From the IMG/VR virus record IMGVR_UViG_2703718794_000007: a DNA stretch of 39,067 bases; one strand, given 5' to 3'. The number at the start of each line of letters is the position of its first letter. Within the stretch, counting starts at the first letter, position 1. Both the position numbers and the translations under genes were made by a program. Source of the stretch: a virus (Duplodnaviria; Heunggongvirae; Uroviricota; Caudoviricetes). Below the pieces are notes generated by a model. That model saw only the letters and a program-made list of their open reading frames with translations. It searched no databases and was not told the DNA's origin. This document shows, piece after piece, positions 1 to 39,067 of this stretch.

Positions 1-996
1 TTAACGAACCAGCCAGACCAGCATCAGGATAATCGCGACTAACAGTATCCACAGCGCGGGACGCGTTGCCATATTTTGCAACGTGTCCATCATCGGTGGA
101 AAAGGATTAAGCAGCGGTTGCATAACACGCGGATCAATCCCTTTAACCCGCCGTTGATAAAGCTGATTAAGAATATCCTCGGCCTGGGCAGAAGAAAGCG
201 ATGATTGCGCAGAAAGACCATATTTTTGCTGGATATATGCCGATAACGCCGCCAGTTCACTGGCATCTAAAGGTTGTTTTAGCGTCATCTGTAGTGATTC
301 CAGCGTCGGCGTATTTTGCTGGCTTAGCGTCTGACGCGCCTGTAGCCAGGTCACCAGATGGTTAAACAGTTTCGCTGGAATTAACTCGCCATCTTTCACC
401 CCGGAAAGTTCCAGCATCGATTGCCAGATCTGTTTGCTGGGTTCCCCCGTTGCCGCCGCAAGTTTGGTCACCAGCTGTTTTAGCGCATTGTGCTCCGCCG
501 GTAATAAAGGACGGTCGGTCGCCTCGCGCTGCTGTGGTTGCGGAATAACCATCTTCCCTTCCTGCAACAGGGTGAGAATGGTTTTTAATTGCTCCGGTGA
601 GAGCTGATTCAGCGGCGTCTGACCAAAGTTATGACGGATATAATCCGTGACCGCCTGACGATTATTCCCCAGACGTAAATACTCCCCTAATTGCGCTAAA
701 AGCTGGCGGGCAGAATGGCTTTTTTGCGCGGCCAGCAGACGTTGCGCCAGATTATGCTCAGCGGCAGGGAAGTGACGCGAAAGCAGCGGTGAATCTCCCG
801 ACAGACCAATATCGTGCCTGATACCCGCCCACAGTTCTGCTCTTTGCTGTTGCGTCAGTGAGGTCACTTTCGTCATTAAGCTTTCCAGCGAAGTACGTTG
901 CTGACTGGATAAAGGCTGATTGCCCGCGCCAGACGGCAGGTTATCTCCCTGACCTGGTGGTTGCCCAGGAGGAGGGCCGGAAATAGGTTGTATCAT
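1..996 (-). CDS. flk: Flagellar regulator Flk, complete, C-terminal membrane anchor
   Basis: 331-aa ORF; N-terminus MIQPISGPPPGQPPGQGDN and hydrophobic C-terminal tail match my memory of enterobacterial Flk; host-like GC. Confidence 0.8.
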   Translation of the reverse strand: MIQPISGPPPGQPPGQGDNLPSGAGNQPLSSQQRTSLESLMTKVTSLTQQQRAELWAGIRHDIGLSGDSPLLSRHFPAAEHNLAQRLLAAQKSHSARQLLAQLGEYLRLGNNRQAVTDYIRHNFGQTPLNQLSPEQLKTILTLLQEGKMVIPQPQQREATDRPLLPAEHNALKQLVTKLAAATGEPSKQIWQSMLELSGVKDGELIPAKLFNHLVTWLQARQTLSQQNTPTLESLQMTLKQPLDASELAALSAYIQQKYGLSAQSSLSSAQAEDILNQLYQRRVKGIDPRVMQPLLNPFPPMMDTLQNMATRPALWILLVAIILMLVWLVR

Positions 997-1192
997 TACG
1001 TATCCTTATACCTGAAATCTTCGCAAGTATGCCTGGCCGCGAGATTATGGCACACTTGTCCGGTTAACTCTCGTCTCATACAGGTAACACAAACGTGAAA
1101 ATCCTTGTTGATGAAAAAAATGATGATTTAATTTATTGATATAAAAGGATTTATATCAGCACGTGTCCACGTAGTGACCACATTTTCGAGTT

Positions 1193-1236
1193 ACAGATAA
1201 CACAAAGCCCGTTTTCACGGGCTTTGTGTTATCTGT
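1193..1236. repeat. Perfect 19-bp inverted repeat (arms 1193-1211 and 1218-1236, 6-nt loop); strong stem-loop, not a canonical intrinsic terminator
   Basis: ACAGATAACACAAAGCCCG / CGGGCTTTGTGTTATCTGT are exact reverse complements; no flanking T-run on either strand. Confidence 0.5.
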
Positions 1237-1263
1237 GATTGTGGCTAAGCCACATGATTTATG

Positions 1264-2157
1264 CTATTTCCAGTTACAAGCAGCTTGAAGTGGTTTTAGC
1301 GCGTTTGACAGGCCGTTTAAATTGAAAGTTGCACTTACAGGGCTCTCATTATAAGGAGTTATTTTTGTATACATTTTGTTTGAGTTGGCTAGTTTTCGGA
1401 TGAAATCAATGTCATTACCTTTATAAAAAACAGCCTTTGTATCTGTAGATACTAGCCAGTTTCGCTCAACTGCTTTCTGTTTATCAAGACGATAAAGCAT
1501 GCTGGTTTGTTCAAGGCCTAAATATACATCCCAACTAAGAAATACTTCGGTTTTCTTTTCTCGGCAAGCTATAAACAGAGTAGGAGTAACCGCTTCTCCA
1601 AATGGAGTTCTGATATAATCATCACTTTCTAACGATAAAATTACATTTTTCGAATCATCAATTGGCGATGTAGTAATGGATGTGTGCCATTTTCCTACAT
1701 CTGTGGCTTTCTCTAATTTTGATTCAGCTTGAACAGCTTTATCCTGTGGGAATAGTTTATCGTAGCAGTTTAGTCTGGCTTCTTTATCATTTTCTGCTCG
1801 GCATTTAGATATCTCAGAAAGATTTGGTTGCTGAGCCTCTGTTGTTACTGGCTTTTCCGTTTTAGATTTTGAGTTTACAGATGGAGTAAATGTTGGAGAA
1901 AAAAAACGATCATAACAAGATAAACGTCTGTCATCATCTTTCTCATCAGGGCATTGATCTCTGCTTTCGAATTTTTCAGCAACTTTCGTTCGAGTCGGTT
2001 GTATTGACTTATCGTAACAAGAAAGTCTGTCTTTATTATTTTCTATTGCTCGGCACTGGAGTACTGCATTGAAGTTATTATGTTCAGTTGCTGCGTGAAC
2101 AGGCAGTACACTAATTGATATAAATGATGCACCTATAGAAAAAATTATATTTTTCAT
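1264..2157 (-). CDS. Secreted hypothetical protein with three tandem Cys-pair repeats
   Basis: 297-aa ORF; N-terminal signal-peptide-like segment; motif C-x9-RL-(S/N)-CYD-(K/R) recurs three times about 40 aa apart; AT-rich. Confidence 0.6.
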   Translation of the reverse strand: MKNIIFSIGASFISISVLPVHAATEHNNFNAVLQCRAIENNKDRLSCYDKSIQPTRTKVAEKFESRDQCPDEKDDDRRLSCYDRFFSPTFTPSVNSKSKTEKPVTTEAQQPNLSEISKCRAENDKEARLNCYDKLFPQDKAVQAESKLEKATDVGKWHTSITTSPIDDSKNVILSLESDDYIRTPFGEAVTPTLFIACREKKTEVFLSWDVYLGLEQTSMLYRLDKQKAVERNWLVSTDTKAVFYKGNDIDFIRKLANSNKMYTKITPYNESPVSATFNLNGLSNALKPLQAACNWK

Positions 2158-2161
2158 TTTG

Positions 2162-2494
2162 TTATCCTTTTGGTTTAGTAAGAAACACTAAAATTCCGAT
2201 AATGATATCGCCAATAACCCATAAACTTCCAATGGTAATTAAACCTAAGCCTGTACCAATAACTGCACCGGCTTTTTCGGCATCGGATGTAGCATTATTT
2301 ATTATTTCACTAGTGCCTCCCAGTCCAACTAAAAGCGTATAGATCATAAAAATATTAAATAATATAAAAATCCACTTAATGAGCTTTCCAAAAAATGAAC
2401 GCTTAAGTTTTTTTATTTGTTTACCGCAAGCAGGGCAATACAATGCTGAATCGCTCACCTCTTTCTGGCATTCAGGACATTTGATTAATGCCAT
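2162..2494 (-). CDS. Zinc-ribbon membrane protein
   Basis: 110-aa ORF; N-terminal CPEC...CPAC zinc ribbon followed by two hydrophobic helices; 4 bp upstream of the Cys-repeat gene, likely one operon. Confidence 0.55.
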   Translation of the reverse strand: MALIKCPECQKEVSDSALYCPACGKQIKKLKRSFFGKLIKWIFILFNIFMIYTLLVGLGGTSEIINNATSDAEKAGAVIGTGLGLITIGSLWVIGDIIIGILVFLTKPKG

Positions 2495-2724
2495 GTAATC
2501 CGCCTCCTTTGGATCAATACGAGTTGATATTTGTTACAAAACATTTTGATTTTATCAGATTTTTTTTTATTGATAAGTGTCAATTGATTAGCTGGTATAG
2601 AGTGAGACATAAAGAAGGTCAGATCTGTATCAGTAGTGATGCAAAAATCCCACAGTTTCATGGAATTTTTGCATTTAGAGCCGTGAGATAGGGTGCCTTA
2701 TCGACCTTACCCTGGCAACCGATT

Positions 2725-2746
2725 GACGGGGGATTACTCCCCCGTC
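2725..2746 (-). other. GC-rich stem-loop at the 3' end of the hok-like transcript
   Basis: GACGGGGGA-TTAC-TCCCCCGTC, 9-bp stem, just downstream of the hok-like stop on the minus strand. Confidence 0.4.
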
Positions 2747-2755
2747 GCGGTTTCC

Positions 2756-2896
2756 TTACTGCTTACACTGTAAGAACGCCGCAAACTCCGCTCCCCAGAA
2801 ACTCATCCGTATTTCGCACAGCGAACCGTGCAACATCCAGATGATGAGGATTACCGTCACGCAGAACGTGATGGCTGTAAGCGATTTTTGCGACAT
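2756..2896 (-). CDS. Hok/Gef-family type I toxin-like small membrane protein (46 aa)
   Basis: Hand-translated ORF below the 60-aa track cutoff: MSQKSLTAITFCVTVILIIWMLHGSLCEIRMSFWGAEFAAFLQCKQ; SLCEIR and E-x-AAFL-x-CK motifs are Hok-family hallmarks; AAGGAG RBS upstream. Confidence 0.6.
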   Translation of the reverse strand: MSQKSLTAITFCVTVILIIWMLHGSLCEIRMSFWGAEFAAFLQCKQ

Positions 2897-3086
2897 AGCA
2901 CTTGCTCCTTTTCCGGAGAGGCGCTAACCTTTCACTTGCTTAGGGTAGACGGTTAGGGCCTCGGTTAAACAAAAGTGTTTTCCGGGGCCTTTCCACATCT
3001 GGCCTTCGGGTATTCCCTCCGACCATCAGCCGAAAGGCACCCGCGCGTAATCTATCGCTTTTTTGTTACTCCGGCAATTCTGCTTG

Positions 3087-3347
3087 TTAATTCTTAGGTA
3101 AAGGCAAACTCATCTGATTGTTTCCCCTGTGTGAAGCTGGTAGCTCATGCCACGGGATACCTTCTGAAGAGTGAACGCCGGAGGCGTGTTTCGATGTGAA
3201 TTTATGGAAAGCTTCCAGTGTTGAGAAGCATACGCCGCATTCCAGATTGTTACACTGGTAATACTTTTGCCGCACGGTGTTTGAATCATTTTCCGGACGA
3301 CTTGTGCGGATACGGGCAGATGCGCCACAAAGCGGACAACGGAACAT
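3087..3347 (-). CDS. ogr: Ogr/Delta-family zinc-finger late transcription activator
   Basis: 86 aa; MFRCPLCGASARIRTSR...YYQCNNLEC matches the P2 Ogr C-x2-C...C-x4-C pattern. Confidence 0.85.
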   Translation of the reverse strand: MFRCPLCGASARIRTSRPENDSNTVRQKYYQCNNLECGVCFSTLEAFHKFTSKHASGVHSSEGIPWHELPASHRGNNQMSLPLPKN

Positions 3348-3538
3348 AGCGACCTCCCTTAACGTGGTGTTGCCGCTATTCTAGATTGTACGATCCCTAA
3401 TTCCAACTAACAGCTCGCTCTGTGCGAAGAGTGAAAATTGAACTTTCAATAGTTGTTGAACTTCCATACATCCAATGTGAAAATTCATACGTTCATAATA
3501 GTTAAAATTTAAAATATTGTATATCAGGTGAATAAAGC

Positions 3539-4561
3539 ATGGGAAGAGATATAACGCTGTACCCTAAAAAAGCAACTAGAAACGAACTTAAAAATTACCT
3601 TGAAAATTTAGGTTTTAAAAGGTGTAAACATTTGTGGGAATGGCCCCAAGGAACGTTGAATTACTCTTGGTTTGATGATACGGACTTCAAATCTACAGAT
3701 GGAGTTTCGGCTGATATATATCCTGTTTCAAATGACGAACTACACATATCTGGTAATAAATGGGCATTGCATGTGCGTAATTTATATAGCGCTAGTTGGC
3801 ATGATGTAAAAATGCTTAATGATGTTCTAAAAGGCGCACGGAGTCTTTTTGGTGGAACACTTATAGGTGATTATGGGAAAAATAGGTACGCTCCTCTATG
3901 GAAGGATTCTAGTAGTCCGATCAGTCGTGGCATTTCTTCAATATTTAATCATGTCCATCATGAGATTTCCGCTGTTAAACATGCCTTACCTGAACCTTCT
4001 ATTAAATTAAACCTACCGGAAGATGGCGGCTTATTCGAATACTTTGATTACATGCAATGTATGGATCCCAGTAGAGTTATATATAATGGATTAGTACCTT
4101 TTGCGGTTGCTATGTTTGAATATTTTTTCTCTAGAGCTTTTCAAATACTTATAAAGTACGATCCTTTCGCAATAGCAAAAAGAACATCGTATAAGCAAAA
4201 AGTTGATTTTGATATTCTGCTTGAGATAGAGAAAGGAAATATTTCAATAGAAAGTGTTATTGCAAGAAATTACACTTTTCAAAACTTAACCCACCTAAAC
4301 AAAGCATATAAAGAGTGGCTGGATATAGATGTGAGAGCGATTCTTTATAAGAAAAAAAGAATTGGAAAATCAGTTGATTTTCTTGAGAATCGAATTTCTG
4401 AAATCATACAATATAGACATGGGATAGTTCATCACTTTGAGTTGGATAGGACCTTAAATCGGGATGGATATATTCATATATTAGATGCGATAGAAAAAAG
4501 CATAATTGAATTTATCCATTACATAGAAGGCAAATACAAATTTAAATTAAATGCGTATTAA
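3539..4561 (+). CDS. Hypothetical cargo protein; possible C-terminal HEPN-like Rx4H motif
   Basis: 340-aa ORF, AT-rich, opposite strand to the flanking ogr and D; C-terminal YRHGIVHH; no family recognised. Confidence 0.65.
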   Translation: MGRDITLYPKKATRNELKNYLENLGFKRCKHLWEWPQGTLNYSWFDDTDFKSTDGVSADIYPVSNDELHISGNKWALHVRNLYSASWHDVKMLNDVLKGARSLFGGTLIGDYGKNRYAPLWKDSSSPISRGISSIFNHVHHEISAVKHALPEPSIKLNLPEDGGLFEYFDYMQCMDPSRVIYNGLVPFAVAMFEYFFSRAFQILIKYDPFAIAKRTSYKQKVDFDILLEIEKGNISIESVIARNYTFQNLTHLNKAYKEWLDIDVRAILYKKKRIGKSVDFLENRISEIIQYRHGIVHHFELDRTLNRDGYIHILDAIEKSIIEFIHYIEGKYKFKLNAY

Positions 4562-4681
4562 GCAATCAACCTTACATAGGGATGACAAAGTCCGCTTCTG
4601 ACACGGAGCGGACCGTCGTTTATGTTTAATTCTATACTGTAAACTTGCCAGTTTAAGTCTGAGCTAATATGTCTAAGTTGC

Positions 4682-5791
4682 TCACTCTGTTTCTGCTATC
4701 CATTCCGGGATTTTTGCCTCAAGCTCAAGCTGTGTGGTAAAGCCGCTGTTATCAATGGTGTGCTCGGCTTTTGCAATAATCCAGTCCTGATTATCAATCT
4801 CGCTTTTAAAGCCTGTTACCGTGCCATGCATTTCGGGGTAGAGTTCTGCGCGTCCGCGTGCCAGCATGATGGAGAATGATGCGGCTCCGCGTTGTAGCTG
4901 CTGCCACTTTGCCGCCGCTGCGCGTCTTGCTGCCTGCTCGTTCTGATAAGTCTTGCGTAACACAAACACATTGCCTTCCGCGCCTTCCATATAATCACCT
5001 TCACGGCTGCTGCTTTTCTCCTTTTTGGGTTTTGGCGGTTTGCGGCGTTTCACGCTGACTTTTTTCTTTTTCCCGTAATTAAGATCAAGCCAGTAGGCGC
5101 GTACACCTGTATACGCCTCGCGGTCAGCAATGCGGAACTGATGGCGATCGCCACTGCTGCGTGTAATGGCGAACGAGGGCAACGGCTGGCCCTGTGCGTT
5201 CACGCCACCACCTGGCATGATGAATAACAGATTGCCGCTTTTTACCGTGGTGATTGCGCCCAGCATTTCCGCCATGCGCGTAAGGAAGGACATGTCGCTT
5301 TCTTCGGTCTGGTCGGCGTGGTCGATTTCGATATCCATCAGCATTTCGCTGATTTGCGGTTTCAGACCATACCGATGAGCGATGGCGGATACCACACGCT
5401 CAACGGTCACATCATGCCAGGACACTTCACGTTTAACGTTAAATTCATCCCGAAAATCTGCGCTTCTGGCTGAAACCGTCAGCCTGTCCGGCGCTCCTTC
5501 GTGAGCGATTTCATCAACAATGTAAGTGCCTTTTTCTGTCAGCGGTTCTCCTTTCCAGCCAATGAGAACCGTCAGGCGCGCGCCCCGTGGCGGTAGCTGC
5601 AACTGACCATCCGCATCATCCAGCGTGATGGTGAGCTGGTCCGCTTCAAATCCCCGGTTGTCGGTCAGTGACAGGCTCATCAGGCGCTCTGCCACGCCGG
5701 ACAGTGTTTCCCCCTCCGCGAGAATATCAAAATCCGGCATTTTCACGGGGTCTGTGCTCTGACTGAGCAATTGCATGGTGGTATCGGTCAT
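4682..5791 (-). CDS. D: Tail/late control protein D (gpD)
   Basis: ORF 4682-5923; start placed at the in-frame MTDTTMQLL methionine with a GGGAGGG RBS; gpD family by memory. Confidence 0.85.
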   Translation of the reverse strand: MTDTTMQLLSQSTDPVKMPDFDILAEGETLSGVAERLMSLSLTDNRGFEADQLTITLDDADGQLQLPPRGARLTVLIGWKGEPLTEKGTYIVDEIAHEGAPDRLTVSARSADFRDEFNVKREVSWHDVTVERVVSAIAHRYGLKPQISEMLMDIEIDHADQTEESDMSFLTRMAEMLGAITTVKSGNLLFIMPGGGVNAQGQPLPSFAITRSSGDRHQFRIADREAYTGVRAYWLDLNYGKKKKVSVKRRKPPKPKKEKSSSREGDYMEGAEGNVFVLRKTYQNEQAARRAAAAKWQQLQRGAASFSIMLARGRAELYPEMHGTVTGFKSEIDNQDWIIAKAEHTIDNSGFTTQLELEAKIPEWIAETE

Positions 5792-5948
5792 CTGTTCCCT
5801 CCCTGTGCGGCATGGTCGCATGTGCGTGCGTAGGGGGTTACTGCTTTTTGTTGTCGCCGTGGCGGGAGAACGGCGCAGGGGTGAGATTACGCGCGTGGTG
5901 GGTGATGATTGTTGCCGAATCATTTAACGGATACAAGGGGCTGAAGCT

Positions 5949-7133
5949 ATGAGTGAAACTCGTTTTCATGGTGCCCGTGTTACGGAAAATACCGACCTGG
6001 TAACAGCGATTAACGATGTTGATTCCAGCGTTATCGGTATCGTGGCAACGGCGGATGATGCGGACGCGAAGCTGTTCCCGCTGAACAAGCCCACACTGCT
6101 GACCCGCGTCAATGACGTGCTGGGAAAATGCGGAACAACGGGGACGCTTTATCGTGCGCTTAAGGCCATCGCAGACCAGGTGAGCACAAAGGTGATCGTC
6201 GTTCGCGTGGCTGAACACAAAGAAGAAGACGGTAAGACGCAGGATCAACTGGTTATCGGTGGTTCTGAGGATGACGGCAGCTATACGGGGATGTATGCGC
6301 TGCTTGTTGCAGAGCAGGATGAAAGCATCGGATACCGTCCGCGTATTCTGGCCGCGCCGGAGCTGGACACGGAGGCTGTAACAAAATCCCTGTGCGTGAT
6401 TGCGGGTAAACTGCGCGCGTTTGTGTATGCCTCATGTCATGGCTGTGACACGATGGCTGATGCGATTACCTACCGCCAGAAATTCAACGAACGTGAGGTG
6501 ATGCTCTTATGGCCGGACTTCATCGCCTACAACCCGAAAAGTGGCAAAAACGAAACGTTCCCCGCGCCTGCCTATGCGTGCGGCCTTCGTGCGTACATTG
6601 ACCATGAGCAGGGATGGCACAAATCACTCTCCAACGTTCCGGTTAAGAATGTGCTGGGGATGTCGAGGCATGTGTTCTGGTCGTTGCAGGCCGAAGACAG
6701 TGATGCCAACAGCCTCAACAACAAAGAAATCACGACCATTATTCGTCGCAACGGGTTCCGCTTCTGGGGCAACCGCACACCGGAAACGAACGCCTACATC
6801 TTTGAGGTGTATACCCGAACCGCACAGGTGCTGGCTGATTCAATTGCGGAAGCGCAGTTTGAAACCATCGATAGTCCACTGACGCCTGCGAACGTGAAGG
6901 ATGTTATCAGTGCCATCAGGGCAAAACTGGATTCACTGGTTACTGCCGGGAAACTGATTGGCGCGGAGTGCTGGTATGACATCGTGGATAACAGCACCAC
7001 GAATTTACGTCAGGGGCGTGTGCGTATTCGCTACAAATATACGCCCGTTCCTCCGCTGGAAGACATGGAGCTTTACCAGTCGTTTACTGATGAATTCTTT
7101 GGTCCCGCATTTGCGGTGCTGGGAGGTGCCTGA
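5949..7133 (+). CDS. FI: Tail sheath protein FI
   Basis: 394 aa; FPLNKP, GWHK and FRFWGNRT motifs shared with P2 gpFI. Confidence 0.9.
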   Translation: MSETRFHGARVTENTDLVTAINDVDSSVIGIVATADDADAKLFPLNKPTLLTRVNDVLGKCGTTGTLYRALKAIADQVSTKVIVVRVAEHKEEDGKTQDQLVIGGSEDDGSYTGMYALLVAEQDESIGYRPRILAAPELDTEAVTKSLCVIAGKLRAFVYASCHGCDTMADAITYRQKFNEREVMLLWPDFIAYNPKSGKNETFPAPAYACGLRAYIDHEQGWHKSLSNVPVKNVLGMSRHVFWSLQAEDSDANSLNNKEITTIIRRNGFRFWGNRTPETNAYIFEVYTRTAQVLADSIAEAQFETIDSPLTPANVKDVISAIRAKLDSLVTAGKLIGAECWYDIVDNSTTNLRQGRVRIRYKYTPVPPLEDMELYQSFTDEFFGPAFAVLGGA

Positions 7134-7645
7134 TGGCTGTACCAAAACATCTTCGCTTTTTTACGCTGTTTGTGGATGGTGAAAACGAAGTGGGTAAGGT
7201 GACGTCCGTCACCCTGCCTAAACTGACGCGCAAAACCGACAGCTACCGGGGTGGTGGCATGATGAGTGCGGTAAGTATTGATCTCGGCCTGGACGACTCC
7301 GCGCTTGATGCGAGCTTTGTCATGGGGGGCGCAGTTCGTGAGCTGTTCCTGAAGTATGGCGGCACGATTGACGGCACGCTACTGCGTTTTGCGGGTGAAT
7401 ACTACACCGATGCAGAAAGCGACCTGTATGAAGTCGAAATGCGCGGACGTGTGACGGAAATTGATATGGGGGAAGCCAAACAGGGCGAAGCCACATCACA
7501 CACTTATGCCATTAAAAACACCTACTACAAGCTGAGTGTTAACGATCGCCCGTTGTGGGAGATTGACCTGCTGAACTTCATTTACCGGAAGGACGGCAAG
7601 GACATTGTGCCCGATCGCATCCGTTCCGCGCTTGGGCTTGGCTGA
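7133..7645 (+). CDS. FII: Tail tube protein FII
   Basis: 170 aa directly after FI with ATGA overlap; P2 FII size and position. Confidence 0.85.
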   Translation: MAVPKHLRFFTLFVDGENEVGKVTSVTLPKLTRKTDSYRGGGMMSAVSIDLGLDDSALDASFVMGGAVRELFLKYGGTIDGTLLRFAGEYYTDAESDLYEVEMRGRVTEIDMGEAKQGEATSHTYAIKNTYYKLSVNDRPLWEIDLLNFIYRKDGKDIVPDRIRSALGLG

Positions 7646-7699
7646 TAAGTAATATGCAGGCGGCGCAGTGCGTCGCCTCTGACTGAAAGGAGTTTCCTG

Positions 7700-8065
7700 A
7701 TGAAAGAGACGAAAAACATCGATACCGAAAACACGGTAGTTACTGACACTGTGAAAGAAACCAGTGAGCGTGGCGTAAAACTTACCCAACCAATTGAGCG
7801 AAGCGGCGAAAAAATCACGTATGTGGAGATCACCGGGGCTATTGAGCAGGCTGGATCTCTGCGAGATTTGTCGCTGTCTGATGTGCTGAGTCTGAAAGCG
7901 GAATCCATGTTTACGCTGCTGTCACGCGTGACATCACCGCGACTGGATGAAGTGACGATCAAAAAAATGGCATCCCGTGACTTTATTCAGTTATGTGTGG
8001 TTGCCGTAAATTTTTTGAGCGGTGCGGACTCTGGCGGGAAGAACGAACAGGCGACGGAAGCCTGA
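7700..8065 (+). CDS. E: Tail assembly chaperone E
   Basis: 121-aa ORF between tube and tape-measure genes, with slippery site near its 3' end. Confidence 0.8.
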   Translation: MKETKNIDTENTVVTDTVKETSERGVKLTQPIERSGEKITYVEITGAIEQAGSLRDLSLSDVLSLKAESMFTLLSRVTSPRLDEVTIKKMASRDFIQLCVVAVNFLSGADSGGKNEQATEA

Positions 8066-8229
8066 TCACGGTTGTGTGCTTTGAGCACATAGAAGACTTT
8101 GTGGCAGATATTGCCGTTATTTTTAACTGGTCGCCCGCCGAAATCTTCATGATGACGCCCGGCGAAGTGGTTAGCTGGCGTGAGCGGGCGGCACTTCGCA
8201 GCGGGAATGCAGACAATGAAGACTCTTGA
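7700..8229 (+). CDS. E+E' product of a programmed -1 frameshift
   Basis: TTTTTTG at 8011-8017 (AAT TTT TTG in the E frame); the -1 frame continues as FFERCGLW... to a stop at 8227-8229; mirrors P2 E/E'. Confidence 0.6.
8011..8017 (+). promoter_or_regulatory. Slippery heptamer TTTTTTG for the E/E' frameshift
   Basis: Heptamer at the point where the E and E' frames overlap. Confidence 0.55.
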
Positions 8230-11023
8230 TATCCGGGTCGCTTTCAGCGCCGTTGACAGGCTAACCCGACCTGCCGAAAACGCACGCCGCCTGATGAGGC
8301 AGTTTGGTGACTCCATCCAGCGAACGCAGGGGGCGATCAAAAATCTCGAGCGTCAGGCGCGTTCATTTGAGCGCGCCCGCGACGCTGTCAGTAAAGCGGA
8401 TGCGGGTATCGTGAAAGCACGACGCCAGCTTAACGCCCTTAATCAGTTACAACGCACGGGTACAGTGCTCAGCGAAAAACAACAAAAGCTGATGCAGCAG
8501 TTAAGCACCCGGCTTGAACGCCTGAATGAATCGCGCACACGGGAAATTCAGAAAATGCGGGAGCTTGGCGGAGAGCTGAAACGCCACGGCATTTCCCTGA
8601 CAGGCAGCGATAACACCATCCAGCAGGCCATCAGACGCACCGAACAATACAACAACCAGCTTGAACGCGAACGGCAGGCGCTTGCGCGTGTAACGCGGGC
8701 GCGTGAGCGGTATTCGCGCGCGCAGGAAACAGCGGGAAAACTGAAAACAGGTGGTGCGCTGGCAATTGGTGCGGCAGCGGCGGGCGGCTATGCTGCCGGG
8801 CGTTTTTTGCAGCCTGCGATCGGGTTCGGGAAAGAGATGTCCCGCGTTCAGGCACTGACGCGAATCGACAAAAACAGCCCGCAGTTTAAGGCGCTGCGTG
8901 AGCAGGCGTTAAAACTTGGCTCTGAAACGCAGTTCACCGCAGGCGATGCCGCCAGTGGGCAGGCATTTCTTGCAATGGCTGGCTTCACACCGCAGGCCAT
9001 TCAGGCTGCGCTTCCGGGCGTGCTGAGCATGGCAACGGCTGGCGGTATGGACCTTGGCGAGACGGCGGATATTGGCTCAAATATCCTGACGCAGTTCGGC
9101 CTCTCCGCTGACCAGATGGACCGGGTCGGTGACACGCTTACAGCAGCGTTTACCCGTACTAACACTGACCTTCGCGCGCTGGGCGAAACCATGAAATATG
9201 CAGGTCCGGTGGCGGGTAAGCTGGGAATATCGCTGGAGCAGGCCGCAGCGATGGCGGGCGTGCTGGCGAATATGGGTATCAGAGGGAGTGATGCCGGGAC
9301 GGCAATGCGTGCCAGCCTGGCTCGTCTGGCATCACCGCCAAAGGCGGCAGCAGAGGCGCTGAAAGAGCTTGGCGTGTCTGTCTCGGATGCCGGGGGCAAA
9401 ATGCGCCCGATGGAGGATGTGCTGGCTGACCTTTATAAAGCTACCCGCAAATACGGGGAAGTTGACCGGGTATCGTTCTTTAAGGACATTGCCGGAGAAG
9501 AGGCTTTCACATCATTTATGGCCCTCGTTGATGCGGCAGGTGACGGCTCCTTACCCAAACTGAGAAAAGAACTTGAAGGCGCGCGCGGTGAGGCTGAACG
9601 CACGGCAAAGGTTATGGCCAACAACCTTGACGGCGATCTGAAATCACTCAGCAGTGCATGGGAAGGGTTGCGCATCCGCATTGCAGATCTGATTGACGGT
9701 CCGCTGCGTTCTGTCACGCAGTGGCTCACGCGTGTGGTATCAAAGGTGACGGCGCTGGCGCAGGCCCATCCGGTACTGACGCGCCAGCTACTGATAGCAG
9801 GCGGTGCGTTGCTGGCAATGACTGCAACGATTGGCTCGTTGTCGCTGGTTATTGGGGTGCTTTACGGGAAGCTGGCCACCCTGCGTCTTGGTTTTGACAT
9901 TCTTACCCGGTCAATGAATGTTGTCAGGGTGTTGCCTGCGCTGTGGGGAATGGTGACGGGTTCCGTTTCTTTACTGGGAGGTGCTATCGGGGCGCTGTTC
10001 AGCCCGGTTGGTCTTATCGTGGCTGCGCTTGCCGGAGCTGCCGTTCTTATCTGGAAATACTGGGATCCCATCAGGGCATTTTTTGCCGGGGTGTTCAGCG
10101 GGATTATGGAAAGGCTGACCCCGTTGCGCGAAACCTTTGAACGGTTTGGTCCTGTTTTTGACGCAATCGGAAGCGGGATCAGCCAGGTGTTTAACTGGTT
10201 TAAATCGCTGCTGTCACCGATGGAATCCAGCAAGGAAACGCTGGATAAATGTACCAGTGCTGGCGAGATATTCGGTAACGTTCTTGGCGGTGCGTTACAG
10301 CTTGTTCTGACACCTGCAAAAATGCTACTGGATACGCTGGCGTGGATACTTGAAAAACTTGGCGTCCTTCCGGATGAAGCGGAAAGGGCGCGCAAGAAAA
10401 TCGAAGACGCACAGCGTGCGGCCATTCTTCAGGACAAGGTTGCCTTGCTTCAGGGGGACCTTGCGAAAATCAATCTGCCGAAGCCTGTGGAAAATGGCAA
10501 TGGCACCGGAGGTGATAAACCCGAAGACAACAAACCGCTCACAGACAGCAATACCGGGACGCTACGCAGACTCAGCAAAATTGCTGATAACACAGGTAAG
10601 CTGGTTGATGAGACGAAAAAACGCATTGGCCCCGGCGATATTGTCTTTAAGAACCTGCCCCGCGCACTTGCTGTTCGTGGGGAGTGGCAGGAGCGGAAGA
10701 TTGCGCAGGTCAGTAAGCCTGCCCCCGCAATTAATATCACACCCGTGGTCCCGGCTCCGCTGCCTCCGGCGCTGGTCCCTGTTGTTGCGGCCAACTCCCG
10801 CCCGGTGGCGGAGGCCATACGATCTCCAGTGGCATCAGTTCCTGTAACTTCCCGTAACCGGGAGCCTGTTGCCTCCGGATTTGGTGGTGAAATTCATGTT
10901 CATCTGCATAACGTTGTTACGCAGAATCCCCGCGAACTGGCGAAACTGGTCGGTGAAATGGTCAGGGCAGAAATGGAACGGCGCGCCCGTGCCGGGCGTG
11001 GCAGTTTTTACGATAAAGATTGA
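8207..11023 (+). CDS. T: Tail tape measure protein T
   Basis: ORF 8180-11023 (947 aa from a GTG); coiled-coil N-terminus and Gly/Ala-rich hydrophobic middle; first ATG at 8207 overlaps the end of E'. Confidence 0.85.
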   Translation: MQTMKTLDIRVAFSAVDRLTRPAENARRLMRQFGDSIQRTQGAIKNLERQARSFERARDAVSKADAGIVKARRQLNALNQLQRTGTVLSEKQQKLMQQLSTRLERLNESRTREIQKMRELGGELKRHGISLTGSDNTIQQAIRRTEQYNNQLERERQALARVTRARERYSRAQETAGKLKTGGALAIGAAAAGGYAAGRFLQPAIGFGKEMSRVQALTRIDKNSPQFKALREQALKLGSETQFTAGDAASGQAFLAMAGFTPQAIQAALPGVLSMATAGGMDLGETADIGSNILTQFGLSADQMDRVGDTLTAAFTRTNTDLRALGETMKYAGPVAGKLGISLEQAAAMAGVLANMGIRGSDAGTAMRASLARLASPPKAAAEALKELGVSVSDAGGKMRPMEDVLADLYKATRKYGEVDRVSFFKDIAGEEAFTSFMALVDAAGDGSLPKLRKELEGARGEAERTAKVMANNLDGDLKSLSSAWEGLRIRIADLIDGPLRSVTQWLTRVVSKVTALAQAHPVLTRQLLIAGGALLAMTATIGSLSLVIGVLYGKLATLRLGFDILTRSMNVVRVLPALWGMVTGSVSLLGGAIGALFSPVGLIVAALAGAAVLIWKYWDPIRAFFAGVFSGIMERLTPLRETFERFGPVFDAIGSGISQVFNWFKSLLSPMESSKETLDKCTSAGEIFGNVLGGALQLVLTPAKMLLDTLAWILEKLGVLPDEAERARKKIEDAQRAAILQDKVALLQGDLAKINLPKPVENGNGTGGDKPEDNKPLTDSNTGTLRRLSKIADNTGKLVDETKKRIGPGDIVFKNLPRALAVRGEWQERKIAQVSKPAPAINITPVVPAPLPPALVPVVAANSRPVAEAIRSPVASVPVTSRNREPVASGFGGEIHVHLHNVVTQNPRELAKLVGEMVRAEMERRARAGRGSFYDKD

Positions 11024-11029
11024 GGAGTC

Positions 11030-11524
11030 ATGGCCATGATGATGATCTACGGCATGTTTGTTTTTGAGCTGCGCACGCTGCCGCATCAGCAGTTACAGCA
11101 AAACAAAAGCTGGCGGCATGTGAAAAATGAACGCGTTAACCGTTCAGCAAGCTGGCAGTATATCGGTGCAGGTGATGATCGCATCGTTCTTTCTGGTGTG
11201 CTTTATCCTGAAATTACAGGTGGCGAAGTGTCGCTGTCGCTGCTGACCACGCAGGCGTATACAGGACGACCCTGGCCTTTGATTGATGGCGTCGGGCAGA
11301 TTTACGGCATGTATGTCCTGACCGGAACGAATACGACCCGTTCCGAGTTTGATCGCTACGGTAAGGCGAAAAAGATAGAATTTTCACTGACTCTTGAACG
11401 CTGTGATGAGGATTTGCGGGAGCGCCTGCAATCCTCATCGTTCAGCGATATGCTGTCCGGCTTCAAAGATAAAGTGACATCATCCCTTAACAGCGCGGCC
11501 AGTTCAGTTAAAGGGCTGTTCTGA
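11030..11524 (+). CDS. U: Tail protein U
   Basis: 164 aa; similar to P2 gpU including YPEITGG. Confidence 0.85.
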   Translation: MAMMMIYGMFVFELRTLPHQQLQQNKSWRHVKNERVNRSASWQYIGAGDDRIVLSGVLYPEITGGEVSLSLLTTQAYTGRPWPLIDGVGQIYGMYVLTGTNTTRSEFDRYGKAKKIEFSLTLERCDEDLRERLQSSSFSDMLSGFKDKVTSSLNSAASSVKGLF

Positions 11525-11686
11525 TTTAATGCTGGCCACTCATACCTGGTAATAAGTGGCCAGTCTTAACACTCACCATTTGATTGCACCCGTGTTGACG
11601 ATTTGTTACTGGATATCAGACACGCTGGATAGCCAGTAGAAACATACCATTAAAATTATTACAATAATTGGCCACATGATTATCTT

Positions 11687-12249
11687 ATGCTAAATAATAG
11701 AGATATGAATATTAATGAACTTAAAGATTGTATTCACTATGAAGTAATCGGTAGCGAGCGTCCTTTCTCTTGGCGAAAGGCAATTGTTCGCGCAATAAAA
11801 CATAGAAGGGTTCGTTATTTATTTTGGTGGCGCATAGCCAAATACTTTTTGATAAAGGCGGATACTGTCGGAAGATTGCGGGGAAAATAGAACGTTTCAT
11901 TCTTGATAAATATAATGTAACAGTCCCTTTAACTGTAAATATAGGGAAAGGCTTTGATATTTCTTATCTCAACAGTGTTGTTATCGGTCACAAAGTAACA
12001 ATCGGTGAAAATTGTTCAATAAAACCAGGGGTAACTATTGGGCTACGTGGTGATTTTAATGATATGGATATTGTTATAGGACATAATGTGACCATTGGTT
12101 GTAATGCCACCATTCTTGGTGGCAAAGTGCGTATAGGAAATAATGTCACAATAGGTGCTCATGCATTGGTATTGCATGATATTCCTGATGATTCAACATT
12201 CATCACTAAATTTCAGTCTGAAGTTATCTGCTCGTCCTCCCGTACATAA
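11687..12249 (+). pseudogene. Hexapeptide-repeat (WcaB/CysE-like) sugar O-acetyltransferase split by a frameshift
   Basis: ORF 11687-11890 carries the N-terminal YLFWWRIAKYF-type segment and ORF 11824-12249 the hexapeptide VIG/TIG repeats in another frame; AT-rich. Confidence 0.6.
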
Positions 12250-12836
12250 CCCTGATTCATCAGCTCTGGCCATACGATATCCGGAGCTGTACTGGTGTCA
12301 ATTCGACTCACTAATACTCTGTATTTTCTCCAGGAATCCAGTTGTGAATTTTCCTCGTTTGTTGCTATTTCAAGATTAACTGCATCCTGCAGAATTGCGA
12401 TGTTATCTGTTGCCTCCTGGATCAACCTTGCTTTTTTCTCTTCCGCTTCTCGTATCCGAAACAGTTTTTCTGCTTCCTCATCCTTCACCCAGGATACGCC
12501 GTCCCACCTCTGATACTCCCCTGCTGGCGACAACCAGGTGACATTCTCTGGTAGCGGTCCGAGTTCAGAAATAAACAATGCGTCCCCCGACGCCACGTCA
12601 TAGACCGTTTTACCACGATGGTCTTCAACAATATGCCACGATGCATCATCACTGTTGAAAACAGCCACGAAGCCAGCCGGAATATCTGGCGGTGCAATAT
12701 CGGTACTGTTTGCTGGCAGACCTGTATGAGGCGGAATGTATGCGTCACCTTCACCAATAAATTCATTAGTTCCGGCCAGCAGATTATAAATTGTTATGGT
12801 CCGTGGTTGTTCACTCATTCTGAAATCCATGTTCAC
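12213..12836 (-). CDS. Tail fibre assembly chaperone (gpG/Tfa family)
   Basis: 207-aa ORF downstream of the fibre genes; C-terminal [12 protein letters not shown] motif is typical of Tfa. Confidence 0.8.
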
Positions 12837-12838
12837 CT

Positions 12839-13741
12839 CTACTTAATATCAGAGACAGAATATTGTTTATTGAGCGTATGGGTGTGAGCACCAATAACGA
12901 TGCTACTTCCGTGGCTATGTGCGCCAGAGATGACATTACCTACGGGATTTTCTGGATTAATCCGGTGTATATGCGAACCAGGGCGAAACCGGTTATTAGC
13001 CTGATGTTGTATCAGTACATCATCAGCCTGATGTTCAGGGTTAATACAGACCTGCCCGGAACGTGAGCAATATGTCCGATAATCGCCGCATCCAATATAT
13101 TTAGTATCCGCATAACGGCAAACAGAATTACCCGGACAGTATGCATATGTGCCAAATACTGCCGACTGGCGGGATTGTGCGTATTCCCAGTTAATTGATT
13201 CTGTTTTTTTATTAAAGTTATCCCATGCCTGCTTCATCTGCCGGGCAACACTTTCAAACGGCACCTGACCACATCCGGCTCCCATTGCAGGGAATACCAC
13301 CGTTTTTATTTTCCTGTCTGTCGTTGCGTGTTTATTGTGCTGAAAGATGGCAAGCAGAGCGGCCCAGGTTGCGTTATATACAGCGTCTGTTCCGTCAATT
13401 GTCAGCGGAACACGCATTGTTGGCGCATGTACCAGCCAGGGATGATGATTATGCCCCGTTTCAATAACAAATGCAGAACCTACAGGCTGCTCGCCTAGAT
13501 ATTCACGAAGAATATGATTCTGAACGCGGGACTGTAACTGAGTACCGAAGAATGCGGTAATGGCGGCATCAACACCGCCATCCATCAGGCCGAAACTATT
13601 TGCCGCACTTACCATGCAGTCAAATTCCCTGATTGTTTCAAATGGCTTTCCGACAATATTCACATTATCTGCATTTGCGAATACCCGCTTAAATGCTTCA
13701 GCCATTTCTGTTACTGGTGCAGAAAGAATGAGCGTAATCAT
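12839..13741 (-). CDS. Macro-domain protein fused to a Cys/His-rich fibre-tip-like C-terminal domain
   Basis: 300 aa; N-terminal [17 protein letters not shown] and [14 protein letters not shown] match macro-domain motifs; C-terminus has three HxH motifs (GSHIHR, GAHSHG, GAHTHT) like those at the H C-terminus; ATGA-coupled to H. Confidence 0.75.
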
Positions 13742-15564
13742 GCAAGCCTCACAATATAGTTAAATGCGATGTTTTTGACAGTGTTTTCCGCGTTACCAGC
13801 AGCGTTAACGGTGATGGTGTGTCCATGTGAACCAATCGCAACAGAGTGCGTATGAGCGCCAATACCAACAGTGTGTGCATGTGCCCCAGCACTTGTAGCG
13901 GTACCTGATACTGAGTGGGTATGTGCGCCAGAAGAAGGCACAGTTCCATTCCCCACCACCGTGCCACTTGATGAACCATCCAGCCAGTCGAAATTCATAC
14001 CGCCACTGTTTGATCTCCTTAATGGAACGGTATGAGTATGTGCGCCAGCACTATTTGCAGTACCAGATACATTATGGGTATGTGCACCTGTGTTATTCGT
14101 TGATTTAGTACCGTAATCAAACGACGATGTGGTTTTCGTACCCAAATCCGTACTGGATGCGCTGGCGCTGTGGGTGTGCGATTTAATGCCATCCTGTTCC
14201 TGAGACAATACGGCCCGACCAGTGGCGGGTTTTCCTTTGATTGTCCAGCCACGCATATCAGGGAGCACACCAGAGGGATAAGCTACTGCAAGTTTCGGGT
14301 ATGCTGATTTGTCAAAAGCCTGTCCCACCATGATAGCGTAACCGTCAGGCGGCGTATCTGACGGCCACGGCAGAGGTATTCCCGGTGGTAATGCTTCAAT
14401 TCCCTTTGTGCCATCAAAAGCAACACCACTGATGGGGTGTGCTGTTTCCAGTTTACTTGCAGATACTGCGTTACCTGTTGCGGATAATGCGCCAATATCC
14501 TGCACTGTGGGCTTGTTTTTATCCGTGTAAGTGCGGTACCAGATGGTTTTTTTTCCCTTGTCCAGTATCACCCCGGTAAATTGTGCCCGGTGTTCTTTTG
14601 TGGTCGGATCTGAATCTTCCAGCCCTGTGGTGATCCTGACTATTCCGCCGATGATTTCGCCAAACACTTCAATCAGGCAGCCGCCCAGGCCGATATCACC
14701 GTACCCCGTGTCAGTAAGCACGCAGTGCTGTGACAGCGAAATATTAGCCCTGAATATCCAGCTCCCTGTTCTGAAGGCGCCACGCTCATTCAGCCACTCC
14801 ACGAATTGTTCCGTTGTCCAGCGTTGTCCTGCTTTACCTATGTACCCGTTTTTTGCATAAACGCGTGGTGTGCCCACGTTGATCAGGAACAGCTCCTTGT
14901 TGGGGATGTCCTCACCATTGCGGTTTTTCGCAAGCCGACCATCAGCGTTGTCCATGGCGATCTTTATGGCCTTTGGCGTGGCTGCCTGGGTCTCTGATGT
15001 ACTGGTGGTGTCGCTGCTTAACTGAGTAAAACCTTTTGTGGTCAGCGAGGCATCCGGGTGACGTCGTGACTGTTCATGCTCTTTCAGTTTGTCATCCACG
15101 TAATCCACTGTGGCCATCACCATGGTGTTATCCACGGTAAGCGCCACGGTGGCAGTGCTGGATACGGTCAGAATGGTGCGAAATGTTTGTGCACGTCCGG
15201 ACCCTTCGGCAACGGTTGGTTTGTAACTTTCGGCAGTATTGCCCACCGCGATTAAATCGCCGTGCTCATCAAATACACCAATTTCCCGGATCCAGAATCC
15301 GCCCGTTTCAGGAGGAATAACCAGCTCCGCAATAATGCGGTTCTGATGTGTTGCGTCCAGGATGACGCGATTAACAGTGTTTCGCCACACCTCATGCACC
15401 AGACGGATCTGCTTACTGTCTGGTGTGGGCAACGTGCCGCCACCGTCGCCCACGGCCATATGAGTCAGGCGGACAGGCTTACCATCTGGCGCGGCTGCCT
15501 GAGCTAATTTTTTTGCACCCGTATCGGTGATAACGGTTTTAAATTTTCGTGTTGTGGTACTCAT
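13738..15564 (-). CDS. H: Tail fibre protein H
   Basis: 608 aa; conserved N-terminus and C-terminal GAHTH repeats. Confidence 0.85.
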
Positions 15565-15566
15565 GC

Positions 15567-16097
15567 TTAATCGCCTGGATAAATGGTAATAACTTCACCG
15601 TCATAAGTTGCCGCCGCTGCGAAAATATCCCCCGGAATTTCCTGAATGATATTCAGCCCTGTCATGTGGCGGCTGACCGGACGGGCATCAGCAATCAACC
15701 GCTCCATTTCCAGATACATTTTCTCCGTCACGCCACTGTCCAGTGTGCCGACTTCAACGGTAAATGTTCCCGGTTCTCCGCCGAACTCCCACCACTCAGA
15801 CACGCGAATGAGGTATCCCAGCGGTTCAATGGCCCTGCGCAGTGCGCTGATGGTCCCTTTGTGTCGGTGTATCAGCCATGCATCACGAATAACCTGTCGC
15901 TTTGTCTCTTCCGGCCAGTTGCGATCCCAGCGGTCAACGGAAAATGCCCAGGCGAGATAAGGCAGCAGATGCACCGGGCAGGTGTCCGGCGACCACAGCG
16001 TGTTGAGGTCTACCGGGATGTCTGTAATGCGCGCTCCGACAGCTTCGGCACAACGCATGAAATTGCTGGCTGATGGCGGTAACAGTGAATTACTCAT
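15567..16097 (-). CDS. I: Baseplate protein I
   Basis: ORF 15567-16130; start placed at in-frame MSNSLLPP; position between J and H. Confidence 0.8.
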
Positions 16098-16986
16098 TAC
16101 GCCCACCTTCGCTGATGGTGAATGACTCACAGCGCGCCGCCTGTATGTCGCTGATGGCCATATTCTGTGTAGGTTCGATTATCTCCACGCGTTGCACACC
16201 GTGCACATGCAGTGCGGCAGCAATGGCGGACAACGCCACGTCCTGACCGATAAGCCCCTGCTCAGCCAGCCACTTCCTGAACGACGATTCAGCCGCAGCC
16301 AGAATAGGTTCGGATTCCGGACCGGGGTAAAAGTACAGTTTTGCATTCAGCCGCCATGTCACGATGCTGGCGCTCTGTACGGTCAGGCGGTCGGCCACCG
16401 GGCGGGTATCCTCTGCATTCAGAACGGCGCGAACGGTATTAAGCAACGCCTCCGTTGCTGTGCCGTCGCCTTTAGTGGACAGAATGGAAACCGTCACATT
16501 TGCCGGAGACGGACTGATAGCCCGCGCATCACGCACCAGACCGCTGGCGCTGCGGGCAAAATACTCGTATGCACCTGACGGGCCAGCAACACTCAGGCCG
16601 TCGTACGCCCGCTGCGCCCGCAGTCTCAGCGAGGTGTCGCTCTCCATCACCGCGTCGGTGGTATCCGTTGCCGGAGTGATAACCAGGCGCTTTGTGTTCA
16701 TATTGCCCGCGAGGTTGTCCAGGTCTGTCCCGGCGCTGTGGCTTAACATGCAGGCGCGTGCACCCTCATTGACCCGCTGGCGTAACAGCATTTCACGAAA
16801 CGCTGTTGTCTGGGCGATAACGTTCAGTGGTTCCGATTCCAGCTCCAGCGCGGCGGAGACGGCTTCACGCTGTTCGGCGGGATAAGCCGCAATCATCATG
16901 GCCTTTGTGTCAGCCAGAATTGCCTCAAAGTCAGGCTCCGCGATGATGGCGGGGTCCGGTAACTGTGAAAGGTCAACGGCGGGCAT
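16090..16986 (-). CDS. J: Baseplate wedge protein J
   Basis: 298 aa between W and I; P2 gpJ size and position. Confidence 0.85.
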   Translation of the reverse strand: MPAVDLSQLPDPAIIAEPDFEAILADTKAMMIAAYPAEQREAVSAALELESEPLNVIAQTTAFREMLLRQRVNEGARACMLSHSAGTDLDNLAGNMNTKRLVITPATDTTDAVMESDTSLRLRAQRAYDGLSVAGPSGAYEYFARSASGLVRDARAISPSPANVTVSILSTKGDGTATEALLNTVRAVLNAEDTRPVADRLTVQSASIVTWRLNAKLYFYPGPESEPILAAAESSFRKWLAEQGLIGQDVALSAIAAALHVHGVQRVEIIEPTQNMAISDIQAARCESFTISEGGRNE

Positions 16987-16989
16987 GAT

Positions 16990-17340
16990 TTACTCCCTTA
17001 GCGTGATGGTTAATTCAACATTCTGCATGGTCTGCATGACAGTGCCCGACAGCGTCACCCCGGCGCGGCCTCCCGCTTTCCAGACAACGTCGATGGCATC
17101 CAGGGCAATGCGGGGTTCCCATCGTGTCAGCGCAATCACGGCAGCACTCATGCATTGCAGACGCGTGGTGTTATTCATGGGTTCGTCAATCAAATCAGGC
17201 ACAAGGCTGCCATATTCCCGTCGCATAACCCGGCTTGCCAGCGGGGTGGTCAGGATGTCCCTGACTGACTGTTTCAGGTGCTCCATATCGTTCAGGTTTC
17301 CCGTCCCGTCCGGATTCATTCCTGTGTAGCGGGTTGTCAC
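16990..17340 (-). CDS. W: Baseplate protein W (gp25-like)
   Basis: 116 aa downstream of V. Confidence 0.8.
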   Translation of the reverse strand: MTTRYTGMNPDGTGNLNDMEHLKQSVRDILTTPLASRVMRREYGSLVPDLIDEPMNNTTRLQCMSAAVIALTRWEPRIALDAIDVVWKAGGRAGVTLSGTVMQTMQNVELTITLRE

Positions 17341-17918
17341 TGCGGGCCTCCTGTCGAATCGCTGCCGCCTTTCACGCCACCGTGTTTATGCGTATGCACG
17401 GTAATGCCGTTTGAGGTGAAGTTGCCGCCGCTGTGCGTGATATTGCCGCTCATCTTTCCTCCTTTTGTGACGTCAAGCGTCGCCGTTCTCAGAAGGTTTG
17501 TGCATTCCACGACGGGCGTATCCAGTTTCACGCTGACGGATGCCTGCAAAGTGGCCGTTTTCATGCCGCTGGCGCTCAGTGCGCCTGCGTCTGCGTCGTA
17601 GCGGAACACCGCGCCATCCGGCGCGCTGACCACGATTTCTTTCAGGCTTTTGCCGGGGGCCGGACTGGCATCACTCCACAGGCTGCCAATTATCATGGCG
17701 GTTTCCGGGTTGCCGCCAATGCAGGCAATTACCACCTGTTCGCCCACTGATGGCGGCAGCCACACATTGAAGGCCCCCGCGCGCGTGGTGTTCCAGCGCA
17801 ACCAGCCTGTTTCCAGTTCGCCGCTGCGAACGCGCACGCGCCAGGACTTCTCATCAACTTCAGAGATGATCCCGGTGCGGATGATATTGCTCAGCAGTCG
17901 CATGAGTTCTGCGCTCAC
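17337..17918 (-). CDS. V: Baseplate spike/assembly protein V
   Basis: 193 aa; first gene of the V-W-J-I-H block. Confidence 0.85.
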   Translation of the reverse strand: MSAELMRLLSNIIRTGIISEVDEKSWRVRVRSGELETGWLRWNTTRAGAFNVWLPPSVGEQVVIACIGGNPETAMIIGSLWSDASPAPGKSLKEIVVSAPDGAVFRYDADAGALSASGMKTATLQASVSVKLDTPVVECTNLLRTATLDVTKGGKMSGNITHSGGNFTSNGITVHTHKHGGVKGGSDSTGGPQ

Positions 17919-18559
17919 CGTACAGCCTCCGCAATCCGGCCCAGCACCGTGTTATAAATCAGGCGCTCATCTGCCTGGCTGATACCCAGCAGCTCACGTA
18001 CCGGGTAATCGGTGAAAATGCCCGGCGCAACCTGATCGCGCTCACCGAACTGATGAACGCGTGCAATACGTGCGGCCACGCCGCTGTAACCCACCGTCAC
18101 ACCGGAAGCATCTGCACGGGCTTTCAGGTAGCGGGCGGTGCGCAGTTTTACGAACATGGGGACGCGCTTTGTGCTGTCCTGGTTGATGCGCCTGGTGCGT
18201 ATTTCCAGAAAACGGTTGATGTCATCCCGGTAAAACGTGCGGATATTGTTTTTATCCTCATCCCACCCGGTAATGGTTCGCCCGTATTTCCCCGTGTCGT
18301 GATGCCAGTTTTTCAGCGTGCGTGCTTCGTTATTCCAGATAAAGCGAATGCGTTCCTGTATCCTGGTTACGCGGCGTCTGCGTGGTGTCCACGCGGTCCC
18401 GTCCGGCGCTTTCTGTGACCGGATACGCGCCTGCTGGGCGCGGCGTAAATCCTGTGCCAGCTTTCTGGCGATGTTATTGATGGCCTGCTGATTCAGGCTG
18501 TCGCGGATGGCCTCAAGGGTTTCATCCACGCGGGTGAATGCCTTATCCATCGCTTTCAC
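17915..18559 (-). CDS. S: Tail completion / virion morphogenesis protein S
   Basis: 214 aa downstream of R by synteny. Confidence 0.75.
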   Translation of the reverse strand: MKAMDKAFTRVDETLEAIRDSLNQQAINNIARKLAQDLRRAQQARIRSQKAPDGTAWTPRRRRVTRIQERIRFIWNNEARTLKNWHHDTGKYGRTITGWDEDKNNIRTFYRDDINRFLEIRTRRINQDSTKRVPMFVKLRTARYLKARADASGVTVGYSGVAARIARVHQFGERDQVAPGIFTDYPVRELLGISQADERLIYNTVLGRIAEAVR

Positions 18560-19010
18560 CCCACGTCACATCCTGGAATACATGCGACCAGTCGCCTTCG
18601 GAAGATGGCAGGCGGGGTTTTGGCTCCGGCAGGTGTTCTGCCTGCGGGGTGCCCTGACTGATGCGCGTGATGCGAACGCGTTCCCGCAGGGGGAGCGTAA
18701 ACAGGAGATCGGCGCTGTCATCGTCATTGATAACGGCGGAGAATTTGATGTCCTGATTACGCTCAGGGTTGAGCAACAACTGTGGCTGATTTTCGGATAA
18801 CCACGCCAGCAGCGGCAGCGTGAGGTCGTCCAGCTCCCCGGCGTAATCCATGACAAACATCACCATCTGATAGCGGTAAACAAACGATGGGGTTTCTCCT
18901 GTCGTTTCAATGTTGCCGCTCTCCACGAAAATGGTGAATTTTTCCGGGTTGGCCTGACACCATCGGCATGAACGGGTCATGGCTTCACGCAGGGAATCAG
19001 TTTTCAGCAT
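18543..19010 (-). CDS. R: Tail completion protein R
   Basis: 155 aa after the lysis genes; matches P2 gpR size. Confidence 0.8.
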   Translation of the reverse strand: MLKTDSLREAMTRSCRWCQANPEKFTIFVESGNIETTGETPSFVYRYQMVMFVMDYAGELDDLTLPLLAWLSENQPQLLLNPERNQDIKFSAVINDDDSADLLFTLPLRERVRITRISQGTPQAEHLPEPKPRLPSSEGDWSHVFQDVTWGESDG

Positions 19011-19287
19011 GGTTGTTGTCCTCGTTGTTCAGTCTTTGCAGCCTGCGCTGTTCCAGTAATTCAATGGCCCGTTTATCCGCGTTACAGGTTTCCAGTGCAT
19101 CCAGAAGGCGGTCGCCCCATATACCGAGATTTCCCCATGTGGGAGTGTCAGGGAAGGGGGGAGGCGTTACCGGTATGGTCAGCGTCTGCGGTATAAGCCG
19201 GACTGACGGCGCTGGCCGTGGCGCGTTCTGCGTGCCTGCGCAACCTGTCAGAAAAACGAGCGTCAGGCAAAGCGTGGGCGCATTCAT
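18997..19287 (-). CDS. Outer-membrane spanin lipoprotein (LysC/Rz1-like)
   Basis: ORF 18997-19317; from MNAPTL it has the lipobox LTGC and a Pro-rich region; partly embedded in the i-spanin gene in another frame. Confidence 0.6.
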   Translation of the reverse strand: MNAPTLCLTLVFLTGCAGTQNAPRPAPSVRLIPQTLTIPVTPPPFPDTPTWGNLGIWGDRLLDALETCNADKRAIELLEQRRLQRLNNEDNNHAEN

Positions 19288-19555
19288 CTTTTGCAATATC
19301 GTTGCGTAGCTGTTCACGTCTGGCCTCTCCGTCCTGATTTCGCTGTTGATTTTCCACGCGGAGTTGCGCCAGCACCTGCTGCATATCCTGTACCCCGGTG
19401 CTGATGATATTCAGTGTGTCGACGGTACTTTTCAGGGCGCTGGCCTGCGCTTCGTTTCTGGCGTTCTCCCGGCCCAGCGACCACGACAGACGCATGGATG
19501 TTCCCCATGCGGCAATCAGAAGGAAAGCGACGCCTAGCGTGGGCCAGAGCTTCAT
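19148..19555 (-). CDS. Inner-membrane spanin (LysB/Rz-like)
   Basis: ORF 19148-19699; from MKLWPTLGVAFLLIAAWG it has an N-terminal TM then coiled coil; ATGA-coupled to the endolysin. Confidence 0.65.
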   Translation of the reverse strand: MKLWPTLGVAFLLIAAWGTSMRLSWSLGRENARNEAQASALKSTVDTLNIISTGVQDMQQVLAQLRVENQQRNQDGEARREQLRNDIAKDECAHALPDARFSDRLRRHAERATASAVSPAYTADADHTGNASPLP

Positions 19556-19944
19556 GTCGGATAGGCTCCGTGTGGTAACTGAAAATGCGGTCCGTCTTTC
19601 AGGGTCTTCCAGTCGCCGCCCCATTCCACCGGAATATTCAGTTCCCGGCTGGCCTGTCTGAATGCTGCTGCGATTTTTTCGTACAGCGGCCATTCCCATG
19701 ACACCTGGCTGCCGATATAAGCCACAACATCCACGGCATGTCCCGTAAGGTGGCGGCTGTTCATGGTCTGGCTCTTACCTGTGGCCACAAGTTGCTTCTG
19801 GCGGTAACGGCTGCGCAACCCTTCGGTGATACCAAAATCCACTTCCGAAATTTCCAGTGCTCGTCGGGTCACTTTCACCAGATCTGGATTTACGCCCTGC
19901 AAATTCTTTTCGCTCCGGCTGCTGAATTTAAATGTGTTGCTCAT
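19552..19944 (-). CDS. Endolysin, peptidase M15 (VanY-like zinc peptidase) family
   Basis: 130 aa; SRHLTGHAVD zinc-binding motif; located between holin and spanins. Confidence 0.75.
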   Translation of the reverse strand: MSNTFKFSSRSEKNLQGVNPDLVKVTRRALEISEVDFGITEGLRSRYRQKQLVATGKSQTMNSRHLTGHAVDVVAYIGSQVSWEWPLYEKIAAAFRQASRELNIPVEWGGDWKTLKDGPHFQLPHGAYPT

Positions 19945-20264
19945 TCGTCCTTCTCCTTCACCCTGCGATTAAAGGCTGCAATAACCTTGTCGCGTGCTTT
20001 CTCTGCGCCCATAAAACCGATTGATGCGCCGATAAACGTCACGGCATCTTCAGGAAAACCGAAGAAGCGCAACGACCCGGCCACGGCCATGGCAAGAACG
20101 CCGCACGCCAGCGATCCCGTTACGGTCTGAACCAGTGTTCGTCCGTCATAAAGACTCATCAGCGCGGAAATGCTGACCGCCGCGCCTACTGCATACACCG
20201 TTGGCAGGTGGTCAAAGAGCCACGCAATAACCTGCTCTGTGATCCCTGTTTGAATGGTGCTCAC
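19941..20264 (-). CDS. Holin (GTG start inferred)
   Basis: In-frame GTG directly after the X stop, preceded by GGGGAG; about 107 aa with hydrophobic helices. Confidence 0.55.
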   Translation of the reverse strand: MSTIQTGITEQVIAWLFDHLPTVYAVGAAVSISALMSLYDGRTLVQTVTGSLACGVLAMAVAGSLRFFGFPEDAVTFIGASIGFMGAEKARDKVIAAFNRRVKEKDE

Positions 20265-20266
20265 TG

Positions 20267-20467
20267 CTACTCCCCCCACAACTGAATCATTTCTCGTTTC
20301 TTCTTCTCCGGCTCCGGCATCTCCACTTCCTGCCCGGCGTCCAGAAATACCTGCTGACAGAGTCCGGGGTTGGCATCCAGCACCTTTTCGGTGACGCCCT
20401 GCGTCGTGCCGTAGTACCGGAAACAGAGCGAATCCACGGTGTCGCCTTCCAGTGCCTTCACTTTCAT
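20267..20467 (-). CDS. X: Tail protein X (LysM-like)
   Basis: 66 aa MKVKALEGDTVDSLCFRYYG... matches P2 gpX; its ATG overlaps the L stop. Confidence 0.8.
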   Translation of the reverse strand: MKVKALEGDTVDSLCFRYYGTTQGVTEKVLDANPGLCQQVFLDAGQEVEMPEPEKKKREMIQLWGE

Positions 20468-20970
20468 CAGCACAACTCCGCAAAGATTCGCGGGCGGCAC
20501 AGAATGTCAGAGATGGCCCAGCTCACATCGCGCCACAAATCCGATGTCTGTATATCCAGTGCGTCCGCCCGGCGGTCGCCCTTGTCCGTTGTGTCCGCAT
20601 CGCGGTAACGCTCCAGAATCAGGGCGCGTGTGGCGGTATAAACAGCATTGCGCCAGTGCCAGAGATTGACGCTTTCTCCGTTAATTACGGGTGCCGGAAC
20701 ATCGGCCAGCGTCTGATGGCCAGCCGCCTGCTGTTCCTGCTGCCATGCTTCCAGCTCGCGGGTAACGTGAGCCACCGCCCCGGTGGCGGTATGCAGCAGG
20801 CGGGAGGTGGTCACACGGCCCGGAAGTCGTATCGCCAGACGCAGCTCACGCAGCACAATATCCGGCCAGAATGCACCTGCTGAAATGCGGGTATCGCCAT
20901 CATCGGTATCGGTGATGTCGTCCTCTGCGGGTCTTGGTTCAGTTCTGGCAACCATACTCATGGGGTTCAC
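20467..20970 (-). CDS. L: Head completion protein L
   Basis: 167 aa downstream of M. Confidence 0.8.
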   Translation of the reverse strand: MNPMSMVARTEPRPAEDDITDTDDGDTRISAGAFWPDIVLRELRLAIRLPGRVTTSRLLHTATGAVAHVTRELEAWQQEQQAAGHQTLADVPAPVINGESVNLWHWRNAVYTATRALILERYRDADTTDKGDRRADALDIQTSDLWRDVSWAISDILCRPRIFAELC

Positions 20971-21062
20971 TCCTGAAAAAATCGGGCGGTGGGTGCGTGG
21001 TGTAAACGGTCACGGAGTCAAACCAGAACACCGCGCACGCCGCCCGCTGACGGGGTCAGTCG

Positions 21063-21863
21063 TTAACCGCGCTTCGCCTTCTGCGTCGCGGTGGTTTTTC
21101 GTGTTGCAGGCTTCCGCGTTGTCTTTTTACTTTTGCTGCTTTCGTCCTGCGCCTGCTGTGCGCTGGCGTCTTCTGGTGCGACTGCGGAATCGGCTTTTTT
21201 CAGGGCGCGGGAAAGGGTTGCAATCTCGCGTTTCACACCTGCGTTCGGGTTCAGGTGCATTGCTTCGCGCAGCAGCTTCAGTGACAGGGCCATGCTGTCC
21301 GCATCAGTCAGGCCACGGCGGGCAAAGGCGCACGCCTTGCATAATTTGGCGCGCACTTCGTCCGGCATGTCCTGGTCGGTGACAATCTCCCGGAGGGTGT
21401 CCAGTGGTTCGATAAAGGCGGACAAATCCGCGTCGGCATCCGTCCCGGCCTGCGTCAGTACCGGATTGCAGATTTCTTCGGTCAGCACTGTGGCAGCAGT
21501 ACGGCCAAAGTTATCCGGCATGATGAGGTTATGACGGACCACATACGCGCCGATACGCAGCGCAAGCGGAAGATCGCCGCAGTCAATCGCCCACACCATC
21601 AGCGTGGCAATCACTTCATCCTGCTGCCCGCCGTCAGCCTCCAGTGTTCCCTCAATCCAGCCGGAAAAGTCCGGCAACAACTCTTTTTTGATGGCGGCTT
21701 TCGTGCTTCTGGCCTGTACGCCCTTAAGCCGGGCCTGTGCCAGACGCAGACGATACAGCACCTCTTCATGCGCGGTACGCGCGGCGTGGTCCACGCCTTC
21801 ATTTGCCCGGCCTGCGCGCTGTGCCATCACGTTCTGCCAGTGTTGCTGTGCAGGAGTAATCAT
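21063..21863 (-). CDS. M: Terminase endonuclease/small subunit M
   Basis: 266 aa downstream of N; basic Lys/Thr-rich C-terminus. Confidence 0.85.
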   Translation of the reverse strand: MITPAQQHWQNVMAQRAGRANEGVDHAARTAHEEVLYRLRLAQARLKGVQARSTKAAIKKELLPDFSGWIEGTLEADGGQQDEVIATLMVWAIDCGDLPLALRIGAYVVRHNLIMPDNFGRTAATVLTEEICNPVLTQAGTDADADLSAFIEPLDTLREIVTDQDMPDEVRAKLCKACAFARRGLTDADSMALSLKLLREAMHLNPNAGVKREIATLSRALKKADSAVAPEDASAQQAQDESSKSKKTTRKPATRKTTATQKAKRG

Positions 21864-21908
21864 TTGTTCTCTCCGTTACAGGCGGGCATGATGCCCGCCG
21901 TGAGTTGA

Positions 21909-22961
21909 TTAGCTGTCGGCGAACTTCAGGCCAGTGACCATCGCGCACTTGCCATAGTCTTCAACGACATAAGCGTCATTGATGGACTGGTAGGTGGCGA
22001 TGCGGTTGTATTCCGGTTCGTCTTTCATCAGACGACGCATTGAACCTTTCTGCCAGTAAATCGACAGGTTGTTGAACGAGGTGATCAGCATCGTTGCATC
22101 CGGGAAGAACGGCGCAAGGAACACGCCCAGCCCGCCAATGGTGCGCGATGACAGGATGAGCTGCCCGGCAAGTAATTCCGCATTGGGATTCTGGCCGCTG
22201 ATGCTGTTCAGCACGGGCAGACGCAGCGAGTTAAACAGGTTGCGTCCCATAATCACCACGAGGTCGTCAGCTTCCTTGTGCCATTCATCCAGCAGGGATG
22301 AGCGTGCGTCCTGTACCAGTGCATCAGCGTTCGCATACTTACCCGCGTGCGCCACGGTGTTGTCCATGTTGCGGGAGGTCAGCGTCACGTCATTCATTAC
22401 GCGCTCGCTGGCGTCGGTTCTGATGTGCTCCAGCCATCCCACGTTAACGTCCTGAAGCAGTTTGTTAGTGTTGAAGTTGGACTCATCTGCGTGAGACGTG
22501 CCGTTGAAACCGATCATGATGCGGTCAAGCGCCACCTGTCGGGCAATCTGCGCGCTGATGCGGGACTGAAAATCAGGGTGTGCCGACCAGGCATCAAGCT
22601 GCGGATACGAAATAAACGTGTCGTAGTTCACCTGTTCGCACTGGTATTTGCGGTTTTTCAGATCAACCACGTTATTCGGGTTACGGCGTTTTGTTCCGTC
22701 ATAACTGGTATTCGTGCGCGCAATCGGTCCTGTGGTGTCCAGGAGGATTTTTTCGCCTTTCTGGTCGGTCACGCCGATCACGTTAATTCTTTTCGTAAAT
22801 TCGGTACTTTCCTTTGAGGCGTTTTCAAAACGCTGCTGTACCGCGGGTTCCACGGTAAATCGCGATACCAGTGCAGATACCGGGATATTGTTAAGCGACG
22901 CCTGCTGCGCCATATAGCAACCCAGCTTGTTGCGGGTAATATCTGACATCACCAGATTCAT
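21909..22961 (-). CDS. N: Major capsid protein N
   Basis: 350 aa; FTVEP, GEKI and GFNG motifs align with P2 gpN. Confidence 0.9.
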   Translation of the reverse strand: MNLVMSDITRNKLGCYMAQQASLNNIPVSALVSRFTVEPAVQQRFENASKESTEFTKRINVIGVTDQKGEKILLDTTGPIARTNTSYDGTKRRNPNNVVDLKNRKYQCEQVNYDTFISYPQLDAWSAHPDFQSRISAQIARQVALDRIMIGFNGTSHADESNFNTNKLLQDVNVGWLEHIRTDASERVMNDVTLTSRNMDNTVAHAGKYANADALVQDARSSLLDEWHKEADDLVVIMGRNLFNSLRLPVLNSISGQNPNAELLAGQLILSSRTIGGLGVFLAPFFPDATMLITSFNNLSIYWQKGSMRRLMKDEPEYNRIATYQSINDAYVVEDYGKCAMVTGLKFADS

Positions 22962-22984
22962 AAAAAATTTGCTCCTTTGTCTTA

Positions 22985-23821
22985 TCAGAAGTCAGCCAGC
23001 TGGTCGGAGGCTGCGCCCGTTGCGGTGAAGCGGTTCTGCGGATCGCCGTCCTGCGTGCGCAGTTTTTCCTTCAGTGCTGTCAGCTCTGTGGTCAGTGACG
23101 TAATTTTCTGGCGGTCCTGCTGATGGCGGGTTTCCAGCACATTAAAACGGTCGATAATGTCGGCCTGTGACGTTGCGACGCCTTCCACCGCTTCCTGAAT
23201 ACGGGAAAAACTGGCGTCATCCGCTTTGCGGCCACGGCCAATAATCCCCATTACGCGGTTAAACCACTGGGTGCCTTCTTCCTGGCGTTGTTCTGCCATT
23301 TCGATGATTTCAGACTCGATGGCTTCGGAGATAAGCGGTGCTTCACCCTGGATACTGTTGAACGTCATCACCGCCTGACGCTGCTGTGCCGTGAATTTCA
23401 GGCGCTCAGTGCCCAGGCTTGCCGGGGTGTCGGTCATCGCCAGCCCGACCAGATAGGCGCGCCCGTTAACGGAGAACTGCGGGTGCAGTTCGATACTGGA
23501 ATAGATTTTCTTGCCGTCAGCGACAAGCTGCTTCATGCGTTCGGTCGGTTCGATTTCTGCATACAGCGCAGTACGTCCGGCCAGCGGGCCTTCCGTAATA
23601 TCTTCTGTACTCAGCGCGGTGACATCGCCCATTGCGGAAAATTCGCTTGACGGGCATGGCGAGAGATAGTGCTCAACGTTCACGCGGGCAGCGTAAACAT
23701 CCGGGTTGAAGTTCTCGGCGGCTTCACGCAGATGTACCGGGCTGATTTCACGGCCATCAACAGTTGATCCTGAGACAGCCACGCGAAACTTTTTGCGGGA
23801 TGTCTTTTTTTCATTAGCCAT
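22985..23821 (-). CDS. O: Capsid scaffold protein O
   Basis: ORF 22985-23854; start at MANEKK; YLVGLAMTDTPASLGTE matches P2 gpO. Confidence 0.85.
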   Translation of the reverse strand: MANEKKTSRKKFRVAVSGSTVDGREISPVHLREAAENFNPDVYAARVNVEHYLSPCPSSEFSAMGDVTALSTEDITEGPLAGRTALYAEIEPTERMKQLVADGKKIYSSIELHPQFSVNGRAYLVGLAMTDTPASLGTERLKFTAQQRQAVMTFNSIQGEAPLISEAIESEIIEMAEQRQEEGTQWFNRVMGIIGRGRKADDASFSRIQEAVEGVATSQADIIDRFNVLETRHQQDRQKITSLTTELTALKEKLRTQDGDPQNRFTATGAASDQLADF

Positions 23822-23975
23822 AGTTTTTGCCCCTCTGACTGGTTCTTCAGTCATGATGGCAAAGCGTAACAGGCTGATACAAAGGGCTTTTGTTGTAAGA
23901 AAACAGTCAGAACAGAGGGTTAAGGAGAACAGTTTCGCGCGCGGGTAATCTTCCTGTAATTACTCAGGGGGAGCA

Positions 23976-25727
23976 ATGATTCAGGACGCTTTTGTGCGCC
24001 AGCGTGCGCGGCAACTTTACTGGCAGGGTTATCCGCCCGCAGAAATATCACGTCTGATGGGAATAAACCCGAACACGATTTATGCGTGGAAAAAACGTGA
24101 CCAGTGGGATGAAACGCCACCCGTGCAGCGTGTCACGCAGTCCATCGATGCGCGCCTCATCCAGCTTACTGAAAAACAGAATAAAACAGGCGGTGACTTT
24201 AAGGAAATAGACCTGCTGACCCGGCAGCTTAAAAAGCTGCATGATGGCCAGCCGGATGTGATGGCCGCAGGAAAGAAAGGCCGGGCGAAAAAACTCAAAA
24301 ATCATTTCACGCCGGAACAGATTGCCGCACTGCGGGAAAAAATCATCAGCAGGCTGGAGTGGCATCAGCGGGGCTGGTTTGACTCCCTGACCCTTTGCAG
24401 GGAAGCCGGGATACGTAACAGGATGATCCTGAAATCCCGACAGATTGGGGCGACCTGGTATTTTGCACAGGAAGCACTGCTGATGGCGCTGCGTGACGAT
24501 GTGGCGCAACCTTACCAGCGTAACCAGATTTTTTTGTCTGCGTCGCGTCGTCAGGCGTTCCAGTTTAAAAGCATTATTCAGAAGGCCGCGGCTGAAGTTG
24601 ATGTGGAGCTGAAAGGGGGCGATAAAATCATCCTCTCCAACGGCGCAGAGCTGCATTTTCTCGGCACTTCTGCTGCGTCGGCACAGTCCTATACGGGCAA
24701 TTTTTATTTTGATGAATTTTTCTGGGTCAGTCGCTTTGCTGAACTGCGCAAGGTGGCTGGCGCTATGGCAACCCTCAGCGGACTGCGGCGCACCTACTTC
24801 TCCACGCCATCCACCGAAACGCACGAGGCATACGCCTACTGGAACGGCGACCGCTGGAACGAGAAAAAGGCCTCGCATAAACGCCAGCGTTTTTCTGTGG
24901 ACTGGAAAACGCTGCATAACGGGCTTATCTGCCCTGACCGGACGTGGCGGCAAATTGTCACGCTGGAAGATGTGGTTAATCACGGCTGGAAACACACCGA
25001 TATCGACGAAATTCGTGATGAAAACACCGAAGACGAGTTCCTCAATCTATATATGTGTGAGTTTGTCCGCGAAGGGGAATCGGCATTTAACCTGAATATC
25101 CTGATTGGCTGCGGTGTTGACGGATACGACGACTGGAAAGACTGGAAACCTTTTGCTCCCCGCCCGATGGGGAATCGTCCGGTATGGATTGGGTATGACG
25201 CAAACGGCAGTAGTGGCAACGGCGACAGCGGCGCTGTGTCCGTGGTGGTTCCTCCGGCTGTTCCTGGCGGCCGTTTTCGAACAGTGGAGACGCGACGCGT
25301 TCAGGGGCTGGAGTTTGAAGAACAGGCCAGAGTCATTGAAGAGTTCACGTGTCGCTACAACGTGGAACACATCGGCATTGATGTGACGGGCGGGAACGGG
25401 GAGGCTGTTTATCAGATAGTGAAGCGGTTTTTCCCTGCTGCTATTCCGTACACCTTCACGCTGTCATCAAAACGGTCGCTGGTACTGAAAATGCTGCAAA
25501 TAATGCGTGCCGGGCGGTGGGAATACGATCGCGCCGAACGCGAGCTGGTCGCGGCCTTTAACGCCGTGCGTAAGGTGAAAACACCGGGCGGCTTTATCAC
25601 TTACGAAACGGACCGCGCGAGGGGGATCAGCCACGGCGACCTTGCGTGGGCAACCATGCTTGCTGTCATTAACGAACCAATTGGCGGCGAAGGAGAAAAC
25701 GAGCGTTTCATGGTTATGGAGTTCTGA
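23976..25727 (+). CDS. P: Terminase ATPase large subunit P
   Basis: 583 aa, divergent from O. Confidence 0.9.
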   Translation: MIQDAFVRQRARQLYWQGYPPAEISRLMGINPNTIYAWKKRDQWDETPPVQRVTQSIDARLIQLTEKQNKTGGDFKEIDLLTRQLKKLHDGQPDVMAAGKKGRAKKLKNHFTPEQIAALREKIISRLEWHQRGWFDSLTLCREAGIRNRMILKSRQIGATWYFAQEALLMALRDDVAQPYQRNQIFLSASRRQAFQFKSIIQKAAAEVDVELKGGDKIILSNGAELHFLGTSAASAQSYTGNFYFDEFFWVSRFAELRKVAGAMATLSGLRRTYFSTPSTETHEAYAYWNGDRWNEKKASHKRQRFSVDWKTLHNGLICPDRTWRQIVTLEDVVNHGWKHTDIDEIRDENTEDEFLNLYMCEFVREGESAFNLNILIGCGVDGYDDWKDWKPFAPRPMGNRPVWIGYDANGSSGNGDSGAVSVVVPPAVPGGRFRTVETRRVQGLEFEEQARVIEEFTCRYNVEHIGIDVTGGNGEAVYQIVKRFFPAAIPYTFTLSSKRSLVLKMLQIMRAGRWEYDRAERELVAAFNAVRKVKTPGGFITYETDRARGISHGDLAWATMLAVINEPIGGEGENERFMVMEF

Positions 25728-26773
25728 TGAGCAGAAAAAATAAAAAAGTGCGCATGAGTTCACGCATTGATCTCGCTGATGCGCTCAGGAAAGAATCATC
25801 GCTCAGTGCATTCACATTTGATGGTCCTTATCGCCTGACCGGGCATGACCTGCTGGACAATATGTACTGTGCTGATAACGGGCGGTGGTATGAAACCCCG
25901 GTGGACTGGTACGGTCTGGCAAGAGCAGCCCGGCAAACGTCCTGGCATCAGTCTGCGCTTTACTTTAAGCGCAATGTATTACTCGGTTGCTACATCCCGC
26001 ACCCGCTGCTTTCCCGGCAGGATTTCTCGGCGCTGGCGCTGGACTGGTTTGTGTTCGGTAACGCATTCCTTGAGCTTCGAAGCAATATGCTCGGCGAACC
26101 GCTTAAATTACGGCACGCCCTGGCGAAATACATGCGACGCGGAAGCGATCTTGAATCATGGTGGTATGTGCAGGATGGCAAGGACGCGTTTCAGTTTCGT
26201 CCTGGCAAAGTGTGCCACCTGATGAATCCGGATATTAACCAGGAAATCTACGGCATGCCGGAATATCTTGGCGCATTACTCTCGGCCAGCCTTTCTCATT
26301 CGGCGGACATGTTCAGAAAACTGTACTACGACAACGGATCCCACGCCGGGTGCATCATCTACATCGGTGCAGCGCAGGTAAACCGCGAAAGCATGGACTC
26401 CCTGAAAGAAACGCTACAGGGGGCACGTGGTGGTGGTGCGTTTAAAAACGTGCTCATTCATGCGCCCAACGGGGGCAAAGAGGGGGTGCAAATTTTGCCG
26501 TTCCAGCAGATCACCGCAAAAGATGAATTCATGAATGTTAAGGCGGCATCCCGTGATGATGTGCTGGCTGCGCACCGCGTTCCGCCGCAACTGATGGGGG
26601 CGATGCCGGGCGAAAAAAGTGCGTTTGGCGATGTGGAGAAGGCAGCGCGGGTTTACGCAATTAACGAGCTGATGCCCGTCATGGAGGCTATGAAGCACAT
26701 CAATGACTGGCTTGGCGAAGAGGTGATCCGTTTTAACTCTTATGCTCTTCTTGATGAAAAAACAGCCCCGTGA
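25727..26773 (+). CDS. Q: Portal protein Q
   Basis: 348 aa, overlapping the P stop. Confidence 0.9.
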   Translation: MSRKNKKVRMSSRIDLADALRKESSLSAFTFDGPYRLTGHDLLDNMYCADNGRWYETPVDWYGLARAARQTSWHQSALYFKRNVLLGCYIPHPLLSRQDFSALALDWFVFGNAFLELRSNMLGEPLKLRHALAKYMRRGSDLESWWYVQDGKDAFQFRPGKVCHLMNPDINQEIYGMPEYLGALLSASLSHSADMFRKLYYDNGSHAGCIIYIGAAQVNRESMDSLKETLQGARGGGAFKNVLIHAPNGGKEGVQILPFQQITAKDEFMNVKAASRDDVLAAHRVPPQLMGAMPGEKSAFGDVEKAARVYAINELMPVMEAMKHINDWLGEEVIRFNSYALLDEKTAP

Positions 26774-26787
26774 TGGGGCTATCCTTT

Positions 26788-27312
26788 TTACCAGAGTTGA
26801 ACCATTTTCTGGGTGCCGTCAGGCTTGAGATTATCAATTTCAGAGAGAACGTAATATTGAATGGCTTCACAAACGGTGGTGTAGGGTGAATTACCTTCTT
26901 TAAGTGGCACGATATTATTATTAACGCGAACCTGTATTTCATCGTTATACATTGCGATCGAAACAGGAGTGTGCACGAACGCGACTTCGCCAGGTGTGTC
27001 GTCAACCACCGTTTCAATACTAAAAGTCAGTTTTCGCTCATCATTGCTGCCCCGTGCTTTGGGGGTAGCGGCAGGGATCTGGGATAAAGGCATTCTGCGA
27101 AATCCTTCGGCTGCTTCCAGTCCGCATGAAACGTAATGCTGGCGATTACCGTCGCTATCTGTCCAGGTCTGTGATGGCAGCTCCAGCGAGATTTCATAAG
27201 CATCAACAATGCCCTGGGCAAGGCGTACAAGCGGGGTCAGATCTTCATTGCGGCGAAAGCTCTCCTTTACCAGCTCCCGTTTTTCTCTTAACTGCTTGTA
27301 ATTAATGACCAT
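26788..27312 (-). CDS. Hypothetical protein between the portal gene and the presumed cos region
   Basis: ORF 26788-27351; start at MVINYK with a GGAGG RBS; convergent with Q, 14 bp apart. Confidence 0.55.
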   Translation of the reverse strand: MVINYKQLREKRELVKESFRRNEDLTPLVRLAQGIVDAYEISLELPSQTWTDSDGNRQHYVSCGLEAAEGFRRMPLSQIPAATPKARGSNDERKLTFSIETVVDDTPGEVAFVHTPVSIAMYNDEIQVRVNNNIVPLKEGNSPYTTVCEAIQYYVLSEIDNLKPDGTQKMVQLW

Positions 27313-27811
27313 AAGACAGCCTCCATTGATTTCTTTGCTCGTATTTTGCACTTATGAAGTATGGTCGGCAAGGTGCCGTATCGCTGACGCGCTTCGCTTG
27401 TCTGCTGCTTCGCCGGGGCATAAAAAATTTATGCCCCGGCTCTCCAGCTCCTGTATCAATCAGATAATTTCACGACGCCTTCCAGTTTATCGCCACCATC
27501 GACGGTCAGACTCTTACGCAATTCCACCGCGTTGACTGTATGTTCTCGCTGCCTCAGTGCGATTTTGACGGCCTTACCTTTCACCCCATCAAATCAAAAG
27601 CCCTCACGCCTTTTTCATGCTCAGCGTGAGAAATATGGCCATTCTGTTGTGTCTCTGCGACATCGTTCAGGGAATGCTATTTACCCCCTGAAACGCGGGC
27701 TGTTCCCCCGTCACCTGCGCGCAGAAAAAACGCGTTTTTTTGTGCACGCACGGATCCTTGACGGATCCAGCCGCCACGCGGGCCGGAAGGGCAAAAAGTC
27801 GTTCAAAAAAA

Positions 27812-27848
27812 TTGTGCAAATTTGTGCACTATTGTGCATTGCGCACTT
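27812..27848. repeat. Three TTGTGCA direct repeats at exact 10-bp spacing plus a GCGCAC variant
   Basis: TTGTGCA at 27812, 27822 and 27832; contains the palindrome TGCAAATTTGCA. Confidence 0.5.
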
Positions 27849-27857
27849 GTTATAAAT

Positions 27858-27886
27858 AAACAAAAAAAGAGCCGCTATTGCGGCTC
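27858..27886 (-). terminator. Intrinsic terminator of the HTH-peptidase/PIN operon
   Basis: On the minus strand, 7-bp stem GAGCCGC/GCGGCTC followed by a T-run, 34 nt after the PIN stop. Confidence 0.6.
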
Positions 27887-27919
27887 AATATAATCCAATA
27901 TGGCAAGAGAGATTTGGAT

Positions 27920-28438
27920 TCATTCGAAACTGGCAAGAATCTGTTCTCGAACAGAAGATTTCATCGTTAACCCACGATCTAGGAAAAATTGGAAATGCAT
28001 TAAGGCTTGTTGTTTGTGGATAAGTCTCCTGTGCACAGCCTCTTGAAGTAGCCCTCCGTGGCGGGCGGCTTTTACACCGCGTTCCGCACACGTTTTATAA
28101 ACCGCATTATCCGCCGAAAGACATGTTGCATCATGTATTCTCGCGTTAACAACGCAGCTTATGTCCGCATACTTCAATGCTCTCCTGCGATTTTTTATCT
28201 CAGCCATTTCAATAAAATGTTCAGGTTCGTAATCATTGGTGAAATTGTATGGAAGTTGCAGGCGTGTAAGCTGTTCCTGAACATCAAGATTGTATTTAGC
28301 TTTTAGTTCCTCGCAGACATAGGGGTCAATCCACACACCACCCGGGTAAATTTGCCAGATAAGATCTAAGCATTTACCTTCGTAAAAATCAGACAGTACA
28401 TTCGTATCGATAACACATCTGGGGCATTCAAACGGCAT
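27920..28438 (-). CDS. PIN-domain protein (putative toxin/nuclease)
   Basis: ORF 27920-28471; from MPFECPRCVIDTNVLSD it shows the PIN-type N-terminal Asp motif and a later HDAT acidic motif; start overlaps the upstream gene. Confidence 0.7.
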   Translation of the reverse strand: MPFECPRCVIDTNVLSDFYEGKCLDLIWQIYPGGVWIDPYVCEELKAKYNLDVQEQLTRLQLPYNFTNDYEPEHFIEMAEIKNRRRALKYADISCVVNARIHDATCLSADNAVYKTCAERGVKAARHGGLLQEAVHRRLIHKQQALMHFQFFLDRGLTMKSSVREQILASFE

Positions 28439-29573
28439 CCTCTCCGGCCTCCTGTTCGTCGTACCATTCATCCAGAAGATTGCTGAGAGCTTTTCTGTCT
28501 AATTCTAAAAGTTCAGATATGAAGGTTTCCGACGCGGAACCGGCTTCCCATGCTTTACGCGATAAGACGGTTAGGCGGCCTTTATAATTTAGTGCTTCCC
28601 TAATGGGATTTGGCTCGTGTCTCTTCCAACCTTTACGATTGGCGGTTGCCCATAGGTATCTAGTGTTTTGTTGATTAATTAAATTACATTTACTAAGACG
28701 ATCGATGATGCAAGTGGCTGATACTCTGAAAATGCTTTTTAGTCTAAGGACGGTTTCCTCATACGCCCATCCACCACCTTGCATGACGAATTGTTTTCGC
28801 AATGCGCTTTCTGGTACCAAAAAACAAGCAGCAAAGTGATTAGCAACTTTTTCTTCCGGTGAAATTGCTTTGCCATTGGTTTTATAGCTTTTAGCAGGGC
28901 CATCATACTCATCACGGTGGAAGATAAGATGAGCATATTCATGGCAAATACTGAAGATTTGACGTTCTATTGAAATGCTATCGTGAACATTTACATAAAT
29001 CGCGGTACCGTATTTGTTCGAAAACGCAGAAAATCCGAATACCATCCCTTTATCAGTTTCTTCGCGATTGAACGGGATTACTCGAATATCCGATGCTTCC
29101 AAAATGGCTACAATGTCACCAACGCAAGTAGCGTTTCCTATACCGAGACGGAAACGTTCTTCCATAGCCTTATCTTCGACTCTTCGCAAATCTTCTGCTT
29201 TGGCGGTAAAAATAGGCATTGAGTTAGGAAGATCTTCTGGCAAATTAGCATCTGCAGCTTCCTCAATTGCATTGATATTTTTTAACTTTTCAATCAACTC
29301 ATTGCGAAGTTTGGCATCCAACAAATCCGGACTATCTGCTCGCATTGCAAAACGAAACTCGCCATCATCTTGCTCATAAAAATACCCGATAGGCTTATCG
29401 AAAATCTTGCAGAGCATGATGAGTTGGGTAACGCTTGGGACGCCTAGCGCCTGCTCAAACTTACTGTAGGTTTGACGAACAACACCGATCGCATCTGCGA
29501 CGGCGCTTGCACTCATTCCTGCGTCGTTTCTGGCCTGAACCAAGCGTTCTGCTATACGCTGTTGAATGTTCAT
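28428..29573 (-). CDS. XRE-family HTH fused to an ImmA/IrrE (COG2856) zinc metallopeptidase
   Basis: 381 aa; N-terminal helix-turn-helix (MSASAVADAIGVVRQTYSKFE) and HEYAH zinc-binding motif mid-protein. Confidence 0.75.
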   Translation of the reverse strand: MNIQQRIAERLVQARNDAGMSASAVADAIGVVRQTYSKFEQALGVPSVTQLIMLCKIFDKPIGYFYEQDDGEFRFAMRADSPDLLDAKLRNELIEKLKNINAIEEAADANLPEDLPNSMPIFTAKAEDLRRVEDKAMEERFRLGIGNATCVGDIVAILEASDIRVIPFNREETDKGMVFGFSAFSNKYGTAIYVNVHDSISIERQIFSICHEYAHLIFHRDEYDGPAKSYKTNGKAISPEEKVANHFAACFLVPESALRKQFVMQGGGWAYEETVLRLKSIFRVSATCIIDRLSKCNLINQQNTRYLWATANRKGWKRHEPNPIREALNYKGRLTVLSRKAWEAGSASETFISELLELDRKALSNLLDEWYDEQEAGEDAV

Positions 29574-29754
29574 ACGTCACCTGAATTTAACAATGGTGGC
29601 TCTTATGGGTTTAGATTGGTTAATTATTACTAACATTATGAATGGAGAGTTGCAAAAATCATAGTTAAATTATGCAAATTTCATGGAGCGTGATGTGGTG
29701 TGGGTTCACACTCTCTGCTGATTACATCTAGGGCGGTTTCCGCCCTGGCTCTGC

Positions 29755-30066
29755 TTACTCAGGAAATAGCGCCCGGATATTTCCGGCCATCTGACTGGTT
29801 ATCTGTGCGGTTGATACTGGCTGTGATGCGGGGCGTTCTGTCCTAGTTTGTGTCACTGATAACGCTTCATCATCAGCCCATGCAGCCAGTCGGTAAGCCT
29901 CTGCCGGATTCATTTTCAGAAGTGCCAGCCCGGCCAGAAAAGCCACACGTTGGCCGCTTTTGCGGGCTTCTGGTGTAAGGCTGTCCAGCCAGGCGCATGC
30001 TTCGCCTTCGTTCTTTACGGCGGCGGGCTTCAGATAGAAACTTATTCGTCTGGTTGGTGTCGTCAT
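29755..30066 (-). CDS. parR: ParR-like partition adaptor
   Basis: ORF 29755-30201; from MTTPTRRISFYLKP the sequence matches my recollection of R1 ParR (LDS..ER...AFLAGLAL, C-terminal LFPE); directly after parM. Confidence 0.7.
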   Translation of the reverse strand: MTTPTRRISFYLKPAAVKNEGEACAWLDSLTPEARKSGQRVAFLAGLALLKMNPAEAYRLAAWADDEALSVTQTRTERPASQPVSTAQITSQMAGNIRALFPE

Positions 30067-30070
30067 TGGT

Positions 30071-31030
30071 TTACTCCTTGTCCATTGCGTACAGCCCATT
30101 AACCAGAGCAAACTGTGGCACCCCGTCCGCGATGAAAGTCGCATTAACTCCGCAGGCTTCGCGGATAGCGGGTGCCACAATCTCCGCCCCGCCACCGACA
30201 ACCATCACCCGCCCGTAACCCGAAAAACCCGCCAGCGCGCGGATCACGCGTTGTTTCAGTGTTTCTTCCTTTTCACGAATAACCGCCATCAGGCTGGCGT
30301 AATGCGCGTCATTGTGGATGTGCTGGCGCAGCCAGGCTTCATCATGGCGATGTTCGATAATGGTATTGGCGATGTGGTGACTGGTACGCATACCGTTAGT
30401 GGCCATCACCGACAGTACGGCATCGGCCATCAGGGAAACGCCTACGTGTGGATCGCAAAACACCTGGCTGATACCTGCCAGTTGTCCCTGAACCTTTGCC
30501 ACATCCAGCGTGGTTCCGCCCAAATCCACAATCAGCAGGGATTCAAACGGACTCATGTCAGCCAGTGCTTTAAAACCAGCCGGAATGGATTCAGGCATAA
30601 CCCGTACGTTACGGATAGTGAATGCTTGTCCGTTCTGGTAGGCCACCGGGCGCATGACGTTTGCTTTTTTGCGGTTGATGTTGGCCATGTCCGGCTGTGC
30701 GTTTGTGTCGAAATATTCGCTCAGTGGCAGGGTGACAACCACATCCACCTCCTGTGGTGTGATGCCTGATTTGACCAGCGCGTGATGAATGGCAATGACA
30801 TTCACATCGCTGTACTGGTATTGCGTGTCGGTCGTCTGGACAAAGCGATCGCTGACCGGATCAAAACCATAGCGCACGCCATCAAGCATGTAGTTCGCGG
30901 GCTGCGTGCCACCGAACGGCGCAGACCATTCCGACTTGAAGCTGTTCGGGCTGATGGCGTTGCGGCGTTCGCCGTTCTCAGTCCATGCCAGCTTGATGTT
31001 GGTGGAGCCGTCATCGATACAAATTTTCAT
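30071..31030 (-). CDS. parM: ParM/StbA-like actin-fold segregation ATPase
   Basis: 319 aa; MKICIDDGSTNIKLAW, VMPESIPAG, LIVDLGGTTLD and VVGGGAEI match ParM motifs. Confidence 0.8.
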   Translation of the reverse strand: MKICIDDGSTNIKLAWTENGERRNAISPNSFKSEWSAPFGGTQPANYMLDGVRYGFDPVSDRFVQTTDTQYQYSDVNVIAIHHALVKSGITPQEVDVVVTLPLSEYFDTNAQPDMANINRKKANVMRPVAYQNGQAFTIRNVRVMPESIPAGFKALADMSPFESLLIVDLGGTTLDVAKVQGQLAGISQVFCDPHVGVSLMADAVLSVMATNGMRTSHHIANTIIEHRHDEAWLRQHIHNDAHYASLMAVIREKEETLKQRVIRALAGFSGYGRVMVVGGGAEIVAPAIREACGVNATFIADGVPQFALVNGLYAMDKE

Positions 31031-31061
31031 GTCGCTTTTCCTTATGTTGATTAATTAATCG

Positions 31062-31170
31062 TTTACGGGATTCTGAAATCCCGTTTTTGCCTGTTTTATG
31101 CGCGCTTCATATATCGCGGCGCGTTTTTTGCTCATTTACGGGATTTGTGAATCCCGTTTCTGTCTGTTTT
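31062..31170. repeat. Two 36-bp direct repeats, each an 8-bp-stem dyad followed by a T-rich tail
   Basis: Copies at 31062-31097 and 31135-31170 (ACGGGATT-N4-AATCCCGT); copy 1 is between the A stop and parM start, copy 2 is inside the last codons of A. Confidence 0.45.
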
Positions 31171-33929
31171 TTGTTTCCACTGGTCAGGCCACCCCGCAGC
31201 AGGTCTGCTTTGCGGCGGGCGCGTTCAGTGGTTTCACTGATTCTCTGTGCGTGCTCTGCGTCGCGGATGGCGCGCAGCATGTCAGAAAGCACGGTAACGG
31301 GGGTTTTCATGGTGTTCTGGTCCTGCTGAAGTGTGGATGCCAGGCGTGCGGCGGCTTCGGGGTCTGATGCCCCCAGCTGTTCCAGATAGCTGGCGACCGG
31401 GTTATGGCGGATCTCCGTGCTGCTTACGCCGTGGTTACGGCTCAGGCGCTGCCAGAGATGCGTGATCCGGCTGTCCGGTCGGGTATCCGGTTTGCGTACA
31501 ATTTCAAATCCCTGCGGTGCAATGATGCTGCCGTCAACGTACAGACTGCCGCCCCGTAACAGGTGCTGCATCTGCTGTTCACCGATATGCAGGCCGAGAG
31601 ATTCAGCAGACTCCCGCCATTCTTTAGCGAGTAATTCGTGGTTATCAGGCAAAGGCCGCTGCTGTTTGCGGCTCTGTGTCCAGCTCTGCATTTCATCACT
31701 GCTGTTTTTTACCTGTTTGTCACGAAGCGAACGCATCAGCGCCCGGCGTTCGTGCCGTTTCAGTGAGCGCATCCATTCGTTCACTTCAACGCCGTCAGGG
31801 AGTTGCGGCCACGGTGCTGGCCGTTCTTCCGGCTGTTCTGTCCCGTTGTTGTCCGTTTCCTGTACACGGGGACAGTTATTGCCACGAGTCCAAGGGGCGG
31901 CAGGGCCGCCCTGAAGGTCAAAACCATTTTCGCGGGCGCTGTCTTCCGCTTCCGGTTTACGTCTTACCAGCTTCCAGTTATCCGGGTGCGTGCACACGCG
32001 GGAAGACTCCCCGATGAGCGGCGACCAGATCCCGTAAATCTGTACACTCTGCTCGCCGTAATCGTTCATCTCATCTGCGAGGTCGTAGGCGGTGCGAATC
32101 AGGTAGTCTTTGCGTGGAACAAGTACGCCACCCTGTTTCTCAATGTAGGTGGCAAAACATCCGGCATCAGCGGCAGCGAGTACCGCGTCCATTGCGTCAT
32201 CCTTCAGCCGTTGCGGGCCTTCCGGGTTGCGTGCCATCTGGCTGGCAAGGCGGCGCAGTTCACGCCACACCTGACGGGAGGGGATACCAAAGAACTGGAA
32301 CTGGCGGACCCGGTGAAGGCGCGCCCAGCCGATGGCGCGTTCCACGCTCTCGGCCATTGATTTTCCGGTTTCGTGGTCAACGCGTGGCTTGCCCGTTTTC
32401 GGGTCGATGCCATCCACGGCGCGGCTGTCCAGGTTCTTTCCGATGTAGGTGGCGATGTAGCTGGTTGGTGTGCCTTTTGAGCCGTCGACATACTCCACCT
32501 TAAAGCGCGGAGTAATATCATTGCCCAGCTCGTGGCGGTCTTCCTGAATGGCAATATCGCGGGTGATGGCCACGATGCTGTCGATTTCTTCCGGATGAGC
32601 AAAGACCATCATGTGCCAGTGCACGGTGCCGTCATGGTGAGGCTCCACCGTGCGGATGCCATACCAGCGCAGGCCGTCGCGGTTCAGTTTTTTGCGGACC
32701 GCCGCAAAAAACGTGTTAACCAGGTAATCGCTGGAGTCGCGCATGGTGGCCCCGTTCCATTTGGGGTTCGGATGACCGTTCTCCGTTGTTGCGTGGTATT
32801 TTGACGGGCAGGTGACAGTCAGAAACACCGCTCTGTCGCCACGGGCTTCGGCCAGAAGTTCCAGTCCCTTCATGGTGGCCATCATTTCTGCCTTACGGTG
32901 AACCGGGTTACTTACTCCCGCGTAATACACCGTCTCGAGATCAATCGTGAACCCGTCTTCATTTTCCAGCATGAAACTTTTCAGGAAATCGCGTGTTTTC
33001 TCGCGCTGTGCGCGAAACTCGCTTAACGCGTCCTGGCTCAGATAGGGCGATGTTTTTCTGGAAACCAGACAGGCGGCGCGGAGTTGTTCTTCTCTCCACT
33101 CGCAACGTACCAGCCACAATTTGCGTTTCCACCATTCCGCACAGGTCAGGCGAAGGATTGCGCCCGGCAGCAGCTCCGTGTCCGGTTCGTTCCTCCGGTC
33201 TTTGTCTGTTGTCAGTGCGTCATAATGTGGAGGCATGGCGTGCAGGTGTAACGCCATGCGGGCCAGCATCTGATACGCCTTCAGCGTTACATCCATGGTC
33301 AGTTCACCATCAGTCGCGCCAAAGCCATCGCAGAGTTTTTCGAAGGTGCTGCTGAACATCGCCGCCGTCATGGTGGCCAGCGTCTGTATCTGGTGTTTGT
33401 TGAGCTGCGGCAGGTAAAGCAAATCGTCCAGGCGTTCGCGTCCGGCAAGGGAGCGATAACCCGGTGTCAGCCAGCGTCCGTCAGTGCGATCCAGACGTTC
33501 GAATATTTTGCGCAGGGTTCCGCGTGCATAGCGTTCCGCCTGCCAGCTCTTTTTGCCTTTCCGGCGATCGGCTTCCTGTTTTTTGCGCAGGAAGGAGAGG
33601 TGGCGAATAAGCGGATCGCGCAGATAGGACGGCAGCAGGCGCAGCGAGGCCATGGCTTCATCCACCGCGCCGCGTGCCTGTTTTCTGGCGTCTCCTGCCA
33701 GTGTGATGGTTTTGTCCTGTTTTTCCTGTGCGTCCAGGCTTTTATTAATCAGGCCGCCCAGCGGCGTGGCGGAGAACGCCGCATCAGCCATTTCCTGGCG
33801 GCGCTCGTTCTCTGCCCGGTAGGCATCCAGCCAGGAGGAAAGCGCGGATTCAGGAGCGGGGATCCCCGTTCCTTCACGCCCCACTGCGTGGCGCGGTTGT
33901 TGCCAGTCCCTGATGTACTCTGCCGTCAT
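31107..33929 (-). CDS. A: Replication initiator A (rolling-circle HUH endonuclease)
   Basis: 940 aa; HWHMMVF and YIATYIGK motifs typical of the P2 gpA family. Confidence 0.8.
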   Translation of the reverse strand: MTAEYIRDWQQPRHAVGREGTGIPAPESALSSWLDAYRAENERRQEMADAAFSATPLGGLINKSLDAQEKQDKTITLAGDARKQARGAVDEAMASLRLLPSYLRDPLIRHLSFLRKKQEADRRKGKKSWQAERYARGTLRKIFERLDRTDGRWLTPGYRSLAGRERLDDLLYLPQLNKHQIQTLATMTAAMFSSTFEKLCDGFGATDGELTMDVTLKAYQMLARMALHLHAMPPHYDALTTDKDRRNEPDTELLPGAILRLTCAEWWKRKLWLVRCEWREEQLRAACLVSRKTSPYLSQDALSEFRAQREKTRDFLKSFMLENEDGFTIDLETVYYAGVSNPVHRKAEMMATMKGLELLAEARGDRAVFLTVTCPSKYHATTENGHPNPKWNGATMRDSSDYLVNTFFAAVRKKLNRDGLRWYGIRTVEPHHDGTVHWHMMVFAHPEEIDSIVAITRDIAIQEDRHELGNDITPRFKVEYVDGSKGTPTSYIATYIGKNLDSRAVDGIDPKTGKPRVDHETGKSMAESVERAIGWARLHRVRQFQFFGIPSRQVWRELRRLASQMARNPEGPQRLKDDAMDAVLAAADAGCFATYIEKQGGVLVPRKDYLIRTAYDLADEMNDYGEQSVQIYGIWSPLIGESSRVCTHPDNWKLVRRKPEAEDSARENGFDLQGGPAAPWTRGNNCPRVQETDNNGTEQPEERPAPWPQLPDGVEVNEWMRSLKRHERRALMRSLRDKQVKNSSDEMQSWTQSRKQQRPLPDNHELLAKEWRESAESLGLHIGEQQMQHLLRGGSLYVDGSIIAPQGFEIVRKPDTRPDSRITHLWQRLSRNHGVSSTEIRHNPVASYLEQLGASDPEAAARLASTLQQDQNTMKTPVTVLSDMLRAIRDAEHAQRISETTERARRKADLLRGGLTSGNKKQTETGFTNPVNEQKTRRDI

Positions 33930-33935
33930 AGTGAT

Positions 33936-34301
33936 TTACTTCGTCATGCCATTCAGGGTGTCGCGGCAGACTGTAGCCAGCCGCTGAATTTCCAGCACGG
34001 TGTCTTCTGTGTCGGCATGGCGATGTGTGATGCGGATGCTGTCGGCAATCACATCGACGATTGCAGAGGATGGGCGCTGGTAAATGCCAATAACGGACGG
34101 GGTGCCACCTTCAATGCGGTAAAGCCTGTAATTTCCCTCGTGGCTGTCAATCATGTAGCGACCATCAATAACAATCTTTCCGTCAGCGAGCTGCGGTACA
34201 GGCAGGGATTTCAGGTACATGTCATAACGATCACGCACGCGAGCGGCAAGATCACGTTCTGTGTTGAGCAGGTATTCAAGAAAGTCGTTGGCGAGAATCA
34301 T
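33936..34301 (-). CDS. Hypothetical early-region protein
   Basis: 121-aa ORF immediately upstream of A on the same strand. Confidence 0.55.
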   Translation of the reverse strand: MILANDFLEYLLNTERDLAARVRDRYDMYLKSLPVPQLADGKIVIDGRYMIDSHEGNYRLYRIEGGTPSVIGIYQRPSSAIVDVIADSIRITHRHADTEDTVLEIQRLATVCRDTLNGMTK

Positions 34302-34412
34302 TGCGGCAATCCTCTTGTTACAGATGTGCGAAGGCCTCCCGCCGCAAGGTGCAGGAAAGGCCCGGAACAGGAATTAATGGAGTTTGTTTTGCTGCTGGAT
34401 GAGCTGTTGAAG

Positions 34413-34604
34413 CTAGTGCATATCATCCGCCAGATAGCTGAAAACAGAGGCGGAATAAATGTTTGATAGTGCGTGGCTGCGCTCATGCAGCATATTGATG
34501 TGCATGATTTGCGCGACGCGTGATGCGCGGGAAAGTCTGCGGTTGATTTCAGTCTGGATGTGACGACGCTCCGCGATAGCGCGGTGTGGTTTGCGGTTTG
34601 CCAT
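34413..34604 (-). CDS. Small hypothetical protein
   Basis: 63-aa ORF with a basic N-terminus; the overlapping 205-aa ORF looks like a non-coding frame. Confidence 0.35.
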   Translation of the reverse strand: MANRKPHRAIAERRHIQTEINRRLSRASRVAQIMHINMLHERSHALSNIYSASVFSYLADDMH

Positions 34605-34926
34605 GGTGTGGCCCCTTGTGTAGTAAGTTGTGAAAACTCACCATCCAGAGCTGCGAAACTGTGGGTGGCGAGACGTACGAGGTTCGCAGTACCGGCTACA
34701 CAAGAACCCGGCCCGACCGAAGTCGGCCCCGTACGCCCCGCCATAATTCTGACGCGAAAAAAACGTGGCAATACAGTACGCACAAAAAAACCGCTGGCGC
34801 GGTTGTGCGCTTGTGTAGTCAGCAGGCTGCGAAACCCGACACCCGTTTTGTGAGGTGCAGCGGAAATGTAACCTGACTGATTGCGGCATGGCAAGCGGTT
34901 TTTTTGTGTGTGCATGTTCTGGTTTC

Positions 34927-35226
34927 TTACTGGTTCAGAAAAAAATCAAAAACCTTGTCAATGCGTTGCAGCAGCTCTTGCTGTATTGCTTCCGGTGTTT
35001 CCGGTTCGCCTGGCGCCTTCAACGTCGCGCAGAAATCAGCGATTTCATGATGGAGCGTCAGGCGAATGGCAGGAGCCGTGGTTCTGGCGTGCTCCAGCTC
35101 ATCCAGCAGTGCCAGCACAGCAGACGGCGAGAGCATTGCGCGAAATACCAGTAATTTTTGAGGCGTTGCCATTCGTTGCAGGGCAAATGCCAGTTCGCGT
35201 AGCTTCTGGTGATTGATGGTGCTCAT
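34927..35226 (-). CDS. Hypothetical early-region protein
   Basis: 99-aa ORF in the cox-to-A operon. Confidence 0.5.
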   Translation of the reverse strand: MSTINHQKLRELAFALQRMATPQKLLVFRAMLSPSAVLALLDELEHARTTAPAIRLTLHHEIADFCATLKAPGEPETPEAIQQELLQRIDKVFDFFLNQ

Positions 35227-35489
35227 GCTCTGGTTTCCTTCAGTAGCTGGTTAAACATGTGAGTAAGTGGATTGCTACACCCGAACGGCATCGGGTTTAC
35301 GTGGTAAGAAGCTTGGCCTCCTGCTTTGCGAGCGCGACCACCTGTGCTGCGGTTTGTTCTGATGACTAAGCCGCCGCGCCAGAGTCGGCGTAACTCAGCA
35401 TTGATGGCTGTGGTTGGGGTATTCAGTGCTGCGGCGATTTCTCCGCCGCTACAACCCGGATGGGTAGCGATGTAGTCCAGAATGGTCAT
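35223..35489 (-). CDS. Small putative winged-helix DNA-binding protein
   Basis: 88 aa, ATGA-coupled to the upstream gene; helix-turn-helix-like GCSGGEIAAALNTPTTAINAELRRL. Confidence 0.5.
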   Translation of the reverse strand: MTILDYIATHPGCSGGEIAAALNTPTTAINAELRRLWRGGLVIRTNRSTGGRARKAGGQASYHVNPMPFGCSNPLTHMFNQLLKETRA

Positions 35490-35689
35490 CTGCGTGGCTC
35501 CTGTACCTGTCGGATAAGATTCACCCGCGCCACGTTGGTGGCGCAGAAGTAAGTGCCGTCAGTGAGGTAGATGTGGTGTGCATCCTTTTCCGAACGGTGT
35601 TTGTCGATTGTGGTAATCAGGCGTTCGTCGACTTCGTATTCACGCCCTCTGGAGGTAAAACGAACGACAGGAAAATGCTTAATTGCCAT
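35486..35689 (-). CDS. Hypothetical early-region protein
   Basis: 67-aa ORF, translationally coupled. Confidence 0.45.
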   Translation of the reverse strand: MAIKHFPVVRFTSRGREYEVDERLITTIDKHRSEKDAHHIYLTDGTYFCATNVARVNLIRQVQEPRR

Positions 35690-35775
35690 TACGCCTCCTT
35701 GGCGTGTGCGAATACCTCCGCTAATGCGGATTGTTTTTACATTTTCTTATTTTATCTGTGGTTTTATTTGCTCTG

Positions 35776-35889
35776 TTATTCGCCAGTGAAAAAACGTTCA
35801 ATCTTTTTTATTGAATGAATAATTCGCATAATCCCAATAGCGCAGGCCACCGAAATAATCAGAACAAGCCATGAGATAAATATACTCAT
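35776..35889 (-). CDS. Small hydrophobic peptide (37 aa)
   Basis: Hand-translated MSIFISWLVLIISVACAIGIMRIIHSIKKIERFFTGE; ATGA overlap with the upstream gene stop. Confidence 0.35.
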   Translation of the reverse strand: MSIFISWLVLIISVACAIGIMRIIHSIKKIERFFTGE

Positions 35890-36131
35890 GCGATATTCCC
35901 CAGCTTATACGGTTCAATATGTTCCCCGCATTCTGCGGCACAGATCAGCTCGGAAAGTTCGTTAAGTGCATCCAGATCATCAGCGTAAAAAGCCACGTCA
36001 TACAGACTTCGGATTGCTCTGGTCAATGAGTCACGGGCCGCACGTTCAGCATGAGCGCCTGATGCACTTAAGCGAAAATAAAAACGCTCAAGTGCTTTGT
36101 TAATGAGAGTTTTATATTCTTTGCCCATCAC
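35886..36131 (-). CDS. Hypothetical early-region protein
   Basis: 81-aa ORF. Confidence 0.45.
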   Translation of the reverse strand: MMGKEYKTLINKALERFYFRLSASGAHAERAARDSLTRAIRSLYDVAFYADDLDALNELSELICAAECGEHIEPYKLGNIA

Positions 36132-36139
36132 AACGCCCT

Positions 36140-36427
36140 TTAATCTGCTTTCTGTATTTCAGCTTCTGAATCCATACAAATAATTTCGATATAGGGTTCA
36201 TCGCCATTAGCCTGGCGTGCCTTTTCAGCTTCGCTAATGATTTCTCGTACGGTCTGGTACGGAAGTTCCAGAAGCAGTCGCGTGCCGTTCAGATAAACGT
36301 AAGTGGCTTCGTCGGCTCCGTTTTTACCCGCCGGAGTCACTCCGTCAATAGCGGATGCACGTAATAACAGTTCACCGCGAAAATCAATAAAACGGATAAA
36401 TACACCTTGTGCATGGTCTTTGGTCAT
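36140..36427 (-). CDS. Hypothetical early-region protein
   Basis: ORF 36140-36541; start placed at MTKDHAQ, after the upstream stop. Confidence 0.45.
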   Translation of the reverse strand: MTKDHAQGVFIRFIDFRGELLLRASAIDGVTPAGKNGADEATYVYLNGTRLLLELPYQTVREIISEAEKARQANGDEPYIEIICMDSEAEIQKAD

Positions 36428-36437
36428 AAAGCACCTG

Positions 36438-36779
36438 TTATAAATCAGCCTGTTTAATAAAACTTTGCCCGCGAAGCAGACGATCAACCGTGCGAAGTGC
36501 TTCGTATAATGTGAAATCCTGCCCGAACTGATTGTCGCCACTGCTTAGAGCAAAAATGCGGTTTCCGGTAAACGGATTGTGTGGGCATTTGTGGATCACG
36601 ATTCCAGCTTTCTCAATCAGCCAGGCATGCTCGCCGATTTGTTTTACTGGGTAGCCATCCGGCGTTGCGTGTGTATCACTCAGGCTGTAGCGGATGTTGC
36701 TGCGTGATGCACTGGTAGCAAAACGGTTAGCGTGGCGTTCTGCACCATTGCGAAAGCGTGAATTACGTTGCTGTTTCAT
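36438..36779 (-). CDS. Hypothetical early-region protein
   Basis: 113-aa ORF. Confidence 0.45.
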   Translation of the reverse strand: MKQQRNSRFRNGAERHANRFATSASRSNIRYSLSDTHATPDGYPVKQIGEHAWLIEKAGIVIHKCPHNPFTGNRIFALSSGDNQFGQDFTLYEALRTVDRLLRGQSFIKQADL

Positions 36780-37031
36780 GTTAAAGACTCTGTACAGATT
36801 TAATTATTCCGGCATAGAGGCCGAACTCAAAATATTTGCGATTAAATCGCATCGCATTGTTTTCACGTTTTGCGGACTGCTGGTTCATTTTCGTTTGCCT
36901 CCGCACATGAGAATTGCGCCGCTTAAGAGGTAACCGAAGTTAATTGATAGTATTACAATTAACATAAGGTCCAATTTGTCCATGCCACACATAATTACCC
37001 TCATTGCAGTAGTTGTGGGTTGTCAGGTTTC

Positions 37032-37238
37032 TCACCCGATAAACCAGATAACAAACGCTATAAACATCGCCCCAATAGCTGCCGGGAAAAGTCCTTTGGT
37101 ATAAGCGGCGATATATTCAATGCTGAGTTCAATAAAGCGTTCTTCATGTCCCGTTAACTTGCGAAACAAATAGATCTCTATTACGCCTATCTCAATAAAA
37201 ACAAGGGTCAGAATGGCGCTGATGATATGGCTGGTCAT
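37032..37238 (-). CDS. Small two-helix membrane protein
   Basis: 68-aa hydrophobic ORF directly downstream of cox. Confidence 0.45.
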   Translation of the reverse strand: MTSHIISAILTLVFIEIGVIEIYLFRKLTGHEERFIELSIEYIAAYTKGLFPAAIGAMFIAFVIWFIG

Positions 37239-37244
37239 TTATGA

Positions 37245-37532
37245 CTAAAGTCCCAGCCACAACAACCATGCGTCGCGGCGTTCTTTCGGTTGCTCAAAAA
37301 ACGCTTTGCGCATGCCTTCGTTAAATGCTGGCAGATATACCCAGTTTTCTGATGCACGCGTCTTTACTGAACCTGGTTTCACAAAGTCAATTGTCGGTAG
37401 CTTTGCTGCGTCAATCATGGTTCTGACTGTGGATTCCTTGCGGCCGATCATCTTGGCGAATAGTTGATATGGCACCGCTTCAAGTGGATATGGTGCTACC
37501 TGAATGAACCCCCCAAGCTCTGATTCGCTCAT
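37245..37532 (-). CDS. cox: Cox excisionase/repressor
   Basis: 95 aa; PYQLFAKMIG...WVYLPAFNEG...WLLWLGL closely resembles P2 Cox. Confidence 0.8.
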   Translation of the reverse strand: MSESELGGFIQVAPYPLEAVPYQLFAKMIGRKESTVRTMIDAAKLPTIDFVKPGSVKTRASENWVYLPAFNEGMRKAFFEQPKERRDAWLLWLGL

Positions 37533-37556
37533 TGTGGTAATCTCCCTAATTCGTTC

Positions 37557-37652
37557 GAATGGCTCAAAATGGCTTATATCGGCTTATTTGAGTGTTTTTA
37601 TGTTTGTGCCCGATGTGGCATGTTGCGATGGAGGATATGCCCGATATGGCAT
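37557..37652. promoter_or_regulatory. Immunity switch region with candidate Cox boxes and C operators
   Basis: TGGCT(C/T)A-type repeats at 37557-37590; GCCCGATGTGGCAT at 37608-37621 and GCCCGATATGGCAT at 37639-37652, the latter overlapping the C start. Confidence 0.4.
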
Positions 37653-37966
37653 CTTTGTCAAGCATGGGTGAAAAATTTCGCCTGATTCGTGAAGCAGAAG
37701 GTATGACCCGCCAGGAGTTTGCGGATTGTGTTGGGCTGCCTTATGGGACGGTAACTAACTATGAGGTGAGGGGGAAGCAAGTAACAGAGGGTGCCTTACT
37801 TAAGGTTACGAAACACCCTAAATTTAAGAAGTATGCTTATTGGTTATCAACAGATGAAACGATGCCGGAGGTCGGGCAAATTTCTCCGGCTCTCTCTCTT
37901 GATGGTTCCTGCAATTCGGAGGGAGATCGCGTTTCAACCGAAACAATCCAAAAATTATCCCGCTGA
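37646..37966 (+). CDS. C: Immunity repressor C
   Basis: ORF 37592-37966; from MASLSS the sequence aligns with P2 C (GLPYGT, Q-F-KY-W, GQI-PAL); start uncertain (37646 or 37664). Confidence 0.7.
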   Translation: MASLSSMGEKFRLIREAEGMTRQEFADCVGLPYGTVTNYEVRGKQVTEGALLKVTKHPKFKKYAYWLSTDETMPEVGQISPALSLDGSCNSEGDRVSTETIQKLSR

Positions 37967-38062
37967 GGCCAGAAAACTGGTTAGACCTGCTTTTTGTCTG
38001 GTCTGATTATTGCTGGAAAGAGGCTGGAGAAATTGTAGAGCGGTTCATTGGAGGGCTTCGTA

Positions 38063-39067
38063 ATGTCGATTAAGAAGCTCGAAGATGGTCGTTATTTGCT
38101 GGACATCAGGCCGAACGGACGCAAGGGAAAGCGCGTGCGTAAGGTATTTGACAAAAAATCGGTAGCGGTGGCCACTGAACGCTACATCATGGCGAACGCT
38201 GAAAAGCGGGAATATATACAGGGCTACCGTGATCGTCGAACGCTAAATGATTTGCTTGAGTTGTGGTGGATGTATCACGGCCAGCACAGGCGTAAGGCGG
38301 AAGAAGACCGAAAACAACTGCGCAACATAATTAATGAGCTTGGCGCTGATATGCAGGCTGTGGATCTTGATAAGCTGAAAATTATCGCGTGGCGTTCTCA
38401 AAAGATAGCTGAAGGATTGAAACCGTCATCTGCTAACAGGTACATGAATCGGTTATCCGGAATGTTTACCGTGCTGAAAAAAATAGGTCTTTGGGATGCA
38501 GAACATCCAGTAAGGGGAATTTCTATTCTTTATGTATCTCCACGAGAAATGGCGTTCCTGTCACAGAAGGAAGTGGCGCTATTGCTCGATACACTGGAGG
38601 GCGACTACTGGCGTGTTGCGCTTTTGTGTTTAAGCACAGGGGCGCGCTGGAGTGAAGCTTGTAAGCTTCGTGGTGAACAGATAGTTCATAACCGTGTAAC
38701 GTTTCTTGAAACCAAAAATGGCCGGAAGAGAACAGTGCCAATTTCGCAGGCAGTTTGTGAGGCGATCAAAACCAGAGAAACAGGCAGCTTGTTTGAGGTG
38801 AAGTACCGGGAATTCTGCCTGGCGCTGAAAAGAGTTAAGCCCGATTTACCAAAAGGCCAGGCTGCACATGTGCTGCGGCATACGTTCGCCAGCCATTTTG
38901 TGATGAACGGAGGAAACATTATTGCGCTTCAGAAGATTCTTGGTCACGCAACCATTCAGCAAACAATGGCATATGCGCATTTTGCACCGGATTACCTGCA
39001 GGATGCGGTGGCCCTTAATCCGCTGAAAGGTGGCGTAAGTGTCCACGCAGTGTCCACGGGGGATTAA
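38063..39067 (+). CDS. int: P2-type tyrosine integrase
   Basis: ORF 38048-39067; MSIKKLEDGRY...LSTGARWSEA...HVLRHTFASH...QTMAYAHFAPDYLQDA matches P2 Int; stop at the last base. Confidence 0.9.
   Translation: MSIKKLEDGRYLLDIRPNGRKGKRVRKVFDKKSVAVATERYIMANAEKREYIQGYRDRRTLNDLLELWWMYHGQHRRKAEEDRKQLRNIINELGADMQAVDLDKLKIIAWRSQKIAEGLKPSSANRYMNRLSGMFTVLKKIGLWDAEHPVRGISILYVSPREMAFLSQKEVALLLDTLEGDYWRVALLCLSTGARWSEACKLRGEQIVHNRVTFLETKNGRKRTVPISQAVCEAIKTRETGSLFEVKYREFCLALKRVKPDLPKGQAAHVLRHTFASHFVMNGGNIIALQKILGHATIQQTMAYAHFAPDYLQDAVALNPLKGGVSVHAVSTGD

Follow-up and report, generated by a model that had tools for sequence, protein, structure and literature searches.

Proteins that resemble the products of the locus analysed here have been described in anti-phage defence and in type VI secretion (T6SS). 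SDIC4, a system of the Serratia defence islands which is widespread in Klebsiella, Salmonella, Citrobacter, Enterobacter and E. coli, comprises a small partner gene and SDIC4B, a protein with a VasI-like fold. SDIC4B gives 10-200-fold protection against phages, and it is protective on its own (bioRxiv 10.1101/2024.01.28.577318). The second counterpart is TagO/VasI of T6SS. TagO is itself listed among the proteins of unknown role (PMC13584744), so that no mechanism can be read from the name. For phage phiSM, ORF1 has been listed as 'T6SS VasI family protein, virulence' (PMC6456863), and the cassette is already annotated and mentioned in the literature. Papers on P2 prophage tools (Phollow), on TagO of EHEC and avian STEC and on VasI of Vibrio fluvialis were also considered, but they deal with a genuine T6SS gene or other loci and not with the prophage cassette. 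The window, by which the whole stretch of analysed DNA is meant (39,067 nt of a virus, record IMGVR_UViG_2703718794_000007), contains two genes that are best explained as a moron cassette encoding a putative lysogen-expressed envelope module directed against incoming phages and other injection machines. This explanation, taken as a whole, is tentative, and its chances are put at somewhat below even.

In K-12, pdxB directly adjoins flk. The K-12 match of the window stops at base 1117, i.e. 23 nt into pdxB, so that the native GTG start and seven codons are kept before phage sequence follows and the frame ends with a stop after 14 codons. The sequence GTGAAAATCCTTGTTGATGAAAA occurs only once in the window, at 1095-1117. 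In strain OkiPb01716, a second copy of the att core AAAATCCTTGTTGATGAAAA is found past the integrase, at attL, where the remaining pdxB follows with a new 5' end that is supplied by the phage. Homology to the attP of phage Chuche begins at 1098 and stops at 1190 (95.7% identity), and Klebsiella phage ST16-OXA48phi5.4 matches about 1125-1184 of the attP arm. Since the att core lies within the first codons of pdxB, the two genes are located inside the prophage, between hok/ogr and attR. They are part of the ogr/attR end of a P2-like (Xuanwuvirus/P88-type) prophage that is inserted in the first pdxB codons, and the orphaned host pdxB promoter now faces into the prophage end. The gene content of the window is flk plus prophage genes only; other defence-type cargo of the same prophage are an RmrA-like and a PIN gene, a HEPN-like gene and hok. 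An earlier note, made from the sequence alone, had described the two genes as an islet of horizontally acquired DNA next to the prophage. Comparison of the flk neighbourhoods, with the K-12 homology ending inside pdxB, and the att boundaries, which enclose the genes, contradict this position. The horizontal origin was borne out, and the genes are phage-borne and accessory. With a presence in 240 of 5426 complete E. coli genomes, the locus is not a conserved core locus of known function. The features of the region are listed in Table 1.

Table 1. Coordinates of features at the right-hand end of the prophage (positions refer to the window; a full point marks features without strand)
Feature	Position	Strand	Basis or remark
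pdxB 5' remnant, truncated, host-derived	1095..1139	+	K-12 pdxB-flk comparison
attR core AAAATCCTTGTTGATGAAAA, 20 bp	1098..1117	.	Right-hand boundary of P2-like prophage
Phage attP arm	1118..1190	.	Common to related phages without the cassette
Variable cargo slot, whole moron cassette (terminator, two genes, promoter region)	1191..2682	-	Flanks shared with Chuche
Perfect palindrome, 20-nt arms, 4-nt loop	1193..1236	.	Likely bidirectional intrinsic terminator
VasI/TagO-family secreted (periplasmic) protein gene, 297 aa	1264..2157	-	Pfam VasI, AF2 model
Zinc-ribbon inner-membrane protein gene, 110 aa	2162..2494	-	Pfam Zn_Ribbon_1, hydropathy, AF2
Shine-Dalgarno sequence GGAGG	2503..2507	-	8 nt upstream of zinc-ribbon gene ATG; direct sequence reading
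Promoter-like site TTATCA-16-TAAAAT, upstream TG	2549..2576	-	Consensus match and conservation only
GC-rich hairpin, 3' of hok	2724..2747	-	Predicted insulator of cassette against upstream transcription

The slot is defined by flanks that the window and phage Chuche have in common (1098-1190 and 2683-2760). Chuche harbors a DNA methyltransferase and Com at this position instead of the cassette, P88 only an 80-aa ORF. The two co-oriented minus-strand ORFs are separated by a gap of 4 nt and possess Shine-Dalgarno sequences, in agreement with the operon proposed in the earlier note, and the much lower GC content than that of flk was likewise confirmed (36% versus 52%). The individual values are 0.362 and 0.345 for the ORFs, with a GC3 of 0.24-0.27, compared to 0.522 for flk and 0.527 for the rest of the prophage. 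AT-richness of the cassette was found in every genus examined; in the other genera, its GC content is 36-47% against a background of 51-58%. Both genes are under purifying selection, dN/dS being 0.08-0.36 for the 297-aa gene and 0.19-0.36 for the 110-aa gene. The promoter-like element TGATAAAAT and the leader CAAAATGTTTTGTAACAAAT are kept upstream of the zinc-ribbon gene in Klebsiella and Raoultella prophages, and Dickeya and Pectobacterium possess an element similar to TGATAAAAT. Equivalents of the hairpin behind hok exist in other genera, where strong predicted terminators are situated right after ogr and immediately before the promoter-like region of the cassette.

At the other end of the cassette, the palindrome begins 27 nt past the stop codon of the 297-aa gene. 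Its arms (1193-1212 and 1217-1236) comprise a GCCCG/CGGGC core which, on either strand, is preceded by an A-tract and followed by UUUGUGUU; the folding energy is -43.4 kcal/mol (z = -9.9). The earlier note had regarded a perfect 19-bp inverted repeat as the end of the islet. The repeat is indeed perfect, but the arms have 20 nt, and it is situated outside the two-gene interval and best read as the bidirectional terminator of the cassette. Hairpins at the equivalent position were detected in four other genera. An island boundary or a recombination site was rejected in favour of a terminator because the equivalent hairpins following the gene in other genera are unrelated and because the attP arm continues past the palindrome. 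By its sequence, it likely terminates transcription of the cassette and keeps transcripts of the orphaned pdxB promoter from entering it. Thus, an upstream predicted terminator, an own conserved promoter-like region and a likely palindromic terminator downstream point to a self-contained accessory cargo cassette, a classic moron. It lies inside the att boundaries, is carried by phages, deviates in its GC content and is present or absent among similar phages.

The 110-aa protein starts with a CPEC...CPAC zinc ribbon (C6, C9, C20 and C23; Pfam Zn_Ribbon_1, E 1.8e-7) and contains two hydrophobic helices, which hydropathy places at about 38-60 and 80-105 and AF2 at 34-66 and 71-105; this agrees with the zinc-ribbon membrane protein recognized before. 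According to these models, the zinc ribbon is cytoplasmic and is joined by a basic linker to two transmembrane helices, which are connected by a short loop in the periplasm. The homologues of this protein show a mean column identity of 72%. The N-terminus of the 297-aa protein is of the Sec type (hydrophobic residues 2-23, ...VHA/AT) and includes a signal peptide at 1-22. The earlier description of a secreted protein with three cysteine repeats was correct in terms of export and copy number, but not of spacing, since a regular expression with nine residues after the cysteine found nothing while C-x8-RLxCYD is present at residues 35-49, 68-82 and 119-133. These copies are disulfide-type helical hairpin motifs. 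They are followed by a predicted IalB-fold beta domain at about 150-297 (AF2 pLDDT >90 for residues 150-297), in which C198 and C294 are conserved. The structural matches point to the IalB fold, with a flagellar periplasmic ring component as second-best; a sequence search of the PDB gave chance-level matches only. The protein is not an orphan, since it is a member of Pfam VasI (PF11319; E 2.6e-25, 89.6 bits versus a cut-off of 26.5) and its RefSeq product name is TagO. Residues 118-296 cover the VasI profile completely (positions 1-184); further matched stretches come from the two additional motifs nearer the N-terminus. Among the best 150 of 6141 clusters, three such stretches were found in this cluster only. 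Some relatives carry fused peptidoglycan-binding and TonB/TolA C-terminal domains.

Both genes are present in four deposited phages, 500465-2, PhiR44_2, Citrobacter phiSM and Xuanwuvirus P884B11, and the pair is situated 3' of ogr in P2-like prophages of Escherichia, Citrobacter, Klebsiella, Raoultella, Pectobacterium, Dickeya and Salmonella. A linkage of the two genes is indicated by IMG/VR loci, 65 of 79 of which (40-100% VasI identity) have the zinc-ribbon gene immediately upstream on the same strand, by the gene order, which is kept at different chromosomal sites in Pectobacterium, Dickeya and Klebsiella/Raoultella, by another E. coli prophage, in which the neighbour is instead a protein with a zinc ribbon and two helices (TM2), and by a Zn-ribbon-TM-VasI fusion protein (P0052). 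The latter adds little because it was found in a single contig and could be the result of an in-frame deletion. Salmonella prophages harbor the VasI-like gene without any membrane partner, and a two-protein mechanism is therefore not obligatory. Furthermore, the gene has the opposite orientation in E. coli and Salmonella variants, and in unrelated temperate phages it is located directly 3' of the C or CI repressor gene, in three cases before the integrase. Some genomes keep the cassette after decay of the prophage itself. Izhakiella, which lacks a complete prophage, contains the arrangement cpxP-[Zn-VasI-TM2]-fieF, an isolated remnant of Enterobacter mori lies beside a GmrSD-type gene, and further isolated remnants were found on ETEC plasmids. 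Such remnants retain fragments of ogr, hok or the integrase or are situated where P2-like phages are known to integrate. Some ETEC lineages have a split VasI-like gene, which is thus dispensable there.

If the proposed function is correct, the operon would be transcribed from the resident prophage without requiring the late operon. Expression in the lysogen is favoured by the VasI-like gene adjoining the C/CI repressor gene in unrelated temperate phages. A counterpoint is that the pair is co-oriented with gpD-ogr in most P2-like prophages. The zinc-ribbon protein would reside in the inner membrane, the ribbon facing the cytoplasm, while the VasI-like protein would be exported by Sec, stabilised by disulfides and active in the periplasm, where it may be tethered to its membrane partner or signal via this protein. 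A role in the periplasm or envelope is suggested by the signal peptide, the conserved cysteine pairs, the predicted IalB fold, the structural match to a flagellar periplasmic ring component and the relatives with fused peptidoglycan-binding and TonB/TolA domains. By altering the envelope, the pair would stop what arrives from outside, be it a superinfecting phage (its DNA or its tail tip), a tailocin or a T6SS spike, and the lysogen would profit. The outcome would be superinfection exclusion or envelope-level defence. SDIC4B offers a precedent for such a role, and the other defence-type cargo of the prophage would fit it. In PADLOC-DB 2.0, neither protein matched a family at E <= 1, PADLOC gave no hit for the HEPN-like neighbour, and the PHROG families of both proteins are annotated as function unknown. 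It is possible, though rather doubtful, that the cassette represents a new, widespread exclusion system of P2-like prophages, in which a homologue of a T6SS accessory protein has been co-opted to act in the periplasm against contractile injection machines. If true, this would be the first functional handle on the binding target of the TagO/VasI domain.

P2 tails and T6SS are related contractile machines, and it is conceivable that the prophage TagO/VasI protein joins or modulates a T6SS of the host, thereby altering competition or virulence. Its homology to TagO is genuine. In addition to the Pfam score, it shares 26% identity with the T6SS TagO of Sakai (ECs_0222; E 5e-11, hhalign probability 97%). 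Furthermore, such a role is implied by the RefSeq product name and a 2019 C. rodentium paper, and phiSM ORF1 is listed under T6SS and virulence (PMC6456863). However, the protein does not reach the equivalog cut-off of NCBIfam TIGR03360 (75.9 versus 124.2 bits), its linked partner is a zinc-ribbon membrane protein and no Tss protein, and the name TagO brings no mechanism with it. Moreover, the window is devoid of T6SS genes, and tblastn with ClpV, TssM, TssL and TssK revealed none within 6 kb of the 20 genomic relatives tested. An accessory role in T6SS is thus considered unlikely.

Another explanation, also improbable, is a function in the lytic cycle. The pair would then be switched on together with the late genes or after them, and its target would be the envelope while phages leave or enter the cell; it might, for example, regulate lysis or prevent progeny from re-adsorbing to, or injecting into, the dying cell. 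This would fit the observation that gpD-ogr is followed at a distance of 100-120 nt by the co-oriented pair in Pectobacterium, Dickeya, Klebsiella and most IMG/VR contigs, and the report that ogr of a Salmonella P2-like prophage is expressed under all conditions (PMC7067206). On the other hand, a strong predicted terminator separates ogr (or hok) from the cassette, which has its own conserved promoter-like element. The reversed orientation of the VasI-like gene in variants from E. coli and Salmonella, its position 3' of the repressor gene in other phages, the viability of the sister phages P88 and Chuche, which do not possess the cassette, and its persistence after prophage decay also argue against a lytic function.

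By analogy with Bartonella IalB, the secreted protein might aid colonisation or invasion of an animal host. This is very unlikely, since the cassette is also frequent in the plant-associated genera Pectobacterium, Dickeya and Pantoea as well as in environmental contigs, the IalB match (PDB 3dtd, PF06776; 17% identity) scores below the Pfam cut-off (20.6 versus 22.1), and IalB itself has no defined molecular role. Finally, the view that the genes form an islet of their own, acquired horizontally, placed between flk and the prophage and bordered by the inverted repeat, is hardly credible and refuted by att-site mapping: although the GC content is below that of both neighbours and the remnants in Izhakiella, Enterobacter mori and ETEC plasmids lack a complete prophage, the att core separates the genes from flk and not from the prophage, the window contains no second att core as expected for a separate tandem element (up to three mismatches allowed), phage genomes package these genes, and the remnants still bear ogr, hok or integrase fragments or sit at P2-like integration sites.

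The data identify a TagO/VasI homologue as recurrent and selectively maintained cargo of P2-like prophages across Enterobacterales, usually accompanied by a zinc-ribbon membrane protein and located where lysogen-expressed genes sit. The T6SS name is misleading as an annotation, and a moron that bears it can inflate the numbers of T6SS or virulence genes in genome surveys. As the cassette is a compact, clonable unit of 1.5 kb, the activity of the VasI domain is directly testable against phage plating and against tailocin and T6SS killing. Should the pair act in exclusion, it would add to the rising number of defences known from prophages and, together with the SDIC4 report, would support the VasI/IalB fold as a periplasmic anti-invasion module. 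If it is inactive against phages, tailocins and T6SS, the cassette stays an ordinary moron without an assigned function.

Compared with known proteins, the 110-aa product resembles the divisome-associated inner-membrane protein DrpB (YedR) of E. coli in size, two-helix topology and a C-terminal TRP(K/R) motif, but DrpB has no zinc ribbon. Weak NCBIfam and Pfam matches to the DrpB family were obtained for this protein and several homologues (NCBIfam 22.1 versus a cut-off of 50), yet a relationship was dismissed since profile comparison did not support it (hhalign probability 16% with K-12 DrpB). IalB lacks the cysteine hairpin motif of the VasI-like protein. The latter has in common with TagO/VasI (PF11319, TIGR03360; V. 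cholerae VCA0118, Sakai ECs_0222) the signal peptide and a beta domain ending in ...PL..AC.W. However, TagO/VasI exhibits one C-x8-RLxCYD before the beta domain, whereas the prophage protein has three N-terminal motifs. Genuine TagO of E. coli (Sakai ECs_0222, T6SS-2) adjoins clpV; the prophage protein was not found beside tss genes in the window or in the 20 relatives tested and, unlike the T6SS proteins, is paired with a zinc-ribbon membrane protein. In its predicted organisation, the cassette matches the morons of P2-like phages (old, tin, Z/fun and cargo hotspots), i.e. a unit of promoter, gene(s) and terminator with deviant GC content in a fixed slot that varies between sister phages. The gene content is unrelated to old, tin and Z/fun, and the slot, reaching from ogr/hok to attP, is presumably different from the classical Z/fun and old/tin positions. 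As for SDIC4, SDIC4B is described as having no BLAST identity to VasI, and the system as occurring with BrxR in LptG-YjiA islands (bioRxiv 10.1101/2024.01.28.577318); no BrxR-like gene was seen in the window or in the contexts inspected, which were not exhaustive. Because the prophage protein is by contrast a clear Pfam VasI member, the two proteins, compared by description, may belong to different families. What both systems share, again by description, is a small upstream gene together with a protein of VasI-like fold, located outside T6SS clusters.

The integration site of the prophage falls within the first codons of pdxB. In K-12, this gene lies next to flk in divergent orientation, 98 bp apart, and the collinearity of the window with K-12 stops at base 1117, after 23 nt of pdxB coding sequence. 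The OkiPb01716 genome, 100% identical to the window across 1000-2760, contains past its integrase AAAATCCTTGTTGATGAAAA and then the remainder of pdxB. Since the K-12 match ends at 1117 and the core recurs beyond the integrase, attR (the attachment core on the flk side) could be assigned, and all of the window from 1118 onward is prophage. A search for a second copy of the core within the window found none. Two adjacent AT-rich genes next to the core, hereafter the cassette, are also present in the deposited Escherichia phages 500465-2 (99.6%) and PhiR44_2 (97%), in Citrobacter rodentium phage phiSM (96.8%) and Xuanwuvirus P884B11 (92%) and, with 67% nucleotide identity, in Klebsiella phages of the 3LV2017 type. 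The att mapping together with the presence of both genes in phage genomes demonstrates that they lie inside the prophage and not alongside it. The earlier note's reading as a separate islet next to the prophage was refuted by the att mapping and gives way to that of a terminal cargo cassette. At attL, the copy beyond the integrase (L004 4380-4720), phage DNA provides pdxB with a new TTG start and eight N-terminal residues (MSETEKGL) fused to KILVDEN..., which results in a PdxB protein of 385 instead of 378 aa; its promoter is presumably phage-derived. At attR (1095-1139), a 14-codon pdxB stub remains downstream of the native promoter.

Features of the window discussed in the text
Feature	Position	Strand	Remarks
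flk	1-996	minus	start of window
attR core	1098-1117		
Palindrome	1193-1212 / 1217-1236		perfect; 27 nt beyond the stop codon
VasI-like gene	1264-2157	minus	297 aa; ORF with Shine-Dalgarno sequence upstream
Zinc-ribbon gene	2162-2494	minus	110 aa; ORF with Shine-Dalgarno sequence upstream
Promoter-like site	2549-2576		extended -10
Inverted repeat	2639-2674		14-nt arms, 93% complementary; 8-nt spacer
Hairpin	2724-2747		3' of hok
Hok/Gef-family toxin gene	2756-2896	minus	between ogr and cassette; Pfam E 3.7e-7
AT-rich cargo gene	3539-4561	plus	340 aa; 33.6% GC; between ogr and gpD
Hexapeptide-repeat transferase ORF	11824-12249	plus	141 aa; beside tail-fibre assembly genes
HTH + M78 peptidase gene, PIN-domain gene	27920-29573	minus	overlapping pair
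parM and stbB-like genes	29755-31030	minus	StbA_N + ParM_N, E 6e-82; plasmid-stability protein

The sister phage Chuche matches the window at 1098-1190 (core and attP arm) and at 2683-2760 (end of hok) and carries a DNA methyltransferase and Com in between; the cargo of P88 at the same place is an 80-aa ORF only. Because these flanks are shared with Chuche and enclose different contents, 1191-2682 was identified as a cargo slot. In the direction of transcription, the hairpin is followed by the promoter-like site, a leader, the two genes and the palindrome. The latter folds with -43 kcal/mol (z = -9.9 against shuffles) and, with its core GCCCG/CGGGC and an A-tract and UUUGUGUU at its sides on both strands, has the predicted form of a bidirectional terminator. 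The earlier note had rightly recognized this perfect repeat, but its arms measure 20 nt, not 19, and it lies outside the coordinates given there (1264-2494). Behind ogr, prophages of Pectobacterium, Dickeya, Klebsiella and Raoultella have a predicted strong terminator, a promoter-like element (TTGtCA...TGATAAAAT) similar to that of the window, the two genes and a long hairpin whose sequence is unrelated to the palindrome; the leader recurs in Klebsiella and Raoultella. The predicted layout is that of a textbook moron, a cargo unit with its own promoter and terminator. Another inverted repeat (ATGCAAAAATCCCA / TGGAATTTTTGCAT) inside the slot, approximately 65 nt upstream of the promoter-like site, could be an operator.

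The two genes are separated by 4 nt and have GC contents of 0.362 (VasI-like) and 0.345 (zinc ribbon), with GC3 values of 0.24-0.27, compared to 0.522 for flk, as the earlier note had observed, and 0.527 for the prophage from 4682 onward. In every genus compared, the cassette is AT-rich relative to its phage (36-47% versus 51-58%). Both genes are under purifying selection (dN/dS 0.08-0.36 among E. coli variants), which is more relaxed in the repeat region of the VasI-like gene than in its C-terminal domain.

In the 110-aa protein, two hydrophobic helices come after a zinc ribbon of the form CPEC...CPAC (Pfam Zn_Ribbon_1, E 1.8e-7); the protein is strongly conserved (mean column identity 72%). 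A kinship with DrpB was considered and dismissed, as the similarity was weak and profile comparison gave no backing. The 297-aa protein starts with a Sec-type signal sequence (...VLPVHA/AT), and these features point to the inner membrane for the former and the periplasm for the latter. The earlier description as a membrane and a secreted repeat protein was essentially correct; the Cys motif does occur three times (residues 35-49, 68-82 and 119-133), but with the spacing C-x8-RL-x-CYD instead of C-x9. Two more conserved cysteines are located in the C-terminal domain. AlphaFold modelled residues 150-297 confidently (pLDDT > 90) and the Cys motifs as short helical hairpins with disordered linkers between them. 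Several lytic phages encode uncharacterised proteins of similar fold. Pfam VasI was matched across the entire profile (89.6 bits), but the protein did not reach the NCBIfam equivalog cut-off for VasI/TagO, a family of T6SS accessory proteins. When 1.84 billion representatives were searched with the profile, the family comprised 6141 clusters; among the best 150, only this one had three matched stretches. Homologues contain one, two or three motifs and are about 215, 250 and 297 aa long, respectively. The 297-aa protein shares 26% identity (E 5e-11; hhalign probability 97%) with TagO of E. coli O157 Sakai, encoded beside clpV in the T6SS cluster. It might be supposed from this homology that the cassette modulates the host T6SS; however, no tss gene was found near any relative tested, which argues for a TagO homologue without T6SS linkage and makes such a role unlikely. 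We consider a lytic-cycle role in the envelope equally improbable. An IalB-like role in host interaction seems very improbable. The PHROG families of both proteins belong to the unknown function class, and neither protein was matched by PADLOC. A periplasmic, envelope-associated role is supported by close relatives (P0166, P0191, P0220) in which the VasI-like domain is fused to PG_binding_1 and TonB/TolA C-terminal domains; these fusions connect it to peptidoglycan and trans-envelope systems.

The cassette was detected in 240 of 5426 complete E. coli genomes, in nine places on plasmids. Contexts retrieved by exact-protein look-up revealed the order gpD, ogr, zinc-ribbon gene, VasI-like gene and host DNA in Pectobacterium, Dickeya and Klebsiella/Raoultella, kept at different chromosomal sites. 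Among 79 IMG/VR loci encoding a relative, mostly at the extreme end of prophage-sized contigs (30-37 kb), the zinc-ribbon gene was directly upstream on the same strand in 65, and ogr and gpD were upstream in 66. At the tamB/ytfP site, an E. coli prophage carries a two-motif VasI-like gene in opposite orientation, adjoining a different small protein, again with a zinc ribbon and two helices (TM2 domain); Salmonella prophages have the VasI-like gene without partner. In more distant temperate phages, it comes directly behind the gene of the C or CI repressor, and in three cases the integrase is its next neighbour on the other side. In one metagenomic P2-like prophage (L022 6001-6732), the zinc ribbon (1-29) is joined to a single hydrophobic helix, a single Cys motif and the VasI domain in a 243-aa protein (P0052); this is either a genuine Rosetta-stone fusion or the product of an in-frame deletion that linked the two genes. 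In Izhakiella australiensis (L113 5561-7006), Zn-VasI-TM2 persists without phage genes between cpxP and fieF, the integration site of the Klebsiella and Pectobacterium prophages, and in Enterobacter mori (L109 5658-6885) the cassette lies without prophage beside a GmrSD-type restriction gene and integrase fragments. ETEC virulence-size plasmids such as p204446_146 (L104, 7056-9519) harbor a prophage fragment (truncated gpD, ogr, hok and both cassette genes) adjoining a group II intron; in this lineage and on an ETEC O6:H16 chromosome (L105), the VasI-like gene is split into ORFs of 282 and 567 bp. A 4.2-kb contig (L108, DEQA01000038.1) from a MAG that bears the label Planococcaceae bacterium UBA3378 has gene products with 75-100% identity to those of E. 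coli (VasI-like, hok and gpD fragment 100%, zinc ribbon 99%, ogr 75%) and is almost certainly a binning contaminant.

The prophage contains further cargo. The hok gene is conserved in P88-like prophages of E. coli and Salmonella and absent from those of Klebsiella, Dickeya and Pectobacterium. The 340-aa product gave a weak RiboL-PSP-type HEPN match (22.1 bits, cut-off 28.4) and none in PADLOC or NCBIfam; its gene is missing from PhiR44_2 and phiSM, in which gpD comes immediately after ogr. The HTH + M78 protein matches PADLOC RmrA models (E 2.8e-35), and the pair, placed in the early-region cargo slot, has the appearance of a RosmerTA-like defence or toxin-antitoxin module. The ParM/StbB-like pair sits within an integrating P2-like prophage; a partitioning protein is also included in the phiSM list of Magaziner et al. 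(PMC6456863). The transferase ORF may be a surface-polysaccharide acetyltransferase moron.

Location and boundaries of the cassette and the order of its genes and predicted signals were established, as were the linkage of its genes, family membership and fold, and its identity as the terminal moron cassette of a P2-like prophage is close to certain. As the best explanation of its function, the genes would be active in the resident prophage and both products would act jointly in the envelope, shielding the lysogen against an invader from outside, most plausibly a superinfecting phage. This reading is built on the anatomy of a moron, the position of relatives behind repressor genes, the retention after prophage decay, the accompanying defence-type cargo (RmrA-like + PIN, HEPN-like gene, hok) and the precedent of SDIC4, an anti-phage system. 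Identity and protective envelope function taken together are proposed tentatively, with confidence somewhat short of even. Owing to its conservation across P2-like phages, the cassette is a reasonable and inexpensive choice for assays of defence or exclusion.

As a moron, the cassette is an ordinary kind of object. It has been annotated before, and the literature mentions it: ORF1 of phiSM appears among the cargo genes under the name 'T6SS VasI family protein', classed as virulence-associated without test (Magaziner et al., PMC6456863). What the cassette carries is a little unusual, namely the homologue of a T6SS accessory protein, with its Cys hairpin in triplicate, paired with a conserved zinc-ribbon membrane protein. 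In a 2026 review, TagO is entered with function unknown (PMC13584744). SDIC4B of Serratia defence islands, a protein with VasI-like fold encoded with a small partner, protects 10-200-fold against phages and is not T6SS-linked (2024 preprint, bioRxiv 10.1101/2024.01.28.577318). Judged by its description, SDIC4 resembles the cassette in its VasI-like fold, its small partner and the lack of a T6SS link.

Follow-up and report, generated by a model that had tools for sequence, protein, structure and literature searches.

The hok/sok locus (parB) of plasmid R1 encodes a small hydrophobic peptide of the Hok/Gef family, 52 aa in length, from an mRNA of about 350-400 nt, the leader of which also encodes, in cis, a short antisense RNA that ends in a terminator hairpin. 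A fold-back architecture has been described for the R1 hok mRNA in which elements at the 5' end (tac) and the 3' end (fbi) pair with each other, and it is known that an overlapping frame, mok, must be translated up to the hok ribosome binding site (RBS) for Hok to be synthesised. The -35 hexamer of the R1 sok promoter overlaps the hok RBS and is followed by a 17-nt spacer, the two hexamers being TTGCGC and TATCCT. Several chromosomal hok loci did not mediate post-segregational killing when tested by others.

A working toxin-antitoxin (TA) system carried by a phage, hokW-sokW of the Stx2 prophage Sp5, has been shown to aid phage release and is a precedent for a role of such systems during prophage induction (PMC8621323). 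A preprint on the diversity of Hok (Escalera-Maurer et al., bioRxiv 10.1101/2025.08.07.668861) reported an enrichment of hok in prophages and included a toxicity panel in which only three named sequences were non-toxic, none of them from cluster 72. That study was confined to coding sequences and left aside mok, Sok, the structure of the mRNA and where hok lies relative to ogr and att. Two temperate phages of the Peduoviridae are of relevance here, namely phiSM of C. rodentium, which is functional and for whose attP experiments gave a position 6 bp into pdxB (PMC6456863), and P88 of E. coli K88, which has been induced and forms plaques (PMC5285337).

The DNA analysed here is a stretch of 39,067 nt from a tailed phage (IMG/VR record IMGVR_UViG_2703718794_000007), referred to below as the window. 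With a probability that we would put at about 85%, positions 2684-3064 are a phage-borne type I TA cassette of the Hok/Sok family, lying in a phiSM/P88-like prophage of the P2 family (Peduoviridae) at the 5' end of pdxB, between ogr and a variable cargo slot (Table 1). The module is genuine, of the hok/sok type and probably functional, and it is ordinary phage cargo that has already been annotated. Much of this is already known, the protein being annotated in RefSeq and both the prophage enrichment of hok and the peptides of cluster 72 being covered by the preprint. The significance of the analysis beyond correct annotation is therefore small: hok/sok is assigned to the phage as cargo, together with the adjoining 1.5 kb, and coordinates are now given for predicted RNA parts that had not been annotated, namely Sok, the tac and fbi elements and both promoters. 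Minor points of interest are the missing mok and the position of the module beside a cargo slot.

Table 1. Features of the ogr-hok region and the adjoining prophage end (window coordinates)
Feature	Position	Strand	Remarks
att core AAAATCCTTGTTGATGAAAA, 20 bp	1098-1117		prophage junction on the ogr side, in the 5' end of pdxB
Conserved phage arm beside the att core	1118-1190		eight loci that differ in cargo become homologous again at 1190
Variable cargo slot	1191-2683		between hok cassette and att arm; GC 34-38%
TagO/VasI-like protein	1264-2157	-	Pfam VasI, 89.6 bits; in cargo slot
Zn-ribbon membrane protein	2162-2494	-	in cargo slot
Whole hok/sok cassette, discrete mobile block	2684-3064	-	same borders seen in P2-like and Stx phages and in E. 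albertii, Salmonella, Klebsiella and Citrobacter
Predicted full-length hok mRNA, ~352 nt	2691-3042	-	MFE -158.9 kcal/mol, z -7.7; similarity to unrelated contexts starts and stops at these borders
3' fold-back element, fbi-like, ending AAGGCACCC	2691-2705	-	complementary to mRNA 5' end
3' GC-rich hairpin	2725-2746	-	5 of 9 pairs with compensatory changes
hok CDS	2756-2896	-	46 aa and stop; HokA-like; cysteines C27 and C44; dN/dS 0-0.29
Predicted sok promoter	2902-2930	+	-35 TTGCTC 2902-2907 (overlaps hok Shine-Dalgarno), 17-nt spacer, -10 TAACCT 2925-2930
Shine-Dalgarno AAGGAG	2905-2910	-	8 nt before hok ATG; conserved in alignment; sequestered in a predicted local hairpin with CUCC
24-codon leader ORF	2924-2998	-	in frame with hok; UAG stop 27 nt before hok ATG
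Predicted Sok antisense RNA, ~55 nt	about 2938-2992	+	single-stranded 5' tail, terminator hairpin 2955-2991, UUU; ends inferred
5' element, tac-like, GGGUGCCUUUCGGCU	3028-3042	-	pairs with mRNA 3' end
Predicted hok promoter -10 TAGATT	3049-3054	-	inferred from conservation
ogr/delta-like late-gene activator	3087-3347	-	Pfam Ogr_Delta, 52.4 bits; directly upstream of hok, same strand

The hok gene and its product

The hok ORF encodes the peptide MSQKSLTAITFCVTVILIIWMLHGSLCEIRMSFWGAEFAAFLQCKQ, in which the motifs SLCEIR and AAFLQCK are present. An earlier note on this DNA had described a 46-aa ORF with these motifs (the second as AAFL-x-CK), a strong RBS, a GC-rich stem-loop on its 3' side and a distance of about 190 bp to the ogr stop, and all of these elements were recovered: the AAGGAG is suitably placed, the stop of the ogr-like gene lies 190 bp upstream of the hok ATG, and a 9-bp GC-rich hairpin directly follows the hok stop (-19.7 kcal/mol, z -4.7). 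Alignment to Pfam, which the same note had proposed, placed the peptide in the Hok/Gef family (PF01848 HOK_GEF, 30.1 bits against a gathering score of 22), residues 7-44 aligning to positions 5-42 of the 42 in the profile. The peptide also matched PHROG 251 at 82.8 bits. Its best NCBIfam match was HokA (NF007290) at 35.8 bits, below the equivalog cutoff of 89 bits, and by these scores it is HokA-like and not HokA. In common with the chromosomal HokA of E. coli, both of its cysteines are encoded directly, so that TadA editing would not be needed for either. Comparison with 11 homologues gave dN/dS values of 0-0.29, indicating strong purifying selection and thus a maintained gene as opposed to a chance ORF. 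We regard 2756-2896 as a real and intact gene for a Hok-family membrane toxin.

The earlier note had called this ORF unannotated, which holds for the ORF track available to its author but not more widely. RefSeq contains an entry for exactly this peptide (WP_000078920.1, 'Hok/Gef family protein'), every match covering the ORF among the matches listed from E. coli genomes carries a Hok/Gef annotation, and the RefSeq-annotated records of phages P88 and 500465-2 use the label 'MokW-like host killing'. The label 'MokW-like' in the phage records stems from the breadth of PHROG 251. The window locus is distinct from hokW-sokW (Sp5/933W), from which it differs both in the leader and in the peptide, HokW being 51 aa long and beginning MKQQKAM; furthermore, hokW-sokW sits in a lambdoid phage whereas the window cassette sits in a P2-like one. 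Much closer relatives are found in cluster 72 of the preprint, of which two members were included in the toxicity panel: 72_1621, which is one residue (V16A) from the window peptide, and 72_1589, which is the form found in Stx phages and shows 82% DNA identity in our comparison (10.1101/2025.08.07.668861).

The hok mRNA and a predicted antisense RNA

The anatomy of the RNA was derived from 18 homologous loci of very different contexts and from an alignment of 14 trimmed mRNAs. Similarity among the loci begins just before the -10 hexamer TAGATT, spans the segment from GGGUGCCUU (3042 to 3034) to AAGGCACCC (2699 to 2691) and then ends. The -10 hexamer is kept as TAGATT, TAGAAT or TAGAGT in 16 of the 18 loci, 6-7 nt before GGGUGCC; no -35 hexamer is conserved among them. 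A generic sigma-70 scan called neither this promoter nor that of sok, and both assignments are based on conservation and on analogy with R1. In the predicted fold of the 352-nt RNA the first 15 nt are paired with the last 15 nt, and this helix is retained in the RNAalifold consensus. When the structure composed of the 5'-3' helix and the 3' hairpin was evaluated over the alignment, 98.3% of cells could pair as against 31-55% in controls with slid partners, and nine pairs showed two-sided changes as against 0-2 in the controls. The 5'-3' helix itself contributes 11 pairs, four of which are changed on both sides (alignment columns 10-13 with 359-362), the controls being far lower. Long-range pairing of the mRNA ends of the tac/fbi type is therefore a feature that this locus has in common with R1, although the compensatory changes in the helix largely separate E. 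coli-type from Salmonella-type sequences and may represent few independent events. Folded alone, the first 103 nt of the mRNA pair their 5' end with the next segment, in a manner that resembles the metastable nascent hairpin of R1 hok.

Just past the fbi element, and inside the variable cargo, a 14-bp A/U-rich inverted repeat was seen by eye on the minus strand (AUGCAAAAAUUCCA...UGGGAUUUUUGCAU, 2639-2674). It has no U-run, whereas a canonical terminator occupies the equivalent place in P88 (by eye from the alignment), so that the primary hok transcript of the window may have another 3' end than the one predicted. An Rfam match to CsrC at 2715-2838 (13.3 bits against 61) was dismissed as noise.

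An antisense RNA of the Sok type had been expected in the earlier note but was thought impossible to delimit by eye. The first part of that statement is in line with a predicted sok gene that has a conserved promoter and terminator hairpin, while for the second, predicted limits can now be given (Table 1). As in R1, the predicted promoter has a -35 that overlaps the hok RBS and a 17-nt spacer. Both hexamers fall in well-conserved columns (two Salmonella sequences among the 14 read TATCCT at the -10), and the predicted start is about 7 nt downstream of the -10. The terminator hairpin with its UUU folds at -22 kcal/mol. In all 14 sequences a C.A mismatch on the hok strand of this hairpin corresponds to a U.G pair on the antisense strand, which fits a hairpin that has been selected on the Sok strand; in addition, one closing pair shows GC to AU compensation in three sequences. 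The Rfam model named 'sok' (RF01794) matched over its full length (1-157) at 3042 to 2883 with 51.9 bits (E 2e-10). The alignment to Rfam that had been suggested thus recognised the leader with a low E-value, yet at a score below the gathering score of 59 bits, which is a difference from R1. The match lies on the hok-coding strand, starting at the 5' end of the mRNA, and the consensus of the model matches mRNA-sense primers used for hokW (PMC8621323). What it identifies is therefore the leader of hok and not the extent of Sok.

A clear departure from R1 is found in the translation of the leader. No mok frame reaching the hok RBS is conserved among the 14 homologues in any of three frames with ATG, GTG, TTG or CTG as start. 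The window does have a short leader ORF in frame with hok, but its length differs in close relatives and its ATG is absent from the Salmonella copies, so that it is probably no true mok. The absence of mok is, as judged from the alignment, a trait of the whole subfamily and not a loss in the window copy. Without mok the hok locus could be poorly translatable. In the predicted folds the segment GGUUAGCGCCUC pairs alternatively with the Sok-target strand GAGGCCCUAACC or with the RBS region (CUCC...GGAG and AGCGC...GUGCU), and blocking the Sok target in the fold restores the hairpin that sequesters the RBS. From this modelling we infer that Sok might free GGUUAGCGCCUC and so allow the RBS-sequestering hairpin to re-form, and/or that it might promote decay of the mRNA. 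The predicted accessibility of the RBS changes little across the full-length, truncated and Sok-blocked folds (0.33-0.48), differences that are too small to prove the proposed switch, and in the RNAalifold consensus two-sided covariation was absent from both the Shine-Dalgarno hairpin and the leader stem. The control of translation in a Hok locus that lacks mok is a modest lead.

These observations bear on the question of whether the locus is an inactive relic, with an intact ORF but no killing because the mok-dependent coupling of translation is missing, as has been proposed for several chromosomal hok loci. Such a reading could draw on the lack of a conserved mok frame where R1 requires mok translation, on the failure of the chromosomal hokA, hokB and hokC to mediate post-segregational killing in the hands of others, and on the modest RBS exposure predicted in every fold. 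We nevertheless consider it improbable. The peptide is under strong purifying selection, and conservation across phages, chromosomes and plasmids, with compensatory changes, extends to both promoters, the RBS, the 5'-3' helix and the hairpin of Sok. The cassette is present in 1586 of 5426 complete E. coli genomes (29%) and is nearly always full length, peptides that are nearly identical to that of the window are not among the named non-toxic ones, and mok is lacking throughout the subfamily.

The prophage boundary and the cargo slot

The region 2500-3400 is 100% identical to the chromosomes of E. coli IHE3034, UMNF18 and others. Genomes that lack the prophage, K-12 among them, match the left flank only as far as 1117, 23 nt into pdxB. 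The 20-bp sequence AAAATCCTTGTTGATGAAAA ends at the same position, and a second copy in IHE3034 marks the other end of the prophage, between the integrase and pdxB. It includes the 17-bp attP of phiSM, ATCCTTGTTGATGAAAA (1101-1117), and the context expected of a phiSM-like member of the Peduoviridae that integrates at pdxB, with this core at the 5' end of the gene, is thus present. No other copy of AAAATCCTTGTTGATGAAAA occurs in the whole window, near 2700 or elsewhere, even when three mismatches are allowed. By sequence comparison the ogr-proximal junction is some 1.6 kb to the left of hok, and the boundary of the prophage is fixed at pdxB and not at about 2700. Integration exchanges the first codons of pdxB (1095-1117). 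The gene is annotated as 385 aa in IHE3034 and 378 aa in K-12, from which it appears that the phage end supplies a new start, and this is in agreement with the finding that phiSM lysogens stay prototrophic (PMC6456863).

It had been suggested in the earlier note that the right att site would lie at about 2700 beside hok, and that the phage may have integrated into or next to a hok/sok-like locus, which on this reading would be chromosomal. The attraction of this view is that hok starts 190 bp after ogr, which in P2 is usually the last gene before att, and that host genes begin no more than about 240 bp from the cassette in some relatives, serS in L019 being one example. The comparison with prophage-free strains that was proposed to decide the matter placed attB at the 5' end of pdxB, and the empty flk-pdxB site of K-12 and of thousands of other genomes contains no hok; the only copy of the core, where K-12 homology ends, is the one in Table 1. 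Moreover, phiSM, PhiR44_2 and P88 have the cassette within their genomes, and it accompanies ogr at no fewer than five different sites of integration. A chromosomal hok locus at the attachment site is refuted by the att mapping, and we would give it next to no chance; the hok locus is instead assigned to the phage.

The ends of database contigs were also considered as a possible att site, many IMG/VR contigs stopping 3 nt after the hok stop (L017, L022, L025 and others, length 2141). These ends were taken to reflect gene-based trimming of predicted prophages and were rejected as att sites. It seems that automated trimming cuts at hok, with the systematic loss of the cargo slot and the att arm.

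Beyond 2683 at least 11 unrelated continuations were found in 56 loci. These include, in relatives of the window prophage (loci L013, L021, L029, L067, L076, L077 and L090 were compared), a RES-domain protein, an N6/N4 DNA methylase, a TM2/Zn-ribbon protein, a hexapeptide transferase and an IS, while in other loci host genes follow straight after the cassette (serS, pheT/ihfA, pgsA, tomB). It is these varied continuations, together with the resumption of homology at 1190 in eight loci, that define the cargo slot and the att arm. PADLOC reported no defence system for Hok or for the neighbouring cargo proteins. As a further modest lead, the interval between hok and attP may be a general hotspot for accessory genes in phiSM/P88-like phages. 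A wider proposal combines two elements: that the 46-aa HokA-like cluster 72 is a hok/sok variant without mok which uses the GGUUAGCGCCUC leader-stem/RBS-hairpin switch, and that the cassette forms the fixed inner border of an attP-side slot in which cargo (RES-domain protein, DNA methylase, TM2/Zn-ribbon protein, TagO-like protein) is exchanged in phiSM/P88-like Peduoviridae, perhaps stabilising the prophage. We put this forward tentatively, holding it to be well short of an even chance.

Distribution of the cassette and its possible role

The block formed by ogr and the cassette (3383 to 2683) is conserved at 93-100% in about 70 of 80 IMG/VR contigs and is also found in the published genomes of phiSM, PhiR44_2 and P88 (95-96% identity for phiSM and P88). 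In phiSM and PhiR44_2 the genes for the TagO-like protein, the Zn-ribbon protein, hok and ogr occur in that order inside the genome; phiSM has the pdxB att core, the cargo and the ogr-hok block in common with the window. In P88 the ogr region is followed by the same hok, at a distance of about 750 bp from attP, but the att site (GCCACCCGAAGGTG, positions 1-14 of the record) and the cargo are different and the integrase is only 44% identical. The presence of the cassette within phiSM and PhiR44_2, and within P88 with its different integrase and att site, indicates that hok/sok is carried by the phage, in contrast to the plasmid-borne locus of R1. Phage 500465-2 was rejected as evidence for packaging, its record including the host genes flk, yfcJ and fabB.

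The cassette is also found alone. With borders at about 3064 and 2684-2691 it occurs in Stx lambdoid phages at 82% identity, at a locus distinct from hokW; the possibility that this match was hokW itself was rejected, since the match is to a second, separate hok locus with a product of 46 aa, from which the peptide HokW differs. The cassette alone was found in addition in E. albertii, Klebsiella and Citrobacter, beside a relaxase gene, and it is rare on plasmids (35 records). On Salmonella enterica chromosomes (L096 2501-3987 and L097 2501-3643) three copies lie head to tail, each with its own leader and fbi element.

The following mechanism is proposed by analogy with R1 hok/sok, the present data supporting the architecture alone. 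The hok mRNA would be transcribed from its own promoter and would be kept translationally silent, with the RBS and the start codon buried, by the helix that joins the 5' end (GGGUGCCUU...) to the 3' end (...AAGGCACCC). Sok, short and presumably unstable, would be made from the promoter that overlaps the hok RBS. After refolding of the mRNA, Sok would pair with nt 51-105 of the leader, blocking expression and probably triggering cleavage by RNase III. If synthesis of Sok were to stop, whether through loss of the prophage, the shut-off of transcription by an infecting phage or events of induction, Hok would be translated and inserted into the inner membrane, where it would collapse the membrane potential and kill or lyse the cell. 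What the phage might gain is prophage addiction, abortive infection or, as shown for hokW-sokW, assistance with lysis.

The last of these could in principle be the main role of the cassette, Hok being made in the lytic cycle, possibly by read-through from ogr, and speeding permeabilisation of the membrane, as opposed to a role in addiction or defence. Deletion of hokW-sokW halves the release of Sp5 and its Sok vanishes after induction. Furthermore, hok follows ogr directly on the same strand with no terminator-like site between them, and the ogr-hok block is conserved as a unit. HokW, however, belongs to a different Hok cluster, and the occurrence of the cassette away from phages, in the Salmonella tandem triplets and beside a relaxase gene, argues for an autonomous TA function. 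A predominant role in lysis is in our view rather unlikely, although, being a proposal on biological function, it does not conflict with the preferred reading of the locus as a phage-borne TA cassette.

Several other features of the window prophage were recorded. A 340-aa ORF of low GC content (31-36%; 3539-4561, +) separates ogr from gene D and runs on the opposite strand. Its match to RiboL-PSP HEPN is weak (22.1 bits against a cutoff of 28.4), and NCBIfam, PHROG and PADLOC gave no match. This HEPN-like ORF distinguishes the window prophage from phiSM and PhiR44_2, in which it is absent and D comes directly after ogr, and it may be an accessory or defence gene. The adjacent gene D-like tail ORF (4682-5923, -, 413 aa) is intact in the window, while its counterpart in IHE3034 (L001 8183-9027) is apparently truncated or disrupted, being represented by a 786-bp 'VgrG/Pvc8 family' CDS and a pseudogene fragment. 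The window therefore does not derive from IHE3034, its 100% identity to that strain over 2500-3400 notwithstanding. Finally, two Rfam matches above the gathering score lie in the early region of the prophage, one to the C4 antisense RNA (34661-34748, -, 83.2 bits) and one to the Hfq-binding RNA isrK (34784-34858, -, 61.9 bits).

Follow-up and report, generated by a model that had tools for sequence, protein, structure and literature searches.

A candidate single-protein HEPN defence gene at the D-ogr junction of a P88-like Escherichia coli prophage

INTRODUCTION

HEPN tRNases that act as a single protein, or that are carried by prophages, include HepS (PMC13043305), ApeA (10.64898/2026.01.26.701840), DARNA, also named PD-T7-3 (10.64898/2026.02.22.705581), and PD-T4-2. 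HepS is triggered by a tail-tip protein of siphoviruses (PMC13043305). A review equates the Pfam family PF18735 with the HEPN domain of PD-T4-2, PD-T4-5, PD-T7-3 and ApeA. In the available portion of the DefensePredictor supplements PD-T4-2_B is labelled RiboL-PSP-HEPN, and the accessible portion of the same work reports a tested two-gene HEPN+GNAT candidate (WP_014639476.1 + WP_000354965.1) whose HEPN protein resembles PD-T4-2_B. The Ribo L-PSP-HEPN family is itself distantly related to AbiF/AbiD (Anantharaman et al.). Catalytic HEPN domains have three hallmarks: an R-x4-6-H motif, a polar residue (N, D or H) after the arginine, and an upstream acidic residue, typically within E-x3-[KR] (PMC3710099).

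Phages of the P2 family carry cargo genes in hotspots. The portions of three papers available to us (PMC9122126, PMC9519451, PMC13586616) name the gpA-portal, downstream-of-gpL, integrase-att and integrase-primase sites; they do not list D-ogr. Here, we analyse a 39,067-nucleotide stretch of tailed-phage DNA (IMG/VR record IMGVR_UViG_2703718794_000007; 'the window') in which the D-ogr junction is occupied by a single gene. An initial annotation, made from the letters of the window, had picked out this gene as an AT-rich insertion and had tentatively connected its product to HEPN ribonucleases.

RESULTS

A single-gene insertion in a P88-like prophage

According to the ORF listing of the window, the gene is an ATG-start ORF of 340 amino acids at positions 3539 to 4561 on the + strand; it encodes a two-domain candidate defence protein (a WP_000532200-type 'hypothetical protein' in RefSeq). 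It was described as lying between ogr and D on the opposite strand, and it does: both neighbours are on the − strand. The left border is ogr, the late transcription activator (3087 to 3347; 86 aa; Pfam Ogr_Delta, E = 5.1e-14), and the right border is gene D, the tail/baseplate hub (4682 to 5923; 413-aa ORF; Pfam Phage_GPD, E = 2.4e-17, and the P88 annotation), where the coordinates of D are those of the maximal ORF and its true start may be further in. For D, several RefSeq genomes (loci L090 and L091) have a shortened 'VgrG/Pvc8 family' coding sequence with a pseudogene fragment after it; the window has a single intact ORF. This looks like an annotation or start-site inconsistency within the P88-like prophage group.

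Homology to phage P88 (blastn) breaks off at position 3383 and starts again at 4668. The intervening segment (3384 to 4667; 1284 bp; 34.2% GC) has no counterpart in P88, and the P88 alignment places a short string, TCTA(A/G), at both of its edges. The lower GC content first noted for the ORF region is evident across positions 3450 to 4650, at 0.31–0.38 versus 0.48–0.56 on the flanks. The segment as a whole has a GC content of 0.342, and the 340-aa ORF has 26% GC at third codon positions, versus an overall GC content of 0.530 for the rest of the prophage. The segment is a single-gene insertion, foreign to a P88-type genome.

The closest matches of the ogr-D region in a phage collection are Xuanwuvirus and P88-like Peduoviridae, and the host element is a P88-like prophage of E. 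coli (Xuanwuvirus, Peduoviridae), not P2 itself. The statement that ogr and D are otherwise adjacent holds, with a gap of 45 bp in 35 of 79 related contigs; 'P2' as a label for the element is more precisely 'P88-like'. Five phages (P88, Shae_phiSM, PhiR44_2, P884B11 and Chuche) match the region in two pieces, ogr and D, with nothing between; phage 500465-2 has the same insert at its D-ogr junction, and phage 520873 has a different ORF there, of 132 aa. Across 5426 complete E. coli genomes, the ogr-D region is matched in 1500 and the whole 3-kb stretch in 65. The 1284-bp insert occurs in exactly those 65, always as a single chromosomal copy at the D-ogr junction, never on a plasmid, and its copies are 98–99.9% identical. 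Phage 500465-2 is the only phage record to carry it. The single-gene insertion proposed from the letters of the window is thereby borne out by genomes with and without the insert. As P88 does without the gene, the phage can dispense with it.

The ORF is not a chance reading frame, because 295 proteins match it at E ≤ 1e-3 in a word-indexed search of a 90%-clustered database, and 282 cluster representatives match the protein at the same threshold in an exhaustive search.

A Shine-Dalgarno sequence, AGGTG, can be read at 3526 to 3530 (+), 8 nt 5′ of the ATG, and the AT-rich upstream region that had been ascribed to the ORF is indeed present, extending over 155 bp. A consensus scan of these 155 bp found no strong sigma-70 promoter on the + strand, which is a point against a role in defence. 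Directly 3′ of the stop codon, between the convergent HEPN gene and D, there is a terminator-like hairpin with a T-rich tail (4590 to 4613 or 4623, +; nine pairs, six of them G-C). The gene is transcribed opposite to the late genes; this orientation, together with its own terminator, fits expression in the lysogen.

The C-terminal half is a predicted HEPN ribonuclease

The string YRHGIVHH, which had suggested an R-x4-H motif, comprises residues 292–299 of the protein. The predicted catalytic motif, R293-H294-G-I-V-H298, is encoded at 4415 to 4432 (+), with the codon of R293 at 4415–4417 and that of H298 at 4430–4432. It lies within a RiboL-PSP-like HEPN domain of about residues 178–333 (4070 to 4537, +). 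The protein's sole Pfam match is to PF18735 (HEPN_RiboL-PSP), where residues 181–329 align to positions 29–189 of the 191-position profile (E = 1.6e-4); the score, 22.1 bits, is under the 28.4-bit gathering threshold. Searched individually, 55 of 86 relatives match PF18735 at E ≤ 1e-3, the best at 4.3e-10, and many close homologs bear a precomputed PF18735 label.

In an alignment of 86 sequences, the R-x4-H spacing is exact throughout, down to about 20% identity. Four columns are invariant (E194, F247, R293 and H298) and nine more are at least 90% conserved (N183, Q248, H294, G55, D89, N94, G105, G106 and G113). The residue after the arginine, at position 294, is histidine in 81 sequences and asparagine in five. 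The invariant upstream acidic residue of the predicted active site is E194 (codon at 4118 to 4120, +; 86/86); E-x3-[KR] is found in 53 of the 86, and the window protein has E-x4-R, its basic residue one position off.

The family thus has the features of a catalytic HEPN domain: a helical-bundle fold in the AlphaFold2 model, the R-x4-6-H motif, a polar residue after the arginine and an upstream acidic residue. With a sub-threshold match that spans nearly all of PF18735, both the motif and E194 invariant in the whole alignment, and a confident model, the HEPN assignment, at first tentative, has gained in strength. We looked for homology to a housekeeping or structural protein, and for the lack of an HEPN fold, and found neither. 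Foldseek comparisons of the predicted structure with the PDB and BFVD gave nothing at E ≤ 1e-3, which, like the sub-threshold Pfam score, counts against the overall reading proposed below, and searches of PDB sequences with the protein and the family profile gave nothing relevant; the assignment is therefore well supported but remote. Overall, the C-terminal half is very probably a catalytically competent HEPN RNase, as predicted from these features. Membership in the Ribo L-PSP-HEPN family in its 2013 sense, by L-PSP fusion or ParB operon, was considered and set aside, as there is no L-PSP domain and no conserved neighbour; such a fusion or operon is the family's typical association, not a strict requirement.

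An N-terminal alpha/beta domain precedes the HEPN domain

AlphaFold2, run on the 86-sequence alignment, produced a model with a pLDDT of 94.9 and a pTM of 0.88. Residues 1 to about 125 (3539 to 3913, +) form an alpha/beta domain, proposed to be a sensor or regulatory module, with strands at residues 2–8, 40–44, 56–62, 75–82 and 107–110 and three helices. A connector follows (3917 to 4060, +), made of a long helix (residues 127–149), a linker and a short helix (166–174); the linker is modelled less confidently, with a pLDDT of 81–87 for residues 150–170. Residues 178–333 are mainly helical, with one short beta-hairpin at 272–281.

The conserved residues of the N-terminal domain are G55, S86, D89, N94, F104-G105-G106, D111, G113 and N115-R116-Y117. 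Judged by sequence conservation, the polar and glycine-containing set from S86 onwards (S86, D89, N94, FGG, D111, G113 and NRY) suggests a binding pocket. The top Foldseek matches (the spermine synthase N-domain, the BamC N-domain and a phage AdoMetDC-family protein) are weak and uninformative for this domain. An MNT-type nucleotidyltransferase was rejected as its identity: only G55 and S52 are conserved at the relevant place, and the hG[GS]...D-x-D pattern is absent.

The gene is solitary and mobile

The best 120 of the 295 relatives are 64–99% identical to the window protein, are about 340 aa long, and come from Pantoea, Proteus, Shewanella, Aeromonas, Pseudomonas, Halochromatium and Methylococcaceae. 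In the exhaustive search, full-length coverage of both domains is kept down to about 21–25% identity. Species-representative genomes were scanned with the closer alignment A2 as query, since the diverse alignment A1 is too divergent. The scan returned 36 loci in Gamma- and Betaproteobacteria, Desulfobacterota, Bacteroidota, Acidobacteriota, Cyanobacteria, Actinomycetota, Spirochaetia, Patescibacteria/Saccharibacteria and other taxa, often with 57–73% identity across phyla.

No protein family within 3 kb of the gene is common to more than three of 42 loci. Six neighbour families reach three loci, and five of these are confined to three syntenic Saccharibacteria contigs. Contexts at nine loci include small islets in Shewanella, Aeromonas, Halochromatium and an uncultured 3.9-Mb genome. 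The Pantoea homolog is in a lambdoid prophage, adjoining a SIR2_2 gene; the Pseudomonas homolog is in an integrase/AlpA/DUF927 (P4-like) element, adjoining a UvrD-helicase pair; one homolog shares an island next to smpB with AbiTii, a type I R-M system and a pair of integrases; and one metagenomic homolog has only neighbours without an assigned function. Several homologs occupy small islets amid housekeeping genes with no defence gene nearby, which counts against a defence reading. DNA similarity between genera is limited to the ORF, and in each of eight genomes compared the gene has a lower GC content than the DNA around it (0.34–0.48 versus 0.42–0.65). The HEPN gene is solitary and mobile.

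Several companions were sought and ruled out. There is no partner gene, as the 42 loci lack a conserved neighbour, and no HEPN-MNT (HepT/MntA) pair, as the 1284-bp insert has no second ORF either. An RNA antitoxin of the ToxI or AbiF type was not found: the insert has no Rfam match and no tandem repeat, and the flanks are not conserved between genera.

Some copies look incomplete. Four distant loci (L122, L126, L130 and L132) match the first 138–263 residues only, and an IMG/VR contig (L059) has a spacer shortened by 1 bp and a protein match that stops at residue 282. These apparently truncated or frameshifted copies point to occasional decay. A 4.2-kb contig (L097; DEQA01000038.1) of a metagenome-assembled genome labelled Planococcaceae (Firmicutes) encodes a protein 100% identical to that of E. 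coli; this probably reflects an artefact of binning or contamination, not a real transfer.

The D-ogr junction is a variable cargo hotspot

We surveyed the junction in 80 IMG/VR contigs with a near-identical Ogr, the best 80 of 211 matches, so that the proportions are indicative only; the spacer was measured in the 79 contigs holding both genes. It is empty, at 45 bp, in 35 contigs and occupied in the other 44, by inserts of 257–3526 bp that fall into 16 sequence classes. All classes are AT-rich (GC 0.33–0.42) save one of 257 bp, and the HEPN gene is one of the 16, found in five of the 79 contigs. Each class meets the ogr leader at its own point, 17–42 nt upstream of the ogr start, which suggests independent acquisitions.

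The cargo includes a PifA-like KAP NTPase (PADLOC PifA, E = 2.6e-64), a GmrSD_N+HNH enzyme, a PDC-S31/DUF2971 protein, PIN_12 and PIN_4 proteins, a SEC-C protein, a PRTase-like pair, an alpha/beta hydrolase and a HetE-N protein with a 932-aa partner; several cargo proteins have no database match. The D-ogr junction is a variable cargo hotspot in P88-like phages. It has the properties of a site for hotspot cargo, or morons: core genes flank it, it is empty or holds unrelated genes, and some of these are known defence genes. As an argument for a defence role of the HEPN gene, this association is only suggestive, and about half of the other cargo classes likewise lack an assigned function.

Six spacers (L015, L053, L079, L084, L039 and L081) hold cargo without a PADLOC match and, except for HetE-N, without a Pfam match: a 229-aa membrane protein, proteins of 386 and 478 aa, the 932-aa protein with its HetE-N partner, a 274-aa protein and a 188/134-aa pair. 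These are candidates for new defence genes. The 478-aa (L079) and 386-aa (L053) proteins contain R-x5/6-H-like strings, yet hhalign finds no relation to the HEPN family.

Other features of the window

At the classic P2 gpA-portal hotspot, the window has a RosmerTA-like pair (27923–29573, −), in which a 381-aa HTH and Peptidase_M78 protein (PADLOC RmrA, E = 2.8e-35) overlaps a 183-aa PIN-domain protein (27923–28471); the prophage thus has a second defence-type cargo. A ParM/StbA actin-like segregation protein (30074–31030, −; Pfam StbA_N, E = 6e-82) adjoins the gpA replication gene (31110–33929). Integrating phages of the P2 family do not usually have such a protein, whose presence hints that plasmid-like maintenance is an option.

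Directly beyond ogr there is a hok/sok killer module (2756–3042, −), with a sok RNA (RF01794) at 2883–3042, scored at 51.9 bits against a gathering score of 59 (E = 3.9e-10), and a Hok/Gef gene at about 2756–2896, as annotated by RefSeq at identical loci. An AT-rich gene pair (1264–2494, −; GC 0.31–0.38) separates flk from the end of the prophage; it encodes a 297-aa VasI/TagO-like protein with three Cys-containing N-terminal repeats (Pfam VasI, E = 2.6e-25) and a 110-aa zinc-ribbon membrane protein (phrog_6586, E = 7e-43). Homology to P88 ends near 2685, which puts both genes beyond the P88-type genome; of the 23 related contigs that extend far enough, 12 have the pair.

DISCUSSION

From its genomic context, we estimate a probability of about 0.6 that the 340-aa gene is an anti-phage, abortive-infection gene. 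According to this proposal, segment 3384–4667 would be a horizontally acquired moron that encodes a self-contained, single-protein abortive-infection or phage-exclusion factor. Its HEPN domain would be a metal-independent RNase with R293 and H298 as catalytic residues, aided by H294 and E194, and the protein would probably be a dimer or a higher oligomer, as other HEPN enzymes are. The N-terminal alpha/beta domain would hold the RNase inactive until it receives an infection cue from another phage. The activated RNase would then cleave RNA of the host, with tRNA anticodon loops or mRNA as the most plausible targets; translation would halt, the infecting phage could not multiply, and the lysogen population, and hence the prophage, would be protected. 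The sensor role of the N-terminal domain and the tRNA target are suggested by analogy with HepS, ApeA and DARNA.

A self-restrained HEPN RNase could instead be a selfish toxin or addiction module that penalizes the cell when the prophage or island decays or is lost, and that does not sense a foreign phage. Against this, the 42 loci show no partner gene, nor is there conserved flanking non-coding DNA, a tandem repeat or an Rfam match that could supply an RNA antitoxin; a single polypeptide also has no obvious mechanism of differential stability. Many validated defence proteins are just as toxin-like. We consider an addiction module improbable. The position of the gene beside the late activator ogr raises a further alternative, in which the protein serves the phage itself, either through counter-defence, by degrading host RNA or cyclic-oligonucleotide signals, or through RNA processing that tunes late expression. 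Some HEPN proteins do degrade cyclic oligoadenylate signals (10.64898/2026.02.22.705581). However, P88 and 74 of the 79 related contigs lack the gene, so the phage does not need it; homologs are also found outside phages, in chromosomal islets and a defence island; and transcription runs opposite to the late genes. A phage-serving function is about as improbable as addiction.

The protein might also have no part in conflict, being either a non-catalytic, HEPN-like binding or scaffold protein or an enzyme of host RNA metabolism. In many fusions with nucleotidyltransferases the HEPN domain is non-catalytic (PMC3710099), and some homologs sit amid housekeeping genes. Against a loss of catalysis, all 86 sequences keep the R, H and E, unlike inactive HEPN families; against housekeeping, the gene has a patchy distribution (1.2% of E. 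coli genomes), has been transferred across phyla and has an atypical GC content in every host. We regard this explanation as very improbable, the least likely of those considered here. The abortive-infection reading is the one that we carry forward.

If that reading is confirmed, a compact (340 aa), widely transferred sensor-plus-RNase immunity protein, with a previously unstudied sensor domain, would be added to the HEPN anticodon-nuclease defences, and the D-ogr junction, in a prophage type that about 28% of complete E. coli genomes carry, would become a practical search site for defence genes. A broader combination is possible but rather doubtful: the family would be an unrecognized, phylum-spanning, single-chain immune RNase whose N-terminal domain senses a universal non-protein cue (a small molecule or nucleic-acid form) rather than a particular phage protein, and D-ogr would be a third major P2-family defence hotspot with about eight unassigned cargo classes. 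A universal cue of this kind would explain the 57–73% identity across phyla. No current view is overturned, because prophage hotspots with HEPN cargo are expected. Although of an ordinary kind, the gene is a clean candidate that can be tested, and the analysis has the hotspot itself as a useful by-product.

We now compare the locus with described systems. The check for a known defence system was negative: in PADLOC v2.0.0 no model matches the window protein (E ≤ 1) or its 85 aligned relatives, and none of the HEPN-system models (ApeA, PD-T7-3, PD-T4-2, PD-T4-5, AbiD/F) matches any of the 86 family members at E ≤ 0.01; this counts against the abortive-infection reading. The protein has no usable match in NCBIfam or PHROGs, and RefSeq names it only 'hypothetical protein' (WP_000532200.1). 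A literature search by family accessions returned no mention and no paper testing the 340-aa protein; within the available part of the DefensePredictor candidate supplements, neither its accession nor the motif string was found.

As a slot between core genes that holds interchangeable, AT-rich and mostly defence-type cargo, the D-ogr junction resembles the P2 hotspots old/tin (gpA-portal) and fun/Z (downstream of gpL) as they are described in the portions of the literature available; it is seen here in the P88-like (Xuanwuvirus) branch.

Among the proteins, PD-T4-2 (Vassallo et al. 2022) and the HEPN+GNAT system are, in the accessible parts of their sources, E. coli systems with validated anti-phage activity, and their HEPN component is labelled as of the RiboL-PSP-HEPN type. 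When the family profile is compared with WP_014639476.1 by hhalign, 171 columns align colinearly, and E194 and R-x4-H fall on that protein's E and RNHLVH; the alignment has a non-significant probability of 0.4% (E = 0.13). Both systems require a second gene, whereas the 340-aa gene is solitary and has a different N-terminal domain. AbiD/AbiF (Abi_2) and PD-T4-5 are the classical single-gene HEPN abortive-infection proteins; the 340-aa protein has no Pfam match to Abi_2 at E ≤ 1 and no PADLOC match to PD-T4-5, and AbiF works with an RNA antitoxin, for which no candidate was found at this gene. HepS, from the Salmonella prophage Gifsy-1 (PMC13043305), has one HEPN domain in a 218-residue chain, has no extra N-terminal alpha/beta domain, and shares no sequence similarity with the family in a profile search of PDB sequences.

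ApeA and DARNA (PD-T7-3) are single-protein HEPN anticodon nucleases that have a separate ligand- or nucleic-acid-sensing part and are active as oligomers. The PADLOC models of ApeA and PD-T7-3 do not match the 340-aa family, and a relationship to DARNA is ruled out on architecture: DARNA, at 456 aa, has an N-terminal HEPN domain and a 300-aa helical C-terminal domain, whereas the 340-aa protein has the reversed order and a small alpha/beta domain. We do not assign the protein to any named system, because PADLOC, NCBIfam and PHROGs give no match, the architectures of DARNA and HepS differ and the hhalign comparison is non-significant. By analogy, ApeA and DARNA would offer the best functional parallel for an architecture of a sensor domain joined to HEPN, and the 340-aa protein is most likely a new, candidate member of the HEPN-based, prophage-borne abortive-infection proteins, outside every named system.

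Follow-up and report, generated by a model that had tools for sequence, protein, structure and literature searches.

The window, as we call the whole stretch of 39,067 nucleotides analysed here, derives from a P88-like prophage of Escherichia coli (genus Xuanwuvirus, family Peduoviridae) in which the tail genes FI to U, together with their promoter region, are inverted relative to phage P2, so that gene D points away from FI. Very probably, the window belongs to a P88-like lineage in which the segment from the F promoter to U has a fixed orientation, the reverse of that in P2, as a result of what would be a single old inversion, with a putative bidirectional late promoter, pF/pD, between FI and D. 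The layout itself is real but not unusual: it is an ordinary arrangement that recurs in published phages and across many genera of Enterobacterales.

Gene order relative to P2 and P88

Gene identities were assigned from the map of open reading frames, PHROGs and Pfam. The features of the inverted block and its flanks are the following.

3087-3347, minus strand: ogr-like late activator (Pfam Ogr_Delta, 52.4 bits, cut-off 26.3; zinc finger CX2CX24CX4C)
3539-4561, plus strand: low-GC cargo gene of 340 aa between D and ogr (GC 38-41%; absent from P88)
4682-5791, minus strand: gpD, baseplate hub or "late control D" (phrog_52, E=1.6e-164; Pfam Phage_GPD), on the strand of ogr and of O to G
5792-5948, no strand assigned: divergent D/FI intergenic region of 157 bp, putative bidirectional late promoter
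5949-7133, plus strand: FI, tail sheath (phrog_23, E=2.4e-125), with ATG at 5949; 45% identical to P2 FI
7133-7645, plus strand: FII, tail tube (phrog_55); 42% identical to P2 FII
7700-8065, plus strand: E (phrog_103)
7700-8229, plus strand: E+E' via a -1 frameshift at T TTT TTG (8011-8017), with the -1 frame open to 8229
8216-11023, plus strand: T, tape measure (phrog_28, E=5.5e-217), start adopted from the P88 annotation
11030-11524, plus strand: U, tail protein, the last gene of the inverted block (phrog_76, E=8.2e-75); 46% identical to P2 U
11531-11564, plus strand: hairpin right after U (inverted repeat; -22.1 kcal/mol, z = -2.0)
11705-12250, plus strand: frameshifted hexapeptide-repeat (LbetaH) acetyltransferase, cargo beside tfa (Pfam Hexapep)
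12213-12836, minus strand: tail fibre assembly gene (tfa/G; phrog_105, E=2.1e-94), the end of the V to G operon, convergent with U

The Ogr/Delta protein has the four cysteines of its zinc finger and is 41% identical to P2 Ogr, and gpD is 49% identical to P2 D, its start codon (5791-5789) being preceded by GGGAGGG. Beyond tfa, the minus strand carries the remaining tail-fibre, baseplate, lysis and head genes as far as O. The plus strand carries P and Q, and the early region and int lie at the right end of the window.

In the P2 record, O to S, V to G, FI-FII-E-E'-T-U-D and ogr are all located on one strand; the original prediction, made from the letters of the window, was right in describing FI-FII-E-T-U-D-ogr as collinear in P2. 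When 26 P2 proteins were compared with the window by tblastn, the strand was opposite to that in P2 for all except FI, FII, E, T and U. The window thus corresponds to the reverse of the P2 map, with FI, FII, E/E', T and U (5949-11524, plus strand) inverted relative to it, and D, ogr, O to G, int and A retain the P2 orientation relative to one another. This comparison bears out the proposed placement of FI to U on the plus strand with D, ogr and the V to G and O to X genes on the minus strand. Gene orientation being a deterministic property, chance plays no part in this result. The divergence of D from FI across the 157-bp gap and the position of accessory cargo next to tfa (the Hexapep gene at 11705-12250) are confirmed as well.

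The window and P2 have in common the gene set of the P2 F operon (pF-FI-FII-E-E'-T-U-D) and ogr, at protein identities of 30-49%, the -1 frameshift heptamer for E+E', the location of ogr after D, and the presence of accessory cargo after the tail fibre assembly gene. In P2, however, the seven F-operon genes form one operon on the strand of O to G, in which the stop codon of U overlaps the start of D, whereas in the window FI to U are inverted, and D is a separate gene with a ribosome-binding site of its own. Hence this is not the collinear F operon of the P2 type: FI to U are on the plus strand, D is on the minus strand, and the start of D is 157 bp away from FI. A different rearrangement, in another clade, has been described in Stenotrophomonas phage Smp131, where tail genes are redistributed among late operons and the putative TGT-N12-ACA promoters are kept (PMC3931495); we compare it with the window on the basis of its description.

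The closest phage matches of the window are all Xuanwuvirus-type records, including Escherichia phage P88, at 94-98% identity. The blastn comparison with P88 yields 7 blocks, all collinear on one strand at 89-98% identity, which cover replication, head, baseplate and tail genes. A single alignment of 6,858 bp with 98.5% identity (window 11529-4672) spans U to FI, the D/FI junction and the entire D gene. In the RefSeq annotation of P88, the genes U, T, E', E, FII and FI are on one strand, E' being annotated separately, and D is on the other strand across a 157-bp gap; the window has this P88-type layout (U-T-E-FII-FI on one strand, D divergent across about 155 bp). Gene order and strands are identical genome-wide in the window and P88 (Xuanwuvirus P88, NC_026014 / KP063541), and the layout is shared by the P88 relatives P884B11, 500465-2, 520873, 503458, PhiR44_2, Chuche and Citrobacter PhiSM. 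The D to U DNA of P88 and these relatives is 94-98% identical to that of the window, and the 157-bp D/FI gap is likewise the same.

Distribution and age of the layout

That the block was simply placed in the wrong orientation during assembly of the window was suggested solely by the difference from the P2 map. This explanation is hardly credible, given that the junction is covered on both sides by one alignment with P88 and recurs in 13 Xuanwuvirus-type phage records and, at 95-99% identity, in 1,356 complete E. coli genomes, and that the U-side junction, with matching cargo, is found in 136 genomes. This sample's own reads apart, misassembly is effectively refuted.

For the survey of E. coli, 1 kb of sequence with the D/FI junction in its middle served as the query; it is intact, mostly at 95-99% identity, in the above 1,356 of the 5,426 complete genomes. 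The U-side junction in the 136 E. coli genomes is followed by the window's own cargo. In other E. coli prophages and in P88, the similarity ends at window position 11529, 5 nt past the stop codon of U, which marks the border of a variable cargo or tail-fibre region. The proposed edges of the rearrangement were accordingly placed correctly: positions 5792-5948 are the D/FI gap, and the similarity to P88 ends at 11529.

A more sensitive blastn search detects the divergent D/FI junction in other phages at 66-72% DNA identity, namely Enterobacter phage phiT5282H (Novemvirus), Klebsiella phage 3LV2017 (Reginaelenavirus) and Klebsiella phage ST16-OXA48phi5.4 (Reipivirus), as well as in many Klebsiella prophage-derived records and a fragment of Serratia phage KSP20. 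The layout thus spans four Peduoviridae genera and Serratia phage KSP20, and represents the usual state in several ICTV genera. The arrangement had been presented as an anomaly, a status that it loses because reference P2-like genomes, P88 among them, show the same orientation as standard.

To assess the depth of the layout, we used one GTDB genome per species and an alignment of D proteins; the best 80 of 423 loci, all from Enterobacterales, were classified by tblastn of FI and U. Among these best 80 of 423 loci, 58 have FI divergent directly upstream of D and come from more than 25 genera of Enterobacterales, including Salmonella, Citrobacter, Enterobacter, Klebsiella, Kosakonia, Serratia, Pantoea, Erwinia, Pectobacterium, Brenneria, Edwardsiella, Hafnia, Yersinia, Morganella, Providencia, Xenorhabdus and Photorhabdus. 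These 58 are all the loci listed at roughly 61% or greater identity (best segment) to the window D, and they show a single orientation. Another 19 of the 80, at no more than 54% D identity, have U collinear upstream of D, as in P2; two of the remaining loci are of the P2 type on inspection and one is unscorable.

A second alternative is a recent, strain-level or switchable inversion, mediated, for example, by a DNA invertase of the Cin/Gin type or by recombination between inverted repeats. Invertase activity does exist in the lineage, given that directly beside U both P88 and PhiSM have a gene for a DNA invertase together with a tail-fibre segment that can be inverted. Unlike P88, however, the window has no invertase next to U according to the ORF map and Pfam, and there are no inverted repeats at the ends of the block: the best pairs in an inverted-repeat search, 14-27 nt long with 74-100% complementarity, are scattered, and none pairs 5792-5948 with 11525-11686. 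Nor was a second orientation found among the relatives compared, so that the hallmarks of invertible segments of the Gin/Cin/Hin/Pin type are missing. The junction is held in one piece in 1,356 of the 1,384 E. coli genomes with any junction match, relatives with 52-98% FI identity among the best 80 of 423 GTDB loci are uniform in orientation, and the D/FI gap has evolved conserved promoter-like elements of its own. All this makes a recent or switchable inversion very improbable. Of the three readings originally offered, only the lineage-specific arrangement stands; recent inversion and misassembly both fail in view of P88 and PhiSM, the 1,356 genomes, the more than 25 genera and the lack of repeats.

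The P2 order is probably ancestral because it is kept by the more distant D relatives and by P2-like phages of Burkholderia, in which D, U and T are collinear (PMC3091744); the inverted order then probably marks a deep clade inside Enterobacterales. One old inversion is the simplest reading of this pattern and the most economical history, as judged from the distribution of gene orders. The two breakpoints of such an inversion would have been located ahead of the FI promoter and at the boundary between U and D. The event would have severed D from the F operon and set it beside the activator site of the FI promoter, where D would have needed just a -10 element and a ribosome-binding site.

The D/FI gap as a candidate bidirectional late promoter

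In this layout, D would need its own promoter within the 157-bp gap because the minus-strand DNA upstream of it consists of about 6 kb antisense to FI to U. The relevant elements of the gap are listed below.

5811-5816, minus strand: -10-like hexamer GACCAT of the putative D promoter, predicted start near 5805
5850-5871, no strand assigned: Ogr-type dyad GTTGT-N12-AGAAC (TGT-N12-AGA at 5852-5869, centre 5860.5)
5904-5909, plus strand: -10-like hexamer GATGAT of the putative FI promoter, predicted start near 5916

The Ogr/Delta consensus is TGT-N12-ACA (PMC3931495). In late promoters of this class, the centre of the dyad lies some 55 nt ahead of the transcription start, and both the activator and the alpha subunit of RNA polymerase are required. 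Exact matches to it number 7 in the window, against 9.2 expected, and none is in the D/FI gap; with one mismatch allowed, the 170 matches, against 180 expected, are uninformative. By itself, the strict consensus lacks the length to be useful, and an extended motif and comparative anchoring were therefore required. Perfect matches to the extended motif, GTTGT-N12-AGAAC, occur at just two places in the window, the D/FI gap (5850-5871) and the 154-bp O/P gap (23892-23913). A third copy with one mismatch (19463-19484, minus strand) is located inside a lysis gene, at no sensible distance to a gene start, and was dismissed as a chance match. The dyad in the D/FI gap is imperfect, with AGA in place of ACA in the FI-proximal half, one mismatch from TGT-N12-ACA. 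In the homologous gaps, TGT-N12-ACA is present in 33 of 61 loci and TGT-N12-AGA in 24 of 61.

When the gap is aligned across five phage lineages, the spacer proves to have diverged except for a TTGTTGT half-site, an A.A.C half-site, the CGCGCG box and a pair of hexamers. With 59 distinct gap sequences anchored on the dyad, the information content peaks over the dyad and, to either side of it, over positions 44-49. In a stricter count of 56 distinct gaps, the pattern nAnnnT begins exactly 44 nt away from the dyad centre in 93% on the FI side (median at other offsets, 4%) and in 86% on the D side (median at other offsets, 2%). The sequence of the hexamer differs among gaps, with GATTAT, GAATAT and CAACAT towards FI and AATCAT, AACTAT and GACGAT towards D. 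Because the 56 gaps are homologous to one another, the conserved spacing reflects purifying selection and does not amount to independent recurrence.

Mechanistically, the nearest precedent for such a promoter is, by analogy, the P2 pair pP/pO. In the P2 record, pP and pO share one annotated activator site (3057-3087), and their mapped starts, 3016 and 3127, lie 55.5 nt on either side of the dyad centre. In P2 pP/pO and in the D/FI gap alike, one dyad occupies the middle of an intergenic region of some 155 bp. Because the D/FI hexamers start 44 nt from the centre, the predicted starts fall 55.5 nt from it, which is the pP/pO geometry; the distance between these starts is 111 bp, and each has a weak -10 hexamer at -12 to -7, as in pP/pO. 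The two cases differ in the locus (P/O versus D/FI), in the half-site (AGA in the window versus ACA) and in that the D/FI promoters are predicted from sequence.

The gene for the cognate Ogr/Delta activator is present in the window, its Pfam Ogr_Delta match scoring above the cut-off, and because an Ogr-type site is a dyad, one site could serve both promoters. We suggest, with somewhat better than even confidence, that the inversion turned the Ogr dyad of the FI promoter into a second bidirectional late promoter, pF/pD, with a mirror geometry conserved in the deep enterobacterial clade. This single dyad would serve two back-to-back late promoters, one reading FI-FII-E/E'-T-U and the other reading D. 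Two features speak against this model, namely the imperfect dyad of the window and a predicted D leader of no more than about 14 nt.

Alternatively, the layout could be equally real and old, with D dependent not on the shared dyad but on an independent, Ogr-free promoter or on read-through. The degenerate FI-proximal half of the window dyad would fit this possibility, as would the ordinary promoter of P2 ogr just after D, which indicates that the region can hold Ogr-independent promoters. A sigma-70 scan that found no promoter in the D/FI gap could also be cited for it, although this null result is not evidence either way because activator-dependent promoters have poor -35 elements. Read-through would have to traverse about 6 kb antisense to FI to U, however, and the conserved position of the D-side hexamer exactly mirrors that on the FI side, as in P2 pP/pO. 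Moreover, D encodes a structural baseplate protein that is required late in infection. We therefore regard transcription of D independently of the dyad as unlikely, compared with the shared pF/pD promoter.

If the pF/pD promoter is real, it would be a natural experiment in which one dyad bound by Ogr/Delta activates RNA polymerase on both faces outside pP/pO, and thus a second natural test case of orientation-independent activation by zinc-finger activators of the Ogr/Delta class. This putative promoter is the mildly new point of the present analysis and would explain how D stays under late control after leaving the F operon.

Published phages with the layout and their variable flanks

In substance, the layout is already known: at least two published phages, P88 (papers from 2017) and PhiSM (2019), show it in their public records. 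P88 is reported to be inducible and to lyse E. coli strains (PMC5285337), and Citrobacter PhiSM is a temperate phage that is spontaneously released and forms plaques (PMC6456863). Because these phages are inducible or plaque-forming, the P88-type layout is functional and gives viable phage. The words inversion, orientation and rearrangement are absent from the P88 paper (PMC5285337), and gene order is not discussed in the PhiSM paper (PMC6456863). We found no explicit published account of the inversion, and a literature search on KSP20 returned nothing relevant. The layout is a reliable marker that distinguishes P88-type from P2-type prophages, and annotators should not call it an assembly error; if the proposed history is correct, it would also be a simple synapomorphy for dividing Peduoviridae.

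Differences between the window and P88 are found in the integrase, which is 72% identical over a short stretch, and on both flanks of the D to U segment. On the D side, the 340-aa cargo gene of the window is missing from P88, whose alignment jumps from window position 4672 to 3383. This gene matched no PHROG or PADLOC entry, with only a sub-threshold match to HEPN_RiboL-PSP, and PADLOC and PHROGs run on the cargo genes flanking the block returned no assignment. On the U side, the stable hairpin at 11531-11564, located where the conservation stops, is a possible terminator without a U tract. Beside U, P88 carries the DNA invertase and an alternative tail-fibre cassette, whereas the window has the acetyltransferase gene, which is disrupted by a 1-nt deletion at about 11844 and is present as an intact coding sequence of 181 aa in E. 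coli 5283.

Accessory genes within the prophage

At three places, the P88-like prophage carries the following genes:

3539-4561, plus strand: 340-aa gene of low GC content (38-41%), between the gpD gene D and the late activator gene ogr, on the strand opposite to both
11705-12250, plus strand: hexapeptide-repeat (LbetaH) acetyltransferase cargo gene, adjoining tfa
27920-28471, minus strand: neighbour overlapping the following gene, with a weak PDC-S70 match
28428-29573, minus strand: 381-aa protein matching the PADLOC RmrA models (E=2.8e-35)

Together, the overlapping genes at 27920-29573 make up a candidate anti-phage system; they fall within the variable stretch that separates Q from the replication genes. 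In the majority of the related GTDB loci (a sample with D relatives, one genome per species), ogr directly follows D. The 340-aa gene that separates D and ogr in the window is missing in P88 and lies within the region matched by the related phage 500465-2. Searches of its product against PHROG and PADLOC gave no match, and the sole match, to HEPN_RiboL-PSP, is below threshold (E=1.6e-4); this gene may represent defence or abortive-infection cargo at the D/ogr insertion point. The deletion of a single nucleotide near 11844 (AAATACCTTT to AAATACTTT) splits the acetyltransferase gene into two frames, and the counterpart of this gene in E. coli strain 5283 is an uninterrupted 181-aa CDS; the split gene is either a pseudogene or the result of a sequencing error.

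An additional dyad copy in the lysis region

A copy of the extended, Ogr-type dyad (GTTGT-N12-AGAAC) with one mismatch (GTGGTCGCTGGGCCGGGAGAAC) is present at 19463-19484, on the minus strand, within the LysB-like lysis gene. The 137 bp preceding R show no obvious dyad, so this copy may act as an internal late promoter from which the R to G tail genes are transcribed; alternatively, it may have arisen by chance.

Database records with discordant descriptions

One of the GTDB loci, L008, lies on a 226-kb contig (NZ_JBQPOM010000071.1) labelled as 'Vagococcus sp. WN89Y', a Firmicute. The proteins of its D/FI/ogr region are 96-99% identical to those of the window prophage, and its D-ogr interval holds the same insertion; assembly contamination or mislabelling is the likely cause. 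According to PMC6456863, the tail of the Citrobacter phage PhiSM virion is long, non-contractile and Siphoviridae-like, yet the sheath gene is among those, along with the D, tube and tape-measure genes, over which the deposited genome (OR565851) is 96-98% identical to the window. The deposited genome and the published morphology assignment do not fit each other.

The ends of the window

Beyond ogr and hok, positions 1-2685 lack similarity to P88, are partly of low GC content, and include:

1-996: unassigned 331-aa ORF terminating exactly at the window edge
1264-2157: VasI-domain protein (type VI secretion)
2162-2494: zinc-ribbon protein

At the other end, the integrase (38048-39067) is unlike that of P88, which suggests an attachment site other than that of P88.

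Follow-up and report, generated by a model that had tools for sequence, protein, structure and literature searches.

Phage macrodomains have recently been shown to act as counter-defence enzymes, those described being DarG-like. Members of this AdfM group (T4 Tk.4, PhiKZ gp104 and PhiPA3 gp108) neutralise DarT2 by reversing DNA ADP-ribosylation, and that of PhiKZ is expressed late. As stand-alone phage-encoded macrodomains used for counter-defence, they offer a working model for phage macro enzymes. The Macro2 type has a sole studied member, yeast Ymx7 (YMR087W; PDB 1njr), an ADP-ribose-1''-phosphate phosphatase that converts Appr-1''-p to ADP-ribose and is devoid of de-MARylating activity (PMC6397177). 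Ymx7 is a eukaryotic cellular protein with extra insertions and without a Cys/His tail, and its likeness to the phage members is one of sequence and predicted fold.

Phage tail fibres can be accompanied by small accessory proteins, whose genes lie just after the fibre gene and are expressed together with it, such as the gp38 adhesin of T2 and S16 and the Tfa/gpG/U chaperones that stay on the tip. The fibres and spikes themselves can end in HxH repeats (T4 gp37 tip, R-pyocin fibres, P2 gpV apex; PF03335), in which iron is coordinated between three chains.

Elements of both worlds meet in a gene of the window, the 39,067-nt stretch of viral DNA that was analysed. The element surrounding it is a P2-family prophage with FI-FII-E-T-U on the plus strand and V-W-J-I-H on the minus strand, a layout that resembles the Senquatrovirus phages SEN4 and SEN5. 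The gene encodes a macrodomain followed by a cysteine- and histidine-rich tail and lies between the tail fibre gene H and the chaperone gene tfa (Table 1). Direct homologues occupy the same position with the same 4-nt overlap in Gifsy-1 of S. Typhimurium LT2 (STM2588.1n, 70% identity) and in SEN5 (SEN5_19, 64%). Both are already annotated as Macro-domain proteins; they differ in being 274 aa long, in lacking a 28-aa insertion within which the window protein has its first HxH motif, and in their last ~30 residues.

An optional cassette between the fibre and chaperone genes

Table 1. Features of the fibre–macro–tfa region, in coordinates of the window
Feature	Coordinates	Strand	Details and basis
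Macro-domain ORF	12839..13741	minus	300 aa + stop, ATG start; ORF list
Macro domain proper, aa 1-199, Macro2/Ymx7-type by sequence and predicted fold	13145..13741	minus	
Cys-rich segment, aa 200-243	13013..13144	minus	C202, C208, C225, C232; conservation, AF2, dN/dS
Variable fibre-like tail, aa 244-300	12839..13012	minus	G[AS]HxH at aa 255, 273, 284
Cassette missing from sibling prophage, ~906 nt	12831..13736	minus	blastn of window vs L004; boundaries ambiguous by a few bases (micro-homology)
GAGG Shine-Dalgarno of the macro ATG	13747..13750	minus	5 nt upstream of ATG; junction sequence
GAGG Shine-Dalgarno of tfa, from cassette 3' end (TAGAGGTGAACATG)	12836..12839	minus	junction sequence
P2-type tail fibre H, 608 aa	13738..15564	minus	Pfam Phage_tail_fib, Phage_fiber_2, Collar, Phage_fiber
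Tail fibre assembly protein Tfa	12213..12830	minus	Caudo_TAP E=3.4e-39; start taken as ATG at 12830, as in the RefSeq call for a homologue; GTG at 12836 also open
Hexapeptide-repeat transferase (O-acetyltransferase-like moron), convergent with tfa	11705..12249	plus	Pfam Hexapep

The stop codon of H and the start codon of the macro gene overlap as ATGA (GCATGATT), and the GAGG serving the macro ATG sits within the final H codons (V-R-L-A). At the other end, the macro stop is separated from the tfa ATG by 8 nt that include the second GAGG; the junction TAGAGGTGAACATG is also present in two other loci, L007 and L003. A fusion of H to the macro protein by -1 frameshifting was considered and rejected: a TAA stands in the macro frame seven codons upstream of the ATG and no slippery heptamer lies between. 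Neither a promoter nor a terminator of its own convincingly flanks the ORF, the 8 promoter-like sites detected being set against 6.8 ± 2.3 expected. This lack of a promoter is atypical for a moron. GC content falls to 0.42-0.49 at the cassette, compared with 0.55-0.60 in the baseplate and tail genes, and is likewise lower in the fibre tip and tfa.

The extent of the cassette can be read from a sibling prophage of the same type in E. coli 14EC020 (L004), which has no macro gene and in which H directly abuts tfa (GCATAATGG). The two prophages are closely related on either side, the last 219 residues of the H tips being 89.5% identical and the Tfa proteins 94%. In blastn, homology between the window and L004 stops at 13737 and restarts at 12830, the flanks being 93-94% identical; since these flanks abut in L004, the window is longer here by about 906 nt. 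The extra DNA consists of the macro ORF and the 8-nt spacer with a new Shine-Dalgarno sequence for tfa, which in the macro-less L004 is served by the GAGG in the last fibre codons. The macro gene is thus an optional cassette with clean boundaries, as are the morons and accessory cassettes of temperate phages. The initial annotation had the gene translationally coupled to H, ahead of the Tfa chaperone and inserted between the two; the ATGA overlap, the Caudo_TAP gene 8 nt downstream and the exact breakpoints in the H-to-tfa comparison agree with it on each count. An insertion into the H-then-chaperone order also makes the product a mosaic, as had been proposed, and the fibre-tip-like tail on a macro domain bears this out. 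That the ORF might be an assembly chimera is contradicted by its intact presence in 127 complete E. coli genomes.

The next gene beyond tfa, the hexapeptide-repeat transferase, is a neighbour of the cassette and not part of it, being found in the macro-less sibling as well. It has matches below cut-off to NCBIfam models of the serine/colanic-acid acetyltransferase type, and it is frameshifted in the window by a 1-nt deletion near 11844 relative to an intact gene in another locus (L005).

Of 5426 complete E. coli genomes, 128 have the macro gene, with 109 locations on chromosomes and 22 on plasmids; some part of the surrounding 4.7 kb is matched in 4364 genomes. The same fibre-ATGA-macro-tfa triplet occurs in quite different phages: in lambdoid Gifsy-1, where it follows the side tail fibre, in the Salmonella phage SEN5 (Senquatrovirus), in Escherichia phage Chuche, in a P1-like phage-plasmid and in two further myovirus-type prophages, of Salmonella and Erwinia. 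A lambdoid E. coli prophage with the order J-lom-stf-macro-tfa carries a macro gene 99.9% identical to that of the window, and window positions 13930..12265 (fibre tip, macro gene and tfa) are 93% identical to the lambdoid locus. The triplet loci compared (six besides the window) have in common the fibre end ...TVKNIA[FY]NYIVRLA and the junction GTGAGGCTNGCATGATTA. Homologous recombination between such conserved flanks explains the fixed address of the gene, so position alone does not prove a fibre function. Degraded copies exist too, namely a frameshifted one in p1919D3-2 and a relic in SEN34, and a 1-nt indel converts the ...NKQ-stop ending of the Chuche protein into the different C-terminal end of the window protein.

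The macro domain and its relatives

An N-terminal macro domain had been proposed from sequence motifs, and profile search and structure prediction both support it. Pfam Macro (PF01661) matches aa 44-169 over profile positions 1-118 of 118 with E=7.7e-19 and 68.2 bits (cut-off 22), and PHROG 2613 (phrog_2613, function unassigned) matches aa 1-270 with E=1.2e-148. An AlphaFold2 monomer built from a 99-sequence alignment gives a pLDDT of 95-98 for residues 1-199, which are predicted to adopt the three-layer alpha/beta/alpha macro fold, strand beta-1 starting at residue 3. The two ADP-ribose loops, N-x6-GGV-D and G-x-G-x-G, are present as N48, G55-G56-V57-D58 and G154-A-G-C-G158. The profile alignment sets N48, D58 and H105 opposite N80, D90 and H145 of Ymx7, residues that reportedly, from the 2005 structure paper, are required for Ymx7 activity. 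Among 99 relatives, N48, G56, D58 and G158 are retained in 98-99 and H105 in 73.

The macro domain is nearer to Ymx7, at 21% identity, than to other macro clades. Pfam Macro_2 (PF14519) reaches 24.0 bits with the window protein, which is under its 27-bit cut-off, and many family members have a precomputed PF14519 match. By sequence and predicted fold, the domain is of the Macro2 type (Ymx7/YMR087W-like). Assignment to the MacroD/YmdB enzymes (MacroD1/2, O-acetyl-ADP-ribose deacetylase) was rejected, as all nine NCBIfam equivalog models stay far under their cut-offs, the best of them at 51.8 bits where 246 are required. The DarG/AdfM type was rejected as well: the PADLOC DarG model matches aa 139-176 only (E=0.0048, 14.4 bits), no stretch passes alone, and DarG is not the nearest structure. 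The AdfM enzymes, which are DarG-like, therefore differ in class from the Macro2-type window protein. In a viral structure library the best matches were giant-virus macros, a 'putative tail protein' of Pseudomonas phage Noxifer and PhiPA3 gp271; the last of these is distinct from the AdfM protein of the same phage, gp108.

Homologues are numerous. A word-indexed search returned 1712; among the best 120 of these, Escherichia and Salmonella account for most and Citrobacter and Erwinia for a few, under the names 'macro domain-containing protein' or 'phage tail protein'. For the 'tail protein' names given to relatives we came across no supporting evidence. An exhaustive search gave 2357 relatives, mostly stand-alone macros of ~200 aa that cover aa 1-195 only; in some, the macro domain is joined to a WD40, RRM, Hpt or rhodanese-phosphatase domain. 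Only the enterobacterial prophage clade has the Cys/HxH tail. Among relatives without it, the closest (64% identity) is encoded by a phage in a group of ParB_N and methyltransferase genes beside terminase, and not in a tail locus. Two more distant relatives (P0131 and P0133) lie on short contigs with uninformative context.

The gene had been thought to lack a precedent. For the databases this is not so, given the 1712 homologues, PHROG 2613, the Gifsy-1 record and the RefSeq name 'macro domain-containing protein' in a locus that is 99.2% identical; for the literature it apparently stands, and we found no functional study of the macro family there. STM2587, which figures in the operon list of a 2007 microarray paper, was not used as a record of the macro ORF, its identity being unconfirmed. 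What had not been described before is a Macro2-type domain that is joined to both a Cys4 segment and HxH repeats of the fibre type and whose gene keeps one place in fibre operons, whether of P2-like, lambdoid or P1-like phages.

The cysteine-rich segment and the HxH motifs

The region that follows the macro domain was originally noted as Cys-rich with three HxH motifs like those of the H tip, and this description stands up to counting and to profile comparison. It contains five cysteines (C202, C208, C218, C225 and C232). Out of 110 family representatives, 108-110 share C202, C208, C225 and C232, and 17 share C218. A beta-hairpin is predicted at 211-225 (AlphaFold2 strands 211-217 and 220-225, pLDDT 55-75), and the four conserved cysteines may bind a metal as a Cys4 site or pair up in two disulfides.

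When the C-terminal 105 aa were shuffled 100000 times, three G[AS]HxH motifs never arose, so their number is more than chance would place there. The second and third are family-wide (H275/H277 in 105 of 110 representatives, H288 likewise in 105), while the first is limited to an E. coli subclade, inside a 28-residue insertion. The four cysteines together with two HxH motifs are retained in at least 105 of the 110 representatives, across Escherichia, Salmonella, Citrobacter and Erwinia. Individual family members carry 2-5 repeats, often with the 9-residue period of the fibre tip, as in Salmonella variants. The H tip of the window itself has six G[AS]HxH motifs at aa 493-582, and H matches Pfam Phage_fiber with E=6.9e-7. 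Compared by hhalign with a profile of eight fibre tips, the macro-tail profile aligns with 92.5% probability and E=4.8e-7, in a short alignment of low diversity that pairs macro aa 252-299 with H aa ~543-599, the last HxH repeats of the tip. Pfam Phage_fiber (PF03335) itself gave no match to the window tail and E=1.7 and 2.8 with two relatives. The motif and, in several members, the 9-residue period are thus those of the fibre and spike repeats; unlike these, the macro tail has only 2-5 repeats and is joined to an enzyme and not to a fibre shaft.

Searched by itself, the module turns up nowhere else: tblastn of the C-terminal 105 aa against phages returned just the same macro proteins and the relic in SEN34, from which it follows that the Cys/HxH module is not a free-standing fibre domain. 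A word-indexed search with the C-terminal 120 aa alone gave 4 matches, all of them fragments or chimeras. The AlphaFold2 monomer has a pLDDT below 50 for residues 239-300, and a deeper family alignment did not help, lowering the pLDDT to 28-64 for aa 200-300. Such a failure is expected of a metal-dependent oligomer and is equally compatible with disorder.

Pairwise dN/dS is 0.07-0.20 in the macro domain, 0.11-0.52 in the Cys segment and 0.30-0.64 in the tail. Values below 1 in all three parts mean that every part is constrained, and the tail diverges quickest, as fibre tips do. A tail type matched to the type of the adjacent fibre tip can be ruled out, because Gifsy-1 (L001) and another locus, L010, have near-identical fibre tips and different macro tails; the macro tail is therefore not tuned to the tip sequence.

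Possible roles of the protein

The reading that we favour, with a probability of somewhat under one half (about 0.45), is that the cassette encodes an optional, late-expressed hydrolase of an ADP-ribose derivative that works inside the infected cell, its tail being a metal-dependent oligomerisation or targeting module. The cassette sits exactly where the conserved 3' end of the fibre gene (...NYIVRLA-stop) meets the start codon of tfa, and these conserved flanks let it move between unrelated phages by homologous recombination. The macro protein would be made only with the late fibre operon, the GAGG in the last fibre codons driving its ATG and the cassette supplying a replacement GAGG for tfa. 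The product, a Macro2-type macrodomain with intact ADP-ribose-site residues followed by a putative Cys4 knuckle and 2-5 G[AS]HxH repeats, may act late in infection as an accessory enzyme on ADP-ribose-1''-phosphate or on a host-made ADP-ribosyl adduct or signal, plausibly in counter-defence. Its fibre-derived tail would bind metal and trimerise the enzyme as in fibres, possibly helped by the downstream Tfa. Of this picture, the analysis establishes the anatomy, the optional presence and mobility of the gene, its macro class, the conserved active-site residues and purifying selection; catalysis, substrate, oligomeric state, metal binding and biological role are inferences.

Several observations are consistent with an intracellular enzyme. 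The optional presence with exact breakpoints, the mobility, the Macro2 class and the retained active-site residues under purifying selection count in favour of this reading. Most of the 2357 relatives are stand-alone macros, the location of the closest tail-less relative among ParB and methyltransferase genes points to an intracellular substrate, and by analogy the role of AdfM makes counter-defence feasible for a phage macrodomain, although the window protein belongs to another clade. That the tail is functional is counted in favour, on the grounds that the Cys4 and two HxH motifs are conserved, that its profile resembles fibre tips and that it could not be modelled as a monomer. On the other side of the balance, the window protein falls outside the DarG-like type (14.4 bits for no more than a partial match to the DarG model), and a cytoplasmic enzyme has no obvious need for a fibre-like tail. 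Expression confined to the late phase is awkward for a protein directed against early-acting defence systems, and the absence of an own promoter is unusual for a moron. To our knowledge, Macro2-type enzymes have been shown to dephosphorylate Appr-1''-p only, and we know of no established role of Appr-1''-p in phage defence.

The main competitor, which corresponds to the virion association originally suggested, places the protein on the fibre or in its assembly. The tail, together with metal and Tfa, would form a short trimeric needle docked on or co-assembled with the fibre, or else it would direct the enzyme to fibre-assembly intermediates; we hold this possible but unlikely. In the needle form each virion fibre would bear three macro domains, an additional module with which to bind or hydrolyse a glycan or ester at the surface, and in the other form the enzyme would clean ADP-ribosyl adducts off the intermediates. 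Every tail-bearing member sampled lies in a fibre operon, and in no other setting, which fits a physical link to the fibre better than an intracellular role does, and the closest tail-less relative is located elsewhere in its phage. In the profile comparison the macro tail matches the final HxH repeats of the tip, and it keeps its HxH motifs while the residues between them vary. Coupling to H implies a similar timing of synthesis, and a tail that cannot be modelled as a monomer is what an obligate oligomer would give, the HxH repeats of T4 gp37, R-pyocin fibres and the P2 spike being generally known to hold iron between three chains. However, the same fibre tip and Tfa work without the macro gene in L004, tail type is unmatched to tip type (L001 versus L010), and there is no room for an N-terminal attachment domain, beta-1 beginning at residue 3. 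The active site is moreover conserved with cytosolic enzymes (40-64% identity), which argues for an intracellular ADP-ribose substrate beyond the reach of an extracellular fibre, and the 'tail protein' names are database labels. The proposal that the HxH tail serves as a loading signal, trimerising with metal and Tfa and docking the enzyme on tail fibres or assembly intermediates, strikes us as rather unlikely.

A role as an assembly factor appears improbable. On that account the protein, as a second such factor, would help the HxH tip of the fibre encoded before it to fold or to take up metal, and the macro domain would be a passenger or have a regulatory part. The gene is indeed co-translated from between the fibre and chaperone genes, the tail mimics the fibre tip and the Cys/His-rich segment could bind metal; yet the gene is dispensable, near-identical tips and Tfa proteins occurring without it and only 128 of 5426 genomes carrying it, no similarity to Caudo_TAP or other chaperone families was found, and the strongest purifying selection falls on the macro domain. 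Identity with the Tfa/gpG/U-type chaperones was rejected directly, as Caudo_TAP does not match the macro ORF and does match the next gene. The macro protein shares with these chaperones and with gp38 a small size and a place just downstream of a co-expressed fibre gene; it differs from them in lacking any sequence or fold similarity, in being dispensable for this fibre type and in having an enzyme fold with a cytosolic-type active site. Very improbable, finally, is a mere scar of recombination, in which a macro gene landed in a fibre 3' end and retained a functionless HxH remnant, or the whole ORF is a decaying passenger. The fast evolution of the tail, its length changes by indels (as between Chuche and the window) and the degraded copies in p1919D3-2 (frameshift) and SEN34 (relic) would suit such a scar, but they stand against an ORF intact in 127 complete E. 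coli genomes, dN/dS below 1 in all three parts, and a Cys4 and two HxH motifs kept in at least 105 of 110 representatives over four genera.

Whichever reading applies, Macro2 is the least studied macro clade, and it has been taken up by temperate enterobacterial phages that include Gifsy-1 of S. Typhimurium LT2. Once identified, the substrate would provide a first function for Macro2 among bacteria or phages, and it could uncover a late-acting defence or signal of the host that is based on ADP-ribose. Should the tail prove to load the enzyme onto fibres, this would be a new way to decorate receptor-binding proteins. The protein would then be the first ADP-ribose-processing macrodomain on, or acting on, a phage receptor-binding organelle, either as a virion-borne enzymatic add-on or as a repair enzyme that strips host ADP-ribosylation from fibre proteins. 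Clean pairs of loci with and without the gene, together with culturable phages (Chuche, SEN4/5 and Gifsy-1), make the question directly testable.

Indels, relics and fusions of the macro gene

The end of the macro protein is set by a single-base indel, AAACAATATTC versus AAACAATAATTC: the form encoded by the Chuche-type locus ends in NKQ at 289 aa, whereas that of the window extends further, to 300 aa. Since one base is enough to switch between the two ends, the last residues are evolutionarily labile.

What is left of the Cys-rich segment in the Salmonella phage SEN34 is a relic of 49 aa (59 % identical) that adjoins an O-acetyltransferase gene, away from any intact macro gene, and provides evidence of an earlier decay of the macro cassette. 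On the P1-like phage-plasmid p1919D3-2, whose backbone is 98.8 % identical to that of phage RCS47, the annotation marks a frameshift in the macro gene, and the fibre gene upstream of it is fragmented into partial pieces. Pieces of the macro protein also occur in odd fusions (P0018, P0124 and P0261). They join macro sequence to ParM/StbA (463 aa, from one 8.4-kb contig), a macro fragment to LexA_DNA_bind (104 aa) and the macro C-terminus to DUF1441 (190 aa), and are probably rearrangements or assembly chimeras.

Coordinates of the features discussed (L003, Chuche-type locus; L006, p1919D3-2; L008, phage locus of the closest tail-less macro relative; L009, SEN34)
Feature	Location	Strand	Remarks
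Indel region, window type	window 12839-12865
Indel region, Chuche type	L003 5850-5900
Relic of Cys-rich segment	L009 4001-4147
Frameshifted macro gene	L006 6001-6892
Cluster with tail-less macro gene	L008 2104-7161
LPS GlcNAc-transferase and DapH-like acetyltransferase	L006 7532-9218	opposite tfa	P1-like plasmid
O-acetyltransferase	L009 2751-3842	opposite tfa	SEN34
Hexapeptide-repeat "transferase"	window 11705-12249	+	O-acetyltransferase-like moron; convergent with tfa; GC ~0.36

Macro relatives elsewhere in phages

Of the relatives that lack the tail, P0125 is the closest to the macro domain (64 % identity). It belongs to a phage gene cluster located just upstream of the large terminase gene and comprising ParB_N, a gene for a 460-aa methyltransferase, the macro gene itself, one unknown gene and another ParB_N. 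The cluster has the appearance of a region devoted to DNA modification or anti-restriction. The Pseudomonas phage PhiPA3 possesses two distinct macrodomain proteins: gp108 is the DarG-like AdfM, while gp271, which is among the BFVD matches, resembles the Macro2-type protein of the window. No evidence was found for the name "tail protein" given to the jumbo-phage relatives (Noxifer, PA1C, phiRSL1).

Accessory genes of a near-identical prophage

The prophage of strain 2013C-3181 is 99.2 % identical to the window over the 4.7 kb compared. Its accessory genes, whose content is taken from that prophage and corresponds roughly to window 2400-5500 and 27500-33000, include a Com/DNA-methyltransferase pair, a TM2-domain protein, a Hok/Gef toxin, a PIN-domain and HTH pair, and ParM fragments. 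Because the annotation gives its replication endonuclease a frameshift and its gpD-like gene appears truncated, this type of prophage, as read from the 2013C-3181 copy, may be defective.

Surface-polysaccharide genes beside tfa

The opposite strand directly after tfa is a recurrent home of genes that modify surface polysaccharides, as seen on p1919D3-2, in SEN34 and in the window. The gene is intact in strain 2013C-3181, where it encodes 181 aa. By comparison, the window transferase has a 1-nt deletion that shifts the frame near 11844 and breaks it into two ORFs (11687..11890 and 11824..12249), which reflects either a pseudogene or a sequencing error. As the transferase is also found in the macro-less sibling prophage of E. 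coli 14EC020, it is the locus, rather than the macro gene, with which the polysaccharide genes are linked.

Follow-up and report, generated by a model that had tools for sequence, protein, structure and literature searches.

Fusions of an Xre-type helix-turn-helix (HTH) domain to a COG2856 metallopeptidase have been linked to PIN toxins in two bioinformatic studies (Makarova, 2009; Matelska, 2017), the later of which describes COG2405/DUF3368 and DUF4411 clusters of PIN-like partners. In this class a gene of the COG2405/DUF3368, DUF4411 or PIN_14/20/26 type directly follows the fusion gene within one operon. Members of this Xre-COG2856/PIN-like class are frequent in phages and prophages, and node D25 of NetFlax has PIN-like partners (Ernits, 2023). 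The class is a predicted one, and no experiment on any of its members was found in the literature. In RosmerTA systems, diverse RmrT toxins are neutralised by the antitoxin RmrA, and these systems defend against phages (Millman, 2022; Ernits, 2023). Examples are RmrTA of Gordonia phage Kita (Ernits, 2023), pneumococcal RipAB (2025) and the E. coli E101 prophage module (Rousset, 2020/2021). Among validated RmrT toxins, that of Kita depolarises the membrane and RipA acts on DnaN, while others lack any recognisable domain, and rmrA is essential in hosts that carry the system. In the E101 system the toxin gene E101_02645 precedes 02644, and in PD-lambda-2 a HigB-like gene precedes the gene for the Xre-peptidase; such a toxin-first order is typical of RosmerTA, not strictly defining. 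M78-type peptidases are also found in the switches ImmR/ImmA (ICEBs1), DdrO/IrrE (Deinococcus) and CapH/CapP (CBASS). There the HTH repressors are cleaved by ImmA, IrrE and CapP on a DNA-damage cue, which provides a precedent for stress or DNA damage turning on the protease.

The pair of genes studied here lies in a stretch of 39,067 nucleotides (IMG/VR virus record IMGVR_UViG_2703718794_000007, the whole of which is referred to below as the window). It is most likely a Rosmer-like toxin-antitoxin or abortive-infection module with a PIN RNase effector. The ORF list confirmed that both genes are on the minus strand at 27920-29573, where the initial annotation had placed them:

28428-29573, minus strand: gene for an Xre-HTH/M78 (ImmA/IrrE, COG2856) metallopeptidase fusion protein of 381 amino acids (ORF, Pfam, PADLOC, phrog, AF2)
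27920-28438, minus strand: gene for a PIN-domain protein of 172 amino acids (DUF3368/COG2405 cluster), a putative RNase toxin (Pfam, AF2, Foldseek, homologues)

The pair has the same architecture as the Xre-COG2856 modules with PIN-like partners (Makarova, 2009; Matelska, 2017). Common to both are an HTH-M78 fusion with an HExxH motif followed by a co-transcribed gene for a single-domain PIN-like protein, and a PIN domain of the DUF3368/COG2405 type with four conserved acidic residues. No structural difference from the class was found, and the pair represents a divergent enterobacterial subfamily of it. With RosmerTA the pair shares the type of antitoxin (an Xre HTH with an ImmA-like Zn-peptidase, about 380 amino acids) and an organization in two genes, with a variable toxin partner and often carried by a prophage. 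It differs from RosmerTA in its effector, a PIN nuclease without a match to an RmrT profile, and in gene order, as the antitoxin gene precedes the toxin gene here whereas the toxin gene is upstream in the E. coli E101 system and PD-lambda-2.

The antitoxin-first order, overlapping genes and a DNA-binding domain on the antitoxin are features shared with VapBC, as is a VapC-like PIN fold with an acidic tetrad. VapB antitoxins are small proteins (about 70-90 amino acids) of the RHH, AbrB or Phd type. The partner in the pair is, in contrast, a 381-amino acid HTH-metallopeptidase, and the PIN protein carries extra C-terminal helices. The ImmR/ImmA, DdrO/IrrE and CapH/CapP switches share with the pair the M78 fold, the zinc site and, as the likely substrate, a repressor with an Xre HTH. 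They consist of a separate repressor and protease and their output is the transcription of other genes, whereas the pair has both functions in one fused chain and a co-transcribed nuclease as output. No separate small HTH gene was found within the cargo slot that holds the pair.

The upstream gene had been described in the initial annotation as encoding an XRE-type HTH with an HEYAH peptidase motif, and this description was borne out. Pfam searches identified HTH_3 (aa 13-65, E 3e-8) and Peptidase_M78 (aa 193-293, E 1.5e-11), and direct reading of the sequence places HEYAH at aa 211-215 (nt 28929-28943). The following parts of the protein, all encoded on the minus strand, were distinguished:

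29379-29573, minus strand: Xre-type HTH domain, aa 1-65 (Pfam HTH_3 at aa 13-65; model helices 3-58)
29325-29357, minus strand: linker motif FRFAMRADSPD, aa 73-83, with R78 invariant (homologue alignment, AF2)
28779-29198, minus strand: M78 peptidase core, aa ~126-265, with zinc site H211-E212-x-x-H215 (nt 28929-28943) and E241 (conservation, fold matches)
28434-28760, minus strand: all-helical C-terminal domain, aa 272-380 (AF2 helices, pLDDT >90)

The defence-model search proposed in the initial annotation gave a divided result. On the RmrA side, 14 PADLOC models match the fusion protein (best E 2.8e-35), with aa 4-321 aligned to model positions 9-315 of 383; on the RmrT side the PIN protein matches none. 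The fusion protein also matches phrog_2439 (PHROG, E 2e-45). Its AF2 model (pLDDT 85.8) resembles CapP, IrrE, PprI and Xre repressors in Foldseek searches. The modelled HTH domain superposes on the HTH domains of SinR, P22 C2 and DdrO with an rmsd of 1.3-2 A, and the peptidase core is similar in fold to IrrE (3dte), PprI (8slm) and CapP (7t5t). This core is the best-conserved block of the protein; H211, E212 and E241 are invariant in the homologue alignment and H215 is conserved to at least 90%. Unlike the GAF domain of IrrE, the C-terminal domain consists of helices throughout, and it is a candidate toxin-binding region. Between the HTH domain and the peptidase, aa 70-79 form a flexible stretch of low confidence in the model (pLDDT <50), and R78 is unchanged across 38 homologues with identities as low as 23%. 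The linker motif, a candidate cleavage or docking element, can also be aligned in PDB entry 9vzy. A phmmer search of the PDB with the single antitoxin sequence gave no match, and 9vzy was reached by the profile search alone; a literature search for this entry gave no associated paper. We refer to the 381-amino acid HTH-M78 product as a putative RmrA-like antitoxin, autorepressor and sensor.

The longest ORF of the PIN gene starts at 28471 and encodes 183 amino acids. The ATG at 28438 is the likely start (172 amino acids) because AGGAGG is present at 28448-28453, 9 nt upstream, and because the same start is used in RefSeq. The Pfam PIN score of the protein is marginal (24.9 bits against a cut-off of 23.6), but the predicted structure (AlphaFold, pLDDT 94) confirms the PIN fold named in the initial annotation. 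The best PDB matches of the model are VapC-type PIN proteins and HARP RNase P, with VapC4 (5h4g), VapC (3h87) and VapC21 (5sv2) as the top Foldseek matches (TM 0.5-0.6). Profile and structure searches thus found the PIN and M78 folds in the respective proteins. D11, E43/E44, D92 and D110 of the PIN protein do not vary among 16 sequences with identities of 55-87%, and the AF2 model has an additional C-terminal helical extension (aa ~127-171). Assignment to DUF3368 rests on precomputed PF11848 hits of homologues, as PF11848 is no longer reported for the protein with the current Pfam library. The protein matched no PHROG or NCBIfam family, and its sole match in PADLOC is a weak one to PDC-S70 (E 2.5e-4). 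None of the PADLOC RmrT models matched it even at E<=10, an observation which, like the antitoxin-first gene order, speaks against the working model.

Three elements bear on the expression of the two genes:

28428-28453, minus strand: translational-coupling junction with AGGAGG at 28448-28453, the PIN ATG at 28436-28438 and the antitoxin stop TGA at 28428-28430 (sequence, RefSeq start)
27859-27886, minus strand: intrinsic terminator GAGCCGC-AATA-GCGGCTC followed by T7 (terminator scan and sequence)
29574-29730, minus strand: AT-rich upstream region, presumed promoter and operators (repeat search, conservation)

Counted from the ATG at 28438, the PIN gene overlaps the stop of the antitoxin gene by 11 nt, in line with the overlap noted initially. 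In homologous loci the called genes overlap by 4-17 nt, and the reading frames overlap in L011 too. The terminator scan recovered the clean intrinsic terminator that had been reported: its hairpin at 27886-27869 has a 7-bp stem, in which six of the pairs are G-C, and a loop of 4 nt, and T7 comes directly after it. Coupled in translation and closed by a terminator of their own, the two genes constitute an operon. The upstream region contains the inverted repeat AATTTAAC...GTTAAATT, with arms at 29660-29671 and 29584-29595, and a third TTAAC element; ATAATTAAC and GTTAA of this region are kept in the Pantoea and Enterobacter copies. A consensus sigma-70 scan of the minus strand upstream of the operon returned no promoter, so that we infer rather than locate the promoter and operators at 29574-29730. 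This result, like the marginal Pfam score of the PIN protein, counts against the working model.

The pair is low-GC cargo in a variable slot of a P88-like (P2-family) E. coli prophage:

27842-29754, no strand: variable cargo slot, from cos-proximal conserved DNA to the stbB stop (phage comparison, composition)

The slot has a GC content of 40-44% compared to 52-60% in its flanks, which encode gpA, ParM, StbB and the portal protein according to profile searches. Similarity to deposited P88-like phages ends at about 27841, one record beginning at about 27793, and in P88 and vB_EcoM-569R5 other genes occupy the same slot. The correspondence to the old/tin locus of P2 that the initial annotation had drawn holds: the pair has the same position as the tin/old cargo of P2-family prophages, with replication gene A on one side and cos and portal gene Q on the other, the slot varies among P88-like phages, and the locus is listed among the 'P2-encoded loci' in Table S5 of Rousset (2022). 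In sequence and mechanism the pair is unrelated to Old (an ATPase-TOPRIM nuclease) or Tin, and in P88-like phages, unlike P2, a parM/stbB cassette separates gpA from the slot. The position of cos was set by homology to P88-like phage records; a P2 cos query (GGCGAGGCGGGGAAAGCAC, with up to three mismatches allowed) gave no match in the window. The slot has been shown to be a defence hotspot, and the pair was not among the systems tested in that work (Rousset, 2022). In a 2026 NAR paper on P2/P4 hotspots, Rosmer, PIN and peptidase are unmentioned in the main text. Since the prophage comes with a separate cox/C/integrase switch, roles for the HTH-peptidase as its lysogeny repressor or antirepressor were rejected. 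Likewise, parM and stbB were rejected as parts of the module, being conserved in P88-like phages with other cargo.

The pair is present in 32 of 5,426 genomes, all E. coli. About 1,400 E. coli genomes match the flanks of the slot and only these 32 carry the pair, which is therefore dispensable for the phage. In a search of 1.8 billion representatives seven clusters were found in all at E<=1e-10, and the divergent enterobacterial subfamily forms one 50%-identity cluster. A match of 3,106 amino acids in this search (P0119) was set aside as a repeat artefact. The same adjacency with overlap was found in each of the eight distinct loci examined, with antitoxin identities of 31-42%, and recurrence down to 31% identity shows that the arrangement is not due to chance. 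One pair resides in a Mu-like phage, the Lamprobacter pair adjoins an MmeI-type restriction-modification gene, and the Pantoea and Enterobacter pairs are stand-alone chromosomal inserts between genes for an MFS transporter and a PQQ dehydrogenase. As linkage is kept to 31% antitoxin identity and across unrelated contexts, the pair is an autonomous module. Neither the pair (megablast) nor the PIN gene (tblastn) matched any of 50,697 phage records and 72,556 plasmids, and a scan of genome contigs with narrow derived peptide patterns returned three loci. A gene of 139 amino acids following P0078 was considered as a different toxin and rejected; it proved homologous to the PIN gene, with a frameshift that alters the C-terminus.

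Taken together, the pair is probably a self-contained toxin-antitoxin-type module of two genes that belongs to the Xre-COG2856/RosmerTA class and occupies the cos-proximal hotspot as cargo. The toxin-antitoxin-like reading of the initial annotation is supported by the RmrA matches, the conserved pairing and the literature. In the working model the HTH would act on the TTAAC repeats to repress the promoter of its own operon, and the fusion protein would hold the PIN protein inactive, most probably by contacting it directly with the C-terminal domain. A phage-infection or DNA-damage cue may activate the peptidase, as for ImmA, IrrE and CapP, and the activated peptidase could then cut its own chain, with the conserved FRAD linker as a possible site; in another version of the model, the cue would block the resupply of antitoxin. 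The freed PIN protein would cleave cellular or phage RNA (tRNA, rRNA or mRNA), and this cleavage would halt growth and abort the competing phage, with stabilisation of the prophage as a possible side effect. Protease gating of the PIN toxin is a hypothetical step, as it is for the validated Rosmer systems, and self-cleavage at the fusion linker is conjecture. The unsuccessful AlphaFold prediction of the Kita RmrTA complex and the ClpX dependence of RipB also count against the working model. The complete scheme, in which the M78 peptidase senses a phage cue and cuts the invariant FRAD linker, so that the operon is derepressed and an RNA-cleaving PIN is released to cause abortive infection, appears doubtful to us.

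Whether this pairing had been characterised was a question left by the initial annotation. It was predicted bioinformatically in 2009 and 2017 (Makarova, 2009; Matelska, 2017), and no experimental characterisation of the pair or of any version with a PIN toxin was found in the literature; a full-text search with the protein accessions returned no paper. The pair is a sound and fairly ordinary defence candidate; apart from its value as a PIN-effector model, it adds a further pair of cargo genes to a hotspot that is already well described and leaves existing concepts as they are. Systems of the RosmerTA type occur widely among phages and bacteria, and a version with a PIN effector would be a convenient model for antitoxin sensing and toxin control: the fold is well understood, catalytic mutants are simple to make, the RNA cleavage products are readable, and the native location is an E. 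coli prophage hotspot already known for defences. With it, the Rosmer family as validated by experiment would gain a branch with PIN effectors, one that the current PADLOC models fail to call as a system. Self-cleavage at the FRAD linker, if true, would be the first mechanistic model for the triggering of Rosmer-class 'protease antitoxins', with an easily assayed effector.

Other explanations of the pair were weighed against this model. The peptidase could act as an enzymatic antitoxin that continuously cleaves or marks the PIN protein, with host ClpXP completing its degradation and with neither self-cleavage nor a stable complex; PIN would then accumulate once the antitoxin is inhibited or its synthesis stops. 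Such a mode of action would fit the finding that clpX or clpP becomes essential in S. pneumoniae, E. coli E101 and Pectobacteriaceae on account of Rosmer-type toxins. It would also fit the Kita RmrTA complex, which could not be predicted as a stable interface, and the pattern of conservation in the fusion protein, which is highest at the active site of the peptidase. The known M78 relatives ImmA, IrrE and CapP, however, cut HTH repressors and not effectors. Moreover, in the copy of Ca. Pantoea deserta the peptidase core is deleted in frame, with the HTH and C-terminal domain kept, next to a largely intact PIN gene. This copy hints that peptidase activity is perhaps not needed for neutralisation, and it is ambiguous because its PIN protein also lacks the last ~20 residues. 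On balance we consider an enzymatic antitoxin unlikely. The pair could also be a pure addiction module, acting by post-segregational killing to stabilise the prophage or a possible episomal form and having no anti-phage role. It directly adjoins the parM/stbB partition cassette, the stand-alone chromosomal copies resemble selfish toxin-antitoxin elements, and in strain 2013C-3181 the pair is intact despite a frameshifted gpA and parM/stbB reduced to remnants, as expected if its loss is resisted. But parM/stbB is conserved in P88-like phages whatever cargo the slot has, so that the adjacency is due to the location of the slot. With a documented defence hotspot as its site, an antitoxin class that has validated anti-phage members and no copy on any of the 72,556 plasmids, a role in addiction alone is quite improbable.

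A stress switch of the ImmR/ImmA or LexA type, with PIN as a regulated non-toxic nuclease serving, for example, phage RNA processing, would agree with the LexA-like regulator reading of COG2856-Xre fusions raised earlier (Makarova, 2009) and with the match of the peptidase fold to the regulators IrrE and CapP. We regard it as very improbable, since the prophage has its own cox/C switch, the pair also occurs outside phages between housekeeping genes, its presence in 32 of the roughly 1,400 flank-matching E. coli genomes marks it as dispensable for the phage, and the closest structural relatives of the PIN protein are VapC toxins. That the pair is an inactive passenger, a decaying remnant without current function, is hardly credible for the window copy. 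Decay is evident elsewhere, in L012, which lacks the peptidase, in L013, which lacks the PIN segment bearing D92, and in L004, where the PIN C-terminus is frameshifted. In the window copy, in contrast, both frames are intact, no catalytic residue is missing, and a ribosome-binding site and a terminator are in place. Full-length orthologues, too, persist at 31-42% identity.

The two genes examined lie on the minus strand of a P88-like prophage (Xuanwuvirus, Peduoviridae), in which the following order was found:

25727-26773 (+): portal gene
26788-27351 (-): phrog_5091 gene
between the phrog_5091 gene and the operon: cos-proximal conserved DNA
between the cos-proximal DNA and stbB: the PIN/HTH-peptidase operon (PIN gene, 27920-28438 (-); HTH-peptidase fusion gene, 28428-29573 (-))
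29755-31030 (-): stbB and parM
31107-33929 (-): gpA

Both open reading frames were found at the coordinates of the initial annotation. The 381-aa product of the upstream gene, a putative antitoxin, contains a Pfam HTH_3 domain (aa 13-65, E = 3e-8) and a Peptidase_M78 domain (aa 193-293, E = 1.5e-11), and HEYAH is read from the sequence at aa 211-215 (nt 28929-28943), so that the XRE-type HTH and the zinc-peptidase motif are both borne out. The open reading frame of the PIN gene, the putative toxin, ends at 27920 and could extend back as far as 28471 (183 aa). The ATG at 28438 (172 aa) is the more likely start, because AGGAGG lies nine bases upstream and because RefSeq uses the equivalent ATG at the 100% identical locus of E. 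coli 2013C-3181 (NZ_CP027312; WP_032234544.1). With this start, the proposed overlap with the stop codon of the upstream gene (TGA, 28428-28430) is 11 nt. The intrinsic terminator noted at the end of the operon is a 7-bp hairpin (6 GC) followed by T7 (27886-27869 plus tail).

The PIN protein scored marginally in Pfam (24.9 bits against a cut-off of 23.6), and its fold was therefore examined by structure prediction. The AlphaFold model, built from 16 homologues, has a mean pLDDT of 94, and the PDB structures that it resembles most are VapC-type PIN toxins (1y82, VapC4 5h4g, 3h87 and VapC21 5sv2) together with HARP (7og5), a minimal RNase P of PIN type, all at TM 0.5-0.6 and 14-20% identity. The canonical acidic tetrad (D11, E43/E44, D92 and D110) is invariant in the family. 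Profile match, predicted fold and acidic residues together uphold the PIN assignment, and the homologues carry the precomputed Pfam family PF11848 (DUF3368 = COG2405).

The predicted structure of the fusion protein (pLDDT 85.8) begins with an Xre HTH (aa 1-65), which is followed by a flexible linker whose pLDDT drops below 50 at aa 70-79, a peptidase core (about aa 126-265) and an all-helical C-terminal domain (aa 272-380). The N-terminus matches SinR, P22 C2 and DdrO, and the core matches CapP (7t5t), IrrE (3dte) and PprI (8slm). Across 38 homologues with identities as low as 23%, no change was seen at H211, E212 or E241, and H215 is nearly invariant; HEYAHLIFHR is the best-conserved block of the protein. 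Arg78, in the low-confidence linker, is also invariant; its motif FRFAMRADSPD (aa 73-83; 29325-29357 (-)), generalized as hydrophobic-F/M-R-A-D-x-P, is kept down to 23% identity and aligns in PDB 9vzy. This entry, which was not in the Foldseek PDB set used, is a solved 393-aa 'HTH cro/C1-type domain-containing protein' that the antitoxin profile matches over its full length (E = 1e-31). A literature search for 9vzy found no paper; possibly no Rosmer-type antitoxin had been solved before it.

In PADLOC, the fusion protein matched 14 models of RmrA, the antitoxin of the anti-phage system RosmerTA, almost end to end (best E = 2.8e-35). It also matches phrog_2439 and, at 86 bits and far under the cut-off of 335, the NCBIfam 'spr1629 family repressor/antitoxin'. 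RosmerTA was defined as a Zn-peptidase antitoxin with a toxin of unknown function, and deletion of rmrA failed (Millman 2022); another RosmerTA, that of Gordonia phage Kita, was validated later (Ernits 2023). Unlike in validated RosmerTA, the toxin of our pair is a PIN nuclease, which matched no PADLOC model of the toxin RmrT even at E <= 10 and only weakly matched the PADLOC candidate PDC-S70 (E = 2.5e-4). Moreover, the toxin gene is upstream in the E. coli E101 system and PD-lambda-2, whereas here the antitoxin gene comes first. With the present PADLOC models, the pair would therefore not count as a complete RosmerTA.

The pairing itself is of a known, predicted kind. COG2856-Xre fusions often share an operon with a PIN or RelE toxin and are abundant in prophages, and a three-component toxin-antitoxin system was proposed for them (Makarova 2009). 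PIN clusters co-transcribed with HTH-DUF955 genes include COG2405/DUF3368, DUF4411 and PIN_14/20/26 (Matelska 2017), and NetFlax has an ImmA-type antitoxin node partnered with PIN-like domains (Ernits 2023). The pair is best filed in this Xre-COG2856 plus PIN (COG2405/DUF3368) class and most likely acts like a Rosmer system. A literature search found no experiments on any PIN-toxin member of the class.

In all distant antitoxin homologues examined, a PIN-family gene follows immediately downstream in an overlapping frame, as for P0077 of Lamprobacter (40% identity), P0078 (42%), P0091 (34%) and P0097 (31%). The 139-aa gene after P0078, which lacks a Pfam match, was considered as a different toxin and proved to encode a PIN homologue whose C-terminus is frameshifted. 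A scripted check found the adjacency in 8/8 distinct loci. Their contexts are unrelated: one (L002) adjoins an MmeI-type restriction-modification gene and a DEAD helicase, one (L004) is in a Mu-like phage, one (L007) lies near YhcG- and NikA-like genes, and in Pantoea latae (L011) a bare two-gene insert separates an MFS transporter from a PQQ glucose dehydrogenase. Adjacency kept across such contexts is the behaviour of an autonomous toxin-antitoxin-type module, and together with the RmrA matches and the literature it supports the initial toxin-antitoxin reading. The pair is an operon of two co-inherited genes with its own terminator, translational coupling and two intact active sites. On the metagenomic contig L007 (1-5571), the HTH-M78/DUF3368 pair is preceded by another HTH-M78 fusion gene (370 aa), whose end lies about 4 kb upstream, and two paralogous Xre-peptidase genes therefore share one neighbourhood. 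Two copies sharing the upstream sequence of the P. latae insert are decayed. In Ca. Pantoea deserta (L012, 5532-6471) the peptidase core (profile positions 46-265) is deleted in frame, leaving HTH and C-terminal domain, and the PIN protein lacks about 20 C-terminal residues; in Enterobacter sp. BRE11 (L013, 5956-6396) the antitoxin is intact and the PIN protein lacks profile positions 62-98, including D92.

The initial placement at the equivalent of the P2 old/tin locus is correct, because of the flanking gene order, the homology break, the variable content of the slot and the drop in GC. Homology to deposited P88-like phages ends at about 27841, and one record begins at about 27793, probably cos. 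In P88 and vB_EcoM-569R5, different small genes occupy the interval from cos to stbB, with parM, stbB and gpA conserved, and GC is 40-44% over 27800-29600, compared with 52-60% on either side. Of 5,426 complete E. coli genomes, 32 carry the pair, in every case on the chromosome, and 26 of the 32 have the flanks seen here; the slot flanks matched in about 1,446 genomes. It is absent from the table of tested systems of Rousset 2022, and is a reasonable defence candidate in a well-known hotspot.

A toxin-antitoxin or abortive-infection role is the reading that we consider fairly probable. The HTH would repress its own operon, as the AT-rich upstream region suggests: it holds an inverted pair AATTTAAC...GTTAAATT (29660-29671, 29584-29595) and a third TTAAC element, ATAATTAAC and GTTAA being kept in the Pantoea and Enterobacter copies. 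A sigma-70 consensus scan upstream of the operon detected no promoters. The large protein would neutralize the PIN protein; Rosmer-class neutralization works in trans from heterologous promoters (Ernits 2023), and, in strains that carry the system, rmrA is an essential gene. On a cue, the PIN protein would be released, the R78 motif being a candidate cleavage or docking site, and would cleave RNA in a VapC-like manner and arrest growth. The M78 proteases ImmA, IrrE and CapP cut Xre repressors after DNA damage (Ernits 2023; Matelska 2017), and cleavage of the fused HTH by the protease has been proposed to switch on the PIN gene (Matelska 2017). The initial interpretation is supported, with protease gating as its hypothetical step. 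The main mechanistic rival, enzymatic neutralization of the PIN protein with help of ClpXP, draws on the finding that other Rosmer toxins depend on clpX/clpP, and appears doubtful here.

In 2013C-3181 (12061-16857), gpA is frameshifted and parM and stbB are short remnants, while the pair is intact, which fits a module resisting loss or under selection in a decaying prophage. This favours a pure addiction role, which we nevertheless regard as quite improbable. A role in the lysogeny switch is unlikely, since the prophage has its own cox/C/integrase.

Between gpA and the slot lies a partition cassette, conserved in P88 and vB_EcoM-569R5, of ParM (StbA_N/ParM, E = 6e-82) and a StbB-like protein (Plasmid_stab_B, phrog_2515), whose 148-aa open reading frame is probably the gene of about 103 aa annotated in P88. 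An actin-type segregation system is curious in a P2-family phage that integrates, and could hint at an episomal stage. A perfect hairpin without T-tract (AGGGCGG-TTT-CCGCCCT, 29731-29747), immediately past the stbB stop, divides the cassette from the upstream region of the cargo operon; it may act as a weak terminator or mark a recombination boundary of the slot. The 187-aa open reading frame in the portal-cos interval (26788-27351 (-)) is a phage gene (phrog_5091, E = 3e-66) called 'hypothetical' in 397 E. coli genomes. The 26 genomes otherwise of the same hotspot arrangement lack it (a difference of about 615 nt), as does 2013C-3181, and the window therefore joins two variable segments. The gpA protein (940 aa) has a Phage_GPA domain at aa 179-503 only, and Pfam assigned nothing to its C-terminal half (about 440 aa). 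Beyond tail gene D (4682-5923 (-)), the segment 1264-4561 might represent a further cargo or defence region, at the opposite end of the prophage; PADLOC found no matches in it. Its products include a VasI-like protein (PF11319, E = 3e-25), a zinc-ribbon protein (2162-2494) and, from 3539-4561 (+), a protein of 340 aa whose match to HEPN RiboL-PSP is below threshold (E = 1.6e-4, 22 bits against 28.4).

Follow-up and report, generated by a model that had tools for sequence, protein, structure and literature searches.

An R1-type ParMR partition module with a candidate two-dyad centromere in the backbone of P88-like phages of the P2 family

The stretch of DNA analysed here, referred to as the window, comprises 39,067 nucleotides from a tailed phage (IMG/VR record IMGVR_UViG_2703718794_000007), which we assign to the P88-like phages of the P2 family with a Xuanwuvirus-type backbone. 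Its tyrosine integrase is intact, and the window runs exactly to the integrase stop codon (39067) and includes no host flank. An earlier note, made from the sequence alone, had described an integrated P2-like prophage with an intact integrase; the family and the integrase hold, but integration is not readable from the window itself. Near-identical relatives of this phage are, however, integrated. The region of interest contains the following features:

29730..29746, minus strand: GC-rich hairpin (AGGGCGG-AAA-CCGCCCT) just past the parR stop, with a fold z-score of -3.1
29755..30066, minus strand: parR/stbB, a predicted DNA-binding adaptor of 103 aa (Plasmid_stab_B, phrog_2515)
30071..31030, minus strand: parM, an actin-like segregation ATPase of 319 aa (Pfam, PDB and phrog_691, 'partition protein')
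31031..31058, minus strand: parM leader, with a TTAATCAA box and a Shine-Dalgarno sequence, AAGGA, at 31043-31039
31059..31100, minus strand: proximal 42-nt repeat, candidate ParR site 1, with a dyad at 31065-31084, ~35-55 nt 5' of the parM ATG
31107..33929, minus strand: gpA, replication endonuclease and upstream neighbour, 940 aa (Pfam Phage_GPA, E 1e-130)
31132..31173, minus strand: distal 42-nt repeat, candidate ParR site 2, with a dyad at 31138-31157, within the gpA coding sequence

The parM product matches the Pfam StbA_N domain (E 6e-82) and the ParM C-terminal domain (E 1e-68), and the R1 ParM structure PDB 1mwk matches it along its full length (residues 2-316, E 1e-92), with an identity to R1 ParM of 46.8%. 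The ATPase motifs align with those of R1 ParM, and across 13 aligned homologues the residues of the phosphate-1 (DDGST; D6, D7, G8, S9 and T10), phosphate-2 (DLGGTTLD; D169, G171, G172, T173, T174, L175 and D176) and adenosine motifs (GGGA; G279, G280, G281 and A282) are invariant. For the parR product there is a match to Pfam Plasmid_stab_B (E 1.7e-24), and BLASTP aligns its N-terminal 61 aa with R1-type ParR at 33% identity (E 2e-8); a PDB sequence search with ParR gave no match. Judged by these Pfam, 1mwk and BLASTP matches, parM and parR are an R1-type (type II, actin-like) partition pair, as the earlier note had claimed, and the similarity on which it had staked that claim is found by alignment for both proteins.

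The parR gene begins at ATG 30066, where the 312-nt coding sequence annotated in relatives also begins, leaving a gap of 4 nt from the parM stop; a 148-aa open reading frame from TTG 30201 was rejected as an over-extension. In alignments, the N-terminal RRISFYLKP segment and the C-terminal NIxxLFPE are conserved, and the linker joining them is hypervariable. An AlphaFold2 monomer model, of low confidence (mean pLDDT 55.9), places helices at residues 20-28 and 32-52 after an unstructured N-terminus and is compatible with a strand-helix-helix arrangement that needs a dimer. The C-terminal pattern N-[IA]-x-x-[LF]-F-P is kept in all phage ParRs at 38-97% identity, and its likeness to the end of R1 ParR, KKNAMKLIN, is a resemblance of motif only. 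Many ParR alleles exist, with identities of 52%-97% compared to 91-99% for ParM. Across these alleles the N-terminal 19 aa, which would determine DNA specificity, and the C-terminal tail, which would contact ParM, are invariant, as are the dyads, and by alignment the allelic variation sits in the linker and not in these putative specificity segments.

Two direct repeats lie upstream of parM, each 42 nt long, 81% identical to one another and 73 nt apart from start to start. Each holds a dyad with 8-bp arms, ACGGGATT-N4-AATCCCGT (CGGGATT-N4-AATCCCG), that is, an inverted pair of AAWCCC cores, giving four cores in total. The sequence CGGGATTNNNNAATCCCG is present in exactly 2 copies in the 39-kb window; chance would give 0.12, even if 2 mismatches are allowed. 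The distal repeat overlaps the last ~22 codons of gpA, whose stop at 31107-31109 is real: it is annotated in P88 and RefSeq relatives and lies at the same position in Salmonella L007, where gpA is 82.5% identical. The earlier note had placed two 36-bp repeats with dyads in a centromere-like position, the second of them within the 3' end of the A gene, and had called the A C-terminus into question. Our analysis upholds the repeats, the dyads, their position and the overlap, corrects the length to 42 nt, and leaves the C-terminus where it was annotated.

Among close relatives (95-98% overall identity) the repeat region is no more conserved than its flanks and the comparison was uninformative; only deep comparisons helped. 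Although ParM identity among the E. coli, Plesiomonas and Hafnia phages is only 62-63% and the intergenic DNA has otherwise diverged, all three have GGG-N10-CCC pairs at similar offsets from the parM ATG (-125/-52 in E. coli, -131/-59 in Plesiomonas and -128/-55 in Hafnia phages), spaced by 73, 72 and 73 nt, respectively. The Plesiomonas and Hafnia sites retain the GGG/CCC cores at this spacing, with stems of only 3-4 bp. The dyad pair, positionally conserved in three lineages, is a candidate parC-like centromere. The Serratia and Enterobacter relatives count against this reading, as their upstream architecture differs, with 17-20-nt inverted arms.

The locus itself is not newly found. In phage P88 (NC_026014, Xuanwuvirus, Peduoviridae) the corresponding genes are gp17 and gp18, and DNA identity is 97% over parR, parM, the repeats and the 3' end of gpA. 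Gene order and repeats are as here in P88 and around the homologues of these genes in phiSM, P884B11, 520873 and PhiR44_2, where the annotation already reads 'plasmid segregation protein ParM' and 'partition protein'; the group differs in the cargo between parR and the portal gene and in having several ParR alleles. Our literature search found annotation-level mentions only, and no functional study of ParM or ParR in P2-like phages.

R1 and R100 parMRC (stbAB) share with the phage locus the order of sites, parM and parR, as well as a ParR that falls in one Pfam family with its R1 counterpart and resembles it in the predicted DNA-binding segment at the N-terminus and in the motif of the C-terminal tail. 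The AAWCCC half-site is similar to AAACCCA, the R1-type iteron core, which recurs at intervals of 11 bp in R1. R1 parC has ten 11-bp direct iterons, in blocks of five on either side of the promoter, and on inspection of the sequence of an R1-type parC we saw iteron-like cores that recur every 11 bp in two blocks, one on each side of a central segment. In contrast, the phage locus has only a pair of 18-20-bp dyads spaced by 73 bp, of which one falls within the upstream gene, and no promoter of consensus type was found; two dyads (four cores), against ten iterons in R1 parC, may be too few to build a filament-capping complex, which counts against a centromere function. The replicons differ too, being an integrating rolling-circle phage here and a theta plasmid in R1.

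How the module is distributed sets it apart from recently acquired DNA. The parMR locus is found in 1303 of 5426 complete E. coli genomes, about a quarter, and nearly all copies are chromosomal. We found parM in 1279 E. coli genomes compared to 1321 with this type of gpA, a co-occurrence of 97%, and both genes are under strong purifying selection (dN/dS ~0.07 for parM, 0.05-0.24 for parR). The GC content and GC3 of parM (55% and 64%) are close to those of gpA (58% and 65%), whereas R1 parM has values of 39% and 34%. The comparison with other P2-like genomes that the earlier note had proposed found parMR as backbone at the gpA-portal position in divergent prophages; indeed, every one of the closest parMR relatives occupies the interval from gpA to the portal gene in P2-like prophages that have diverged deeply. 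In a ParM tree, R1 and other plasmid ParMs fall outside a single clade of the seven gpA-linked ParMs (bootstrap 65/100), within which E. coli, Plesiomonas and Hafnia group together (bootstrap 100/100). The phages that carry these seven ParMs are far more diverged, at 30-47% identity for the portal protein and 29-55% for gpA. Some prophages have a shortened parM, seen as clusters of 188-261-aa proteins, each with 414-649 members, and parMR is also truncated or deleted in strain 2013C-3181; these cases count against a functional module. Taken as a whole, the genomic comparison identifies parMR as an old, conserved part of the backbone of P88-like and several other P2-family phages, with no recent import.

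The module borders a P2-type accessory and defence hotspot between gpA and the portal gene. Next to parMR in the window is a gene pair encoding an HTH-M78 peptidase and a PIN protein, which is AT-rich (GC 43-44%), occurs in only 32 genomes and has a PADLOC match to RmrA (E 3e-35); in P88, PV468777 and pZ1323 other cargo takes its place. By these matches the pair is variable hotspot cargo of an RmrA-like/PIN defence type. The proposal that parMR and this toxin-like pair together make up an imported plasmid-stability cassette does not survive, given the near-constant pairing of parM with gpA, the backbone GC3 and the shared gpA-portal position on one side and the rarity of the neighbouring pair on the other. 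We also considered parMR as hotspot cargo in its own right, in the old/tin position of P2, and rejected this because of its constant presence, its backbone GC and the lack of any match for ParM or ParR among the PADLOC defence models.

The signals for expression around parMR are sparse. A scan of positions 29500-31400 for consensus sigma-70 promoters found none, and inspection by hand for a promoter of its own gave only the conserved TTAATCAA box, with no convincing -10 element. This box in the parM leader is common to E. coli, Hafnia and Plesiomonas and may be a weak promoter element. No minus-strand terminator was found between gpA and parM, which, together with the absence of a consensus promoter, fits read-through from the early operon; gpA and parMR would then be co-transcribed, and the module expressed with the early genes. 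The hairpin at 29730..29746 is not followed by a U-run and may mark the end of the operon. It also borders the conserved module and the variable cargo, and homology to relatives stops at window positions 29725-29755. A search of positions 26700-31500 against Rfam (E <= 1) gave no match.

On balance, we think it probable, by a modest degree, that parMR and the dyads form a functional type II ParMRC segregation module of the phage backbone that acts on the extrachromosomal circular phage genome. ParR dimers would bind both dyads through their N-terminal ribbon-helix-helix segment, so that the two sites, 73 bp apart (~7 helical turns) and just 5' of parM, would make a small centromere and operator straddling the gpA stop codon. 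The C-terminal tail of ParR (N-I-x-x-L-F-P) would capture the ends of ATP-ParM filaments, and growing filaments would push ParR-bound circular phage genomes apart. The substrate could only be an extrachromosomal circle, and since monomeric circles arise by P2-type replication upon infection or induction, we would place the action of the module in the replicative or establishment phase. Dispersal or segregation of phage circles in that phase may lead to efficient replication or to delivery to both daughter cells, by analogy with AlpAC of the Corynebacterium glutamicum prophage CGP3. On the other side, P2 and 186 grow well and are not known to carry such a module, so that it is not needed for P2-type replication as such. 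AlpC and AlpA of CGP3 are induced early, bind upstream of the operon that encodes them and act on the excised, circular phage DNA, which needs them to replicate efficiently (PMC4446434). As in the phage studied here, there are an actin-like ATPase, an adaptor and upstream sites, in CGP3 on an integrated prophage, although the comparison extends to organisation alone, the actin-like family being another one and the host Gram-positive. ParMRC activity of this kind would extend naturally to a transient carrier state resembling a plasmid.

A partition system may also be read, in line with the episomal state that the earlier note had raised as a possibility, as the mark of a lasting plasmid state, in which P88-like phages, besides existing as integrated prophages, are kept over many generations as circular plasmids of low copy number and ParMRC serves to partition them. 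We regard this as unlikely, though strong purifying selection on a partition system has in the plasmid state its simplest explanation. P88 has been listed as a putative phage-plasmid with suggested episomal and integrative states (Pfeifer et al. 2021, PMC7969092), and Burkholderia phage KS14 is a precedent, combining a P2-like virion module with a plasmid lysogen and ParA (PMC3091744). Like the phage studied here, the phage-plasmids P1, N15, SSU5 and KS14 are temperate phages with a plasmid-type partition system, but they lysogenise as plasmids with plasmid replicons (RepB, ParA and a serine recombinase in KS14). In contrast, the only initiator among the ORFs scanned in the window is the rolling-circle gpA, in the lytic early operon, and no regulated plasmid replicon was seen among them. 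An intact integrase also argues against this alternative, and so does the recovery of P88 itself from a prophage that was integrated and whose attP is defined (PMC5285337). Of the parM places in the 5426 complete E. coli genomes, 1441 of 1443 are chromosomal. PLSDB gave 7 matches, of which 3 were inspected, the other four being large records of 272 kb to 1.4 Mb. One of the inspected records, pZ1323PEC0009-2, is a 34,461-bp circular 'plasmid' that proves to be an entire P88-like genome, carrying int, cox, gpA, parMR and the full set of virion genes; the other two are a prophage fragment captured by IS26 on an IncC plasmid and a linear, unplaced Shigella contig. A sister strain carries the phage of pZ1323PEC0009-2 in integrated form, with 99.9% identity across the cargo region, and the single circle may therefore be the excised, replicating form that was assembled separately.

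It is improbable, to a greater degree, that parMR acts from the integrated prophage in trans on other replicons, for example through partition incompatibility against plasmids or superinfecting phages, or that ParR is mainly a transcriptional regulator. The location beside the hotspot, the resemblance of the half-site core to the R1/IncFII iteron core and the excess of ParR over ParM divergence, a pattern sometimes seen in conflict genes, would be in keeping with such a role. The diversity of ParR, however, spares the putative specificity segments and the dyads, and parMR is constant where true hotspot cargo varies; neither protein has a PADLOC match and a promoter of their own was not detected. 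Moreover, a regulator acting in trans would not need an intact ATPase kept at a dN/dS of 0.07. Least plausible by far is the idea that the dyads are RNA hairpins, terminators or gpA-related replication signals beside a decaying parMR relic: a T-rich run follows each dyad on the plus strand with a terminator-like score, one copy lies within gpA and parM is truncated in some prophages, but that score is confined to the strand antisense to both flanking genes, the coding strand has no U-run after either dyad, hairpin strength varies in distant relatives where the cores and spacing persist, as fits a protein-binding DNA site, Rfam has no match, and the dN/dS and co-occurrence with gpA rule out a relic.

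To conclude, the ParMRC reading that we favour can be taken one step further, and here we see an even chance that a long-standing, selected actin-like machine moves the circular monomers of integrating P2-family phages, either to organise lytic replication and packaging, as with AlpAC in Corynebacterium, or to allow a facultative plasmid state ahead of integration or following excision, through a minimal centromere of two dyads reaching into the end of the replication gene. A 'plasmid' partition system, annotated everywhere, resides under strong purifying selection within an integrating phage in about one in four E. coli chromosomes, and parMR alone should not count as proof that a contig is a plasmid. 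If the module acts on excised or incoming phage circles, it would be the enterobacterial counterpart of AlpAC of CGP3 and would show a blurred boundary between integrating phages and phage-plasmids in a very common prophage family. With its two dyads, the small site would be a natural ParMRC centromere of compact size.

The genes studied here lie on the minus strand, 3' of gpA, in a region laid out as follows:

33929-31107, minus strand: gpA replication endonuclease gene, 940 aa (Pfam Phage_GPA, E 1e-130)
31132-31173: distal 42-nt direct repeat, upstream of parM
31059-31100: proximal 42-nt direct repeat, upstream of parM
between 31107 and 31030: gap of 76 nt separating gpA from parM
31030-30071, minus strand: parM, 319 aa
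30066-29755, minus strand: parR, 103 aa
29746-29730, minus strand: GC-rich hairpin 3' of parR
29573-28428, minus strand: HTH-M78-peptidase gene, 381 aa, in an AT-rich stretch
28471-27920, minus strand: PIN-domain gene, 183 aa, in an AT-rich stretch and overlapping the HTH-peptidase gene
27351-26788, minus strand: ORF of unknown function, 187 aa, in an AT-rich stretch
25727-26773, plus strand: portal gene

The remaining sequence is that of a P2-family phage, carrying genes for terminase, capsid and tail along with cox, an HTH repressor and a tyrosine integrase. The window ends with the integrase stop codon and includes no host DNA, so the sequence on its own does not show whether the phage is integrated. 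Near the other end, two proteins (1264-2157 and 3539-4561) comprise one that is VasI-like (type VI secretion; E 3e-25) and one with a weak RiboL-PSP HEPN match that falls below threshold (E 1.6e-4; 22.1 bits, cut-off 28.4); this stretch is probably a second region of accessory genes in the phage.

The R1-type parM/parR pair proposed in the earlier note was borne out by domain matches and alignments. ParM carries Pfam StbA_N (E 6e-82) and the ParM C-terminal domain (E 1e-68), and aligned end to end with the R1 ParM crystal-structure sequence 1mwk (E 1e-92; 46.8% identity to R1 ParM). Its phosphate-1, phosphate-2 and adenosine motifs showed no variation in an alignment of 13 sequences. ParR matches Pfam Plasmid_stab_B (E 1.7e-24), and its N-terminal 61 residues align with R1-type ParR at 33% identity (E 2e-8). 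Escherichia phage P88 (Xuanwuvirus, Peduoviridae), as well as phiSM, P884B11, 520873 and PhiR44_2, share 97% identity with the 1.55-kb region, and their records label the genes 'plasmid segregation protein ParM' and 'partition protein'; PHROGs likewise places both proteins in 'partition protein' families. The phiSM paper lists the gene merely as a 'fitness' factor (PMC6456863), and the literature searched yielded no functional study of the module. P88 was caught in the phage-plasmid screen of Pfeifer et al. 2021 (PMC7969092). The module is therefore known and carries annotation already, and the hypothesis of an episomal state, the earlier note's central idea, is in print.

The earlier note likened the pair, together with the adjacent toxin-like genes, to an imported plasmid-stability cassette, and neither part of this reading held. 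Among 5426 complete E. coli genomes, gpA of the window type was matched in 1443 (1321 at ≥80% coverage) and parM in 1303 (1279), whereas the HTH-peptidase/PIN pair was matched in only 32 (32), always on the chromosome. In composition, parM (GC 55%, GC3 64%) resembles gpA (58%, 65%) and not R1 parM (39%, 34%); the terminase has 54% and 61%, and the cargo pair 43-44% and 38-42%. Homology to relatives ends directly after the parR stop codon, and quite different genes lie between parR and the portal gene in those relatives. In PADLOC, the HTH-peptidase matched RmrA (Rosmer antitoxin-like; E 3e-35), the PIN protein weakly matched PDC-S70, and neither ParM nor ParR had a match. Genome counts, differing cargo, composition and PADLOC results together indicate that the pair is ordinary cargo of the P2 old/tin-position hotspot, unlinked to parMR, which is itself phage backbone. 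The 187-aa ORF between the PIN and portal genes matched phrog_5091 (unknown function, E 3e-66), had no Pfam, PADLOC or NCBIfam match, and is probably further hotspot cargo. A mosaic phage of Escherichia albertii NBRC 107761 has window-like gpA (97%) and ParM (99%) beside a portal (30%) and a large terminase (35%) of another P2-like head module, implying that recombination took place in or close to the hotspot downstream of parR.

Outside the E. coli cluster (91-99% identity), the next-best ParM relatives were from Plesiomonas (63%), Hafnia (62%), Serratia (58%) and Enterobacter ludwigii (54%). In all four, parM has a Phage_GPA gene on its 5' side and a Plasmid_stab_B gene on its 3' side; P2-type portal and terminase genes come next in three, the Serratia locus stopping at a contig edge before the portal. 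Comparison with other P2-like genomes, a check the earlier note had proposed, thus finds parMR downstream of gpA in divergent prophages. Other genes of these phages have diverged much further, with identities of 30-47% for the portal, 35-44% for the large terminase and 29-55% for gpA. Among ParM matches of 53% identity or less, no gpA was found in the flanks fetched (up to 8 kb). Three Raoultella and Klebsiella homologues at 46-47% identity (L038, L041 and L061; no gpA within 8 kb) may be part of an integrated element of some other type; the latter two lie on chromosomal sequence and L038 on a large contig, the set comprising one complete chromosome, one scaffold of 5.3 Mb and one contig of 314 kb. 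The seven gpA-linked ParMs grouped as a single clade in a neighbour-joining tree, apart from R1 and other ParMs (bootstrap 65/100; 100/100 for E. coli, Plesiomonas and Hafnia). Mean dN/dS in the E. coli/Salmonella group was 0.07 for parM and 0.05-0.24 for parR. These comparisons identify a selected, long-resident phage module under strong purifying selection. One decaying copy is that of E. coli 2013C-3181 (L068, 13856-16817), in which an internal deletion joins the parM start to the parR end and gpA is frameshifted, with HTH/PIN cargo 100% identical to the window. There are also truncated ParM clusters (188-261 aa, 414-649 members each).

The two upstream repeats with internal dyads described in the earlier note are both present, although each measures 42 nt and not 36 bp; they share 81% identity and start 73 nt from one another. 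Both contain the dyad ACGGGATT-N4-AATCCCGT, and CGGGATTNNNNAATCCCG occurs at two sites only in 39 kb, both in the repeats (chance expectation 0.12 with 2 mismatches allowed). As the note had also stated, the distal repeat lies inside the 3' end of A, within the final ~22 codons, and the spacer holds the gpA stop (31109-31107). Since relatives are annotated with this stop and a Salmonella relative with 82.5% identical gpA has it in the same place, the C-terminus queried in the note is as the ORF suggests. The Plesiomonas and Serratia gpA alignments end at about residues 696-796, so the C-terminal ~240 aa (31107-31900), whose last codons encode the distal dyad, appear specific to the P88 lineage.

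Close relatives were too alike for their upstream sites to inform on constraint, and a deep comparison was used. A GGG-N10-CCC element occurs twice upstream of parM in E. coli (-125/-52 from the ATG, spacing 73), Plesiomonas (-131/-59, 72) and Hafnia (-128/-55, 73), in otherwise diverged DNA, and the distal Plesiomonas copy likewise overlaps the gpA end. Stems of the Plesiomonas and Hafnia elements are only 3-4 bp; conservation lies in a motif of the DNA and in how it is phased rather than in an RNA hairpin. As terminators, the dyads scored on the antisense strand only. The half-site AAWCCC resembles the R1-type iteron core AAACCCA, which recurs every 11 bp (read from an R1-identical locus).

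Among E. coli prophages, ParR (window 29755-30066; proteins P0121-P0199) is unusually polymorphic, at 52-97% identity against 91-99% for ParM. The differences fall solely within the helical core and linker; the first 19 residues and C-terminal NIxxLFPE are fixed across E. coli alleles, and the dyads are identical for both major alleles. Hitch-hiking with cargo exchange or diversifying selection is possible. The N-terminal TRRISFYLKP segment is kept in all alleles, with NRKISFYLKP instead in the Serratia and Enterobacter proteins. Those P2-like phages (L008, 7887-7940; L066, 7883-7950) carry 17-20-nt inverted arms, GAAATAGAAAAA.../...TTTTTCTATTTC, upstream of parM in place of two direct dyad units, which hints, from two groups only, that adaptor and site may co-vary.

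ParR would bind the two dyads, on the same DNA face and seven helical turns apart, and its C-terminal tail would then recruit ParM filaments in an R1-like manner. Such a mechanism could move only an extrachromosomal circle. No minus-strand terminator was found between gpA and parM and no consensus promoter ahead of parM, suggesting that parMR is read through largely from the early (lytic/replicative) operon. The module would then act while the phage genome, following infection or induction, replicates as a circle. Among parallels, the best documented is AlpAC, encoded by the integrated prophage CGP3: its induction is early, it binds upstream of the operon that encodes it, and efficient replication of circular phage DNA depends on it (PMC4446434).

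The main rival is that parMR serves a longer-lived plasmid state of P88-like phages. A 34.5-kb circular record from a cat E. coli isolate, deposited as a plasmid (L002, NZ_CP148288.1, pZ1323PEC0009-2, 34,461 bp), is a complete P88-like genome, and the P2-like phage KS14 is plasmid-lysogenic (PMC3091744). Several results argue against such a state being a regular one: a sister strain, Z1323HEC0067, carries this phage as an integrated prophage, to which the 1.5-kb portal-to-cargo segment (L002:23450-24930) is 99.9% identical; 1441 of 1443 parM places in complete E. coli genomes are chromosomal; other plasmid matches inspected were captured fragments or unplaced contigs; and the neighbourhood of gpA showed no plasmid-type replicon. 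The conjugative KPC IncC plasmid pC-Ec2-KPC (L070, NZ_MK439959.1) holds a large P88-like piece including gpA and parMR, with IS26 copies on either side, evidently chromosomal prophage DNA captured by IS26.

To conclude, the earlier note's observation stands and its interpretation is partly supported. Added here are four findings on the module: it belongs to the ancestral backbone of several divergent P2-like lineages, is under strong purifying selection, is independent of the neighbouring cargo, and has a positionally conserved two-dyad site overlapping the gpA stop.
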